Below are positions 1 through 64,000 of a DNA stretch of 64,000 nt, piece after piece. Position 1 is the stretch's first letter. Each line of letters begins with the position of its first letter. The notes below the pieces were generated by a model that ran no database searches, was not told the origin of the DNA, and saw only the letters and a program-made list of their open reading frames with translations. Both the position numbers and the translations under genes were made by a program. Source of the DNA: Leidyana gryllorum EB-2025a (Eukaryota > Protista > Apicomplexa); assembly GCA_048772705.1 (NCBI GenBank), contig JBLWGC010000109.1, positions 310,001 to 374,000 on the forward strand. The letters are read 5' to 3'.

Positions 1-18
1 CGGAGAAATCGGCCCAGT

Positions 19-3000
19 GTGGCCGAGATAAACGTGACTGCCAGACGTGCGACTCTTAATCCTCTCGCTGTCCCAGCACGCTTAGCTACGCTGAATGAGG
101 AACAGATCGGTGCTCATGGAGGTGCTATGTCTGAGGCGAGGTCCCACCTCAACCAATTCGTTGCGTCGCATCCCGTACTCGTTACTGCGCTACCCATGTC
201 GCCCATCCCACCTTTGGTCAACTCTGTGACTCCTCCGCCACCACCTTCTTCACCTCCTGCTGCCGATCGTGTGAGATTCAGCTCCCTCACTCGCGATCTC
301 CCCACCACACCTGGGCAACAGCCACAACGGAAAATCTCACCACGAACTCCACCTGTCAAAGTGGGCTTAGACTCCGGATCGACCCATCGTCTACCCTCGG
401 CCAAAGTGCCGAGTATGCCCTATTGGGCGCGCAGCGGCATCGAGGATGCCGCATCTGATACTGCCAGTGTTCGTGTCCACTCTGCGACAACCAGTCACTA
501 TCATCACCATGGTTCCTCCAGTATGATCAGACGACACGGGCCGACCGTCCCTTCTCGGACTCGGACGACCCCAACCGGCTGCTGTAGCTGTTGGGGCCCA
601 TGTTTCAGCAAACTGGGCTCCGCCCACCCAATCAGTCCTGATTTCCAAGCCGCTATTGTGACACCGAATCTGCAATTCGGTGACCGCTTACTCGAAGCCT
701 TCTATGCAAATGAGTTCTACAAGAAACGAACGCGACCTCGGATCATGTTGATGTGCATATTTGGTTTAGTGTTGGTTGCATTTCAGTCGTGGCTGGGATT
801 CAGTAATGCCGCGCGCTTGCAACGCGAACAGCAGCTCACTGCAGCCGAAATCATTTCTGCCACATCGACCCCCAGCCCGCCAGATGTTGAGAAATATGCC
901 GCTGTCGCCTTACAGCAGCAATCGGGACCGATGAGTCTTCAGCCATTCATTATCGACACTCCAATACTTCATTACCAGATGCCACCGAGCGTACGTTTCC
1001 TTCAAGCTGCCGATTCGTGTTCTGGAGGTGTATGGGGCAGTACACCTATGGAGGGAAGCAGTTTGCCGAACGACCTCTCATTGTACACGCTGGCCTGTGT
1101 TGATCAATCTATGGTCGATCTCATCTTGTTGATCATCTGGATGCTAATAGCACTCTGTCGATGTATGGATCAGCGCATTGAGCTAGTGTCAATTGCAATG
1201 CAACTAATGGTGAGGGACACACACGCGTGTGTATCTACAGAGACGTCAACAGCGAACTGTACTCTTGATTTTCTTTGCCCAAGGGATGTACAGCCCGTGC
1301 GCCCAACTTCAAGGTCCCGTCAAGATCATCATGGACAACCTGGCAGTGGCTTCAGCAAACATTACTGTATTTAATGCTCTTGGGTTAGCACGAGTTCGAC
1401 GATCTTGTTTTATTAGTTTGGCTTGGATCGCTGGGGTCATGGAAGTTTGTATTGTAATGACTGCCAGCTCCATCAATGTCATTCGCAGAGATGATGTGGC
1501 GCACTTGTAAGCTCCCGATACCATGCAGAATGGTTGTACTGGATAATCTCTGCCAGATCTCTGTTCATTTTCATGTTTGCAATCATCCCTCTGGTAATTC
1601 TCGCTTGTCGGTACCGCGCCGAGATGGCTGAACGAGAAGGTCTCTACTACGCGGTGGTAAGTGAGTGGCCCGGGTCGGCCAACACCTGAGATCGGCAGAT
1701 GTTGGAGCACGTCAAAATGGTCAATTCGGAGCTGCAATCTACACTGGAGGACTTGTCGGCGGTCAAAGATACAGATATCGAGCACGCGCTCCCAGAAGGT
1801 GTTGTCCCAAGTCAGATCGTTCACGTTGCCGTGATGGAGCTACGGGCCGCTACAAAAATGGCAGACGGATTAGCTGAGAGCCTCCCTGGGTTCGCTGCCG
1901 AGCTCCACGCCGAACTCGGGACCCGGGAAAAGGAATTGATTTCGACTCACGACCCTTTGAGTTCTCATCGCAACGGTCCTCATAGCAGACGAGATAGTCT
2001 GCCTTGGATGCACAGGAGCGGAACAGATCGGAAGAAGAGTATGGTGAATCTGGCAGCCATCATGGAGTCGACTCTGGAGGTGAAGGATCGCATCAACAGG
2101 TACGATAGAGGGAGACATTTGAGCGGTATTGTTTCGACCATCAGTGCCTTGAAGCTTTTGTCTCGTTCCCACGACATATATGCCGCGAAGCCGAAGGACC
2201 CATATGGAGGGGCGATATTGTTCCACGCTCTGGGCCACGACGCGACATCTAAGCCTTACCAGCAGCCCGCCAGCACTTCCCGCTTACAGTCGAATAAGAC
2301 GGCGGGTCATACATCTCCTCTTCGAGACGATGCCGCACCGCTAGAAGACTTTCCCCACCTACAGAATATGCCTTTCCTCACTGGTTTGGGAGACATTGCC
2401 CGAAATGTAGGACAGAATTGGACATTTGATCTGCTGAAAGTCGGCAAGCTGACCAAGGATCAAGCGCTGGCGACTGTCGCCATGTTATTAGCCTCCCCGA
2501 TCGCTGAAAAGCTCCCATGGGTATTTGACTGGCAGAAGTTTCACAACTTTGTTCGTATAATACAACAAGACTATGGCCCCAGCGACCGGATACCATACCA
2601 CAATCGCACACATGGGGCCATCCATGCACATAGCACAACCGTCCTGCTGAACTGGCTACAACACGCTGACCAGTAAGTCCCCAATCCCAAGCACCAAGGG
2701 CGGGAAGTGGCCATCGTCATAGTCGCTAACTGTCACACGTTCTTTCCTGTCGCAGTGCGGCTCCATTGGAGTCTTTGGCGGTCTTGATAGCCTCTCTATG
2801 CCATGACGTTGGTCATCCTGGCAAGACAAACGCATATCTTGTCAATGCGAATCGGCGCCTAGCCATTATATACAATGATATCTCTGTCTTAGAGAACGTC
2901 CACGCCTGCAAAACATTTGAAACCCTGCAGGGTCGTGAATCCAACTTCCTGCTGGGATCAGAAAATGAGGTAATGCTCGCTCGAGAAAGGTCGACAACGC

Positions 3001-4008
3001 AACATCCATTTTACAGGACTATCGATTCTTCCGCAAGACTGTCATCGACTTGATCTTGGCGACTGATATGAAACTCCATTTTGAGCTGATCAATGCGTAC
3101 GAATTGCGACGATCGGCACCCGACTTTAAGCCTTTTGACGATGACAGTCGATCGTGAGTCCAGAAAGTGTGTGCGGACACACGCGAGACATAATGCCATC
3201 AGATTGACCCTGAAGCTGATCATGAAAGCTGCTGATCTATCACATGGGGCTCTGGAATGGCCGATCCACCAGAAACTGTCTTTAGCAGTCAATGAAGAAT
3301 TCTGGGCACAAGGGGATGCTGAAGAGAAGTTGGGCTTGCCGAAATCGCCTCTATGTGACCGAGCCAAGTCACATGAGCTCGCCAGTTCACAAGTGGCGTT
3401 CCTCGGCTTTGTTGTGCTCCCTCTCTTCCAACAACTGGCGGCCGCAGATCCAAAAAATCATATTGCGTAAGGACGAATATGGAAAGCGGATGATCTGCTC
3501 GTTCAGCACCACTTGCGAGGCACTGATTAACTCGAACATATCAAAGTGGAAAGTGATGGCTGACTCTCAGACGCCAATAGAAATGCCGGCGCCTCCTCCA
3601 CTAGCACCACCACCGCAGCCAGCAGCTCCGGCTGCACCTTCCAAGTCGCCACCATCTGGGCGTACGAGAGTCCCAGCTGGGGAAGGGTCGCGGGCTCGGC
3701 CGTCAAGTCACAGTTCGAGAGAGCCGATAAGTAGTATAGGTTCGAGTACTGCCCATTTGGCTGCTGGAAGGAGGCGTAGTGACGAGGACGACGAATGTTC
3801 GTTGTCATCCGATGGCGCTGTGCGGCATAGGGGGAGCAGCAGTGGCGACGATGTTGTGGTATTGGAGAGAAGGCGACGAGGGCCACTGAGTGGATCATCA
3901 TTGGGGCCTCCGACTCATGACGCGTCTCTGTTGGGTCCACCAGGTTCGGAGCTGATAAGTCCCGTGACGACAGTTTCACCTGACCAGTTATCGTCGCCCT
4001 TTCGGTAA
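19..4008 (+). CDS. Multi-exon 3',5'-cyclic nucleotide phosphodiesterase (class I PDE) with N-terminal transmembrane segments; true start uncertain
   Basis: ORF pieces 19-1374, 1229-1510, 1699-2676, 2766-3053, 3093-3470 and 3292-4008 are separated by GT..AG segments. PDE motifs: PYHNRTHG, LCHDVGHPGKTNAYL, YNDISVLENVH, LATDMKLHF, IMKAADLSH, EEFWAQGDAEEKLGLPKSPLCDR, SQVAFLGFVVLPLF. Hydrophobic helices lie upstream, as in apicomplexan PDEs. Exon boundaries are only partly resolved. Confidence 0.93.
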
Positions 4009-4471
4009 GGGTCAGTCGGGCTCACCACCTTCCATTGGCGGGGAGGGTGAGGACGTGACACCGGCTGGCCGCATATCACTTGCCGCCCGAATGTTATTAC
4101 CAGCAGAGCGAGATTTGTTGTTGGATGAGACAGGTCGCGCTGCGCAGCATTTTCTACGGAGCCGAGGCAGTTTACGGATAGAGTTACCTCGTGGTCCTCC
4201 AGGTTTAGCCACAGGTTTGATAGTTGGGCAAGATATGAATATGTCACCAGACTCTGAGCGGTCCCAGACCTTTCGTTCTTTGTTGTACGAATGGGAGAGA
4301 CGTTCCACTGCATGATGCTCCCTGCATGTCAACTGATCAAATATCGATAAGATTGGCTGACGCCCTCTTTCAGGTCCAGGAGCTCTGTCCCCTGCGTCAA
4401 CTGACCATCCATCCGCACCTCATTCTTCCTTTGTTGCAGCTTTATTTGACATATCGTCGTGTGGGACCTCA

Positions 4472-6244
4472 ATGGCACCAGCAGCAGCAGCAGTCATCCA
4501 TCGCTTCGCTCTACGGCTCTCCGTTGGTGAGTTTCCGGAGGAATTGATTGATTTTACCGATCGATGTTCACAGACGGCCGAGGAGGCTCATACTTTTGTA
4601 AATCTGGCTGCAATCTATGCTGAGTTTCGGACAACGTTCGATGAGACTCCGCACAAACAGGATGCCTTGATGCAAGGCTTCAGTTCAGGGCGGTTCAATG
4701 GATTGGTGAGCGTCGTGGATCAGTGTCTGAGCTATCGGTGCCGGTTGTATGAGCACATGAACCAAACCAGAAAGCCGCGACCGAGTTACTTTGACTGCTA
4801 CTACACACGGAAACGAATCGCCGAGGCGCAAGAGAAGGCTCTGCCTCAGATTTTACAGAACAACAAGTTCAACGAAATGGTCCGAAAGCCTATGCCGAAG
4901 GCTGAGGAGGAGCCGCCATTCCCGCCAGTGCTTCCCGCACGAGAGTTATTGATTCCGTGTTTCAATTTCAAACTGAAGGACTTTAGCGGTTGGATGGATA
5001 TGGCAACTCCGTATGAGCTTCAGTATATCCTTCAACTGCAGATTGAGAAGTATCTGATGAATGTGGGCAAATATCTACGTGAACACCGCAGACTGTTACC
5101 ACCTTTGATTATATTCATTGACGGCGCAGAAATGTCGTGGACCGACATCCAAGCGTTCGAGACAGAAGTGCTCCTTACCGAACTCGGGCGCTGCATCAAT
5201 GGGTTCGCAGGCACTTTTAGTCCCTGCGTCATCCTTCTGCATCAAGGCAACTTTGGAGCACAACTCTTTAAACTGATTGGTCCATTATTAGGCTGCGAGC
5301 AGCCGCTCCTGGAGAACAGCGACGGATCCTTCTTTGCCGATCTGGACAGAGTCGTCACCAAACATCGCTTGATCCTTGTCAAAGATCAGGACGACATTCC
5401 AGGCGTCCAGCGGGTGCGGGGACGGCCGGACTTGTTGGACGACATCCACTGGGAGACTATTGAGGGGTACACGAAGATGAGTCGCGTGACCCGAAATCTG
5501 GTGATCGGGTCTCTGCGGCCTCTGCTGAGCCGACTCTTACTGGAGTATGTCGGAGCAGAGGCTTGTGAGATACAACGGCCAGACTTTGATGCTCAAGAGC
5601 AGAGAGACCACACAAAGACCAGCTACGAGGATCTCACTGTGTCCGAGCTAAGAACCGCCCTAAAATATCTCGACAGACATTGCCGGGACGCTTATCCCGA
5701 CCTTATCGGCTCTCGGAACCCCTTCGAACACTGTGTGTGCTCAAAAAGGAAACATCCGTGCATCACTGACTATCTCTGGGATAGGGCAACAGAACAAGTT
5801 CGGTAAGTTCATCACCGTGCCGATGGCGACATTACGCTGACCTGCAAGGTATGGGATGGATAAAGACGAATTGGAGGAGTTCAAAAGGCGCCAACTTGAC
5901 CAATACGCCGATCGCCTCAAGGAGGCTCGCTTAGGTCACTTTCCTAATCTCAATGGCGTCGATGTGGCGAAGCTCAATCCGTCTCCGGATCCTATCGATG
6001 ACCCGTTGTGGCCGGAACAAGAAATTGATACCGCCGACCTCATTGACTATAGTCGGTAAGAAATTGTTTGTCAGGGTGTCGCGTTAGCCATCTCGTTCCT
6101 CTCCCAGTGATCCTCCTGGAGCACATTGCTGCTACCCGGAAGGATGTGAGACGAGTCCGACTGCAAAAGAAAGGGGCCGCAGAACAGTGGGACCGGATCT
6201 GTCTTGGGTTGATGGGGACAACCCCAGGGAACTGGCCTTTCTGA
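4472..6244 (+). CDS. Multi-exon hypothetical protein with a possible divergent CRAL-TRIO/Sec14-like core
   Basis: 444-aa ORF 4472-5806, then a GTAAG..AG intron into 5856-6059 and a further exon ending at TGA 6244. The segment LIIFIDGAEMSW...LLTELGRCINGFAGTFSPCVILLHQGNFGAQLFKLIGPLL follows the CRAL-TRIO pattern by eye. 5' end unresolved. Confidence 0.5.
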
Positions 6245-6389
6245 ACGTGAAAGGTCTGTCCCGTGTTACCCGGCTTCTCAGCCGCTCAGCCTTTAGAGGA
6301 ATTCATACCTCCTTCCCGTTATCTCAACTGTGATGTCTTGTAGCGTGCGTGCACAGCAATCGACCAGACATATCGTTTTCTGACTCTGT

Positions 6390-8092
6390 GTGGTGCTGGG
6401 GCACAGACTCGCTGCCAGAAGTTCACTGCGCGAGGTGCAGGAAGAATCTCCAAGGCTGTCAGTTTGCACCATTACTTCTTGTCTACCATGGCCCGTACAT
6501 GGAATCGATCTGGAAGTGGTGGTTGATTTTTTGCTTAAACGGCTCCCAATGGCCGTTGCCGCCTCTGACAGTTGGGTCATCTTTGTCATTGCCAGTGTGA
6601 CTCTAGGATTGTTCACCCGGCACTGTGAAAACGGCCCTTCCTTCACCTACGCTTGGTTATGGTTAGGCCTCCTCAGTTGGCTCCTTGGCTCAGATGATGC
6701 CAAGGCCCTCTTTTATCTCTCTGGTAAGTCAAATGTGCGAGTATCGCGATCTCGTTTTCAATCTACATCTCAGGTTTCGGGCTCGTTGTTGGTTGGTATG
6801 CCATTCAGCTGGTACAACGCGACATATGGGCTCGAATTCTGGTCTATTGGAGCTGTTTCTTCCCCAAATGGTAAGCCTCCCAGACGATGTTTCAAAGCTA
6901 TCAAATGATAAACACACGGGTGCGCCCTCCTGGAGCCGGCGTCTTTGCCCCCATCACATCACCGAGGCAAGCTATTCATCGCGCTGTAACCGTTCCTGAT
7001 GTCACTAGCATAAGCATGCTTGGTCGTGTGGTGGCAATCTGAAATGGTGTACAGCTCGAACATTTTGATAGCTGCTACGAGCGCAGAACGTTTCGGAGCG
7101 CTGTGTTATGCGGGAAGCGCCCGGCGGCTGGAATATGTGTGTGTTCTATCGTGCGGTGTCTCGGTGGACGCGGCACACAATGTCATGTATTCGAATGAGC
7201 AATTATGTCTGTTTTGATCAGGTGTGTGTCTCCGGCAGTACGGCTAGGGGACATGCTGATTCACATTGCCCCGTTTCTGTTGAGTTTGGATTATTATGAC
7301 AAGGTTCAGCCTCGTCACGTTATCCAAGCCGTCTTGTATGAGCGGATATATTTCTTTGCGGTGGAAGGAGTGGTTATTGGGAATGGGCGGATAGTGAATA
7401 AGATTTACGCGCTGCAGCCTCCATGTACGCCGGACGTGTTTCGATCGTTACAGATGCTGTCAACCGTTGGTTATTTCATTGCCGCTTCAGTCTGTGCTCC
7501 ATCTAAAGCTCAGCAGCAATTCCTCCAGTTGCTCTGGTTGGGTGTGTTCCTGGTGATAGCAATCAGCAATACAGATTGGTTGCCGCCAGATAAGCTGCGA
7601 GGTCTATTGGCCGAGAGTCTTACGTGGGATGAAGTCAACGAGAAGTTTCTGTGCTATATATCCTCGCTAAAGGAGACCATCCAGCAGTCCTCTAAATTTG
7701 TGACACCTTTCGAAGCAACGACTTCACCCAAAATGGGATCATCAGCGGCGGCGGCGGCGTCTTCCCCCACCAACAGTCTTTTTGCCTCATCTCCCGGTGC
7801 AGGGGGGATGGAGCCAACGGTACTGGATCTATTTGATCGTATCCGGCGGCTTGAGACTTTGGTGGCGTCCTTGCGACACATGATCACAACCACCCCGGCA
7901 GCGACGGACGCTGCATCGACGCCGGTTCATCCTGATACTACGCCTTCTACTGGGGCAGCAAGCTCATCATCTTGCTGCTCTGAAATTTCAAAGTCTGAAT
8001 CATTGAAATTCTGGGACGGTGGTTCATCGTCTTCCCCTCAATGGTCAAGGAGCAGTTCACAGGCTGCGACTACGTTGCGTCGGGGTAGGTAA
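6390..8092 (+). CDS. Multi-exon hypothetical multi-pass membrane protein with a Ser/Thr-rich C-terminal tail
   Basis: Hydrophobic ORFs 6390-6908 and 7205-8092, GTAAG donors near 6724 and 6870, and a low-complexity tail. No family recognised. Confidence 0.5.
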
Positions 8093-9155
8093 GGTGATCG
8101 ATCGCCGTTTGTGCCGCATTACTTTCTCTTTCTTCTCCAAAATATCTTACTTGCTGCTTCGGCGATCAATTATTGATTGAAATCGCATCGTCTACTACCC
8201 CCTTTCATGATTAGATTAGCTTAGTCAAGCCTAAGAAGGAAAAGCAAGCCAAGCAAGGCCTCCGGAGAAAGTGCCGGTGCTGGTCAGTCACATGTGATCA
8301 ATGACTTTTCAGGAGAACCTGATTTTTGGGCCAACAGAGGCCCTCGTTCACCACGGACTTGGTCGACCTCTTCTTCATGTGTGAAACAATTATCTTACTT
8401 ACTTCGTATACAATGGTTTATCGGACTCCAAGACTGCCTTTCAATTCTTTCGCTGGCAATATGGAACCGAGGCGAAGACGCGATTGTGTAACAGCGCTAC
8501 TTTGACGATCCTGGATGGTTGATTGTGCCTTTGTATGCCTCTGACCGACTGATTTGATAATCATCTACCTGCCTACCTGACTGCCTGAACTACTAGTACC
8601 AGTACAGCTGATTGACTCGACTCACTGATTGATTGTTTGCCGCCGCGACGATCTCTTCTGAGAATCGTTGTCTTTGAGAAGGTGACTAACCACCATACTC
8701 GAGCAGTCTTACTGATGTTGCCTTCATTTAGTTATTTTATGTCAACCTGCGAGAGTGAGTATCTGCAGATCTTGCGCTTACAACCTGTCGAACGATCTAA
8801 ACGTCGTTGTCGCTGTAGCCGCTGCGCTGTCATTTTGCTACTCTGCGGCTCAACCTGTCATGTGTCAGCCATCCTTCGTGGCAAACGTTTGTTGACACCC
8901 ACCCTTCATCTTCTACAGATCTGAAGAAAAGTCAAGGCTTCTTGTGGGCTTACTATGACTCTATCCAGATTGATTCATACATAAAAATAGTATATGTGCT
9001 GCTAGTTAGCCGCCTTACTCTGAACTAACTATGGCGCAACGCGTATGTCTTGTCACACCGAACAAACACGTGTGTGCTTCATATCCATATATCGTTTTTT
9101 GTCGAATTATTGGGGCAAATCATGCAGTCATCTGTAACAGTGATTATACCTGATC

Positions 9156-9596
9156 ATGTCAATGATGGCGCGGATCGTTTCCAAGGTACTGCACGCTGAC
9201 GACCCCTACGCTGTGCAACGTATTCGCGATGTTATATCTTTGCGTGCATTCGAGCGTATTCACAAACTGAGGGCTGCCGACATTCGTCGCCCTCGCACAG
9301 ATGTCGAGGAGGAGCTCGTGGCGTTTATCTCAGCGTTTTATAGACGAGCGGAGGAGAATAAATTGATACCGACCAGATGGAGGATCGGTTTTACCCCCAG
9401 AGGCAACGTTGTTGTCCTCACCCGGACCGCCATAGAGAAGGTGAGGACCGATCGGTAGCTGGGTCGCCTTCTAGTTCTTCGTGCCAATCAGATCAACATG
9501 CGCAAGCTGGTGGAACAAAAAGAGCTGTCTTGGCCAGACATTCCGATGACTCAATTTGGCTTGGACGAGCTGCGCAAATCGTTCAAGGACCTTTGA
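9156..9596 (+). CDS. Small hypothetical protein (~129 aa), 2 exons (9156-9440, 9492-9596)
   Basis: ATG ORF. The phase-0 intron GTGAGG..AATCAG (9441-9491) joins in frame to INMRKLVEQKELSWPDIPMTQFGLDELRKSFKDL*. Confidence 0.55.
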
Positions 9597-9984
9597 GAAC
9601 TCTTGAACGATGTGGATCGAAGGAGTGCATACACTGCTCATGAAATACGTGTTGTGCCCTTTTTAATGTATTTACAACTGTTTATAATCGTCAATTCTAC
9701 GGTATTAGACTAGGGGTGTTTACAGCGTATATCGGCTGGCGAGCATTCTCATGCAAACTCCGGGGAATCAGATTGATTTTGTACCAGCCCCTTTTGCGGC
9801 CAGCCTAATCATTCGTCAGGCAACAGCACGTCGACTGAGGCTGGAACCACGATCAGCCACCACCAAGTTGGGACCGGCCGGTTAGGTGGCGTTCAACCTG
9901 GACGATGGCGTCGCTTTTGATATGATTAAGACGAGAGTGTCGATATTTATCCATCGTTATTGTGGCGCGTATTCAGGGAAAAGC

Positions 9985-11931
9985 CTATACAACTGGAAGG
10001 CAGCACAGTGAGTTGCACCTCAGGGTGGTACTGAGACCCTTAGGTTGGCGATCCACTTCCTGGATGAACGCGCGGTCGTCTAAGAGAGTCTCCAAGTCGG
10101 GCAACCAGGTGAAGGCGCCACTCAAGCATACTCTCAAGGACTTGAGCCCCCAGCTCTCAAATAGATCGAAGCGTTTTGCCAATAGAGTGCGTATGTACCA
10201 TGGTGAGACACAGCCGCAGTCGCCAATCCACTGGCTTTTGATCGAGCAGGGCACGCTGCCCGGAGGTATGGCTGCCCGTAGTTTGTTATACCATTCGGTG
10301 TAAAAGCGCAGTTGCACTGGACTCATCCGTCCAAGAGTTCTGGAGATATAAACCGGCAGGTTGGCTCGCTTCACAAATGCTTTGATGGTCTTGTGGCGTT
10401 GTTTGCAAGTTCCACCATCTGCCTTGAACCTCTGAATCTGCTTGAGTGGAATCTTTGCTTCCAGTAACAGACGTTCCAAAGTTTCCTCAGTATATCTCCC
10501 GGATATCAATTCCAACAGACACTCCGTCCACGGCGGTTGGATCCATGGCAAGAAATCGATAGCCAGACGGAGTGTGTATCCGCAGGTATACTGCAGAGAC
10601 CACAAGTTCAGGTATAGCGACAAGAGCTGCGTCTCGCAGCACGACAGACCAACGACATTGGACTGGATAAATTTCACGTTGAAGTATCGTAAGAAGTCAA
10701 CAGATGTTTCGACCGTAGAACTGAAGATGCCCGACGCCCGTATAACCACCATCGGATCTCTCTGGAGCCACGCAGGTTTCCTTGGTGGCAATGGGACTTG
10801 ATCAAACTTGCGCGGTGTGTCCAATTGCAACACCACCACTCGGGCCGCCTCTAGTTTCACCACGTCTTCCGGGTCGCTCGGTGCGAGCAAAGTCTCTCCA
10901 AGGAGCACCGTAGGTACTGACTGCAGTGGCCACAGATACTGCTCCTCCGCATTCACAATTGGGGGGTCGCCATAGGGAACTGGGACCGCCCGAAGCCACT
11001 CTGGCACACCCACAAAATCTCTTCGATTCCGAAGCGCCTCCCAGCAACGTGAGCGATCGCTGGTGAGACTCTCGACCTCCAGCGGCTGGAGAAAACTGGT
11101 GATCTCTTTGGCGACCTCATCTGTCTGTACCAGTTGCAGCCACATCCGCACTTGGTCCAGCAACTCCCTACCACACCATAGTCGAGAGAGAGAGAGTCCT
11201 CCTCCCCCCACTCACCTTCCAGTCAAGTAACGCAGAGGCTGCATTGGTAAGAAGGTTGGCAGCATCACGGGGTGACCCTTCAAACGCCGTTCGCTCCACT
11301 CGGCGACTTTCTCACGGGTCCAATACGGAACAATGTGAACATAATTACGGGGCATATCGGAGCGCAAAGCAATGTGGTTGTACGGCAGCATGCGTGGCAG
11401 GCGATGTCTTGCCCGGCGAGTGAGCTCGTGATTTACCAGCCGTATATCACCAGCTTGGACAATCAAAGTCTTCAGGCGAGGTGCTTTGACCCTTATCGCC
11501 CAGTCAATTGGGATGGGCCCATTCCTTAGCTTATCCAAGGAACATTTGACAATGTTCAAATGTTCGAGATTTTCAGCAATGAGGACCCATCTGGTCAAAA
11601 AGTTGAAGCACAAAGTGCATTCCCTCAAGCGCGGCAATTCACGGCCCTTCATTGCCGACATGATGGTGGGCATATTGTATATTGTACCTTCTTTTACCAG
11701 CCTTATGCGATAAGCATTAGGTAGCGTTCGCTTCAACCAGCCGGACCACCAGAACTGGGTACTGACAAGACTGTATACCTTGTCACATAATTCGATGACG
11801 TTGCCGGCTATGTGACTCTCCAGACTCTGGCGAAGTGTGCGCGATACCCTACCGAATCTTGATACTTCCGACAGTGGGACGAAGGATAGAATTTGGCTCC
11901 ACAGCGCTGCTGTGGGGAAAATGGGATTCAT
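9985..11931 (-). CDS. F-box-like/LRR-like + conserved unknown C-terminal domain protein, array copy 1 (632 aa; exons 11931-11216, 11167-9985)
   Basis: F-box-like FPTAALWSQILSFVPLSEVSRFGRVSRTL; LRR-like LRECTL/APRLKTLIV; a 48-nt phase-2 intron GTGAG..TAG (11215-11168) joins the two listed ORFs; C-domain motifs PVPY, ELISGRYT, WYNKLRAAIP, SPWY, WG. Confidence 0.85.
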
Positions 11932-12072
11932 AAAAGCACATTTTTGTTCTCCTTCCGTCGGCAAACTGCCAGCCAGAAACGCAATAGTGCGTCCGACCAA
12001 CCACGCACACGCCCACGCACACACACACACACACACGAAGACAGGATGTCAGTCGTTGCAAGGCTCACACCA

Positions 12073-13934
12073 CTATGCGGTAGCGCACCTTAGGAGACGA
12101 CATATCTGTGCTTCATAGCGGTTTTTTACGAGGGGTACAGAGTAGTGCATGACTCCCCAAGCCAAAAGCTCCTCACGATCTGCTTGAGTCACAAGCTGGA
12201 GGTACCATGGCGAGGTATGGGGGCAGATTCCGACTACAGTATTTCCAGCGTCGGCGAAGTACGGCAATTTGGTGCTGGGCAGGGCCTTCCGAAGACGGTT
12301 GTACCACAGACTGAAAAAGTCGATCTCAACGGGGCCCATATATGACAAAGAGTTCAGACACCACTGAATGTTCATTTTCTGGACAGAACGGCCTATTCCT
12401 CGAATGAATGGCATCAGTTTCTTCGCTCTTCGCTCCGAGATGAGTCGGCGGAACTCTGAGGGTGAGGCGTCGGCCAATCTGAGGACCCGGTTTAGATTTT
12501 CATCGGTGAAGTCGCCAACGAGCATTTCATGGACCGATTGTCTCAGTGGTACAGGAGGAATGAACATAGCGTAGGGATGTAGACGGAGCGTATAGCCGTG
12601 CATCGCCTTGAGGGTCCATAGATTCAAATAGGCAACCACAAGCTGACCCGAACAGCGAGGAATGACTTGGACATTGACGAATTGAATGTTGTATGTTCGT
12701 ATCATGGGGAACCACGTCTGAAAACCCGCTTGCCACACAAAATCGGCAGTCAACGACACCAATGTCCCTTGAAGCCAAGTCGCGGGCTCACCCACAAGGT
12801 GAGCTGGGCCCTTCGCCTTTTGTGACTGTCGGATGGTGATGATAACACTTTTTGGCGGTTTATTTGGTCCTGCGCCCAACTCTGCGTGGATTTGGAAGGT
12901 CGGCAGGTCCACTCCAGCTTCATTCTCGAGAATATCCACTCGACTCGACCCCCATCTGTCAATGGCCTCGTCGGAATACGGAATCGGCACAATGATCGGC
13001 CACTCAGGGGCCCCATGGCGGAAGTCAGTGCACTCGCGGAGAGCTTCCCACCTGTGCGTGGCAGGCTGATGATCGAAATCCAATGCTGGGGCCATTATAT
13101 CCAGAATCTCGCGAGCAATTCTATTTGACATTCGGATCTGATACCAGGCCCGCGAGTGCTCATTCAGTGTTCTGGAGCGAAACAGAGCAGAATGTTCGAA
13201 AGAAGTTCCCAAGTCAATGAATGAATCTCTTACCCCCTCGATTCGGGACTCTCCGGCTCGAGATCGAGGATTTGAGGCAACTCATATGGCCCCTCGAAAC
13301 CCTCCTCACTCCAACCATTGGGTTTGATATTCCGATCAGAAGGCAGATATACCCATGTGTGTGGAAGGTCGGACCGTATGGCTATGGGGAACCAGAGAGT
13401 CACGCTGCCAGCTTCATGTTTCTTCTGGAAGTCGGCGACTAAGGGATGATCAATATGTTTCAATGTGGCCGGAAAAGCGATGAGAGTGTTCAGTTTAGGC
13501 GCATTTATTTTGAGATACTCTGTATTGGGTATATTCCGAAAACTTGATCTGGACAGATCCAATATCCGCAGGTTTGGGCACTCCAAGGTGTCTCCGACAA
13601 CCCATTTCGTACACACACAGCACTCCTGCAGACTCGTCCACTCACCAGAAGCCAAATTGAGTGAGTCGTTAATCGCTCCCTCCTCCATCTGCTCCTCTAA
13701 TATGACCAAACGACGTAGTTGAGGCTGCGATCTGAGCACCCATCCGTTCCACCATTTGAATTTTTCCAAAGCAATGCACGCCACAGTGGTCAGACAGATC
13801 TCAGTACCGTAAGTATACTCCCGAACTGCTCTCTGAAACACCTTTGAGACACGCGTAAACCGGTAAAGTTCCCTGGGCGGGATAAACGATAACACCTGAC
13901 CCCAAAGGAGGGCTGAAAAAACAGCAGTCTCCAT
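12073..13934 (-). CDS. F-box-like/LRR-like + unknown C-domain protein, copy 2 (599 aa; exons 13934-13234, 13171-12073)
   Basis: LLWGQVLSFIPPRELYRFTRVSKVF; a 62-nt phase-2 intron GTAAG..CAG (13233-13172) restores the frame; motifs PIPY, EMLVGDFT, WYNRLRKALP, GICPHTSPWY, WG. Confidence 0.85.
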
Positions 13935-13971
13935 GGAACCAATCGGCTCGTACAGCAAAAGAATTTGCGAG

Positions 13972-13975
13972 GACT

Positions 13976-14005
<30 letters not shown>
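13972..14005. repeat. (GACT)n microsatellite upstream of copy 2
   Basis: gactgactgactgactgactgactgact seen directly. Confidence 0.9.
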
Positions 14006-14006
<1 letters not shown>

Positions 14007-14078
14007 GCATCCTTTTTCAACTTTCATCCCTTTGGTTGCTGCATCGCAGCTCTAATTTGAGCCAGATCGGGGGTCCTG

Positions 14079-14141
14079 GTGTGTGTGTGTGTGTGTGTAT
14101 ATATGTGTATGTATGTGTGTGTATATGTGTGTGTATGTGTG

Positions 14142-14174
<33 letters not shown>

Positions 14175-14175
14175 A
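14079..14175. repeat. Compound (TG)n/(TA)n microsatellite between copies 2 and 3
   Basis: Seen directly. Confidence 0.95.
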
Positions 14176-14247
14176 GATATACCGGGCGCAGCCCCGTCTC
14201 AGATCATATTGCTCTGCTGCAACCCATTCCTCAGATGCTGACTATGG

Positions 14248-16229
14248 CTACAAAGTCGGGTGGGCACCAGAGGGCCCTATGTTATCCCACAATAGCTGAT
14301 TCGCATCTTCTCTAAACAACATTTCCTCTATTTGCGATGTGTAACGAGTGGGAACGAGCGGAATGTCCCAGCATTGTGTTCCCCACGCCCGCAGTTCCTC
14401 GAAGCTCCCACTGGTCAACCTCTCCAGGTACCAGGGAGACGTCACTGGACATACTCCAACACATATAGCCTCTGTGTATCGCCGGTCGCGTAGACACGGC
14501 AGTCGACAGGGGGGCAGGGCGGTGCGCAGATATTGATACCATTGACAAAACTTATTCATCTGACGGAGAGTTAAATTGTTTACACCGTCGAACTTCGCCG
14601 GGTACGTTGGCAGGTCCAGCAACGCGGACCTTAGAAGTTTCATGCGCTTCTCATGTTTGACCCGCGAGAAACACTTTTCAACCGCGGCCAAGGGCACTTG
14701 GAGATAGTTTGTCAACAAGCGTAGGGTGTCCGGTGTGTAACGTCCTGTTAGCAATTCGAACGCGCAACGACTCCAGGGATAGGGGTAATAGGTGACGGAA
14801 AGAACATACAGAACCACAGTGTGGTCAAATCGGCGCCACAGGGTGTACATATACAAATACAGAGCCCAAAGTAGTGTCGGAGTGCGAGGCAAAAGGGCGA
14901 ATTCAAGGTATCGCACCTTGAACTTCTTGATGACTTTGAACCAAGAATTTAGAAAAGACTCTTGCAGACTGAGCATACACATGGTCACGATACAGTCCTC
15001 TCTCCACCACACTGGCAGCTCAATGGCGTTATGTGAGCTGGAATACTCCAGATCTATTCGAACAACTTTAATTATATTGCCGATCTCCGCCTCTGTCCAA
15101 TGCTCAAGATCAACAGGCAGTCGGCCATTGTCTCCGACGCCCTCGCGCAATCTCCACAAATAACAGCTCTGCTCCTTAGTGTCGCTTCCTTTGAGAACAT
15201 CTTCGCCGCTGTACGGCGTGGGCATCACGTCAAGCCACTCCGGGAGACCAACGAAGTTCCTGCAGCTTACTGTGGCTGCCCAGGCGGACGACACGCCGTA
15301 AACTTGGTCGTATTCGGGCTCGTGAATTCGGACGGCATGCAATACATCCCGCGCGACTTGATTATCTTGCGCTATTCTCCACCAAATTCTCACCAGATCG
15401 AGCTGGCTAGAGAAATGTCTGCGTGACCGCGTGGCATCAAAAGGCTAGAACACGTGTTTGGGTGTGTGTGTCTTCAGGGAGACACGGATAACCACATTCT
15501 CATCAGGTGGCAGATGTTAACTCACTCAAAGTCGAGAGGTGCTGCTACCAATGGGAGCCTCAAGGGTAACTGATGCCTAGTTGTGCGTAAAGAAGGAGTG
15601 TTCGCTCGTGAAAGAAGCCAGTGATCAGCTTCCTGCGCTGAAGGAGTAGTGTTGTACAAGACAATGTAAGATGGGTCTGGCATGTCTGATCGCAGGGCAA
15701 TTCGGTGCCACTCCCCCTCTACAGCGACTAGCCGGCGCGGGGTGATGAGGGGATGACTCAAGTGCTTCGCCGCCTTCGGTTCCAGTATGCAAGTAGTCAA
15801 CAAAGGGGCATCAAGGTGGATGGTGGGGCCACGCTCCCAGCGAGACCAGTCCAGGTGCTTCAACTTGGGGAACTCAATGTCCAATGAATTAACTCCGAAA
15901 GCAGGGAGGCATTCCAAGCCACAGCTTTCCAGTTCCGCCATTCCTGATTCTTTCAGCAGTCTGACGGCGCAGCTACTGACATCGCACTTCATCCTCAGAC
16001 ATCGAACGAACGGAAGCGACCTCTTCAACCATCCATCGAACCACTCAGCATTCAAGAAAGGAACACTCCGTTGATCGATGAAATCGATCACCGTGGAAGT
16101 CACGAAGAGGCGTGCTGCCTCTCGCGCGCTCTTACAGCACCGACTGGCATACGCCAAGTCCTCAAATGGTACAAATGACAAGATTTGGCTCCACCTCGCC
16201 GCTGTCAAGAGTTTCTCAGGCTTCTTCAT
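14248..16229 (-). CDS. F-box-like/LRR-like + unknown C-domain protein, copy 3 (624 aa; exons 16229-15526, 15418-14248)
   Basis: ARWSQILSFVPFEDLAYASRCCK; 107-nt phase-2 intron GTGAG..CAG (15525-15419); motifs PTPY, ELLTGRYT, WYQYLRTALP, GVCPVTSPWY. Confidence 0.87.
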
Positions 16230-16543
16230 CAATCTGCGCTTTCCCTATCCCCATGAAAGTGTGTGCGGGATTGCAGAGTCGCTTTTGGGCTCCAGATTCC
16301 CCTCGCAGCTACGATTCGACGACACGCGTCACTCAGCCATCACCAGATTTGCCCCACTGCCATCACGAGGCGATCTGCTTTGAAACGATCGGCCGTTTAC
16401 GCTCTGGGGTGGTTGTATACTGGGGATGGATAGCCCGTCGGCCTCAATCAGCATTCCAAAAGCGGGACGCCTCGCTGTCTATCGAATCCCCTCAGGCCGC
16501 TGCCTTCTCAACCCTCTCCTTCCCTCGGAGACGATGCATTGTT

Positions 16544-18973
16544 TCACGTGTCGTCACTCCATGAACAGTCGGAGCTCTCACCGCCACTCGACATGTCCTC
16601 GGTGCACCCACCGCTATCACTGCTGCCGTCCAGGCCGAACCAGCTGTTGCCCTCCTCACTGCTATCAGCTGTACCCGAATCAGTGAGTTGGTCGCTCCGG
16701 CTATCGCTGTCGCTGGTCTCGTCACTGTCACCTGCGCGGTAGTGAGCACTTCGCTCCTCGTCACTACCCTCACTAAAGTCTTCCCAACTATCGACACTCG
16801 TCTTCTCGCTGGCCTCAGCACTGTCACCGCCGCTACAGATACTGTCGACTTCGAGGTCGTAAACGCTCCGCTCCTCGCCACTACTCTCACTCACGACTTC
16901 CCAACTATAGACACTCCCCTTCTCGCTGCTACCGATACTGTCGACGTGATAGCTGTACAGGCTTTCCCCTTCACTCCCGCTCTGAACTTCGCTATCTTCC
17001 ACACTGCCGTCATCGCTGCCCAACAGATAAGTGTAGTCACTTCCATAGCTTCCATCATTGTCGCTACGGAGCGCACTGACCGTTGTGGCGGGTCCATAAT
17101 TACTGCCGCTGCCGTAGAAGCTGTCATCCTCTTCCTCACTGTCGATGTCACTGTCGTAATGAAAGCCAGGGGTTGTGAGCTTAGATAGTCGCTCGTCCGT
17201 CCAGGTGCCATCTAACAATACATTAGAGAGGGTATAGGGCTCAGTTAAGGCAGTAAGAGGGATTTCGACGGTATGAAGGCCCCAATCGCGCAGCGATTGT
17301 ACCTCCCCTGTGGCAAACTGCTCCAGATACCACCGATCTGTGGCAAAACTTGGACCGATCTCAAATGCACTGCAGCATGGCAATCGGAGTGGGGGAAGGT
17401 CCGCTCGGAGTCGCTGGTACCACGCCGAAAAGCTCAGCAATTGATTGAGACCCAAGTGTCGTATGGCCAAAGGTTCCGCCGGGTGGTCTAGGTGTTTATC
17501 CCACACAACTCCTTGGATCACGACAGAGTCTACCTCTTTTCCGACCAGGCAGACATCCATCTGATCTTCACTGGCTTGGACGTACTTGAGCGCAGCTTCG
17601 AGCGTCGCTATATGGTATCTGCCGGTGAGCAATTCATACAAACATTCGCGGAAGGGGTCCGGGACATACGAGACACCGTGTGTGTACAATCGAACACAGT
17701 GTTTGTGCTTTCGGAAGAGGATCCAGAGGTGGAGATATGCGTTCAGAATGGCAGCTTTACTGGCTCCACAGATGTCAACCTCAATGACTTGCACATTGAA
17801 ATGGAGAATCGGAGGAAAGTAGTCTTGGAAAGATGCTTCAAAGATCGCCTTTGTGGACATGGTCACAATGCGACCTCCAATCCAGTTGGGGAGACCTCGA
17901 GCCCTTCGTCCGATCCAAGGATTTGTGCCAGAGATGGAAATGTTGATCACTCCTCGTCGGGAAACGAAATCGGTACTCGTTGGCATGAAAGAAGCAGTTC
18001 CGCCCTCCCATCTTTGCACTTCTTTCGGGTAATGGTACCCAGATTTAGGAGTCCAGCGATAGTACAGGGGATACTCAGTCGGAGGGTGGTAGGGTGTGGG
18101 CAGAACAGACAGGAAAGTGGGGATTCGAAGATCTCGCAGGTCGGTACAACTAGTCAGAGAATTCCAGCTGGAAGTGGGACCCATGACAGCCAAGCTGTCG
18201 GGGACTTCTACAATACGAAGGATCTCGTGAACGACCTGTTGCCCCTTCACCATGTCCCACCACCGCTTTAGCAAGGAGAGCCGAATCGGGGTGATTCGCA
18301 GGGGCAAAGTAGGGACTGATCCTTTGTCCCAATTCGCCATCCTGGTAAGTAGTCTTGACGTCATGCTGTCCTGCAAGATGACACATCGCAAATCTGACCC
18401 TTGCACGTGAACAGCAACACGATCCTGAGACATCACTTCGTCCTTCAGCCTCCATCTCTGCCGGAATCGCGAGCAAAGTGGATGATCGATCCTTTCGCTG
18501 TGTTCCGGTTCCATGATGAGCGTTGAGAGCTTGGGAGCTACAAGTTTGAGCTTCTTGCTGGGGCTCAAACTGGAGCGTGAGATGTCCAATCTGACGAGTT
18601 TGGGCCAATGTACTTCCATGTTATCGGACAGGACGTCTTCGCAGACGATATCCAAGATGCACTCTCTGAGCTCAGGAGCCCCATACTCAAGCAAAGCCTT
18701 CCAGCAGTCTTTCAGAGGTATTTGACGGAAGGAATTTACGAATCTAAGCCGTCGTGCAGATCGAAGGGAACGGCGGAACCATTCTTTCCACCAGAGAGCG
18801 TCGTCGTGAACAATGGGGCTGTGAGAGTCCAAATCAATGTCGGTGGAATACACATGGTTGAGGACTGCGCCTCGCGCTTCCCTCGACAGACTGGTCAGCC
18901 GTCGCAGCTCTTTCAGGGGTACGAATGACAGTATTTGAGCCCAAATGGGGGCCCCAAACCTGGAGACTATCAT
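16544..18973 (-). CDS. F-box-like/LRR-like + unknown C-domain protein, copy 4 (809 aa, intronless, long acidic Ser-rich tail)
   Basis: A single ORF holds both modules: PIWAQILSFVPLKELRRLTSLSR, LRECIL, APKLSTLI, PTPY, ELLTGRYH, WYQRLRADLP, RWY, WG. This confirms the fused architecture. Confidence 0.9.
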   Translation of the reverse strand: MIVSRFGAPIWAQILSFVPLKELRRLTSLSREARGAVLNHVYSTDIDLDSHSPIVHDDALWWKEWFRRSLRSARRLRFVNSFRQIPLKDCWKALLEYGAPELRECILDIVCEDVLSDNMEVHWPKLVRLDISRSSLSPSKKLKLVAPKLSTLIMEPEHSERIDHPLCSRFRQRWRLKDEVMSQDRVAVHVQGSDLRCVILQDSMTSRLLTRMANWDKGSVPTLPLRITPIRLSLLKRWWDMVKGQQVVHEILRIVEVPDSLAVMGPTSSWNSLTSCTDLRDLRIPTFLSVLPTPYHPPTEYPLYYRWTPKSGYHYPKEVQRWEGGTASFMPTSTDFVSRRGVINISISGTNPWIGRRARGLPNWIGGRIVTMSTKAIFEASFQDYFPPILHFNVQVIEVDICGASKAAILNAYLHLWILFRKHKHCVRLYTHGVSYVPDPFRECLYELLTGRYHIATLEAALKYVQASEDQMDVCLVGKEVDSVVIQGVVWDKHLDHPAEPLAIRHLGLNQLLSFSAWYQRLRADLPPLRLPCCSAFEIGPSFATDRWYLEQFATGEVQSLRDWGLHTVEIPLTALTEPYTLSNVLLDGTWTDERLSKLTTPGFHYDSDIDSEEEDDSFYGSGSNYGPATTVSALRSDNDGSYGSDYTYLLGSDDGSVEDSEVQSGSEGESLYSYHVDSIGSSEKGSVYSWEVVSESSGEERSVYDLEVDSICSGGDSAEASEKTSVDSWEDFSEGSDEERSAHYRAGDSDETSDSDSRSDQLTDSGTADSSEEGNSWFGLDGSSDSGGCTEDMSSGGESSDCSWSDDT
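16751..16928. repeat. Degenerate direct repeat, period 117 nt, encoding the acidic tail of copy 4
   Basis: CTTCCCAACTAT(C/A)GACACTC occurs at 16780 and 16897; protein SEKGSVYSWEVVSESSGEERSV vs SEKTSVDSWEDFSEGSDEERSA. Confidence 0.8.
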
Positions 18974-19027
18974 TGGCTATCGGTAGATCCTTAGTTTTTG
19001 ACTACTCAATTCAGTTTTGACCAGATT

Positions 19028-21054
19028 CTACCAGAATTCTGGCTCGAGAACGTCAGGTTCCCGGTGAGGCCGTCCTCCTATGACCTGCCACAATAGCTGA
19101 TTCGCATCTTCTCTGAACAACATCTTGTTTATTTGCGATGTGTAATCAGTGGGAGTAAGCGGAATCTCCCAGTAATGCGCTCCCCACGCCCGCAGTTCCT
19201 CGAATCTCCCACTGGTCAACCTCTCCAGGTACCAGGGAGACGTCACTGGACATATTCCCACCCATAAATTATCTGTGTATCGCTGGTCGCGTAAACACGG
19301 CAGTCGACAGGGGGGCAGGGCGCTGCGCAGATATTGATACCATTGACAATACTTTTTCAGCTGCCGGGGAGTCAAATTAGGACAACGCGCGATATACATC
19401 GGATACTTCGCCTTTTCCAGCAACATAGAGTTCAACCGGTCCATTCGCTCTTTCCGCTTGATAGTTAGAGACATACAATCCTCCATGTCTTGCAAAGGAA
19501 TTCGAACATGTTCCGTCAGGAGGCGTAGAGTGTCCCGTGTGTAACGTCCTGTTAGCAGTTCGAACGCGCAGTGACTCCAAGGATAGGGGTAATACGTTAC
19601 AGACAGAACGTACACAAGTACAGTGTGGTCGTACTTGTGCCACAGGGTGTACAAATAGACATACAGTGCCAAAAGAACTCGCGGATCGCAAGGCAAAGTG
19701 CCGGATTCAATGTATCGCACCTTGAACTTTCTGATGACCTTGAACCAATTGTGGAGTGCAGCCTGTCGCAGATTTTCAATACACACGGTCACGATACAGT
19801 CCTCCTTCCACCAGATCGGAAGATCAATTACGACTTCCGGAGTTGTGAATCGCAGATCGAGCCTTACGACTCGGAGTGAGCTGACCAGATCTTCCTCGGT
19901 CCAATCATCAATGTCAACAGGAAGTTTCATTTCATTGTCACCAACACCCTCGCTCAGCTTCCACACATAAGATCCTCTTCCCACCTTACTATCCTCACCG
20001 GGGACACCCTCGCCAGTGTAAGGTGTGGGCATAACATCGAGCCATTCCGGGAGGTCTCGGAAATCTGTGCTACTCGCCAAGGCCCACCAAGGTTCTGAAC
20101 ATGCCAGGACTTCGTCGTCCTCGCTACCATGGAGTTGGACGGTGTCTAACACCTCCCTGGCAATTTTAATGTCTTGAGCGACCCTCCACCAGACTTTTAC
20201 CAAGTCTATTTTATCGGAGAAATCTCTGCACCGAAAAAAGTCATTAGATTGTCAGAAGCCCGTGTTTGCAAGTGTGTGGTATCCGGGAGACACAGACGAC
20301 GATGGGTTGACCCACCGCACAGTCATTTTCATACCAAATATCCAGTTGATAGGATGACTTACTCGTAATCGCGGGCATAGTCAGTCAGTTGCAGCCTCAT
20401 GGGTAGTTCTACCCTCGTCAGTTGGGTGCCCTCAGGGGGTTCGAACAGCCATCTATTAAGTTCAATACGTGAGGGGGTAGCTTTAAGCAGCACAATGTAG
20501 CTTGGATCTGGCATGTCAGCCCGGATAGCAACCCGGTCCCACTCCTCCGGTACCGTTGCTAAGCGGCCCCTCGTGATGAGAGGATGTTTCAAATGTGGTA
20601 CAGCACGAGGTTCTAATATACATGTTCTCAGATTTGGGGCATGGAGGGTAATATTTTGACCCGCGAAGCCCCGGGACCAATCCAGATGTTCCAATTTCGG
20701 ACATCGTAAAAAGGCTGTCTCCTCAGTGAAGTGGGGAAGGAAAGTCATAGTACAAGTCCGCAATTCAGCCCCTTGTAAGAGCTTTGGTCCCCAGCCTTTG
20801 TAATCGTGATCCATCCTCAAAACCCGCGCGATCGGGATCGATCTCTTTAGCCATCCCCTGAACCACTCAGCGTCTTCGAACAGGACGGTCTGTTTGTCCA
20901 CAAAGTCGATCAGGGTGGAGGCCACAAAGGACCGGGCAGCATCTTTCGTGCTTCTACAACATAGTCTAGCAACCGCCAAGTCTTCAAATGGTAAGAACGA
21001 CAGGATTTGGCTCCATACAGCGGCTGTCCGCACACTATCGGCCGCTCTGTCCAT
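19028..21054 (-). CDS. F-box-like/LRR-like + unknown C-domain protein, copy 5 (629 aa; exons 21054-20363, 20225-19028); closest paralogue of copy 3
   Basis: AVWSQILSFLPFEDLAVARLCCR; 137-nt phase-2 intron GTAAG..CAG (20362-20226); C-terminal blocks near-identical to copy 3 (CPVTSPWYLERLTSG, MLFREDANQLLW). Confidence 0.87.
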
Positions 21055-22536
21055 GAGTCCGACTCTCTCACATGCACTCTGCGCGGACTTGCTTTATCTT
21101 GTGTATTGTCAAATGACCACCGCTAAACGGTTGTCTCCATATCCTGTTGGGGTCCAGTCTCCAAAAAGCCCAATACCGACATTTGACCGATTTCTATCAT
21201 CTCTAAGGTGCTCTTCAGCTGTCCCTCCCTTCTAATCTTCTTTACCTGACGCTACGGTGGGATCCTCTCGCAAAGCAGTAACCTACTTGACTGTTCGCTT
21301 ACGTAGAAGCTGTCAAGCCGAAGACAAAGAGGCAAAGAACAGAGATGTCGGCTCGCTCGTCTTTGGCTAATTGGGGGCCAACCACTATTCCGCCCGCAAC
21401 TCGCAACTGATGGAGGCTATCAGAGGGCTCTGTGCAGAAAGCGCGCCAAGCATCCACCTTGAACACGAGATCTCCACTGTCCGCCAAAAGTAGTCTCCTC
21501 AATGATCCTTAATCTCGAATACCACTCACCTGTCCAATAACAGCATCGGGTGTTTCGATGATCAGACTCGTCCGAAGCAGTTTCTTCCGCTTTTCAGTAT
21601 CGCAGGCTCGCAGACTGAAGTAATAGTGGCTTGTGGTCCGCCTCAAATACGAGCTGCAGAATACAATCGTCTGCGGCTAGAGGTAATTCAATTGACTCAT
21701 CGGATCTCACGCTCCATTCGGTTCGTTTCCACCCAATCCGTCCGCCACCATGTCTACTCATCATAGGAACTGTTCCAGCTGCGGGGATGTGGCTCTGCGC
21801 ATGGTAGTACAGAATGAATCCGCCAGAGCAGCGGCGGTCAACACACAAACGACGGGACAGACAGAGAAGGATCAACAAAAGACACAATAGTTCACTCCAA
21901 CAAAGCGCATTGCCTCATGACACGGATGGCGTGAGGACGGGATTCACATTTGGGTCGTGCTGGGGGACTGTGTCGCCACAAAGGTCATCTCTGGCTGAAA
22001 TGTCTGTGATGGGAGTCGGAGGAGAGGGAAGACACGAATTCGGGCGGATCAGCGATAGATGACACCCACATTTTATGAGTGCGCAATGACGAGTGAGATC
22101 CACAGGGTCCAGACAGATAGGGACACGTGTGCGTGTGTGCTTCCCGTGTCTCCGTGTGCGGTGCGAGAGTCAAGGTGTCTGTCATGAGTAACAATGGTTG
22201 CCGATGGGCGTAAAGGTATAAGGCACAATGCGAACTGGGAGTAAGTGGTTCTTGGGTCTTTGAGAATTTGAACGGCTTAGTCTTTAGATTACGTCAATAG
22301 GAGTGGACGAAAGTACATATAGGAATAGACATGCAATATCATAAGCGCATCCCTGAGTGATATAGATGATACGTGATTTCTAACTATCTAATAATGATGA
22401 GTTCCCGATTGCCAGCGGTGATAACGCCGCGCCAGATGACACGTACAAGCCGACTTTTCGGCTAGCTGCAAGCGTTGATGAGCAGTGGGCTTGAAGTGGC
22501 TTGGAACATATACTTTCCCAAAAGGATACGACAGCT

Positions 22537-25137
22537 TCAGGCCTTGGAAGACAAAGCTTTGCGGCTCAATTTGTAGAACGGGTTACGGTAGGAGCTCTTC
22601 TGGGTGCGTACGTCTGCGCCTGTAGTGAACTCTGACCAGTAGTTGTCGTTGACCGGCCGAGGGCACTTGGCAAAGAGGTCGAGGCCGAGAGAGGGGGTGG
22701 GGTTGGGGATCGGAAGAGTCTCGTATCCCCAGCCTCGGAGTTTGCTGAAGTTGCCATCGCGAAGTTGCTTCTGATACCAGGGCGAGCTGATAGGGCAGTT
22801 GAAACTTCGGATGCAGAGCAGACTGTGGTTGGGGAAGTGGAGTAAGCGATCGGTGGGCATATTGTCAATAACCTTCTGGTAGAACTTGCGGAAAGCTGCT
22901 TTGTGTCCGGCCGGGAGATCCTCAAGGCAGAGGCGAGAGGTTTCAGCCCATTGCATCTGGTAGGCGAGTGCGCGATGGAGGAATCCACGGAACTTAGGAT
23001 GGCGTTCCCGTCGGAGTTCTTCGAGCAGAGGGACGTCGCGGTGGTGGACCAATCGGAGCAATTTGTCGACGGCGAGGACACTGTGTCTGGCGGTGAACAG
23101 TTCATAGACGAAATCCGTCCAGGGCGCCGGAATGATGGGGATTCCCACGCATCCGACAACCGGGATGGTTGCGTTGGGGATGTCGATGTAGCATTGGTGG
23201 AATATCAAGTAGAGAGCCAGTAGCTGAGGGAGTTTCGGGGTGGAATACTTGAAGAAGAGAGAAACAATGTGGTGTTTGCTGATCAGTGAGTGCCAGTCAA
23301 CCTTCATGATCCAATCTTCGTAGTGATCGACAACGATAGTGGTGAGACAGCGCGGGTGCAGAGTATCCTTGAGGTTGAGCAGATAGAACAGGCCTTGCAT
23401 CGCCTCTTCATTCTGCACGTAGATCTCAACGGAATGTCCTTGCTGTTCATCGGGGTTCGGATCCACGAAGGGAGGGATCAAGCTCTCGCCGCCTTCAACG
23501 GCTTCCAATAGAGTGGGGGCTTCCCAGTACTCGCCAGCGCCCTCGGGGCGTTTTCCAGTGGAATACGGCATCGGAACAAATTCCAAGAAGCCGGGGAAGT
23601 CATCGATTTTCCGAGTGGTCGCCCATCGCGCCAATGGGATCTGCACCGGAGCAACCCGAGCTCTGCAAGCCTTCACCACCAGTTCCAAAGACTTTGGAAT
23701 TCCACCAGACAGATTGACCGACTTGTGAGCCTCCAGAACTTGTTCCAATTGGCGCACGCGATCCCTGATAAGATTGCTGAGTGGCGAGCCCCACAGAACA
23801 CACACGCGCGCACACACGAATTTGACTTACCCTTGATCCAGAGTCTTCTGGAGTGTAACAAATCGGGGGAAGTTAATGGGTCCCGAAACTGCAACAGCAG
23901 CTTTCGCGATGGTAGCCTTCTTTCCCATGAACTTCCGGGCGATGCGCTCTTTTAACCCTGCTCGCTTTTGGACTTTAGGCGCAATTGGGAAGGCGGGAGA
24001 CGAGCAATCCCTGTCTCGGAGATCCTGATCGGTCGGTGCAGTAGTGAGCAACATGCTGTCGTCGCCAATGATGTTCCCGGAAATAAGTCCGTCAGCTCTG
24101 GGCTGGTTATGATGGTCGCTGACTTTAGACATCTCAGCCAAGTTCCGCATGCTGAAGCCATGGAGTTCATCGGGCAAAGTCCGAGTTGTAAGTGGCTCAG
24201 CCATGGGTACAATAGCGCCAAATCGCCCGCCGTAGTTCTTTCCCTTGCGTTTGATGGCAACAGGCGGGGTACGGAGGTCCGCCGATCTCTCCGGAGTCAT
24301 AGCAACAAAGGAAGCACTGCCGACCACAGGTGTTACGGTGCCAGAGTTGCAGTTGGAAGGGAGGAAGTCCTTGTTAGCGGCTGAGGACAAGGCTTGAGAA
24401 AGAACGGCAGAGTCTCCGCGGCGCAGACGAAGGTCGGTGGAGCTTGAATCCCTCAACGGTGGGATAGTGACCATCTCCAAACCGGTTCTTGGGTTAATGG
24501 CGGTGAAATCGTCCAATAGGACGAGACCATACGGCACGTCGTATCCTACTATAATGCTTCGTGATGAAGTCGTGTCAATGAAGCGGGTCCCATAAGCTTC
24601 CCAGGCTTCGGTCATCAACGGATGCTTGAGCTTATGTACGTCACTCATACGAATGGCGATGGATCGAAGTTCAGGAGCGTCTACTTCCAGACAAAGATCT
24701 CCGAAGTGTACGTCAATTACATTGAGGTGAGTCAATTTAGGTGCCGAGAACTGAGTCAGCGGGCCAACATTTGTATTAAGGCTGATTGCCAGAATGGCGG
24801 TCTCCAATTGTTTGGGTCCAGCGTGCAAGAAGGTGCGGGCCATCGCGTCAACGTGGCAACCCTTCTCCCCAATGGCGTGAAGGACTTTGGTAGTGTGGGT
24901 CGAACGGTGCAAATAGAGAACAGACCACGGGTGGTGGAGTAGGATGTCAAGCTTGAAGTTGTTCAAGTAGAGGTGAGAAGCGCTCAAGTGGTTCTCCACC
25001 AAATCCTTCATCGTCTTGCTTACTGAGCGAAGGCGGCACAGCTCCTCAGGATGGCACCATTGAGTGATCAGAGACCACATCTGGTTCCCGATAGTAGTGG
25101 CAGATGCAGTAACAGCGGCTCCCATGATTCCCGACAT
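22537..25137 (-). CDS. F-box-like/LRR-like + unknown C-domain protein, copy 6 (848 aa; exons 25137-23831, 23776-22537; long linker insertion)
   Basis: QMWSLITQWCHPEELCRLRSVSK; APKLTHLNV/APELRSI/LKHPL; 54-nt phase-2 intron GTAAG..CAG (23830-23777); motifs PMPY, ELFTARHS, CPISSPWY, LRGWG. Confidence 0.82.
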
Positions 25138-25336
25138 TCTTGCCAATTGATCAACTGTTTCGTTGATAACTAACTCAAGAAGTGGCTTGTTGAAGAGAAC
25201 AAGTCGAAAGCTGAAAGCTCACGATTCTTACTCCACGATCTGCCGATCATTCTGTGTGCGAGAGACGACACACATGTCCCAATCCGTTGGGACCCATCTT
25301 GACACTCGCTGTCAATTATTTGCACACTTACATAGC

Positions 25337-26923
25337 TCAAATTGGCCCTAAAACACTCAGAAGATCTCCAAGTCGGATCTTCACATCTTCCCCACACACG
25401 ACATTCCATTTCTGGAGCTCCTCAAAGTTACGCTCCCGCAGCTGACGAATGTACCAAGACGAGTCTGTGTCACAAAACTCCAATCGGAACTGGGTGACTT
25501 GAAAGCTGGGATGTGGGGGCACCTCGATGCTGGACAATGCGCATCTCAACTCCCAATACCACACCTCGAACCGTCTCATCTCGTACATCCCCATTGTACA
25601 GATTTGCTTCGACAACACATCGGCTTCCCGTGAAAAACGTCTGAGGACTGCGAGACTCTGTGCCATTGTGCTCCACGTGTCCACGTGACGGTACTTTTCG
25701 CTCTTCCGTCTTGCAACCCCAACGCAATGCAGAATAGAGGCTAGAGTACTGTCTGTGTATTTCCCCGTCAGCATTTCCTGGAAGGCAGTACTGTGAGGCG
25801 GGCGCAGAAGACCCATTCCAAGAGCACCTAACAGAATTTGACTTTGTGTTTTGACGCTAACTGATCTCAACAACAGATAGGTTTGAACTATCTCAGTACT
25901 TGTTGACAAGGGGCGCATCACAAGGAACCATCGTGGACGAGTTGTCTTTAGCAATTCTGACCAAGTCGCCCATTCATCGGGCAAATATATCTCATTGGTG
26001 ATCAGCAAGACCTTGTATTTGCCGAAAGAAAGGTTTGAGGATAAACGTAACTTCAGCAACAAGCCTCTGGCGTTGTCGTGACTCAGATTGCCTAATTGCA
26101 TCCATTCCCCGTTGACGTAGACTGGCAGTGGTTCGAGGGCTTTGAGCCTTTCCGTGCCGAGCCTCCAATTATCGCTGTGGCTCCCTGAACCCAAGTGGTC
26201 GTAAGGAACTGGAAGACGGGAGACCAAATCCGGAAGCTTCGCAAAGTCGTCGATTCGTGCCATGCTGTCGATCATTTGGTATACAACACGACGGCACTGG
26301 GACTTTGATACGATCAGTACGGTACTTTTCGCTCCGTAAGCTTGCTCGGCACCATTTCTGGGCATTGCAATTGGCTCGATGTCTGATCGCAATAAGTAAT
26401 GATCGATTTGACCTAATTGCTCTCGTTTCAGGACTATTCCTTGGACTGCTGGAGCCTCCAATAGAATTGCAGTTCCGGGTAGAGGCCGACCTCGTGCAGT
26501 CCCAATTTTGTAGTCTTCAAAAGCGCACTGGCTTATATCGATCAACACAAGACTTGGAGCACACCAGATCACAAACGGTCTTCCATCCTTTCGCTTCTTC
26601 AGACGGAAAGTCAATTACAGAATGGAATGCTGCAGCGCTGGCATACCACATTCAATCATTTTTAACAGAAACCAAGACACATTCGGCATATCACCCCCAT
26701 AGATTCTGAGGGATTTCACCACAGGCGCTGTGCGAATCATCCAGCTTCTCCACCAGCGCATGCGACGCAGCAGACCGTAGTGTTCTGTTTGTAATGCAAT
26801 ATGCTCAGTCACCAATTTATCATCAATATACTGTCGCACACGTTTGCAAACACGACTCAAATGCGGTATCTGATGTAGTGGCAGGAATGCCATTATGTGA
26901 AACCAACAGTCGCCGATCTCCAT
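25337..26923 (-). pseudogene. Array copy 7, probable pseudogene (in-frame TAA at 26617-26615 and an internal deletion)
   Basis: ORFs 26615-27010 and 25337-26614 are in one frame, split by a single TAA at a site aligning to Gln in copy 8 (HSIL*LTF vs ECILQITF). The region between the LRR-like part and PVPY is about 75 aa shorter than in copy 8 and has no intron. Confidence 0.65.
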
Positions 26924-27016
26924 CCAGATCCACTCCTCAGCCCTCGTTTTGGCAGTAGCGGGAAAGTGATCAGTAAGTACACTGACACGCGAAAATTCCG
27001 GCTCGCTCACACCAAG

Positions 27017-27428
27017 ATGGCAGGCGGAATTGAGGCGGTTCTAAACTCAAGCCAAACGGTAGGAAATCTTGTCGTCAAAGAAGCACTTAGATCCCTCGAT
27101 GCAGGGCATTCGGCAACGTACAGTTTGGTCGACCGAGAAAATCAAAGCGATGATACACGCCCTCTTTGAAACTTTATTCGCTCTCTATAAATTACAGGAA
27201 AAATATACCCAAGTATTTCTCGTCGGCATCGGCATTCCGCCCACAACACATATTTGGGGAGTCATTCCAGCTCTCCCCGATGGACAGCCTTCGAGCACAG
27301 TAAGAGGAACAGAGGGAAGGTTTGCCAATCATCGGGTCGTCACCACTTGTTTGTCGGCCACTCTGTGTCTCCAAGAAGACCCGCTCTCCGGCCCGCCACT
27401 GACCTGGATTCGTTCTCTGTCACTTTGA
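27017..27428 (+). CDS. Possible small spliced hypothetical gene on the opposite strand inside the array
   Basis: ATG at 27017; a phase-0 GTAGG..GCAG intron (27059-27104) joins to the 27069-27428 frame; 3' end unclear. Confidence 0.3.
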
Positions 27429-27853
27429 CATAACGATTGGGAGGTGCATTGTACCGCAGAGCAGTATCAACTTGGACCTCGGGCAATAAGCCACTCTGAC
27501 ATTACCGCTTCTACTATTAGTACAACCTCTCCCGCTTGTTGGGCACAGTGGGCTCTGGGTGACTCGAATACAGTCCAAGCTGATTATCTTGGAGGAACCG
27601 AGGAGGGAGTGTGGTGGAGATTCTTTCTCAGGCAGTCATTCAACCGCATTCTTCTGGGGCCTCTACGCCTCCAGGCGGCGTTTCGAAAACCACATACCCC
27701 ACATTATTGCCTTGAAGAGTGAATCTTCCACAGCACTTCCTCCAATACTCCCGGATATATCTAACTATATTAAGATGTTGATTCTGGGGCAGCAGGAGCC
27801 GACAGCAAGGGAGGGTTCACCTCGTCTGCTGATTATCTGCGGCGTTGTCAGGT

Positions 27854-30057
27854 TCAATAGGCGGGGAAGAGGGATGACAAGTGGGCAGGGTTGGGAATGA
27901 GGGATTGTTGCACTTTTGTGGTCACCGTTTCCTCCCTCTGTCGCCACTTCTCCTCCGCGATGCTCTCGAAACGCTGCTGTCCGTAGAGAGGAATGTATCG
28001 ACTTGGCTTCTGCCAGTCTCGATAGACCTTTCTACTGACAGCGATAGCATTATTATTGATCGGGGGAGGAGTCTTCCCTTCGAAGCAGAACACTCGTAAT
28101 AGATGCTCTAGGGTGGTTGAAGAGGAAGGGGTGGAGTTGAGGGGAATGTATATTTTCCGAATGCCCCATTGTTTGAGCAACGCGCAATTAGACTCCGAGA
28201 TCTGGCGCAAATACCACTTCGAAGTGGGAACGAAACCAACTTCGTAGGGGCTGTCCGCTAGTGGTTCAAAAGGCAGTTTAACAGACTCCAATGCAGACCT
28301 CAACTCGTTGTACCAGCGAGTGATCCAATTCAGCTCAAAAACACTCACTGAGTGCAAAAGCCGGAACGAGTATTGACACCAGTGGCGTAACTGATGCATC
28401 AGATAGTCAAGCTGTACAGCTTTCTGGGCGTAGCAAGTGTAGGACAAGTAAAGATTAATCTTGTCCTCATCGATTGCCATCTCACTGAAGATGGCCCGCA
28501 GACAACCGTCGCTGTATGTACCAGTCAATAGCTCCTCGAGAGCCGACCTCCACGGAGGGGGAAAGTAACAAGTTCCGTAACAGGACAATATGACAGATCC
28601 TTTGGTTTCAGACCACACGGAGTGAAGCAACAGATATGTTCTGAGCAATTGCTCAATTGTCTGCAACGACTGCTTCAGCAGCAGAAACTTGACTCCGATC
28701 TTGGATATCGCCTTTCGCCATACCACCCAAGACCGCGGAAAGACCTTGCTGTTGCTCATTAGAATCACCACACATGTGTCATTGTCCCACTCGACGTCGT
28801 ACTTCTCCAACAGGCTCAGCCTTCGCAAACACGAACTGCCCGTACAGTCCACTAGAATTGCAGTCCGCTCAAGACCGGCCAGGTCCATCGTCGAGTGCCC
28901 TCCCGGCGTCCACAAGCAGGTCTGTAGAGTACTGTCGATCTTGTCTTTGGTATACGGAATTGGCAGAATATCCACATCGGGTGGCAGATCTTGAAGGTCA
29001 GTCCATTCAGCAATGTGTTTCCAGGCTTCCGGTGAGTGGTTAACAGAATGAAACAGGGCGTTGTGCGTGGCCACCACTCGAACCAGATTCTTTGGTAGCC
29101 TTGCCTTGAATAGTTCCCATTGCTTAAGATGTAAACACAGTTGGTTGAAACGATCTCTGCGACAGAAAGAACACATCCACATCATGCCACCAGGGCACGC
29201 AAGGCGATGAAAAACATATCCATCATGACATGTGAATGCATAATATACATCACTTCATACGGCCAAGAATGTGCGGCGCACACTTACAAACGATTAGGTT
29301 TGGATATATCAAGAACCATACAGAGGGGCAAACATAGCGCTTTGCGTCTCGGACGAGAGTTTGACGCAATGCACAGATCATGTCGGCTCACTGGAACTTC
29401 ATTGACAAGTTCAACCCACCCCTGAACCTCCTGTCCCACAACGATAATTCTGCTGCGCATTGCTGATGGATTCCGTGAACTTCTGTACGCTTGTCTCAGT
29501 AAAGAGTGCCGTAGGCATCCAAGATTGACCCAGTCCACGATCACTGTTCTTAGCGATGGAGCATTCACAATCAGGTGAAGAATTCTCTCACCGCCTGCGA
29601 ATACACATCGCGAGACGTCCAGGTGCTTAAGCTTGCAAGCATCCAGCCGCATAGACTCTTCGCCCTCGTACATATCAAAAGTGATTTGCAGGATGCATTC
29701 GTGCAGACTCTTGAGACCCAAAGCACATAGTCTCGCTAGAAATCTCCCCAAACGAAACCCAAACACTTCCCGCAGGATTAAGGTACGGATAAGTGGTGCT
29801 GAGCGCGTTACCCATCCGTCCCACCAATCCGTCTGACACAGAACAGCATACTGATCACTCTTCAGATCCACGTTGACCGAGTAATAATCATTATATAGGC
29901 AATTGCGCACAGCTCCGCAGACCCGACTGACTCGAGCGACTTCGTGTGGTGCCAAGAACACCAGAACAGCGCTCCATATCGAGGGGTCCACACTGGGATG
30001 GTCATAAAATGTCGCTTCGCTTTGCGCACCCTCGTGTTCGAACTTCACAGGCATCAT
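27854..30057 (-). CDS. F-box-like/LRR-like + unknown C-domain protein, copy 8 (690 aa; exons 30057-29288, 29156-27854)
   Basis: PSIWSAVLVFLAPHEVARVSRVC; LHECIL, LKHLDVSRC, APSLRTVI; 131-nt phase-2 intron GTAAG..CAG (29287-29157); motifs PIPY, ELLTGTYS, WYNELRSAL, SKWY, WG. Confidence 0.85.
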
Positions 30058-31332
30058 GAACGACGTCTAGCACATAGAGTGGCCAGAACTTTTGGTGCTG
30101 ACGCGGGCAAACACGCCACCCCTACCGACCTTTGTGGGACACGCACAGGCAAAGACCCCTACCCTCTTCCTCAAAACCTCAAGTTTACGCAGCCCATCAC
30201 AGAATCTCATTTCACACACATCTTGCCATTCATCACACGATCTATCCTTGCGGGTGCCGCCGTTCTCGCTAAAGAGAGGTGGCGACACTACCGACGTTTG
30301 ATTGTTGAGCGTACACCCACCCTTAAGATCCCAGTCGATTGTTACGTCGTGCTGGAAAGCACCCGTAGGTTAGAGCAGATACCCTTTCAACTCGGCGCTC
30401 CGATCGAAGGAGAGCAAAGGGCCCTTTTTGCGGGCACACGACAGAAACACCTTCGGTGGCCTGGAGTTTGGGCTTCCGTCATACGTGGAAACTGCCCAAG
30501 CAGGCGATTAACCACATGGCGTTGTGCAAACCCGTTGGGCACTAATGGCGGTGGGCTTCGAACAACGTACGGCTCAGAGAGCCTCCGCGAAATAATCATC
30601 ACTGTGGGCGACACCCCGCGTGTCCGATTTTCGAGACTACTTGGCTCATTTTTACCCAAAAGCTGCGACTTTATGTCATTGCCTTCTGTGTGATTCTGAT
30701 TGAAAGGTGGAAAGGGACAGATGACCCGTTTTCTGCTTAAAACAGACTCCGCACCGAGCGCTAACGATCTGACTGATAGATCTCAAATTGAAAGACGTGT
30801 TGATAGAGTGTGTAGAAGTTCATTCAACGCGAATTGCGACTTTATCCAAAGCTGCCCTGACAACGGGAACCGACTATTTGACTCAGTCATCAGCTGAAGC
30901 CGCCTGAGCCGTCCAGGCGACATGACGAGCGCAGAGGGACCCTACCGTGCGTAGACTCTTTTTGGTAGACCATAGACCATAAACGATATAGCTGGACTGA
31001 CTACCGCCGTTTCACCTCATTCCCCTCAATGGGATCTTACATCTCACCGCCCACCAGCAACTCGTCAATTTGTTCGTCAATGTCCCAAAAAGCCGTACAT
31101 AGCGGACATCTAAATCCCCATCGTTCAGTTTTGTTGTAGCCGAAAGGGCTCAGGTGAGAGAGGTACCACTCATCACTCAGCTCGGACTCCCCAGAAACCC
31201 TAAATCCTCATCGCAAGTCTGTTCAGCTCGTCAGAAGACTCACAGTTGACAGCATCAACCGTTGAATGTGTCCTCGATGAACCTGGGATATGTCGCTAAA
31301 TGAGTCAGATGAGTTCTGACCGTGTGTTCGTT

Positions 31333-31821
31333 CTACTGCCCGAAATGTAAATCGCAGCCTGATGGGTACCGAGGGTAGTCCCAGAATCTCAACAACTTTG
31401 ACTCTGTCCCCAGTCCGACGCCGATGCAGCAGAAATGTAATGTACAGTTAGTTATATGTACGCAGGAAGGGAAATGGTATAATTCACCCAACAGATGACT
31501 TTCCGCGTCTGTTTTCTCTGGCGGTGGTCTGTTCAGCACTGCTGACAGAGCGCGGGCACATCTCAGGGGCAGGTGAAAGCGGTGTCCACCAACATTCGCG
31601 TTCCAGTCTGAAGTCACTGCGATGGAGGCCAGATAAATCCAGCCACTGGGTAGGGACACATTGTAGATACGAACTCCCCCTGCACTACCCACCTCTGGCT
31701 CGCTATCTCTGACCAAGGGGCGAGCCGCATTCTTTGCATCACATGTGTGAATAATGAGGGAATGCGGCTTTGAGGCGTCGATGACCAAAGGTTCCCCAAG
31801 TGCGTTCCGCCTCAGCGACAT
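31333..31821 (-). CDS. Hypothetical protein or exon(s), structure unresolved
   Basis: 162-aa ATG ORF with no recognisable motif; downstream frames are fragmented. Confidence 0.3.
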   Translation of the reverse strand: MSLRRNALGEPLVIDASKPHSLIIHTCDAKNAARPLVRDSEPEVGSAGGVRIYNVSLPSGWIYLASIAVTSDWNANVGGHRFHLPLRCARALSAVLNRPPPEKTDAESHLLGELYHFPSCVHITNCTLHFCCIGVGLGTESKLLRFWDYPRYPSGCDLHFGQ

Positions 31822-31995
31822 CTAGTATTTCCAGATCGGAACACTTCAGAGTTCCACCGCTAACCGAAAACAGTCTCAGAGCGCATCCTTAGAAGGTCGT
31901 AAGCAACCGAATCTGGAAGACAAGCCGCCTCCATTGACAAGTTTTGGCAGGTAAGCTTCCACTTTCAAAGCCACAACGCACTGCTACCACCCACC

Positions 31996-32003
<8 letters not shown>

Positions 32004-32043
<40 letters not shown>
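32004..32043. repeat. (CA)n microsatellite
   Basis: About 20 CA units seen directly. Confidence 0.95.
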
Positions 32044-32045
<2 letters not shown>

Positions 32046-32293
32046 GAGCGGCAACCAGCGAGGAGTAAGATGTGAGGAAGAAGATGATGGTGCTGTGAAA
32101 GTCGAATTATCGTCATAAAGGACAGGTCAGCATGACAGTTATTTCAATCGTTTGCGGTAAAATTCAAACAGGATCGTTGATAGGGGTCTCACCACCACAA
32201 AAAAGCCAAATGAATGGGTTTGGTGCGACTCACTCTCCATATTTCCTTCCGTTCTTGGCGGTTTGCGTATGGCCACGATCGTCCAGTGTCTGT

Positions 32294-33919
32294 TTAATTC
32301 TTCTTGTCGTTGGACTTGGAGCTCTTCTTAGATTTCTTGGAGGCGCCCTTAGAAACGTTGTCGGCGTGAAGAGGAGAACGGGCCGAGACAACATAGGTAG
32401 TTTGGTTGACGGTTTCAACCTGTGAGAGAGGAGCTGGTAGGGTAGTGGCAGCGACGGTGGTCTGATGCGTCTCCTCGTTAGTAGTGCGGATTTGCAAAGA
32501 GTTGGTCTGCCAGGCCTTCATAACAGCTGATTGGATGTCCACAGCGGTTTGAGAGTTGATATCGCCGGACTTCATGATTTGGGCAGCGAGGTTCTCGATC
32601 TCGCAGAGAGAAGCAGCGCTTTGAGTGAGGGCTCCGATCTGTCCGACGAAGGCAGTGCTCTTGAGTTTGAGATCCTCGCGAAGGAGTTCGGTGGCAACTG
32701 GGACTTCGATGAAGCGTGGGAGGTAAACTGGGTAGGTAGCCTTGGAATAGCGAGGTTTGATCTGAGGGAGGTGGTACTCGTGCACGACTTCGGCTTCGAC
32801 AGGGACGGGGATCTTGACTTCGACGTCGACGTTCTTCTCAACGATGACTTCCTGCGGCACGGGTTTGTCAACGTACTGAGGAACAGCCACCTGGCGAGTG
32901 ACGACTTTGTCAACCCACTCAACCTTTTCAACAACTTTCTCGACGGGAACATCGCGATAGGTAATCTCGGGGATGACGCGCGGGACCTCTTTGGTGACGA
33001 TCTTGGGGACCTCAATGACGCGTTCCTGGTGGACGACGACTGGTTTGTGGACAACTTTCTCCTGGACGACTCTCTCGGGGATCTCAACGATGCGCTCAAC
33101 CCACTCGATTTCAGGGATCTCAACGACCTTTTCGATGATAGTGGGTTTGGCGACTTCGACAATCTTTTCGCGGACCACCTTGACGTCGTCGATGACCTCC
33201 TCGTGTCTGACAGTCTCGGGAATGACGATAACTTTCTCGATGACTTCTTCACGAACGATCTTCTTGGGGATACGAATTTCGTGTTCCACGTAGCGCTCGG
33301 AGATGACGGACTGACGGGACTCGTCGACACGGCGAGTTTCCGAGACGAGGCGCTGAGCGCCGTACTCACGACCGACGACGCGGGAATCCTTGCGCATTTC
33401 TCCAGTAACAGTGGTCCACTCGCCAGTTGAGACCAACTCGGCCGCCGCGCCGGCACCGCCAGCCACAGTAGTGGTGGTGGTGGTAGTTGTAGTCGCTCCA
33501 CCAGCCGCGTTAGCGACAGTGGTGTACTGGGCCCCGCCAGATTGGAGGCTCAAGTTGCCGTGGTACTGGGCACCACTGGCCAAAGTGGCACCTCCTTCCA
33601 GGACCAAACCGCCCTGTTGATGATGGTGCTGACCAGCAATGTAGTGAGCCTCGGTGGCCACAGTGCCCAAGTTGTAAGCCGCGTTCACAGCCCCCTCCAT
33701 CAGCTTTTCAGTTGTAGTTGTGGTAGTCACCTGCTGCTGCGGCTCGCCAATAGTGTACGAGTTGAAGCCGTGGTGAGTAGTAGTGGTCGTCATAGCTCCG
33801 GCTCGGGAAGGCACCACCCAGCTCGGGACAGGGGAAGCCTCGCCAGACAGGTCGACCTGAGCGCCAAGAAGAGTAGAAGACGGGCGGGAAGTCTGAGAAG
33901 GACGACGGATGGCTTCCAT
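32294..33919 (-). CDS. Alveolin / inner-membrane-complex (IMC1-family, articulin-like) protein A
   Basis: Val/Pro/charged repeats EKIVEVAKP, EKVVEIPE, ERIVEIPE, ERVIEVPK, VPQYVDKPVP; Thr/Gly-rich N-terminus; ATG at 33919. Confidence 0.92.
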   Translation of the reverse strand: MEAIRRPSQTSRPSSTLLGAQVDLSGEASPVPSWVVPSRAGAMTTTTTHHGFNSYTIGEPQQQVTTTTTTEKLMEGAVNAAYNLGTVATEAHYIAGQHHHQQGGLVLEGGATLASGAQYHGNLSLQSGGAQYTTVANAAGGATTTTTTTTTVAGGAGAAAELVSTGEWTTVTGEMRKDSRVVGREYGAQRLVSETRRVDESRQSVISERYVEHEIRIPKKIVREEVIEKVIVIPETVRHEEVIDDVKVVREKIVEVAKPTIIEKVVEIPEIEWVERIVEIPERVVQEKVVHKPVVVHQERVIEVPKIVTKEVPRVIPEITYRDVPVEKVVEKVEWVDKVVTRQVAVPQYVDKPVPQEVIVEKNVDVEVKIPVPVEAEVVHEYHLPQIKPRYSKATYPVYLPRFIEVPVATELLREDLKLKSTAFVGQIGALTQSAASLCEIENLAAQIMKSGDINSQTAVDIQSAVMKAWQTNSLQIRTTNEETHQTTVAATTLPAPLSQVETVNQTTYVVSARSPLHADNVSKGASKKSKKSSKSNDKKN

Positions 33920-35447
33920 TTTAGTCAACGAGAGAAGAAGGAGTGCGACTCAAAGACCCGATACAACACTAATTGATAATGCGCTAATTGTTGTTCCGGT
34001 TTCGTGATCCAAAACCCTAAGCCCTAGTCGTTCGTGTGCGAGAAAGTGTGCGAGACATTTTTGTCCATCCTCCCTTTCAACCAACCGCCAGTTGCTCCCC
34101 ACACACACCAGACTCACTCATACGCGGCCGGACAGCTTTCTGCCACACACCGACCTTTCTTCTTCAGGTCGTCCTTCACACACACCCACGCGAGTGTGTG
34201 TATATATATATATCTAGAGAGAGTTACAGAGTAGTTTCCCCTCCATCTCTGTCTTTACAGCGCTCTGCTACGATCTGCAAGTTGCTATCATTCGCTACAC
34301 AACAGAAAGAATGTCGTTTGTCTCAGATCTAAAAAGAGAGTAATCGATTGTCTCAGAGGTGGATTCGATGTCGATGATAAGTGTCGCCTGCAACTTTGTC
34401 GTTGATTGTTTAACTGTTTACGAGCGGGCGGCCGGACGGCAATACCCTTTCCATCCAATCTGCACGTCGCTCAACGATTTAAGTTTCAGATCCGAAGAAA
34501 CATTCCCTCTCATAGGTCTACAAAAGAAGAGGCCCTCCCACGCTGACTGGCTGACTGAAGCACACAGCCACAATCACATTGGCTCCAATGGAACGTCTCC
34601 AATATCAGTCAGTCAGTGCCGAATAGATTTCGAAGATCGACTGATCCGTGTTTCACACACACATGATGTCCGACGAGTCTCTGTTTGGGCCACCCAATTT
34701 GAACACTGGTCGAGGGGCAGCCATGGCTGTAATTCTCCACAATGTTGAACCCAATCGCTTTCTGATCATTGCTGATCTCTGTCGGCGCCACATTCTGACC
34801 CTCGACACTCAATATGTGGCATCCGATCCATTGGGCACTATAGGGGCCCCTGCGATTCCAATGTCATGATTCCCCCTTATACACCCTGGCACCGTCGTGG
34901 GGCGAATCTAATCGGCCGGAAAGGCGGGACTCGTCGACATTCTGGATGGAGTGGGCGGTTCCTCTCCACATGCAGCAAGACATGGGTCGAGAGCGGGTGC
35001 GAGTGGCGGCCATCAGCGAAGCACATACAGTGGACACAGTGAAGGAAATGGAAATAGTGCAACTGGTGACTCCCGGAACGCCGCAGCCGAGCAGATCTTC
35101 CCAACGAAGGCAGAGACACACCGGGCGATTATTGGCCGAGAGCCCTTTGTGGTGGTGGTGGTGGCAAGTCGAGCCCGGCAGAAAAGTAGTTGCAGAACGT
35201 CCCAGACCCCAATTGAGGGGCTCGATGTGGATGGCCCCACTCCCATAAGGGGATGTGCAATCGTTCGCGGTTTCTGATCGCGCAGTCCTCAACCTCACGT
35301 TTCTTAGCACAGCGACCAGAGGCATACCGCACTGGTGGCGCTTCTTAGAAACTCTTTGTAGGTGTGCGCGTGCGTGTTTCGTTGGGTTGTGTGGGACTTC
35401 ATATCTTGCCATGGGTGAAGCCTAAAAAAACAGCACCCCGCAATCAG

Positions 35448-35828
35448 ATGATCCGTTCTATCGGCTTCATATTGCTTATCGTCTCCGTCGCCGCCACCTT
35501 TTGGGCGCCGATGGCCAGTTATTGGTGGCCATCTCATGGGCTCAGTTCACACCATCTTGAGGCCCCCTGCCAGCCGAATTTGTATCAGGAACCGCTTCCG
35601 CTTCGCCGCCGGCGTACTCCCATGACCGCTGATCCATCCAACTGGAGGAATGACGCCTACAGAGTACCGCAGGGTCACCTCATACACAGAACGGGGACGA
35701 TCGGACGTGTGGCCGGTGGAACTCTGACAGCTGGGAGCGATATTCTGGGAGGAGTCGGTGGTGCTCTCATGGGGTCTCTGTGGTCTGTGAGAGCTTCAGG
35801 AGGGGCAGATAAGAATTGGGAAGACTAG
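35448..35828 (+). CDS. Small putative secreted protein (~126 aa)
   Basis: The ATG begins the signal-peptide-like MIRSIGFILLIVSVAA; Gly-rich hydrophobic C-terminal part. Confidence 0.45.
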   Translation: MIRSIGFILLIVSVAATFWAPMASYWWPSHGLSSHHLEAPCQPNLYQEPLPLRRRRTPMTADPSNWRNDAYRVPQGHLIHRTGTIGRVAGGTLTAGSDILGGVGGALMGSLWSVRASGGADKNWED

Positions 35829-36163
35829 TAGCTTCGCCTCGCAATTCACGCAGGGCATCGGTGATCTGCTCACATTTTGAAAAAATTGGCGATCAGAAGT
35901 TGTTGCTATTGGTGTTGTCCTCTGAACATATATTCCTCATCAGTAACAGAATCGAACCCATTTGGGCCATCGAAGCCAACTCAAGGCTGCGAGACACAGA
36001 AACACATAGGCACACACACTTTCTAAGTTCTATTATCAAGTTCGAAGGGGCCCGGCCAGAGTTGGAACGATTTTGCGCAGAAAGAAAGGTGGAACATATT
36101 TAGCACAGATACGAAAATTGGACGACCTCCGTCAAGCTCGCTCAACTAGCATCACTCAGCCAT

Positions 36164-37921
36164 TCACTTGCGGGATCTCGAGCTCTTCTTGCTCTTCTTG
36201 GTGCTGGAGGCCTGATCGGCGACTCCCCGAGTAGTCACGTTCTGCTGCAGATAGCTTGCGTTGTTGCCAGAGTGCACGCTGACGCCGCCATAGGCCGCGG
36301 GAGCTGGTACCAAAAGATTTGAGGCCGTTGTGTAGGGGACAGCGTTGGTGGTGGTTGTGGTGGTAGTGGTGGTGGTCTGCTGAACCGCGGCGCCAACAGT
36401 GCCCTCCACGCCGCCGATGGGAAGAGAGTTAGTCTGCCAGGCCTTCATGACGGCCTGCTGGAGGTCAATGTTGGACAGCTGGCTTTGGAAGTCGGTCTTC
36501 ATGATCTGGGCGGCGAGTCCTTCGATCTCGCAGAGAGAAGCGGCGGACTTGGTGAGGCTGCTGATTTGGCCCAGATAAGTGCCGGTTTTGAGTTTGAGGT
36601 CCTCGTTGAGGAGTTCAGTGGCAATAGGCACTTCGATGAAGCGTGGGAGGTAAACGGGGTAGGTGGCCTTGGCGTAGCGGGGTTTCATCTGAGGGAGGTG
36701 GTACTCGTAGGTGACCTCGGCCTCGACGGGTACGGGGATTTTGACGGCGACGTCCACAGCCTTCTCAACGATAACTTCCTGAGGTACGGGTTTCTCAACG
36801 TATTGAGGGACGGGAACTTCGCGAGTGACGACTTTGTCAACCCACTCAACACGTTCGACCAACTTTTCGACGGGAACATCGCGATAGGTGATCTCAGGAA
36901 TGACGCGCGGGACCTCTTTGGTGACGATTTTGGGGACCTCAATGACGCGTTCCTGGTGGACGACGACTGGTTTGTGGACAACTTTCTCCTGGACGACTCT
37001 CTCGGGGACCTCGACGATGCGTTCGACGTATTCGATCTCGGGAATCTCGACAATCTTCTCGACGATTGTGGGTTTGGCGACTTCGACGATCTTTTCGCGA
37101 ACGATTTGGACATCGTCGATGACCTCCTCGTGTCTGACAGTCTCAGGAATGACGATGACTTTCTCGATGACTTCCTCGCGGACGATCTTCTTGGGCACTC
37201 TGATCTCGTGCTCAACGTATCGCTCGGAGATGACGGACTGACGGGTCTCGTCCACACGCTGGTTGACAGAAATGACGCGCTGCTCGCCGTATTCGTGGCC
37301 GACGACTCGGGAAGTTTCAGTTGCAGCAGACTGACGGCGGGAACCGGTAGTGGTCACGTAGCCTTCCAGATTAGAAATAGTGTGGTACTGTTGGCTGGAA
37401 CCGCCGACGCTAATAGTGCCGGCACCACCAACGCTCAGAGTGCCGCCGACGTAAGACGGCTGATAGGTGGTGGTGTTTTGGGTCGCCGCCTGGTGGCCAC
37501 CAGTGGTGTAAGTAGTGGTGGTGGTGGTCTGCGGGCCTTGTTGCTGCAGGTGGTGATAGCCGGCTGGAGTGGTGGTGGATGTCGTTTCATAGCCTCCCTC
37601 AAGAGCAGCAGCAGCAGCAGCAGTGGTGTAGTGAGCGCCACCACTGACCTGGTAAGAAGAAGTGACCTGTTGATTGGAAATAGTTGTGGGCTGCTGCTCA
37701 GTAGAATAGTGGGTGGTATAAGTCGCAGTAGTCTGCGGTTGCTGATGGTCATAAGTAGTTGTGGTGGTGGTGGTCTTTTGGTAAGCGCCAGGAAGAACTT
37801 GCACCCCCGCGCCAGTAGTTTCCATGGTTTGGTAAACCGGCTGCTGGGCGTATGTGGTGTACTCCTCGACGGTTTCGACGTTGGTCGGGTGCTCAGCGAC
37901 TTGTTGCTCAACGGCGGACAT
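36164..37921 (-). CDS. Alveolin / IMC1-family protein B (paralogue of A)
   Basis: 585-aa ORF with the same EKIVEIP-type repeats; core nearly identical to 32294-33919. Confidence 0.92.
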   Translation of the reverse strand: MSAVEQQVAEHPTNVETVEEYTTYAQQPVYQTMETTGAGVQVLPGAYQKTTTTTTTYDHQQPQTTATYTTHYSTEQQPTTISNQQVTSSYQVSGGAHYTTAAAAAALEGGYETTSTTTPAGYHHLQQQGPQTTTTTTYTTGGHQAATQNTTTYQPSYVGGTLSVGGAGTISVGGSSQQYHTISNLEGYVTTTGSRRQSAATETSRVVGHEYGEQRVISVNQRVDETRQSVISERYVEHEIRVPKKIVREEVIEKVIVIPETVRHEEVIDDVQIVREKIVEVAKPTIVEKIVEIPEIEYVERIVEVPERVVQEKVVHKPVVVHQERVIEVPKIVTKEVPRVIPEITYRDVPVEKLVERVEWVDKVVTREVPVPQYVEKPVPQEVIVEKAVDVAVKIPVPVEAEVTYEYHLPQMKPRYAKATYPVYLPRFIEVPIATELLNEDLKLKTGTYLGQISSLTKSAASLCEIEGLAAQIMKTDFQSQLSNIDLQQAVMKAWQTNSLPIGGVEGTVGAAVQQTTTTTTTTTTNAVPYTTASNLLVPAPAAYGGVSVHSGNNASYLQQNVTTRGVADQASSTKKSKKSSRSRK

Positions 37922-38205
37922 CTCGCTTAATTGAGTGAAAGCCTATAAGAAAAGATTAGATCAACCACACGCACTCTCCAACGACAACACTTACAAAAAA
38001 TGAAGTGAAGCTTTGAGATCTAAATAGAGGGGCGGTCGCTGCTTCCAAAAGACTAACTTCCTCGCCCACAAGACACCCCTCTGTGTGCAAACCTTCGGGA
38101 CATCCCATACATAATGACGCCGCCGATCACACTTTGTGTGGTCACCTGTAGCTGGTGGTGGTCGTGGTTCAGATTCCTTCCCTCGCTGCTGCTGCTGCTG
38201 CTATG

Positions 38206-38673
38206 CTAACTGTCCGCTGCTGTTGAGGGCGTCTGCGCGACTGATGACTGCTGTTTGATCCTTCTTTTCTGACTGGGGGCCTCCGTAGATATCCGCATTC
38301 GACCTGGACCTTCCGTGCTGCTATTCAGCAGCGTACTCAACTTACTGCGGGCCGCGTGCACCCGGTCCAATTCGCTCACCGACTCGCCTCGTAACTGCTT
38401 TTTCCGATACACTGCGACACTCCGAATGTACGAGTCGCGAACACCTGCTATCTCTCGCTCGGCAATTGTGCTCAGGTCATTGGCTATTTCATCAAACCCT
38501 TCAGGACTTATACCCTCCCGCTCCTGTTTATCCATTGTCTCCGACTCCAGCGTCGCTATTTGCAGTTTAATGCGCGTAAAGAAGCTCCGTAACATATCCG
38601 TCGGCATCACCAGCGTAGGGAGTTCCAACTCCGGCTCAGCCGGCTTCTGCGCATTAGAGCACCAGCAACTCAT
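38206..38673 (-). CDS. Hypothetical helical protein with an N-terminal Cys pair (MSCWC)
   Basis: ATG lies 10 nt after the kinase stop; 155-aa ORF; the Cys residues could be palmitoylated (inference). Confidence 0.6.
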   Translation of the reverse strand: MSCWCSNAQKPAEPELELPTLVMPTDMLRSFFTRIKLQIATLESETMDKQEREGISPEGFDEIANDLSTIAEREIAGVRDSYIRSVAVYRKKQLRGESVSELDRVHAARSKLSTLLNSSTEGPGRMRISTEAPSQKRRIKQQSSVAQTPSTAADS

Positions 38674-38683
38674 CAAAAAAATC

Positions 38684-39879
38684 CTATACTCGAGGCAACT
38701 CGTTCGGCATGCACGGCCGAGGTGCAACTTTGAACCATGGATGGTTCAACGCCTGACTCCAACCGTTCAACACCACACTCACCCACACCCACTTACCTGC
38801 GTCGCACTGATCCGCTCCATTGGATTCAGTTGTAGTAACTTGTCCAGCAGATCCAAAGCCGTCGGGGGCACATTCGGGAAAATGTCAGACAGAGGTGTCG
38901 GTGGGGTGTGAGCAAACTCGAAAAACGCAGGCAGATTAGACGCCGCTGGCCATAAGTCATTACCCCGAGCCAGTCTTTCACCTTCCTTCTCAGCAACCGA
39001 AGGACTTCCACGCACCGCCACAATCTTTGCTAACTGATCCACCTCCCCAGTCCCATTAAATAACGGCCGCCCACCCAGCAATAATTCTGCCATTATACAA
39101 CCCACCGACCACATATCTGCTCTGTCCTCTGCAAAACAAGGGGGTGTGTGGGAGGGGTGTATGCGAGGGGGTGTGTGCGAGGGGGCGTGCCACACGCCAC
39201 ACACTGTGTGACAGAAAGTGATATACTTACGGTAATACTGTGAGCCGTACAGAAGTTCTGGAGGCCGATACCACAAGGTGACGGTCATCCACGTCTTTTT
39301 GCTGGCACGTGGAGATGCAAATGGACGGCTGAGCCCAAAGTCGGCCACTTTGCACACTCCTTCAGCGTCAATGAAGACGTTGCCGGGTGACAGATCGCGG
39401 TGGAGGAAGAAATTGCGATGCAGTTCTTCCAGGCCGAGCAGTATTTGTTGAATAACGCATTTGGCCTGGGCTTCGGCGAATCGAACACGTTTGTCCAGCA
39501 TCTTGCGCAGATCACTGTCCATAAGGGGCATCACAAGGTTGATAAAGTCCCCCTCCAGGTATACGTCATACAACTGCGAGTGTCAGAATCGATATAGCAT
39601 AGCACTTCCGGGGCGTTGACGTACATTGATGAGGTTAGGATGATCCAGTTCTCGCATAATCTTTATCTCTCTGTAGACACTGTGGTTGATGCCTGATATC
39701 ATGACGGCTGCTCGGTTGTCTTCCCATATGTCTTCGCGTAGTTTGTTGTCAACTTTGACCTTCTTGATAGCCACCAGTCCTCCCGTTATTCGGTCACGAG
39801 CCTTCTCGACCTTTCCGTAGGCCCCCTGTCCGATGTGGGCGTCGACTATTTCATAGCGAGCGGACCCCCGAAGCACCAT
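38684..39879 (-). CDS. MRK: MO15-related / CDK7-like cyclin-dependent kinase (PfMRK-like), 4 exons
   Basis: IGQGAYGKV, VAIKK, GINHSVYREIKIMREL, HRDLSPGN, DFG, VTLWYRPPELL, DMWSVGC. Introns 39624-39574, 39230-39129 and 38796-38753; last exon ALNHPWF...PRV*. HRDLSP and GIN..(L/Y)REIKIM are as I recall them for Plasmodium MRK. Confidence 0.88.
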
Positions 39880-39902
39880 GGTGACTTTTTTTGAGAGCAA
39901 GA
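39880..39902. promoter_or_regulatory. Candidate 23-nt bidirectional promoter/initiator between the MRK and TAF12-like genes
   Basis: GGTGACTTTTTTTGAGAGCAAGA lies between divergent ATGs; the motif recurs at 42806 and 58439. Confidence 0.5.
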
Positions 39903-40484
39903 ATGAACCCCCCTCTCCAGGCGGTGGGGCCGCCAGGACAGCCCCCCCCACAAGGACCCCCAAGATACGTCTCCCATCCTGGTCAAGGCGGACAGCCCCC
40001 TACGATGGGTATGTCGGGGGGCCCGTCTCCTACACGCCAACAGGGGCCTCTCAGACCGTTGGTGGTTCAGAATAGCCACACAATTCGCCGGGTGGTATTT
40101 GCAGCGGTGGCACAGCGTAACGGGAACAGACCAAACGCCGAGCAGTTGAAGGAACCGGTATTCACCCTTTTGACATACTTCGCTGACAGACTATGCGACT
40201 ATACCCTAAGCTCGTTGTGTAAACTCAAGGCAAACCCAGATGACTTTACTTTTGACGACGTGGCCAGATTCTGTGCTGACCATTTGGGTTATGAGGCTGG
40301 ACTGGAGAATCTAGAAGTCCCATCACTGACCCCCCCACCTGCCACCAGAGATCCTACACCCCTCTGGAAATCTCGCGTCCCCCCTGAAGAAGACCCACAG
40401 CTCCAAGCTTTGACCCGTCCTTCTTCTTCTGACGTGATCACTGCTGATTGGCTTAGTGAAGTATTGGATAGACAACAAAAGTAG
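39903..40484 (+). CDS. Histone-fold protein, TAF12-like
   Basis: Pro/Gln/Gly-rich N-terminus followed by LKEPVFTLLTYFADRLCDYTLSSLCKL...FTFDDVARFCADHLG, matching the TAF12 pattern (V..LL..AD.F....C.L...DV) by eye. Confidence 0.55.
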   Translation: MNPPLQAVGPPGQPPPQGPPRYVSHPGQGGQPPTMGMSGGPSPTRQQGPLRPLVVQNSHTIRRVVFAAVAQRNGNRPNAEQLKEPVFTLLTYFADRLCDYTLSSLCKLKANPDDFTFDDVARFCADHLGYEAGLENLEVPSLTPPPATRDPTPLWKSRVPPEEDPQLQALTRPSSSDVITADWLSEVLDRQQK

Positions 40485-40669
40485 TAAAAGCCGATACCCA
40501 CAGCCACAATGTCGCGCGCACACTATATATGACGTGCGTGTGTCCGATCCTTCGGGACAGAGAGATCATCTCTCCCCGAACCACGCAACGGAAATTTCAC
40601 CCCAAACACTCTCCTCCCGTCAAACTACACTTCTACACCACATATCACTCAGCTTTTTCCTTCTGCCCA

Positions 40670-40949
40670 ATGCGTCTGATCACCAGCGTTATTTTCGGCC
40701 TCGTTGCCGTCGCTGCTACTTCCTCCGGTAATCTGCGTGCTGAAGTGCTCAGGAGCGAGCGCAGAAGTCGTCAGACCGCCAAATACGTCCCACGCATGGT
40801 ACGAATGGGCCGATTTGCCGGCCATCCTGAATTGCACCAAGTCGAGGTCGATGCCGTTCAGCCTCCCCGGTTGCAATGAGCCACATCATGAGGGAAGACC
40901 CCGCGAAGGTTATTATTTGTCACGCCAAGGTAGTCCAATGTCCCTCTAA
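40670..40949 (+). CDS. Small secreted peptide (~80 aa), 2 exons
   Basis: Signal peptide MRLITSVIFGLVAVAA; a short phase-1 GTAAT..CAG intron (25 or 37 nt) joins to frame 40704-40949, which has two Cys. Confidence 0.55.
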
Positions 40950-40969
40950 ATGCTTTTCTTAGTGTGGAA

Positions 40970-42805
40970 TCAGTCTTTTCTGAGTACCACCGCCCAGTTG
41001 TTGTTGTCAAAATAACTCTCAGCCAGACTACATCCCTGCGCTGCAAGACACTCCTTAACGATGTCCTCCTTATTGAAAACGTGATAGTATCGCACAATCT
41101 TCGTCTCATTCGGATGCTTTGTCTCAGGTTGCTGCAACGTCCACGGTACCCATACGTCGTCAGCCGCAAATGTCCGTGCGCCCAAACTGTCTTTCTCGTG
41201 CTCTTTCGCCCACACATAGATCAACAACAAACCTCCAGGACGAGTTACCCGCAGCATCTCCTCCACAGCCGCCGTTCGCCTCTCAGCAAGGCTGAGGTGA
41301 TGCAGAACCGCGATCGAGAGGCAAACATCAGCCACCCCGTCTCTGCAACTCAGACGCAATGCATCATCACGCAGTAATTCCAGCGGGCGCAAAGGCCCAT
41401 TCGCTTGCTGCATCCATAATATTGGCGACTCCGACTGATCACCACTGAATTGCCTCCCCATTGAAAGCAAACCCATCGAGTAATCACTTCCCACCCAGAA
41501 AGAGTCAGCATCCACGCTCTGGCTGTACTTTCCGTTTCCACATCCCACATCAACCACAATGCTCCCAGGATGAGTATTCGCCTTCAGAAACTCTGCGATG
41601 CGCGGCCAGGGGCGGAATCTGCACATGGAAGGAATCATATGAGCATCACAGACGCTGTCGAACACGTGTGCATAGAGACAAGGCCCACCAACTCGGAGCA
41701 GAATAAGCAGCGATTGTGAAGATTCGCGTACCTGGTGTGACTGAAGTGGCGTGCGATCTGATCGTACACATCATGAACATATCTCTGTTCTAATTCCACC
41801 GGATTCATGAGCTCTGGGTCCACTGCTTCGCATACGATAGTTGGCCTGACTTCTGCTTTGGCTCCCGGATACTGTCTAACATGTGGTCCGGCCAAGGCAC
41901 ACAGCAGATTCGGGCGGAACTCAGGATTGATCTCTCGAAGCAATAAAACTAAGGTGTCACCCTCAGTTAATTTCCGAACCTGGTAGGCAAAGTAGGGCGA
42001 CTGACTATCCCAAGTCACTCGGGCCATTTGGCCTACTTCGACCAGAACATCATGCATCCCATTTCGGTCAACGTATTGAAATCGTATCGCGTCATTCGTC
42101 GGAACGATGGTGATCGAATTCTGACAAAAGACGGACTCAGACTGTTGGAGAGCCAAAACCTTAGGTGCTTACCATTAGTGTGTTGAGGGTTTCGATGCGG
42201 AAGAGGCTGGGGTATGACATGTTAAGCCGTAAAACGGAGACTTGTTTGTCGCCTAACCCCATTTCTGCCAGCTGCTCGGCCATAGCGGTGGGGGTTATCC
42301 TCAATCGAGACATACGGTCGACAGAGAGCTGCTCCAGCCACTGTCCGATAAAGTGTAATTCTGTACACAGCAGGATTTGGAGACCTCTACAATGTCACCT
42401 GCTTACGGTTGCGGTTTCTGTTGAGTGTATAGCCTGAAGCTTGGACCCACTCCGCGACCTTTTCTTTGGTCAACTCCAATGATGCGGTTTCGACCTGCAC
42501 TGCTGGCTGAGAGCCGGTTCCCACCACGAGAGCTTTGGTATCGTCCTCTGATAATGCAGTGATCTGAACCGGAATAGCTTGTTGCGGGAAGTCATCGGGG
42601 GCTATGGCGGTACCAAGGAGAGCATATCCATGGGAACCAAATACTTTTGTCAGAGCCGCAGGGTGACGTTGGCCGTCCGGCGGAGTGGGAATATAAAGTG
42701 AGCCATTGTAGACTGGAACGCGGCTGATTAACGGGTTTGATTTGCGTCAGCTTTGACCTTTCATTACCTGAAGTACTTATCGACTTGGTTAGCGAGGGGC
42801 GGCAT
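40970..42805 (-). CDS. TRM9/ALKBH8-type tRNA wobble-uridine carboxymethyl methyltransferase, multi-exon
   Basis: LEQRYVHDVYDQIARHFSHTR|FRPWPRI (intron 41731-41619), DVGCGNGKY, SIAVLHHL, LRVTRPGG..LIYVWA, RYYHVF, DNNNW. Upstream exons trace by GT-AG to the ATG at 42805. Confidence 0.88.
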
Positions 42806-42833
42806 TTGGGGTGAAAAAACTTTTTGAGCTGGT
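42806..42833. promoter_or_regulatory. Candidate 28-nt bidirectional promoter/initiator between the methyltransferase and peroxiredoxin genes
   Basis: TTGGGGTGAAAAAACTTTTTGAGCTGGT lies between divergent ATGs. Confidence 0.5.
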
Positions 42834-43880
42834 ATGGAATCGCCTCGCGCGGGCTCAGTGGGGCGTGCAGCGGGTAATTCGAGCGGCTCCCGTCGTTTGA
42901 GCACTAACCCATGTGCTCCGTACCTCCGCAGCAGGCACCACAAGAGTCTGACGGGAGGGCCGTCGATGGAGCCGGTGCATGACAAGCCCCGAATGCGCAG
43001 TGAAACCCATACATTTCGTCCTGACTCAGATCGACTACATTTGGAGCTTGTTCGGCGAGTTCAGGCTGATTCTTTGGAGTCAAGCCACCGACATAGAGCC
43101 CCCTCAACCTGTTCGGGAAGCGCTCGCAACAACGATATTTCGCGAATTCTCAGACCACCGCTTCTGGCTGGCGAACTACTGCCCCGCACCCGTATATTGT
43201 TGAAGGGACAGGGCATATATTTACGTGACTTCTTCGCCGATAGACGTGGGGTACTCTTTGGAGGCCCAGGAGCTTTCACGCCTACTTGCAGTGAACATCA
43301 TCTCGTCGGATTTCGTGATCAATCCAATCAGATCAAAGCAGCTGGGATCGATTTCATTGGCTGCATATACTCGAACGATCCCTATGTACTCAAAGCTTGG
43401 GCACGATCCAAGAAAGTTCATGATCATTTTACCTTTATCTCTGATGTCGAGGGTCGCTTGGCCTCAGCCTTGGGAGTCCTCACTCGATCACGAGCGCGGG
43501 GCCTGGGTCATAGGCCTCGCCGCTTCGCCATGGTCATAGGTCAAGGTGGCCGCGTCGAGTGGTCTAATGTAGACAATGATTGTTTCGCCGAAGACGTTCT
43601 CAAGTTTCTTGGCGTGGCTCCTGGTACGCGATTCCCTAAACTTGATCACCCCCTGTTGACGTATCCTTCGGTGTCATCTGATGTGTCACACGTTGTAGCA
43701 CCATACGCTGTCTATTCTGCTTCGCAAAATCCTAGAGGAAACCTGTGTGTGCGCGCGAATTATGTGTGTCGTATAAGTGCGCGTCTCGTGCCCAGGTGTC
43801 AATTGTGCCAAATGGGTTGGGTAGCCTTCATGATGAGCTCAGAAGGCAGCAACAGTGGGCCCTTCTCAGTTCATTCGTGA
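42834..43880 (+). CDS. Prx5/AOP-type peroxiredoxin (redoxin) with a long basic N-terminal extension; 3' end probably spliced
   Basis: LFGGPGAFTPTCSEHHL, NDPYVLKAW, FISD, RGLGHRPRRFAMVI. Confidence 0.88.
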   Translation: MESPRAGSVGRAAGNSSGSRRLSTNPCAPYLRSRHHKSLTGGPSMEPVHDKPRMRSETHTFRPDSDRLHLELVRRVQADSLESSHRHRAPSTCSGSARNNDISRILRPPLLAGELLPRTRILLKGQGIYLRDFFADRRGVLFGGPGAFTPTCSEHHLVGFRDQSNQIKAAGIDFIGCIYSNDPYVLKAWARSKKVHDHFTFISDVEGRLASALGVLTRSRARGLGHRPRRFAMVIGQGGRVEWSNVDNDCFAEDVLKFLGVAPGTRFPKLDHPLLTYPSVSSDVSHVVAPYAVYSASQNPRGNLCVRANYVCRISARLVPRCQLCQMGWVAFMMSSEGSNSGPFSVHS

Positions 43881-43941
43881 TCAGTACCGCTGCAATATGA
43901 TTCCCTATTCGTCACGTTGTACTTTCGTGTGGGTCAATTAG

Positions 43942-45689
43942 TGCTGCAGCACCCGTAGCGGAGAATGGAGAACCAGTTCAGCCGGTGGAGACCGCGTACG
44001 GCGATACCGAGTCCAGCGAAGGTCCTGTGGCGGATGACTCAAGTTCAGAATCGATGAGCGAGGCGGCCGCTGAGGAAGCCCCAGAGGAATTTAGCTCTCA
44101 AGAGATTTTGATTGGGAAGTGGCGCGCCCTCATAATGGAAGCTTCCGTGCGAGTGGACGATCTGACCAAGATACCGTTGGCTTCTGTGGAGCTTGGCAGG
44201 GGCGCGCCTGGCGATCATTCGGTTTCTCTCAATTACAATGCTAAGCCCAGTCAGCATACTATATCGCATACAGCTCAAGGCATACGTGTTAGTGTGGAAA
44301 TTGGGCACGGATTGGACGGTTTTGGGCTGCTGCGATTTGATGGACGAAATTATGTGGCGACTGAATTCCACGTTGTGGGCCCCTCGCCTCACGTTCTGGA
44401 CGCCAAACCGAGCTTTCAGCGGCCGGTGGAGTTGCGGATTGTACACCAAGCAGCGCCAGATCAAAAAGGTGAGCCGCTTTATTGAGTGTCAGATGGGCGA
44501 TCACTATGTTCAGATGGTTCTACGAGGTCTCCGTTATTGGTATTGGCAGTGACCTTCACGCCGCCTCCCCTGACTGCTTCGGAACGAGACAATGTATTGG
44601 CGATCAATCCGTTTGTGGGACAAGTATTGGAGATTCCGACTTTGGCACCGGATATATACGAAGTCTTCCAGGTGGGCCGCCGTGCCCTACCCGGCGGCGG
44701 CTTCAACCTAAATGAATTGATACCTTCTGATGCGTCCTTCTTCAACTACAAAGGAGTGTTGAGTGCGTTGGGTGAACGTGTCACTTGGTTGGTGATGAAA
44801 CAACCGCTATCATTATCGCGGTTGCAACTGCATGCCTTGGAGCGCTATTGTCCGTCGTCGGCCAGCCAAGTGCATACGCCGTGTGTAGGTCCTCTTGACA
44901 CTTGACTCTCAGTGATCGCTGATTCTATTGCAGGATGCGTTTGCACTCGCGCATGTGTATCGCTTCTTACCCAAATTGAAAAATATGCGGGCCCAATCAC
45001 CCGCAGTCATTATCGAAGCACTTCGCAAGAGTGAGTACTGATCAATCTTTACCACACACCCGCCAAACACCCGCCAAACACCCGCCACACACACACACAT
45101 TTGTCGCAGAAATGTATGTCATGACTCAATTGGAGTCAAGTTTGACGTCTTCGGTATTGTATGCTTTGAGCACCGAGGGAACTGATATCAGCAATTGGCT
45201 GTTTGCGTTCCGTCACAAGCTGGAGGAGCAAGAAAAGGAGCTTGGCGATCTATTGGGACTTGTGAGTGATGTGGGATGGGGTCTGAATGTTGAGGGGCGG
45301 GTGTTTTTCTCAGATTGATAAAGCGTTGGAGGCTTATCCCGTGCGTCAAGCTGATTTGGAAACGATTTGTCGGGCGACCGATTCGGAGGGCGAGTTGAAG
45401 TCAACGTATCTGTCGCGTTTCTTGGTGGCAGACGATGTGTCGCGATTGGTGAAAGCGTTGGACGAGTCTGAAGTTTTGGAGAGGGGAGTGGTGCGTGTTT
45501 CAACAATACAGCCGATGAGTATGAAGGAGCCGTCGCCAAGGTATCGTAAAGCCATGCGCTATCTGATTGTCATTTCAGGCCTTATTATAGGTCGGTAACT
45601 GCCCCCGGCAGTTCCATCAATCAGCGAAGGGACAGCTACTCATCAGATTCGCACAGCGATCGACACAGCCGCGCGAAGACATCGTATAG
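43942..45689 (+). CDS. Carbonic-anhydrase-related protein (alpha-CA fold, zinc ligands lost), multi-exon, C-terminal hydrophobic helix; ends approximate
   Basis: YVATEFHVVGPSPHVLD, PVELRIVH, LLVLAVTF, FNLNELIP, FFNYKGVLS, ERVTWLVMKQPLSLS follow the alpha-CA motif order. Confidence 0.72.
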
Positions 45690-45801
45690 CGGAGTCGAGA
45701 CGGAGCGATCTTTACCCAACAGTGCCGCCCGACGGGCTGCCCAAGACTCTGGTACTGGCGGCGGCGCTCCCTCGTCCAAGACGTCTTCTCCGGGGAGCAA
45801 A

Positions 45802-47585
45802 GTGAGCACTGCCTCGCGTAAAGGTCTCCAGTTCTCGGAGGTACCGGAACCCATTGGCTCAAAGAGTTCCAAGTTAACCTCCGCACTGAAGAGGCCGAAG
45901 TCGATGATGTCGTCCATTAAGAGCAAAGTACAACAATCGAGCTCGAGCTCGAGCGATGATGGCGCAAGCGACGCGGCTTCGGAGACCTCTGGAGACTCCA
46001 CTGACGGAGTCTCTGCCTCCAGCAGCAGCAGTGAGCGCTCGAGTTCATCCAAGTCCAAGTCTGACGATGAGGAGGAGAGTTCTTCCAGTGACAGGTCGCG
46101 GTCCAAGTCGGCGGAGTCCACGTCGGAATCATCAGAGGAAAGCGACGAGAACTCACGACGACGCGATGGTGACGACGACTCTGACACTGACAACGGCAAG
46201 TCGTCTTCGGGTGCTTCCAGCAGTGAGAGCGACTCGTCGGGCACAGCGTCGTCGTCTTCGGAGGAGGTCATTGTCACTCGAAAGAAGGTGGTGTCGACGA
46301 CGGCCAAAGTACAGCAGAAGTCAGCTTTGAAGAAACGACCCGACGCTCCCGTTGTTGCGATCAAATCCGCTTTAAAGTCCAAAAAGGTGACGCCGGTGCC
46401 GGCGCCTCCAAAAAAGTCGGCTCTGAGGCAACGGGTGGTGAAGGCGGTGCTCCCGTCGTCGTCGTCGTCGTCCTCTGATGAGGACGAGTCGTCTTCCGCC
46501 TCGGCGTCAAAGGCCTCCTCTCGCAGCTCGCGGTCCTCTTCTGGCCGCAGTATTGATGTGGCGTCCACACAGCCATCTGACGACGAGGACGAGGCATCGT
46601 CGACGGAAGACGACGCGCGTTCCTCTTCAAGGATAACCGACTCGGAAGACGCTGGAGAGGGGGAGTCGGACGAGGAGGACTCGAGCAGCAGTTCTTCGTC
46701 CTCTTCAGAGAGCGAAGAGCGGTCGAGTGACGATGGATCTGAAGAATCCGAGATGTCGTCATCAGAGTCGGCGTCTTCTGCTTCTTCCTCCTCGAAATCA
46801 TCGTCGGCGTCGAGCAGCGACACTCCGCGTGCGCGACGGGGGGGTGGAGGAGCAGTCGCTCGACGCGGCGGTCGTCGGAAGAACGACGAGAGCGAATCGC
46901 AGAGTAATACGGCCAAAAGTTCGGATTCCCGAAGTATGAGTCCTTCCAATGAGAGTGTGTGCGCTTCTCCATCGAGGTGTCCGAACGAAGTTGAAGAGCC
47001 GGAGAAAATTGTCGTGAAGAAGAAAGGCAATGGGCAACAACGGAGTGGTATTACGTTGTCGAAAACGACAGGTCAAAACGGCGACCGTACGCTAACAGAA
47101 GCTCAGGTGGAACTGGCACAGTTTATGATGAAAAAGCTCAAGAAGTCAAGCTCTGCAGGTGAGCACTGACTTTTTAGGTTCACCCACAGATTTCGGCCCA
47201 CACAGAATGTACGGACGATGTGACAACGGCCAACACGGCTGCCAATCTGCAGGCAACACAGATCTCCTCTAGCGAGTTGGCTGCCTTACACAAACGCGAT
47301 CAAGAAGCCAAGCGTCAAAAGGCAAAGTCCAAAGCGGGCGGACCTAAGCGTTTGAGTATTCGTTTCAATACTGAAGCCCCCGTGAGCACTCTGCCCAACG
47401 ATTCCGGAGAGGAAGAGTGGGAAGATCTGGACCGCAAACGAGATCGAGAGATCAGATTACGGGGCCGAAAGTAAGCAATCTCAATCTCTGTGGTGGCCTG
47501 TTGATGAACTCTCTCTTCCTCTCACAGACCAACGGGACATCCAAACTTGGGGGACCAAGTCGCCAAAATGCTAATCAGTGAGGAC

Positions 47586-47628
<43 letters not shown>

Positions 47629-49594
47629 ACACACACAGACACACACACATATTCATGACTCTGCAGAAATGGCGGGAGAGAAGAACGCCTCCCAAAAGGG
47701 CAGCAAGAATCCGATGGTCAAAGATGACGAGGGGCCGCGCTTCCAGCCGCCTGCGCTGACTGCTCAACCGAAACGAGGCGCGCTCAAGTCGGCGGCTCCT
47801 CCAGTGGGCGGCCCACCGCCACGGCCACCAGCGACGGTAAGAAGCGGTTGGACGAATTTGTGGGCACCCACTCTTTGTCTCTTTGTCGCAGAAGGGCATT
47901 TTATCCAAAAAGAAAGCGGCACCGCCACCACCGCCGTCATCCTCATCGTCGTCGTCGTCGTCAACTTGTTATTCGAGTTCGGCAGCGAGCAGCAGCGATG
48001 AGAGCAACGGCTCTTCCGGCTCGGCCTCGTCGTCTTCGGGGTCGTGCAGCTGCTCAGAGAGTGAAGAAGAGCCGCCCAGAAAGCAGCCGCAGCCGCAGCA
48101 GAGGGCAAAGAAGAGTGTGGCTATCCGAAGGCGTCGGGAATCGACATCGGCGTCCTCTTCTTCGAGTCGTTACTCCTCAGCTTCGGCTTCTTCGTCTTCT
48201 TCTTCTTCTTCTTCGAGCACTCGATCGTCTGTGAGTTCCTCGTCTTCGTCGAGCAGTGAAGAAGTGGTGAAGCAGTGCCGCAACAAGAGAGTGGCCGTTG
48301 CCAAGAAGCCGGCCGCAGCCGGTAAGAAGAAGGTGGTACGGACTGCGGCACCCCCCCCTTCGTCCTCTTCTTCGGTATCGGTGGCGTCGACGTATTCGTC
48401 TTCTGCTTCTTCTGCCGCCTCGTCATCTTCGCGGGGGACCAAAAGCTCTTCGAGTCGCGGCACTTCGCGTTCCGCGTCTTCGTCGGCGGCGACGTCGCGG
48501 TCGTCGGCTTCATCTTCGTGTCAGAGAGTTTCGGCCAAGGCAAAGAATCGTGTTTCTGTGTCGTCAGTGAGCACTGGCAGCTCCAAGTCGTCGAGTAAGG
48601 CGGGAGGGCGTCGGGCTGGTGCAGCTCCTCCGCCTCCTCATGCAGTAAGCGGGAAGAGTGAGCCTAGAAATGCTACCACCACCGAGGCGGTGAGGAGGCT
48701 GGGGATAAGGGACTCGGATTGACAGTCACATTGTGCAGCAGCCGCCGCCCAAGAACAGTGCGCGAAAGGTTGGGACAACACACTCCTCTTCCAAGAAGGT
48801 TAATAATTCACGGTGAGTTGCGTGGGGGCGATGGAGGGGTTTGAGGTTTGAGGTTTGGGGTTTGGGCATTCGGCTTCACCCCACTTCGCCCGCCCGCCCT
48901 CCCTCGCGCACCTCGGCGCTGTTTGACTTTCGATGATTAGATCGCCGTTTGTTGAAGGCGAATCACAAACGCCGGGGACGACTACGAAAGCTGTCAAGAC
49001 GCTCGTCTTAAACAAAGCCAACGTCCGTGAGACCACATGACAACTTATTGAGACGTTTCACTGTTCGTTAGTCAGGTACCCTCCCTTGATGATCACTTAA
49101 CATCCGCGGGATTGAGGCGTCACTCGGGTCCCAACAACTCGTCAGCGGCTTTTTCCGGTACGGGGCCGGGCGGATTCCGTTCGGGCGCGAGCTCTGTCAC
49201 GACGTGTGACCACCAACTGGGTTCGTTCGTCGCCGCCCCTTTCGAGTCTGTGTATATGCCCTCGCCCTCGTCTACGTCAAAGCGGAACAGTGCGACTCAA
49301 TTCAATGGTGTGGGAGCGATTCCGGCTCCCACAAAGAACCATCACCACCATTCGGCTCCCCCATTCAGCACGCGTGGAAAGCGCAGTGAGTGGGAGGCGG
49401 ATGTTATTGTGGAAAAAGGGCGAGAAGGCGCAGTCCGGACGACGATCAAAGTGGCTGGCGACTCGGCCCAATTGAGTCGGGAAGAAGTGCAAAAGATGTT
49501 AAATCTGATCAGAAGCGGCAAAGTCGAAGATCAGGGACTCCGCCCCGTACTGGAAAGAAGCTGTCGATTGATGGAACACCTTGACGCCATCTAA
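45802..49594 (+). CDS. Large multi-exon Ser/Asp/Glu/Lys-rich low-complexity protein
   Basis: ORFs 45802-47169, 47220-47474, 47669-47837, 47883-48644 and 49076-49594 can be linked by GT-AG introns. Acidic-Ser and basic blocks alternate (Nopp140-like composition only; no homology claimed). Confidence 0.55.
47587..47649. repeat. Intronic (CA)n microsatellite
   Basis: Seen directly between a GTGAG donor and a CTGCAG acceptor. Confidence 0.9.
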
Positions 49595-49949
49595 CGCTTG
49601 TCCTCTGTCTGTCCCCACTAATGACGCGGCTATTCGGCTATGGTCTCTTGTTTCCTGTCTTTTGTCTCTTGTCGCCCTCCTCTGTCGTCCTCTCTCTCCC
49701 CCCGTCTCGTTCGCTCCGTCGCCCGTCAGACGTCTGTCCACCTTTGCGGCAGAAACACTCTGGCGCGAGGCTGCTCGGTGGTTCTCTCTCTCTTTCTCAC
49801 CTTTCTCTCTCTCTTTCTCTCTTTCTCACCTTTCTCTCTATCTGTCTCCCCTCGCTCGCTCTCTTCTGCGCCTCCCTGCTATCCCGTCGTTCCCTTCCTG
49901 GTCTATATATGGTGTATGGTCTGCTTCAATGTGTTCCCTCTCGCACCAG

Positions 49950-50655
49950 GGCCGGCGGCGGAAGGTGATTCACTACTAATGACGAGGCACAATAGCAATA
50001 CGACAATCGAGTCAGCACAACAAGCAGCGTCCCCTTTACCAACGAATGATGCACCCTCTCAGCGTGGGTCCACCACGTCAGCGAACAAAAAGTCAAGAGC
50101 CGCCCCGAACCAAGTTGTTGTCCCACCATCACATCCAGCCCAAGTTCCGTCGGCGGCAACAGCGTCGTCGTCGTCGTCTTCTGCGGCTGCTGAAGCGTCG
50201 ACAGGCGTTGTACCGCCTCCATCCACCACTCAAAGTACCTCCCACCACCAGCCATCAACCCCCCCGGCGCCTGCGATCGCTCCAACCCAGCAGCCACCGC
50301 CACCAAGGCGGAATGTCGTCGTTCTGCCGGGTCCATCAGTAAGTTACTCTCAATGTTCGATGGCTGGGCACACACACTTTCTGTTATCAGGAGGTTCCAC
50401 CCACCAGTACTCGATCTTTGGAAGGCAACGACCCGCCTTCGTCTTCTTCGAAACGTGGGCGAACCGCCTCTCAAGAGGCCGCTTCCAAACGATCAACTGA
50501 ATTTGGCCGTTTGCGGGGGAGGATGGCCTCAATGAAAGCGTAAGAACACATCTTCTGTCAACGGAATTCTCTCTCTCTGTCTCGCTGTCATTCAGTCCGA
50601 AGCCTAAGTTTGAGAACGATGTCGAGGAGTTGCGAGTCAAACTTGGTTTGATATG
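49950..50655 (+). CDS. Pro/Ser-rich hypothetical protein (3 exons; may be the 3' part of the preceding gene)
   Basis: Exons joined by GTAAG..CAG introns near 50339-50390 and 50540-50595, ending KFENDVEELRVKLGLI*. Confidence 0.5.
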
Positions 50656-50691
50656 AAATTTTACTCTTATAAGTAGCCAAAAAATAAGGAG

Positions 50692-51183
50692 ATGTATAAC
50701 GGGGTCGGGCTGCCCACACCAAGAGGTTCGGGTACTTCTGGTCACATACAGCGTAACCTGGGCCAATTGCCTGTTCGCCGTCTGGACATATCATCCAGAC
50801 AGGTCAAGAAGACGGCCAAGAAACTTGGTGATCGAAAACCCGATAAAGCTATTCTGGAGCACAAAAGGCGTCGCCGGATTGAGGCCGCTGTACTCGAATA
50901 TATGGAACAATTCGCTAACGACCAAAGTCTTTCTCAAGAGAACCTCGATCAACTCGAAGCTAAAAAACGCCTCGAACTGGCGGCTAAATTCACCAAGGAA
51001 GAAGATGTCATAGATAGACCATCAGCTGCCTCTTCAGCCGCCCCAGCACCAGAGTACGTACTCGATAACCTCCACATACATCTACAATCTACCACCAGAC
51101 CCGACACCCACGATCAGGTGCTCAGAAAGCGAGCCGAGGACCGTAAACTACGGAACGCATTCGGTATCAAGAGCGATGAATGA
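50692..51183 (+). CDS. CWC21: Pre-mRNA splicing factor CWC21 (SRRM2 N-terminal/cwf21 domain)
   Basis: MYNGVGLPTPRGSGTSGHIQRNL, PDKAILEHKRRRRIE, DTH, LRNAFGI. Confidence 0.92.
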   Translation: MYNGVGLPTPRGSGTSGHIQRNLGQLPVRRLDISSRQVKKTAKKLGDRKPDKAILEHKRRRRIEAAVLEYMEQFANDQSLSQENLDQLEAKKRLELAAKFTKEEDVIDRPSAASSAAPAPEYVLDNLHIHLQSTTRPDTHDQVLRKRAEDRKLRNAFGIKSDE

Positions 51184-52077
51184 ACAACAAATGCCAAACA
51201 GGAGGACTACACCAACAAGCATGTCTTCAACCCCACTTATTGGCTAACACTCAACAACAACTCACTCTGTGGAGTATGCCAGCCACCCTTTTCGCGCATA
51301 TGTATCAGTATGTATGTTATATCTCATCCCATCGATCAGGCGGCGGCGACTGGCATTCCAACAGCCGCGAGGCACAATCACCATCCACGTCCCGCCGCCA
51401 CCATAACCGATTGAGCGCTCGCCCCCGCGAGGGTTCGGCAGTCGGGACGGGCTGATGATCGATCAAGTAAGCAACAGGATCTCAATGCTTCGCGGGACCG
51501 GAGGCCAGTTATAAACATACTCATTGAGGTTGTTTCTAATAAGCACAAAATGCTGTTCTAAGCAGAATGACAGAACCCATAAAGGACGTGTTTTACATCC
51601 ACACACACGTGTGTGTGGGGGCTATTTTTCCAGCTAGTCGCCATAATGGGTCCAAAAGTAGCTCGGTGATTTGATGTCGGCAGCTGGTTACTTGACCGCT
51701 TGTTAGACAAATTCGCTGTAAGCGGCCTTACGCCAATCCACAATATGCACTCTGAATTTTCGATCATGTATGGTCGAACCACGAACGCTCAGTCTGCTGG
51801 ATTCTGGGACATTGAGGCCATCTGGGACAGTTCAGGGGCAAAGTAAGGCCTTAAGTATCGAATAAGTCGTGCAAACTCGCTGGTAGCAGTCGCTGAATGC
51901 GAAGTTTGGCGCCCGGTGGCCCTCCTCTTAGGACAAGGCCGATTTTGAGACTCGGGTAGGGGTTGTATGTTGCTTTCTTTCCTGTCAGAAAGTGTCATTT
52001 CATCTTTGGCAGCGAATGGTAACAGAGAAGGCGAATCATTTCCTTGTCTGCTGATTCATAGGCGTTGTTTAGACATT

Positions 52078-52416
52078 ATGTGGGCGAGAGAGGCTATTCC
52101 TAAATTCAGTCATGCCGTTTGGCTTGCCGACTACACGATGGTAGTCGCGCGACCAGGTGAACCGCTACTAGGATCAGTTCCACCAGATGTGAATCTGATG
52201 CCCAGCAAGTCGGCGCTTAAGCAGCCAAACAATAATTCAGAAGTCTCCCCTCATCACCCGACAAAACACGTCAAGTTTGCGAACCCTGAGGTAGCCGGCG
52301 GGGAGGTCACCCACAGCCTCCTTTACCAGCCGGTGTCACGGGATGAGAAGCTACTCATGGTAGCTCCTCCATTCCAGATTATCCCTTCCGAACAGCGAAA
52401 TCGATATCTTTCGTAG
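52078..52416 (+). CDS. Small hypothetical protein
   Basis: ATG ORF with no recognised motif. Confidence 0.3.
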   Translation: MWAREAIPKFSHAVWLADYTMVVARPGEPLLGSVPPDVNLMPSKSALKQPNNNSEVSPHHPTKHVKFANPEVAGGEVTHSLLYQPVSRDEKLLMVAPPFQIIPSEQRNRYLS

Positions 52417-52703
52417 CGTTACCCGTCTTATTTTTACTCTTGTTTCAATAGTCACTTGGAACACAGACAACGAAAATCTAATATATGAAAATGCCACAAC
52501 GACAGAGTATGTAGCTGCTCGCAACGAACGCGTGTCGAAACAACCAACCCGTCGTCAGGGCTAAAACTCCGACTTGGCATGTTCAAACCCCTTCCTCCAT
52601 TGCTGTATAGAGGCAGGTGGTTCATAAATGGGCAATCACTATTTAGAGACATAAACACGTACAGATCGATATGTGTCAGACAGTCCAGGCGCGACTCATG
52701 TAT

Positions 52704-53867
52704 CTATGCTTCTGAATAGTCCAGCGCGATTAAAGATATGGCCATTACAACCATTCCTCCCACAAAGGATAGAGAAGTGATCCGATTCCCCGTGTCATAC
52801 CGAATTGCCGCGAACAACAACTCCTTCAGAGCAACATTCACCATGATTCCGGCCGTAAGGAAGAATAATACGCCAAACACAATCGGTGCTGGCGAGTCAC
52901 CCATGGCCCACCAAGCCAACAGTCCGCCCAAAGGCTCTGCCATTCCACTCACACCCGCGTACAACAGAGCTTTCTTCCCAGATCCTGTACCGAATAATAT
53001 GGGAACGGCTACAGCCAAACCCTCGGGAATGTTGTGAATGCCTATTGCAATGGCCAACCCCTGGATACAATTGAGTAATAGGAATCACTCCGGCATTGAT
53101 CCCTTACCGCTCCCAATCTCAAATCTGCCGCGCCTCCCGTAAAGGTGGCTATACCCTCGGGAATATTGTGCAACGCCAGCACAAAAGCAGTGAAGTATCC
53201 CAGTCGGGTTATCTTGTGGCAGTCCGCATGGAACTGCTTCTCAGCGATCAACTTGGCGCCCTTGTCAATATCTTCCGTGCCCACCACTGCTTTGAAGACT
53301 TTTGAATCGACCAGCTGTCGGAAACATGATTTATTCCGCCCATTGATATTATCCTCCATCGCCTCCAATTCGAAACTCAATAGTGATGACCGACCAGGAT
53401 TGCTCAGAGGTGCTGTGCATGAAGTCGTTTCTGTTGAGGGAAAGACTTCTTTGTTGGCCCCACTTCGATCAGAGTGCGCATCCAGCAACAGATGTAGAAT
53501 GCCATCCATCAAGCTCGCTAGAATCCAGCCAGCAAAGAACAAACCCATCCCGGTGGCCGCCACCGCTCGCTTGAGATGCGCTTCATCTTTCCAGCCGCCT
53601 TCTTTCGAAAAGCCTGTGGTAAGGAGTGTCTAAGTAGTGAACACACGTGTGTGGTGCTCGGTGCCTACCTTCTTCCATGTGTTCTAGACCTTCCGTGTAG
53701 ATCTCCACGAAAGACACGAATGTCATCACTCCACCAGCGAAGCCCAATGCACCTGCAAAGGGTACAGGCTTGATGCTTTTGCGAAGCAATAAAGCTAGCA
53801 GACCACCCAGTATGGTGGCCGAGCCGGCCAAGAAGGTCATGGTGATAGCTATGCCATTCCTGTTCAT
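52704..53867 (-). CDS. ZIP-family (ZupT/GufA-like) zinc/iron transporter, 3 exons
   Basis: TFLAGSATILGG, LGFAGGVM, two HNIPEG motifs, SGMAEPLG, TAGIMV; introns 53668-53614 and 53107-53061. Confidence 0.92.
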
Positions 53868-53955
53868 GATATATTACAAAGGTCGCGCCCAATGAAGTCT
53901 GTTGTTCGATCTAATTAGCTAAATAACTATTGCTTTGATAAAGTCTAATGTGAAA

Positions 53956-56889
53956 TCAGTCTGTTTCTAGTTGCTCGTCCTTGACTCGGCCGGACCCATA
54001 GTGATAACACTCATGTAAGCCAACGCTTACATCGGGGCCCGGCAAGCCAAAGGCGAAGTTGGGTGGGGCACTCGCTAAGGTTGTATCGAACATGCCCATT
54101 GGGTTGTCGCCGGCACTCGGGGGAAGTGTGAGGTATTCTCCGCTGGAGGGGCACGTGGAAACGCCCCAGCTGAATGTTTGACATTGTTCTTCCTCATCGG
54201 TTTCGGGTCCTGAGGGGGGGAGCGGGGCGTCTGGTGAGACAGAATCGATGAGGACGTGCATCTCATCTTGGGCGAGAAGGTCGGCTGGTGAGCTGATGGG
54301 AGCGGATGATAAGGCAGCGAGTTCACTAGAAGAAGGCTGTGCGGTTGGCGCGTAGCAGTCTGGAGTGAAGGAGGCCGCAGTGCACGGCGTTTTGACATTG
54401 TGGTTGGCCTTGAGGAAGGGCGGTAAGAATCCAGTGACTCGTATGAAATCCATAACGGTCTGGGCTCTTGAAGATGCGCCATCGCTTCCATATTTCTGTC
54501 GGGTAGAAAAGGGATTGATTGTGTGGGTGACTACGGGTTGGGGCGGGAACTCACGAGGATGCTGAAGGAGCTCTGTTGTCTTCTGCATTTCTTGAGTCTC
54601 AATGAAGGAGGGGTCAGGAAGGGATGTTCTGACCGTACATGACTCCGTTCTAAGTCTCCGCCATCGCAAGTGGCCTCCAATATCCAGTAGACGACGCGAT
54701 ATTCCTATGGAAAGTCACAGAAAAGCTGATTGATCTTACATTCTTATTAGCAGGTCGATAGACCCTCTCTTCCTTGGCTCTTACTAAGGCCTCCCCATTG
54801 TACCACCTATCGAGACCATTGGGGAGGGATAAGATTTGACTCACGCGTAATACCGGCTGGGATCGACGCACATGACACTCCCCATAGGATACCACATGGC
54901 CATATCCCGCATCGGTGAGAAAGCTGGCTGAATGTGCCAAGCCCCCTCTGAAACACTCAAGGCATACTGATTGAACGCCTGAGAAGGATTGGTAACGGTT
55001 GGTATCGATCTGACTTACCCGCACATCTTGTTGGATGTAGTCCATTGCCGTCAGACTTTGCTCATGGATTACCTCCCGAGTCGGTCTAACGTGCAAGTCG
55101 CATGGCATGCGCTTCATACGATCGACTTATCGCACCGAATCGACCATTATTACGGCGGATCTCCATCACTTCTAATTGCTCGGCCACTCTCCATTCAGCC
55201 GGCTTCACCCCTGACCGCTTTTCACAAAACAGGTCGCACCATCGTCCCTCACGTTCACTGCTCAGTATGCAAGCGCCATAGATGGCCTGGGCCAATCCCA
55301 CCAATACTGCGGCGGCATTCAGCCAAAAGTGATAATTCATTCGGTAGTGGAATTGGACAGATTGACAGATTTGTTGGGGAAGGGGATTTATGTCATTCTG
55401 ACACCAAATGCCGTCCAATCAAAAATTGAGCCGCTCACGTAGAGATCATTGTAACGACAAAAGTAGTCATGAATTGAGTGAAGGGAGTAGTTCGCTGTAA
55501 AGGTTGCGAGCAATAACTGCCAACAAAGGCTCAATCGGCCCCCACACATCCCAATGCTTACAAATGAGACGGTGCTGATAACAACGCAATCTGCCATCAT
55601 CCACGCCTTATTCCTCCGCCATCCGACAATCATTGACAGTAAACCACCCAGGATGGCCGTCCCCTAAATAAGATTCGCAGTGGTCGCACTGTGCGCTACT
55701 CACTCCGCCGATCAATCCATTCGATAATAACAAAAGGAAGAATTGATTGACTTGAACTTGGGCGTCACGTGACAAATTTAAATACGCTGACCAGGTCGAC
55801 GCGCTCCAATTACACATTCTGCTGCCGCCGCTCACCCAATTCGTCGCCTTGAGCAAATCTGGACATACCGTCCAGGTACCTCATACCAATGGCAAAGATC
55901 ATGCAGCCCAAGACGAACCGAACGGTCGCCAAAACTCCATATAACATTAGCACTCGACTGCACCAGAGATACAACGTCAACAAAGACGCGAACGATCCAG
56001 CGGCTTGGGTCCAGAAAATCCAGCCTGCTGTACCTTCAGTTCGCCCACAAAAGATCAACCGAGCAGACTTGCTGACTGCAAACATAGGCTCGTCTTCGCT
56101 GAATGGCTGACAATACCACTATCTGGAGCATACGTAGCTGCCAACATACTGTCAATATGAAACCTGTCAAGCGTGTGCTCAGGTCGCAACCTTCGGTGCG
56201 CCACGTAGTCGGCGGTATACTGCCCGCGACACACAAAAACAAGCACAACTACAGAGATCAACACTGCATGTACAACCCGATGCTGGTGATCGTACCGTCA
56301 ACAATACACGATTAATCAGAACATTTGCGTGATGTCTTCTAGCTAACGGCGAAGTGAATAGCCCCGGATCCAAGGCTCCGTAATACTGCATTTTAGCAGT
56401 TGATCAGGGTCCGTGCAAACGCACACACGTGTGTACGTGAAGCATTAGCTTACTGGATATATCGAGTCGATGGGGTATAATTCCCTGACTTGCCAATCCG
56501 GAGGGGTTGCGATCACCACCAATATGTCAGACAGACATCCCAAAGCATAGCACACCTGCGCGTGCCGCCGTATCAAGAGCAGTTGCCCCACACCAGCGGT
56601 TGCCTACCAGATTGAGACACACACACACAACCGAAGCAATCCATTGTGCTCGGTCAATCCTGCTCAGATGCATATCGCCGCCAGTGCCCCCGCCGCCATG
56701 AAGTCTGACAGCGAGAGCGGCAGCCAACATGCATGTTGTTACGAAGCGAATGATCCCAGATATCAGGTAGCACGTCCACTTGACACGATTTTTCCGCTTG
56801 AGGGGTGGTGTGTTCAAGGAGTACAAGTGTAGCTTTCGGTTGCCTATGCGTCGTACTACTGCAGGGGCCCTGGAGAAGAGGGAGACCAT
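53956..56889 (-). CDS. Multi-exon hypothetical multi-pass membrane protein with a Pro/Ser-rich tail; exon structure unresolved
   Basis: A chain of short hydrophobic minus-strand ORFs separated by GTAAG..AG segments, starting at ATG 56889. Confidence 0.45.
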
Positions 56890-56895
56890 GATTGT

Positions 56896-58438
56896 TCAGA
56901 GCGAGGAGGGGTCTACAAGCTTTGATCTATATGTTTTCTGTTGGCGGGCTTTCTCTTTATGCTGTATAGCCGCCAGAACCTCTCCATCCCTTCTCAAGAG
57001 TTTAGCAGCGCTGCGTCTCTCATCATTATATTTGCGCTTCAATTTGCGATCCTCGTCATTGGTCCCACCAAAATCGACCACTCCCAAAGCTTTGGCTTTC
57101 TGGTAGAACTCGGGATCTCTGATGTCAACGCAACGCGGCCGGAGCGGTTTAACACCCTGAAAAGGATATATCAAAGAGGCGGTGTTGAGTTACGCTTACC
57201 TTTGGTCTGGAGGCAAGCAAGCTGAGGGGAGTGACTATCTGAGCCTTGACCTGTCCGGACAGGACAACCAGTCGATCCAGCGTCAGCTTTTGAAGCTTCC
57301 CTGGAGCTTTGGGCACAATGTTGTTGAGCAACGCGTCGAGCCAATGATTGTGGACAATATGTGCAGAAGAGGAGCGATTGAGGAGGAGCTGAATGTACGC
57401 CTCGAGGTGGTCGAGTGTGCGGGCGCAAACAGAGAGGGCGAGGGGGTGGACAGCTTTGTATGTCTTATTCCTCAAAACTCTGCAGGCTGAGATGAAAATG
57501 AGGACAGCCAATTGAGGGAACTCCGGACACCACCAGAACTGAGTGGCTTCTTGATCTTGCGATGCACAGAGTGGATCGGCCCAAGTTGGGAGAGGTTTAT
57601 GATCAGCGGAGCGCTTGGACAGGACTTTGGAGAGGAGAGAGACGGAAGCGTTGGCGAGTTTCCACTCGTCTATCAATATGTTTGAGGCCTTTGAGACGTT
57701 CGGGACATCTTCAACTTCGTGGAGACTGTCGAACGGGAGATCACAGTCGATGGTGAGAGATTGAATTTTGGGCCAAGTAGCCCACCCCAGGAGGCACCAC
57801 CTAAGGAGAATGATATTGGTGACGAGTGAAGTGAGAGCCTTGAAGACATCGCTATCCGGATGGAATATGGCCAGAAGGGTGGCAACGAGCTTCAGACGCA
57901 TGTGAACAGCGGGTGCGGACTGATCTGTGGTGGGTGGAAGCCATGTGAGGGTCTCAGCGACTTTTAGGATCGATAGGATGTCATTGACGCCAGCGGAGGA
58001 GTTTTGTTTGGCTCTGCGCGACTCCCACTTGGCTTTCGTGGTTTCTAACAAATCATCATTGCTTTCAATGGTATGGGCGAGATGGAGTATGAGGGCCGCA
58101 GTCGTGGAGCGTAGTTCATCTGGGTAGAAAGAGAGCAGTTCTCGGGCTTCAGGGGCGACCCATTTCAGCATTTCTCGAGCAGTCTCCGAGTCATAGTGGA
58201 TAGTGGCGTTGCAAAAGTAGAGGAAGAAAGGGGCTGCGGCCTCTTTCCAGTGTGACTCATATGTGCGGTTAATGTGGACACTGAATATGACTTTGAGTCT
58301 ATTCAATATCTTCCATTGAGTTTTGGGACTTCTGCCAGAGAGTATTGATTCTAAGGGATGAGGAAATGTCTTGAAGGTTAAGGGGACATCCTGTTCGTCA
58401 GCATCGTTGATTTGCCATTCCTCTTCAGTCGGGTCCAT
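56896..58438 (-). CDS. NOP14: NOP14-like nucleolar protein (C-terminal region), 2 exons
   Basis: After a GTAAG..CAG intron near 57199-57158 the C-terminus reads RKLKRKYNDERRSAAKLLRRDGEVLA, matching Nop14 K.ErK.A.rElR.D; upstream WWCPEF and HP motifs. Confidence 0.62.
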
Positions 58439-58461
58439 GGGGTCTTTTTTTTGAGCTGGAA
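58439..58461. promoter_or_regulatory. Candidate 23-nt bidirectional promoter/initiator between the NOP14-like and surface-protein genes
   Basis: GGGGTCTTTTTTTTGAGCTGGAA lies between divergent ATGs. Confidence 0.5.
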
Positions 58462-59316
58462 ATGTGGTGGGTTTCTTTGGTAATAGCAGCAGGTTCTGCG
58501 AATGCTCACTACTTGGGTACCTACGATTTCAATATCATCCAATATCGATGTTTAAGTGATTTGTGCGATACTGTTGACCAATGTGATCAGACTCAGTATT
58601 CTACTCTCAGCCAATGCGCTGGCCATCTGCCCGACCAGGATACCGAGATTTCTGTCAGAAAACGATGGTTTCTCGGGTCTGCCGAGTATTGCAGTGCCCG
58701 TAGTATCTCAAGTGTTGTTGGCTTAGACCTCTGGCCAATACTATATGAAGGATTGAGTATTTCTAACATTGTTGATGATCAGCCTATCGTGTTCAGCGAC
58801 GTTACTAACGCTTGTGGTGACCCGATCGTCTACCAAAGTGCGGTCAAAGTTTCCCATCTCGATACGCAAAGTCCCGAGTGCACCGTTTCGAGGTGGACCG
58901 CTGGCGAAATGCCTCAATGGGAACACTCCCTCGAATTTGACGCCGCCAATAAGCTCATGTACATGGATAAGAACTGGTTCTCAGATGATGCACCTCTCTT
59001 GCTGGTTGCATCTTTTGCTAATGTCAACCCAGCCAATCCAACTGGCTGGTGCGATATCAACTTTGCCGCAACCACCAGAGTCGTGCTGCACACTGACGAA
59101 ATTGTCAAAGCCAGAGATATACCCTATGAAGGCAGCACACGACCTCCTACTGGCGATGGAACAAATAATCATTCAACCACCACCCACCCCGCAGGTTGGG
59201 AACCTTCGCAGATGGCCTTCCCAAGAGATTTCGCCCTGTCTGCCCTCAATACCAATGCTAGTATCTATAGTCTGCTGCTGCCCTTAGCTGCCTGCTTTTT
59301 TAACTTGCCTTTTTGA
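58462..59316 (+). CDS. Cys-rich secreted/surface protein, probably GPI-anchored
   Basis: Signal peptide MWWVSLVIAAGSANA, multiple Cys, a Thr/Pro stalk and a hydrophobic C-terminus (IYSLLLPLAACFFNLPF). Confidence 0.75.
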   Translation: MWWVSLVIAAGSANAHYLGTYDFNIIQYRCLSDLCDTVDQCDQTQYSTLSQCAGHLPDQDTEISVRKRWFLGSAEYCSARSISSVVGLDLWPILYEGLSISNIVDDQPIVFSDVTNACGDPIVYQSAVKVSHLDTQSPECTVSRWTAGEMPQWEHSLEFDAANKLMYMDKNWFSDDAPLLLVASFANVNPANPTGWCDINFAATTRVVLHTDEIVKARDIPYEGSTRPPTGDGTNNHSTTTHPAGWEPSQMAFPRDFALSALNTNASIYSLLLPLAACFFNLPF

Positions 59317-59317
59317 A

Positions 59318-60516
59318 ATGGAAGCAGACCTTCTGCGCCAACAGGCAGAGAAGAAATGCAAAGGAGGCTTCTTCAGCATTTTCCGGGGCGGGAGTCAGTC
59401 TGATGAAGCCAGCGAATTGTTTGTGAGGGCTGCCAACCAATACAAGCTGAAGGGACAATGTAAGTCTCACCACCACACATGTGTGTGTGGTTCTGTCAAC
59501 ATTCAATGTCTGCTCACAGGGAACGATGCCGCGGAATGCTTCTTTCGTGCCGCTGACTTACAGCATCAGATGGGGGATAGCATTCAGGAAGCCCAGTATC
59601 TGGTTGAATGTGGTAACGTCCAGCGCAAGGTATCTGTCGCAGAAGCCAGAGCCCACTATATGGCTGCTTCCAAGATCTACACAGATGGGGGGCGTTTTGC
59701 TCAAGCTGGGAAGCTAACCAAGGTAACAACGGAGTATACGATCTGAGCACATCCTCTGAACACGCCAACAGGCATTGGCCGAGGAGTATGAGAAGGCTGG
59801 AGAGTTTGATGAGGCAATCGTCATGTACGAAAAGGCCATCGAGTATTTCTCATTAGACGACTATTCTAAATCCCTAACGTCTCAATGTAAAATCAAGTTT
59901 GCTGAGCTCCTCGCCTCCAAGCGGGACGAGTTGGATCAGGCCATCAGCGTAAGCTCGGGGCCACGATCACTATTATTGGGTCTTCTCTTTCATCCCAGAT
60001 ATTCGAGCAAGAAGCATCTGCCGCTTTGGGGAGTTCCCTGTTGCAGTTTGGTGCTAAAGAGTACTTTTTCAAGGCTGCTATCCTCTATCTGGTCAAAGGG
60101 GTGGGTGACAAGCGGTCTTCTCCATCGATCTTCTGAGCAGCAAGCGGACATTGCCGCCACAAAATGCGAGGAATTTGAGAAGTTGGATCCTCGTTTCGCA
60201 GACAGTCGCGAAGGAAAGCTGTTGAAAGGCCTCATTGCTGCGGTGGAGGCTGACAAGGTGGATGACTATGTGGATCTGCTGTAAGCCGTGGGCCCAAGTT
60301 GATCTGAATCATTCTGCTTTTCACCATCACAGTGCCGAATACGATCGCATAACACGTCTGGACGCGTGGAAAGTGCTATTCTTCAATCGTATCAAAGGTC
60401 GTCTGACTCGATCTGCGAGCTCAGATGAGCCACACCAAGTTGAAGTTCCCGATGTACCAATTCTCCAGAACTCCACGGAGTCTCAGGGAGGCAATGTGGT
60501 GTTCGATCTGACCTGA
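59318..60516 (+). CDS. SEC17: Alpha-soluble NSF attachment protein (alpha-SNAP/Sec17), multi-exon
   Basis: AEKKCKGGFF, ELFVRAANQYKL, GRFAQAGKL, YEKAIEYF, DPRFADSREGKLL, EYDRITRLDAWK across GT-AG-separated exons. Confidence 0.93.
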
Positions 60517-60526
60517 AGAGGAGGCT

Positions 60527-63500
60527 TCACGTGGGTTGAGTATGCGGACGTCGAGTGCGCTTTTTTGGGACGTCTTTGACCAGCGGGTTGGTACCGCTCC
60601 ACGCAACTGTACATCCAATGAGCAGCCAACAGCTCACCAATCCACCATACAGAGGATAGACTTTGGTGACGACGACGAAAATGGGATTTGTGACCTTCAG
60701 TTTGATGATACTAAGGAACCGAGCTGATCGTGACAGCTGGCTGCGCACTGTGGGCGAGTCTGATGGATTGAGAGGTTTATTCACCACCAAGTCTTTCTCT
60801 CCAAATTACTTCACTCACCTGTGGTCGCCATATGAATGAAGAATCCACAGAAAGACGAGCTGTCTCTCACCGGCATCCCTCTCTTTTGCCACAGATACAG
60901 CAGGTTTTCAAGTTGATAGAATTGGTTCCAGGCTGTCAACTGCTTTGCCGCGTTGGCCTGTTCTGCAGGGCCAAGTGGAGGTCTGATGTGGAGATATGGA
61001 AGTCTAATTCGGGTTCCTCTGAAAGCCTGAAGCTGCTTTCGCAATGTCTCAAATGACTGTCCCTCAACTATCTGATCCCTCTCTGCCTCCAACTCTTCAG
61101 GATAGGCATCCCTTCCCTGCTGCTGCTGCTGCAACTGCTCCTCCATCGCCTGTTCCGCATACGCATGATAGTCCGGCAGCTGCGTTTGTTGTTGTGGCGC
61201 GACAGGCTGTGCACGCTCAGAGCTTTCACTTCTCCGCGGCTCGTCGAGCTCGCTGTAGTCCATAATCGGATTGATCATCCCGTGGACTGCAGTGCGACCA
61301 AAGACTTTCTCCATTGAGGTTCGCGCGGCCTCTTGATCCCAGGCCGACTCACGTCCTCCCTGAACCTCCAAGGCGACTGCCTGTCCGGGCAGATTGTCCT
61401 GGGCGGTGTTACTTTGGGTACGGACAACGGTGTTGGTCGGCTTTGTGGTACCTCCGCGGTTGCCAGGGGCGTTCACGCGGTAGGAGTGGGCCGCCTCTGC
61501 TTCAGAGGTCGCCAGGTCGGTGTTGGATACTTTGGCCATTTCACCTTTACTCGCCACCTCCTCAAAGCGTTGCATTGTCTCTCTTCCATACCGTAGGTCT
61601 CCCGCGTGGGCAAAGATGTCCCTTATTGTGGGCAGATCCTTCATGGCGTCTTTGTAGACCTTCACTATTTGGTTGAGACTCTCATCAGCCGCCAGTTTGG
61701 ACCACCCTTGGTGACTCTCGGGTGGCCCGGGATCATAATCTGTGTCCAAATGGGACTTGAAATTCATCAGATCGCAGAATTTCTTCAGATTCTTTATCAA
61801 TTCGTCACTGCAGAAGTCAATTGAATACCCTCTCAAGTCGCTGTTTCAAAAAACTCACTTGCGATCGAATGTGCACGGAAGACCCTCTTTGTTGCGATTG
61901 GCTTGGATCAGCTCACTGATATCCGCTGCCAATTCTTCTTCAAGAGCTTTGCAGACCACAGCCGGGACCGGTTCTTTGAGATTAACATCGCCGTCAATGC
62001 TGCGACACTCTCCCATCAGTAAGGAGCGCCACTGATAGGGGTCCTCGAAGTCATATCGGATGAAACTGGGATGATGGTTCTGAACGTTCCCATACAACTG
62101 GACCTGATTGAAACACACCTCCAGAGTTGAATAGGGCAGCCAGGCCATCAGTTCGTCTCCGGTGCGTCCCGAAACCTCATCGACGTAGTCGGGATCATAA
62201 AATCCGCGAACGGGAGCAATGATCATATCTTCGATTTGGCTCGACATCCGGTCGTCTCCGACTCCCCCACCCTCTCCAGCGCCTCCCAACTCCTCGGTGA
62301 CAGCTCCTATACTGTCCTTGCGGAAAAAATTGGGTCCCAATAATTCACGAAGCTGCTCGGCTGTGATCTGAACATCATCTGCGACATCAACGTCGTCCTT
62401 GAGTCCCTCGTCTCCCTGCTCGGCCAGTGGCATCTGGACAGCGGGTAACCCGACCATTTGCGCGCCTTCGTTGTACCGCCTGATGAGATAGCTACCATCA
62501 TAGTAAGGCATAGGCATCTCGCCTTCAAAGGCGTAATTGGTGGGATCCTCCGCTTCTTCGATATCTTCGGGCTGCAGCATCCCAGCGCCATAGCGACATG
62601 GTAAGCTGTACCGTTGTAAAGTGAGACAATCCCAGTGGGTGACCCATCCGTTGGCATGTCGCGTCATAACCCAAGCGTACTCCTGGCTTCCATTCTGGAT
62701 GGTACCTTTGCAGACGTAAGCGTCCTGTTTAAGTCCAATGAGGACGGAGCACAAAAGCAGCGCGTGATCCTGAATACTGCCTCTGCGCCTGGATAACGTA
62801 GAATTCGGAGTATTCCAGGTGTTTATCAGTCCAGTCTGAAGATCAGATGGATTGATCACATAACCAATACAACCGATCCAATTCAGCAGATCGCCTGTCG
62901 TCTTCAGACCAGCTGGTACCGTCATTGGAGTGATGAAGGCGGGTAAAGGATGAAACGAATTGGTCTGGGAGTGTGAGGCCATACACAGAAATCGCCGATT
63001 CTTGACACCCTTATGAAACCACTCCAAATAACTTCGTTGCCAAGTCCCGAAATCGCGAGTCCAACGAGCCGCAATATTCTTATAGAGCAGATTGTGAGTC
63101 TTTCCCACCTTTCGATCCGGAATAACTACTCCCTTAGGCAAGGCTGGTAACATGTACATCTCAAAACTGATGGTCGGGGGGTTCTGTGCCTTGGCCGTCT
63201 GGCCGTCCGTATCGGCTTTGTTGTTGTACATTGCTGAGTGAAATAGAAGGGTGACATCACAGTCATCAAGGCTAGCAGCAAACACAGCAATCAAAAACCA
63301 AATAATCGGCCACACCCACACACACTCGCACACACACTTACGCATTGCATCGGCCTTGTAGACATGGGTAAGGCTCTGTCGCAGATACCACGGCCGACTT
63401 TGATCTGTAGTTTTGGATGACTCTTCTGCTGCTGCAGCAGCTGTGGCGGTATCCTCCATTTCCTTCTCGGCGTCTTCGTCGATGTACTTGAATGGGCGAT

Positions 63501-64000
63501 CCCCTCCACCGCCTCCGGTGGATCCGGCCTGTTGTAGACCCTCGCCCAAACAGCGAAGCGATTCGACGGCATTCTGGCCGGTGAGCTCACTGATATTGAC
63601 GTCTACCGAGCACAGGAGATCGGACTGCAGCTCATTTGGTTGATGGCATATTTCCAAACGAATAGGTCCTTTAGAGGCCAAGTCGATGGGTAGGACAACG
63701 TTGGCGTATCGTTCATCTGTGAGGACGCGGGGGTCGAGGAGTCTGACGGGGAAGTAGAAGGTTTGATTGTATATAGGTCTTAGGGTGCGTTTCATGACGC
63801 GGCTGTGGGAGGCCATACTGTCCCAGCTGGCAATGACGACCGAGTCCGTGGTACCTTCATCGGGGTTCCCGATAGGCAAATGTTCGCATCTGAAGACTCT
63901 GATGACCAAATAAGTCTCATGAGGGTCTAAGTGGGCGACAAAAGCGGCTCCGGGGAGTTTCTGTTCCAATTTGACAAAGGAGCCCTGATCGGAGATGTTG
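60527..64000 (-). CDS. C2-domain + CEP76/CC2D2A-like (transglutaminase-like) centriolar/ciliary protein, 5'-truncated by the window
   Basis: C2 domain (VIRVFRCEHLP...TDSVV...TLRPIYNQTF), RRGSIQDHALLLCSVL, AWVMTR, PYSTLEVCFN..LYGNVQ, terminal VYPLYGGLVSCWLLIG. Introns at 63341-63234 and near 61858-61809 and 60818-60760. Frame is open to the window edge. Confidence 0.8.

Follow-up and report, generated by a model that had tools for sequence, protein, structure and literature searches.

The window, a stretch of 64,000 nucleotides from contig C109 of a 15.5-Mb genome in 237 contigs, carries eight paralogous units between positions 9985 and 30057. They are arranged head to tail and all lie on the minus strand, as the original prediction had described and as the open reading frames (ORFs) of the window bear out. 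Each unit joins an N-module of ~230-270 aa, made up of an F-box and a short LRR solenoid, to a C-module of ~370 aa, and no ninth unit was found in the gaps between them. The units and two flanking features are:

9985..11931 (-): unit 1, 632 aa; exon 1 11931-11216 (F-box and LRR), phase-2 intron 11215-11168 (48 nt), exon 2 11167-9985 (C-domain)
12073..13934 (-): unit 2, 599 aa; exon 1 13934-13234, intron 13233-13172 (62 nt), exon 2 13171-12073
14248..16229 (-): unit 3, 624 aa; exon 1 16229-15526, intron 15525-15419 (107 nt), exon 2 15418-14248
16544..18973 (-): unit 4, intronless, a single 809-aa ORF; F-box ~8-39, LRR solenoid ~45-200, C-domain ~229-600, acidic Ser/Asp/Glu/Gly tail 601-809 (209 aa)
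19028..21054 (-): unit 5, 629 aa; exon 1 21054-20363, intron 20362-20226 (137 nt), exon 2 20225-19028
22537..25137 (-): unit 6, 848 aa; exon 1 25137-23831, intron 23830-23777 (54 nt), exon 2 23776-22537
25337..26923 (-): unit 7, no intron, linker region shortened; TAA in frame at 26615-26617, following 102 codons
27854..30057 (-): unit 8, 690 aa; exon 1 30057-29288, intron 29287-29157 (131 nt), exon 2 29156-27854
32268-32132 (-): conserved non-coding element just downstream of the alveolin stop
33949-32297 (-): alveolin (IMCp) gene in the array flank; a synteny marker outside the family

Units 1, 2, 3, 5, 6 and 8 are each predicted to contain one conserved phase-2 GT(A/G)AG..AG intron of 48-137 nt, removal of which leaves the frames free of stops; an alternative acceptor in unit 3 (119 nt) likewise preserves the frame. 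In these two-exon units the first reading frame closes at the donor, which itself supplies the in-frame TAA or TGA, and 33 of 37 first exons examined across family loci end in G followed by T(A/G)AG. We rejected the alternatives that the stop codon at the module boundary is reassigned or read through, on the strength of this donor form, of an in-frame acceptor nearby where sequence is available, of intron lengths in which all three frames occur, and of introns of matching size in Skp1. The idea that each unit comprises two genes was rejected on account of fused single-ORF members in this genome and in relatives. Retention of the boundary intron in any two-exon copy is predicted to yield a clean F-box and LRR protein of ~240 aa, because the donor itself contains the in-frame stop.

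Given that the spliced frames, calculated from exon lengths, contain no stop and that unit 4 is a single ORF, the originally proposed range of 599-848 aa for intact proteins spliced at GT-AG sites is right for seven units. It fails for unit 7, which is probably a pseudogene, judging from its sequence, because the TAA lies inside the LRRs with neither a credible intron nor a linker region. Sequence past this stop still matches the LRR profile, and the unit is missing the linker as well as the beginning of the C-domain. An intron spanning the stop was rejected, as candidate acceptors are purine-rich and its removal would delete homologous coding sequence.

Pairwise identity between units is 18-32% in the N-module and 15-30% in the C-module, with the exception of units 3 and 5, the closest pair (53% and 59%, respectively). 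Unit 6 is the most divergent and has a ~190-aa insert in the linker, within exon 1. The N-module motifs that the original prediction had listed for all eight copies are found in most units, but units 6-8 deviate.

Further features were observed around the array. It is flanked by two paralogous alveolin (IMCp) genes (32297-33949 and 36167-37942, minus strand). The element at 32132-32268 is 90% identical over 142 nt to positions 822-961 of L066, a contig from a relative; it showed no stable fold (z ~1) and is probably a conserved 3′ UTR element. A 122-nt element (30925-31046) is 84% identical to positions 1-114 of L027 (C47:212210) and thus adjoins F-box genes at two unlinked loci, with no Rfam match and no unusual fold. 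A box C/D snoRNA-like sequence with C, D′, C′ and D boxes lies at 31148-31215 (-), where Rfam matches were sub-threshold only, and a protein with a C2 domain and a CEP76 peptidase-like domain is encoded at 61858-63999 (-).

Profile searches of the spliced models, run exon by exon, and structure models of the full-length, naturally intronless unit 4 and of the C-domain in unit 5 exon 2 were used to work out the domain architecture. The N-terminal F-box, for which profile searches had been suggested as a check, was recovered by both approaches. PF00646 scored above cut-off in units 3, 5 (27.4 bits), 6 and 7 and below threshold in units 1, 2 and 4, and unit 8 gave no Pfam detection, yet its F-box aligns with the family, 25 of 29 members of which matched the F-box profile at E<=1. 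The F-box of the unit 4 model consists of three helices (8-15, 20-26 and 31-39; pLDDT ~90), and the N-terminal half models like FBXL3, FBXL5 and Skp2, with FBXL3 and FBXL5 the best structural matches, aligned from residue 2-3. Profile and model also confirm the suspected LRR-like region as a solenoid of ~six short repeats behind the F-box. None of the 29 aligned copies has the canonical, Cul1-contacting LP proline, a residue that is typical of F-box proteins but not obligatory. F-box proteins that lose it bind Cul1 less strongly and can become more stable (PMC3237615, PMC5029927). Because the F-boxes lack it, full SCF assembly is less certain than was originally assumed.

The C-domain (~370 aa), already described as conserved and unrecognised, had no Pfam, PDB or clear fold match; structure searches returned generic beta/alpha matches only, and we regard it as an alpha/beta orphan domain. 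Thirty C-domains gave no FTH, FBA or FBD Pfam match at E<=1, and a TIM-barrel test did not find a closed eight-stranded barrel with conserved catalytic residues. An enzyme was rejected, as no conserved catalytic set is present. Continuation of the LRRs into this domain was not supported either (no LRR profile match; profile-profile probability against the N-module 0.2%), and the domain is possibly a degenerate solenoid. In line with the original reading, no signal peptide or membrane segment was seen: the F-box lies within ~25 residues of the start, and the top 19-residue hydropathy is <1.7.

The host genome encodes alveolins (IMCp) and AP2 domains and gave no match to DXP reductoisomerase (DXR), an apicoplast marker. 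It therefore fits an apicomplexan without an apicoplast, which supports the apicomplexan-like host first suggested, and the organism is probably a gregarine. The genome-wide copy count that had been proposed returned 115 C-module and 119 N-module matches, which correspond to ~105 family loci, spread over 27 contigs and for the most part clustered in tandem (split matches merged by hand). Internal stops occur in 13 of the 115 C-module matches, and some near-identical clusters could be alleles. A single Skp1 (C230:901522) is present, with two clear cullins and one weak one. Sequence-level work covered loci L001-L073.

A C-domain profile found only 14 homologues among 1.84 billion representative proteins; set against 115 matches in this genome, this argues that the array is not a product of chance. 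All ten homologues looked up came from Logan assemblies, and nine were traced to runs ERR10900103, ERR10900105, ERR10900112 and SRR28734874. These relatives share both modules and the donor site with the family described here, along with its tandem order and its fused forms. Contig L066, from a close relative, repeats the order alveolin, conserved element, F-box gene seen in the window; identity is 78-85% for the alveolin and no more than ~30% for the F-box gene. Some subfamilies are shared with relatives in a quick tree, in which five units of the window group together in a separate clade (SH-aLRT 96). As architecture, synteny and some tree subfamilies are shared, sequence comparison indicates that the family predates this species and that both old and recent duplications have occurred. 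The original description of an old, diversified expansion thus holds for most window copies, which are highly divergent, but the ~100 copies genome-wide also include very young arrays. Word-based searches for C-domain homologues came back empty, and scans of metagenome and viral contigs, a viral fold library and a protein atlas returned no C-domain homologue, so a viral origin of the family is unsupported.

Several observations concern individual loci. Contigs from runs ERR10900103 and ERR10900105 (L066-L070) end in the SMART-seq primer, although they extend across several genes and retain the boundary intron; carried-over genomic DNA or unspliced transcripts may explain them. L031 (C177:71032), P0012 and L068 1628-4261 belong to a subfamily whose F-box is preceded by an N-terminal extension of 460-540 aa; two relatives share this subfamily (26% identity over 600 aa), and the extension gave no Pfam match; P0012, a long single-ORF relative, keeps the canonical LP. 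A 235-aa ORF at L019 3-707 (-) (C47 near 4127), retrotransposon gag-like by eye, lies directly upstream of a young F-box copy. At L016, L025, L027, L015, L021 and L026, a fast-diverging hydrophobic/coiled-coil-like ORF region sits ~1.4-0.6 kb upstream of the F-box start, in young 3.3-3.5-kb repeat units, and is possibly a co-amplified partner gene.

Codon tests were carried out on young paralogues from other contigs (20 first exons and 10 second exons), as the window units are too divergent, with our own implementation of the M1a/M2a models. Exon 1 gave an LRT of 55.1 with 5% of sites at omega 4.7, and exon 2 an LRT of 60.5 with 4% of sites at omega 6.0. The F-box alone is under purifying selection (LRT 0, omega 0.28), and the LRR region alone reached an LRT of 34. 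Two separate subgroups gave LRTs of 33.6 and 19.4; the maximum in 14 runs of neutral simulations on mosaic trees was 13.5. The selected exon-1 sites (46, 48, 78, 80, 82 and 134) alternate with buried LRR leucines and hence map to the exposed side of the first LRR strands and to the loops that follow, and LRR geometry suggests that they face the concave side. Those of exon 2 form four patches in C-domain loops. The per-module dN/dS contrast that had been proposed is therefore present in young paralogues, with a conserved F-box and a positively selected LRR region and C-domain.

Taken together, these data make it very probable that the family members are Skp1-binding adaptors. With more reserve, we favour the full statement that they are FBXL-type SCF substrate receptors evolving by birth-and-death, including a conflict role against foreign or selfish proteins; the birth-and-death reading is based on the ~105 loci, tandem clusters, young duplicates and broken copies. 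The F-box would dock on the single Skp1, the LRR solenoid and C-domain would form a variable grip for target proteins, and ubiquitination would lead to degradation of the targets in the cytosol or nucleus of the parasite. Because the grip diversifies and the handle does not, the targets are presumably fast-changing, and would most likely be proteins that derive from intracellular viruses, from retrotransposons or from selfish elements of the toxin type; from this we infer a defence role. As a tentative and rather doubtful extension, a gregarine-type lineage may have evolved, independently of other groups, ~100 proline-less F-box receptors as a repertoire for innate immunity inside the cell (or as antidotes), in which an undescribed C-terminal fold serves as a second variable binding module and ligases assemble only on target binding.

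Other explanations share part of this evidence. The proteins might bind Skp1 and a target but be poor in Cul1, and sequester or relocalise the target or form a ligase only once it is bound, in which case 100 paralogues would neither compete for one Cul1 nor destroy themselves. The proline missing from the aligned copies but present in P0012 points this way, as do the known effects of its loss and the best structural match, FBXL3, which reportedly assembles its SCF upon substrate binding. Proline-less F-box proteins can still form ligases, however, and the proposal is compatible with the substrate-receptor reading; on its own we consider it somewhat unlikely. An antidote or self/non-self repertoire, in which the F-box protein neutralises a cognate selfish toxin or serves partner recognition at gamont pairing, also appears unlikely. 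Tandem-duplication-born F-box antidotes do exist in Caenorhabditis (10.64898/2026.01.07.698274), and the repeat units of young arrays (C47, C202 and C136) include the small, faster-diverging upstream ORF region as a putative gene, but no such partner lies between units in the window array or in those of C36, C121, C133 and C173.

Stage-specific housekeeping proteolysis, with paralogues subfunctionalised for the parasite's own proteins across its life cycle, is improbable: conserved self substrates would be hard to reconcile with a binding surface under positive selection, with rapid turnover and broken copies, and with syntenic genes that are ~30% identical. It would nonetheless agree with the intact state of the old window paralogues, with the developmental roles of the apicomplexan F-box proteins studied so far (PMC6685633, PMC10006092) and with stage-specific expression of expanded nematode F-boxes (PMC8665587). 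It is highly improbable that these proteins are effectors aimed at the host, which would be delivered into cells of the animal and take over the SCF there, in the manner of Legionella, chlamydiae or large DNA viruses. A host arms race would also fit positive selection, and F-box expansions are known in intracellular bacteria (PMC4209131), but the proteins have no signal peptide or membrane segment and the parasite has its own Skp1.

Among known systems, the FBXL class (FBXL3, FBXL5, Skp2, TIR1/COI1; Toxoplasma FBXL1/2, Plasmodium FBXL2) provides the best sequence-profile and structure matches of the N-module and likewise has an N-terminal F-box directly before an LRR solenoid. In contrast to that class, where LRRs form the rest of the protein, the array has ~six short repeats and then a ~370-aa orphan domain, and it lacks the canonical F-box proline. 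To our knowledge, no cell-autonomous defence repertoire has been reported from apicomplexans, which are usually portrayed as poor in F-box genes. The original statement that F-box genes are usually few in this group agrees with the 18-19 predicted in Toxoplasma (PMC6685633, PMC11570480) and the two in Plasmodium (PMC10006092), against which the ~100 unstable copies here amount to ~5x the largest known apicomplexan F-box set; our literature search found no paper describing such an expansion in apicomplexans.

The F-box-FTH and F-box-FBA2 families of Caenorhabditis and the plant F-box-FBD/FBA expansions also combine an F-box with a lineage-private ~300-aa domain. Nematode F-box families reportedly have a conserved F-box with a positively selected binding region (Thomas, in 2006). 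Those of Caenorhabditis expanded in tandem by birth-and-death, with a proposed immunity role (PMC8665587). The same nematode-type pattern of an unstable repertoire is found here (tandem birth-and-death, a conserved F-box and a positively selected binding part), and the analogy originally drawn to clustered birth-and-death families with private C-terminal domains stands as an analogy and not as membership. The array has no sequence match to FTH, FBA_2 or FBD, with only weak LRR_At5g56370 matches in four N-modules, and the family arose independently, in an alveolate parasite whose genome measures 15.5 Mb. Like the F-box antidotes in toxin-antidote elements of nematodes (Cni-shls-2) and the plant S-locus F-box genes, the family has young tandem duplicates and a variable binding surface; unlike the antidote systems, most arrays here have no partner gene, and any cognate toxin would be hypothetical. 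The family offers a natural test of the purpose of the F-box proline and an undescribed domain for structure work, and the selection analysis names residues for testing. The conserved-handle, variable-grip pattern is already known, and the lineage, the C-domain and the proline loss are new; if our reading is true, this would be a further independent origin of that pattern, beside those in nematodes and plants.
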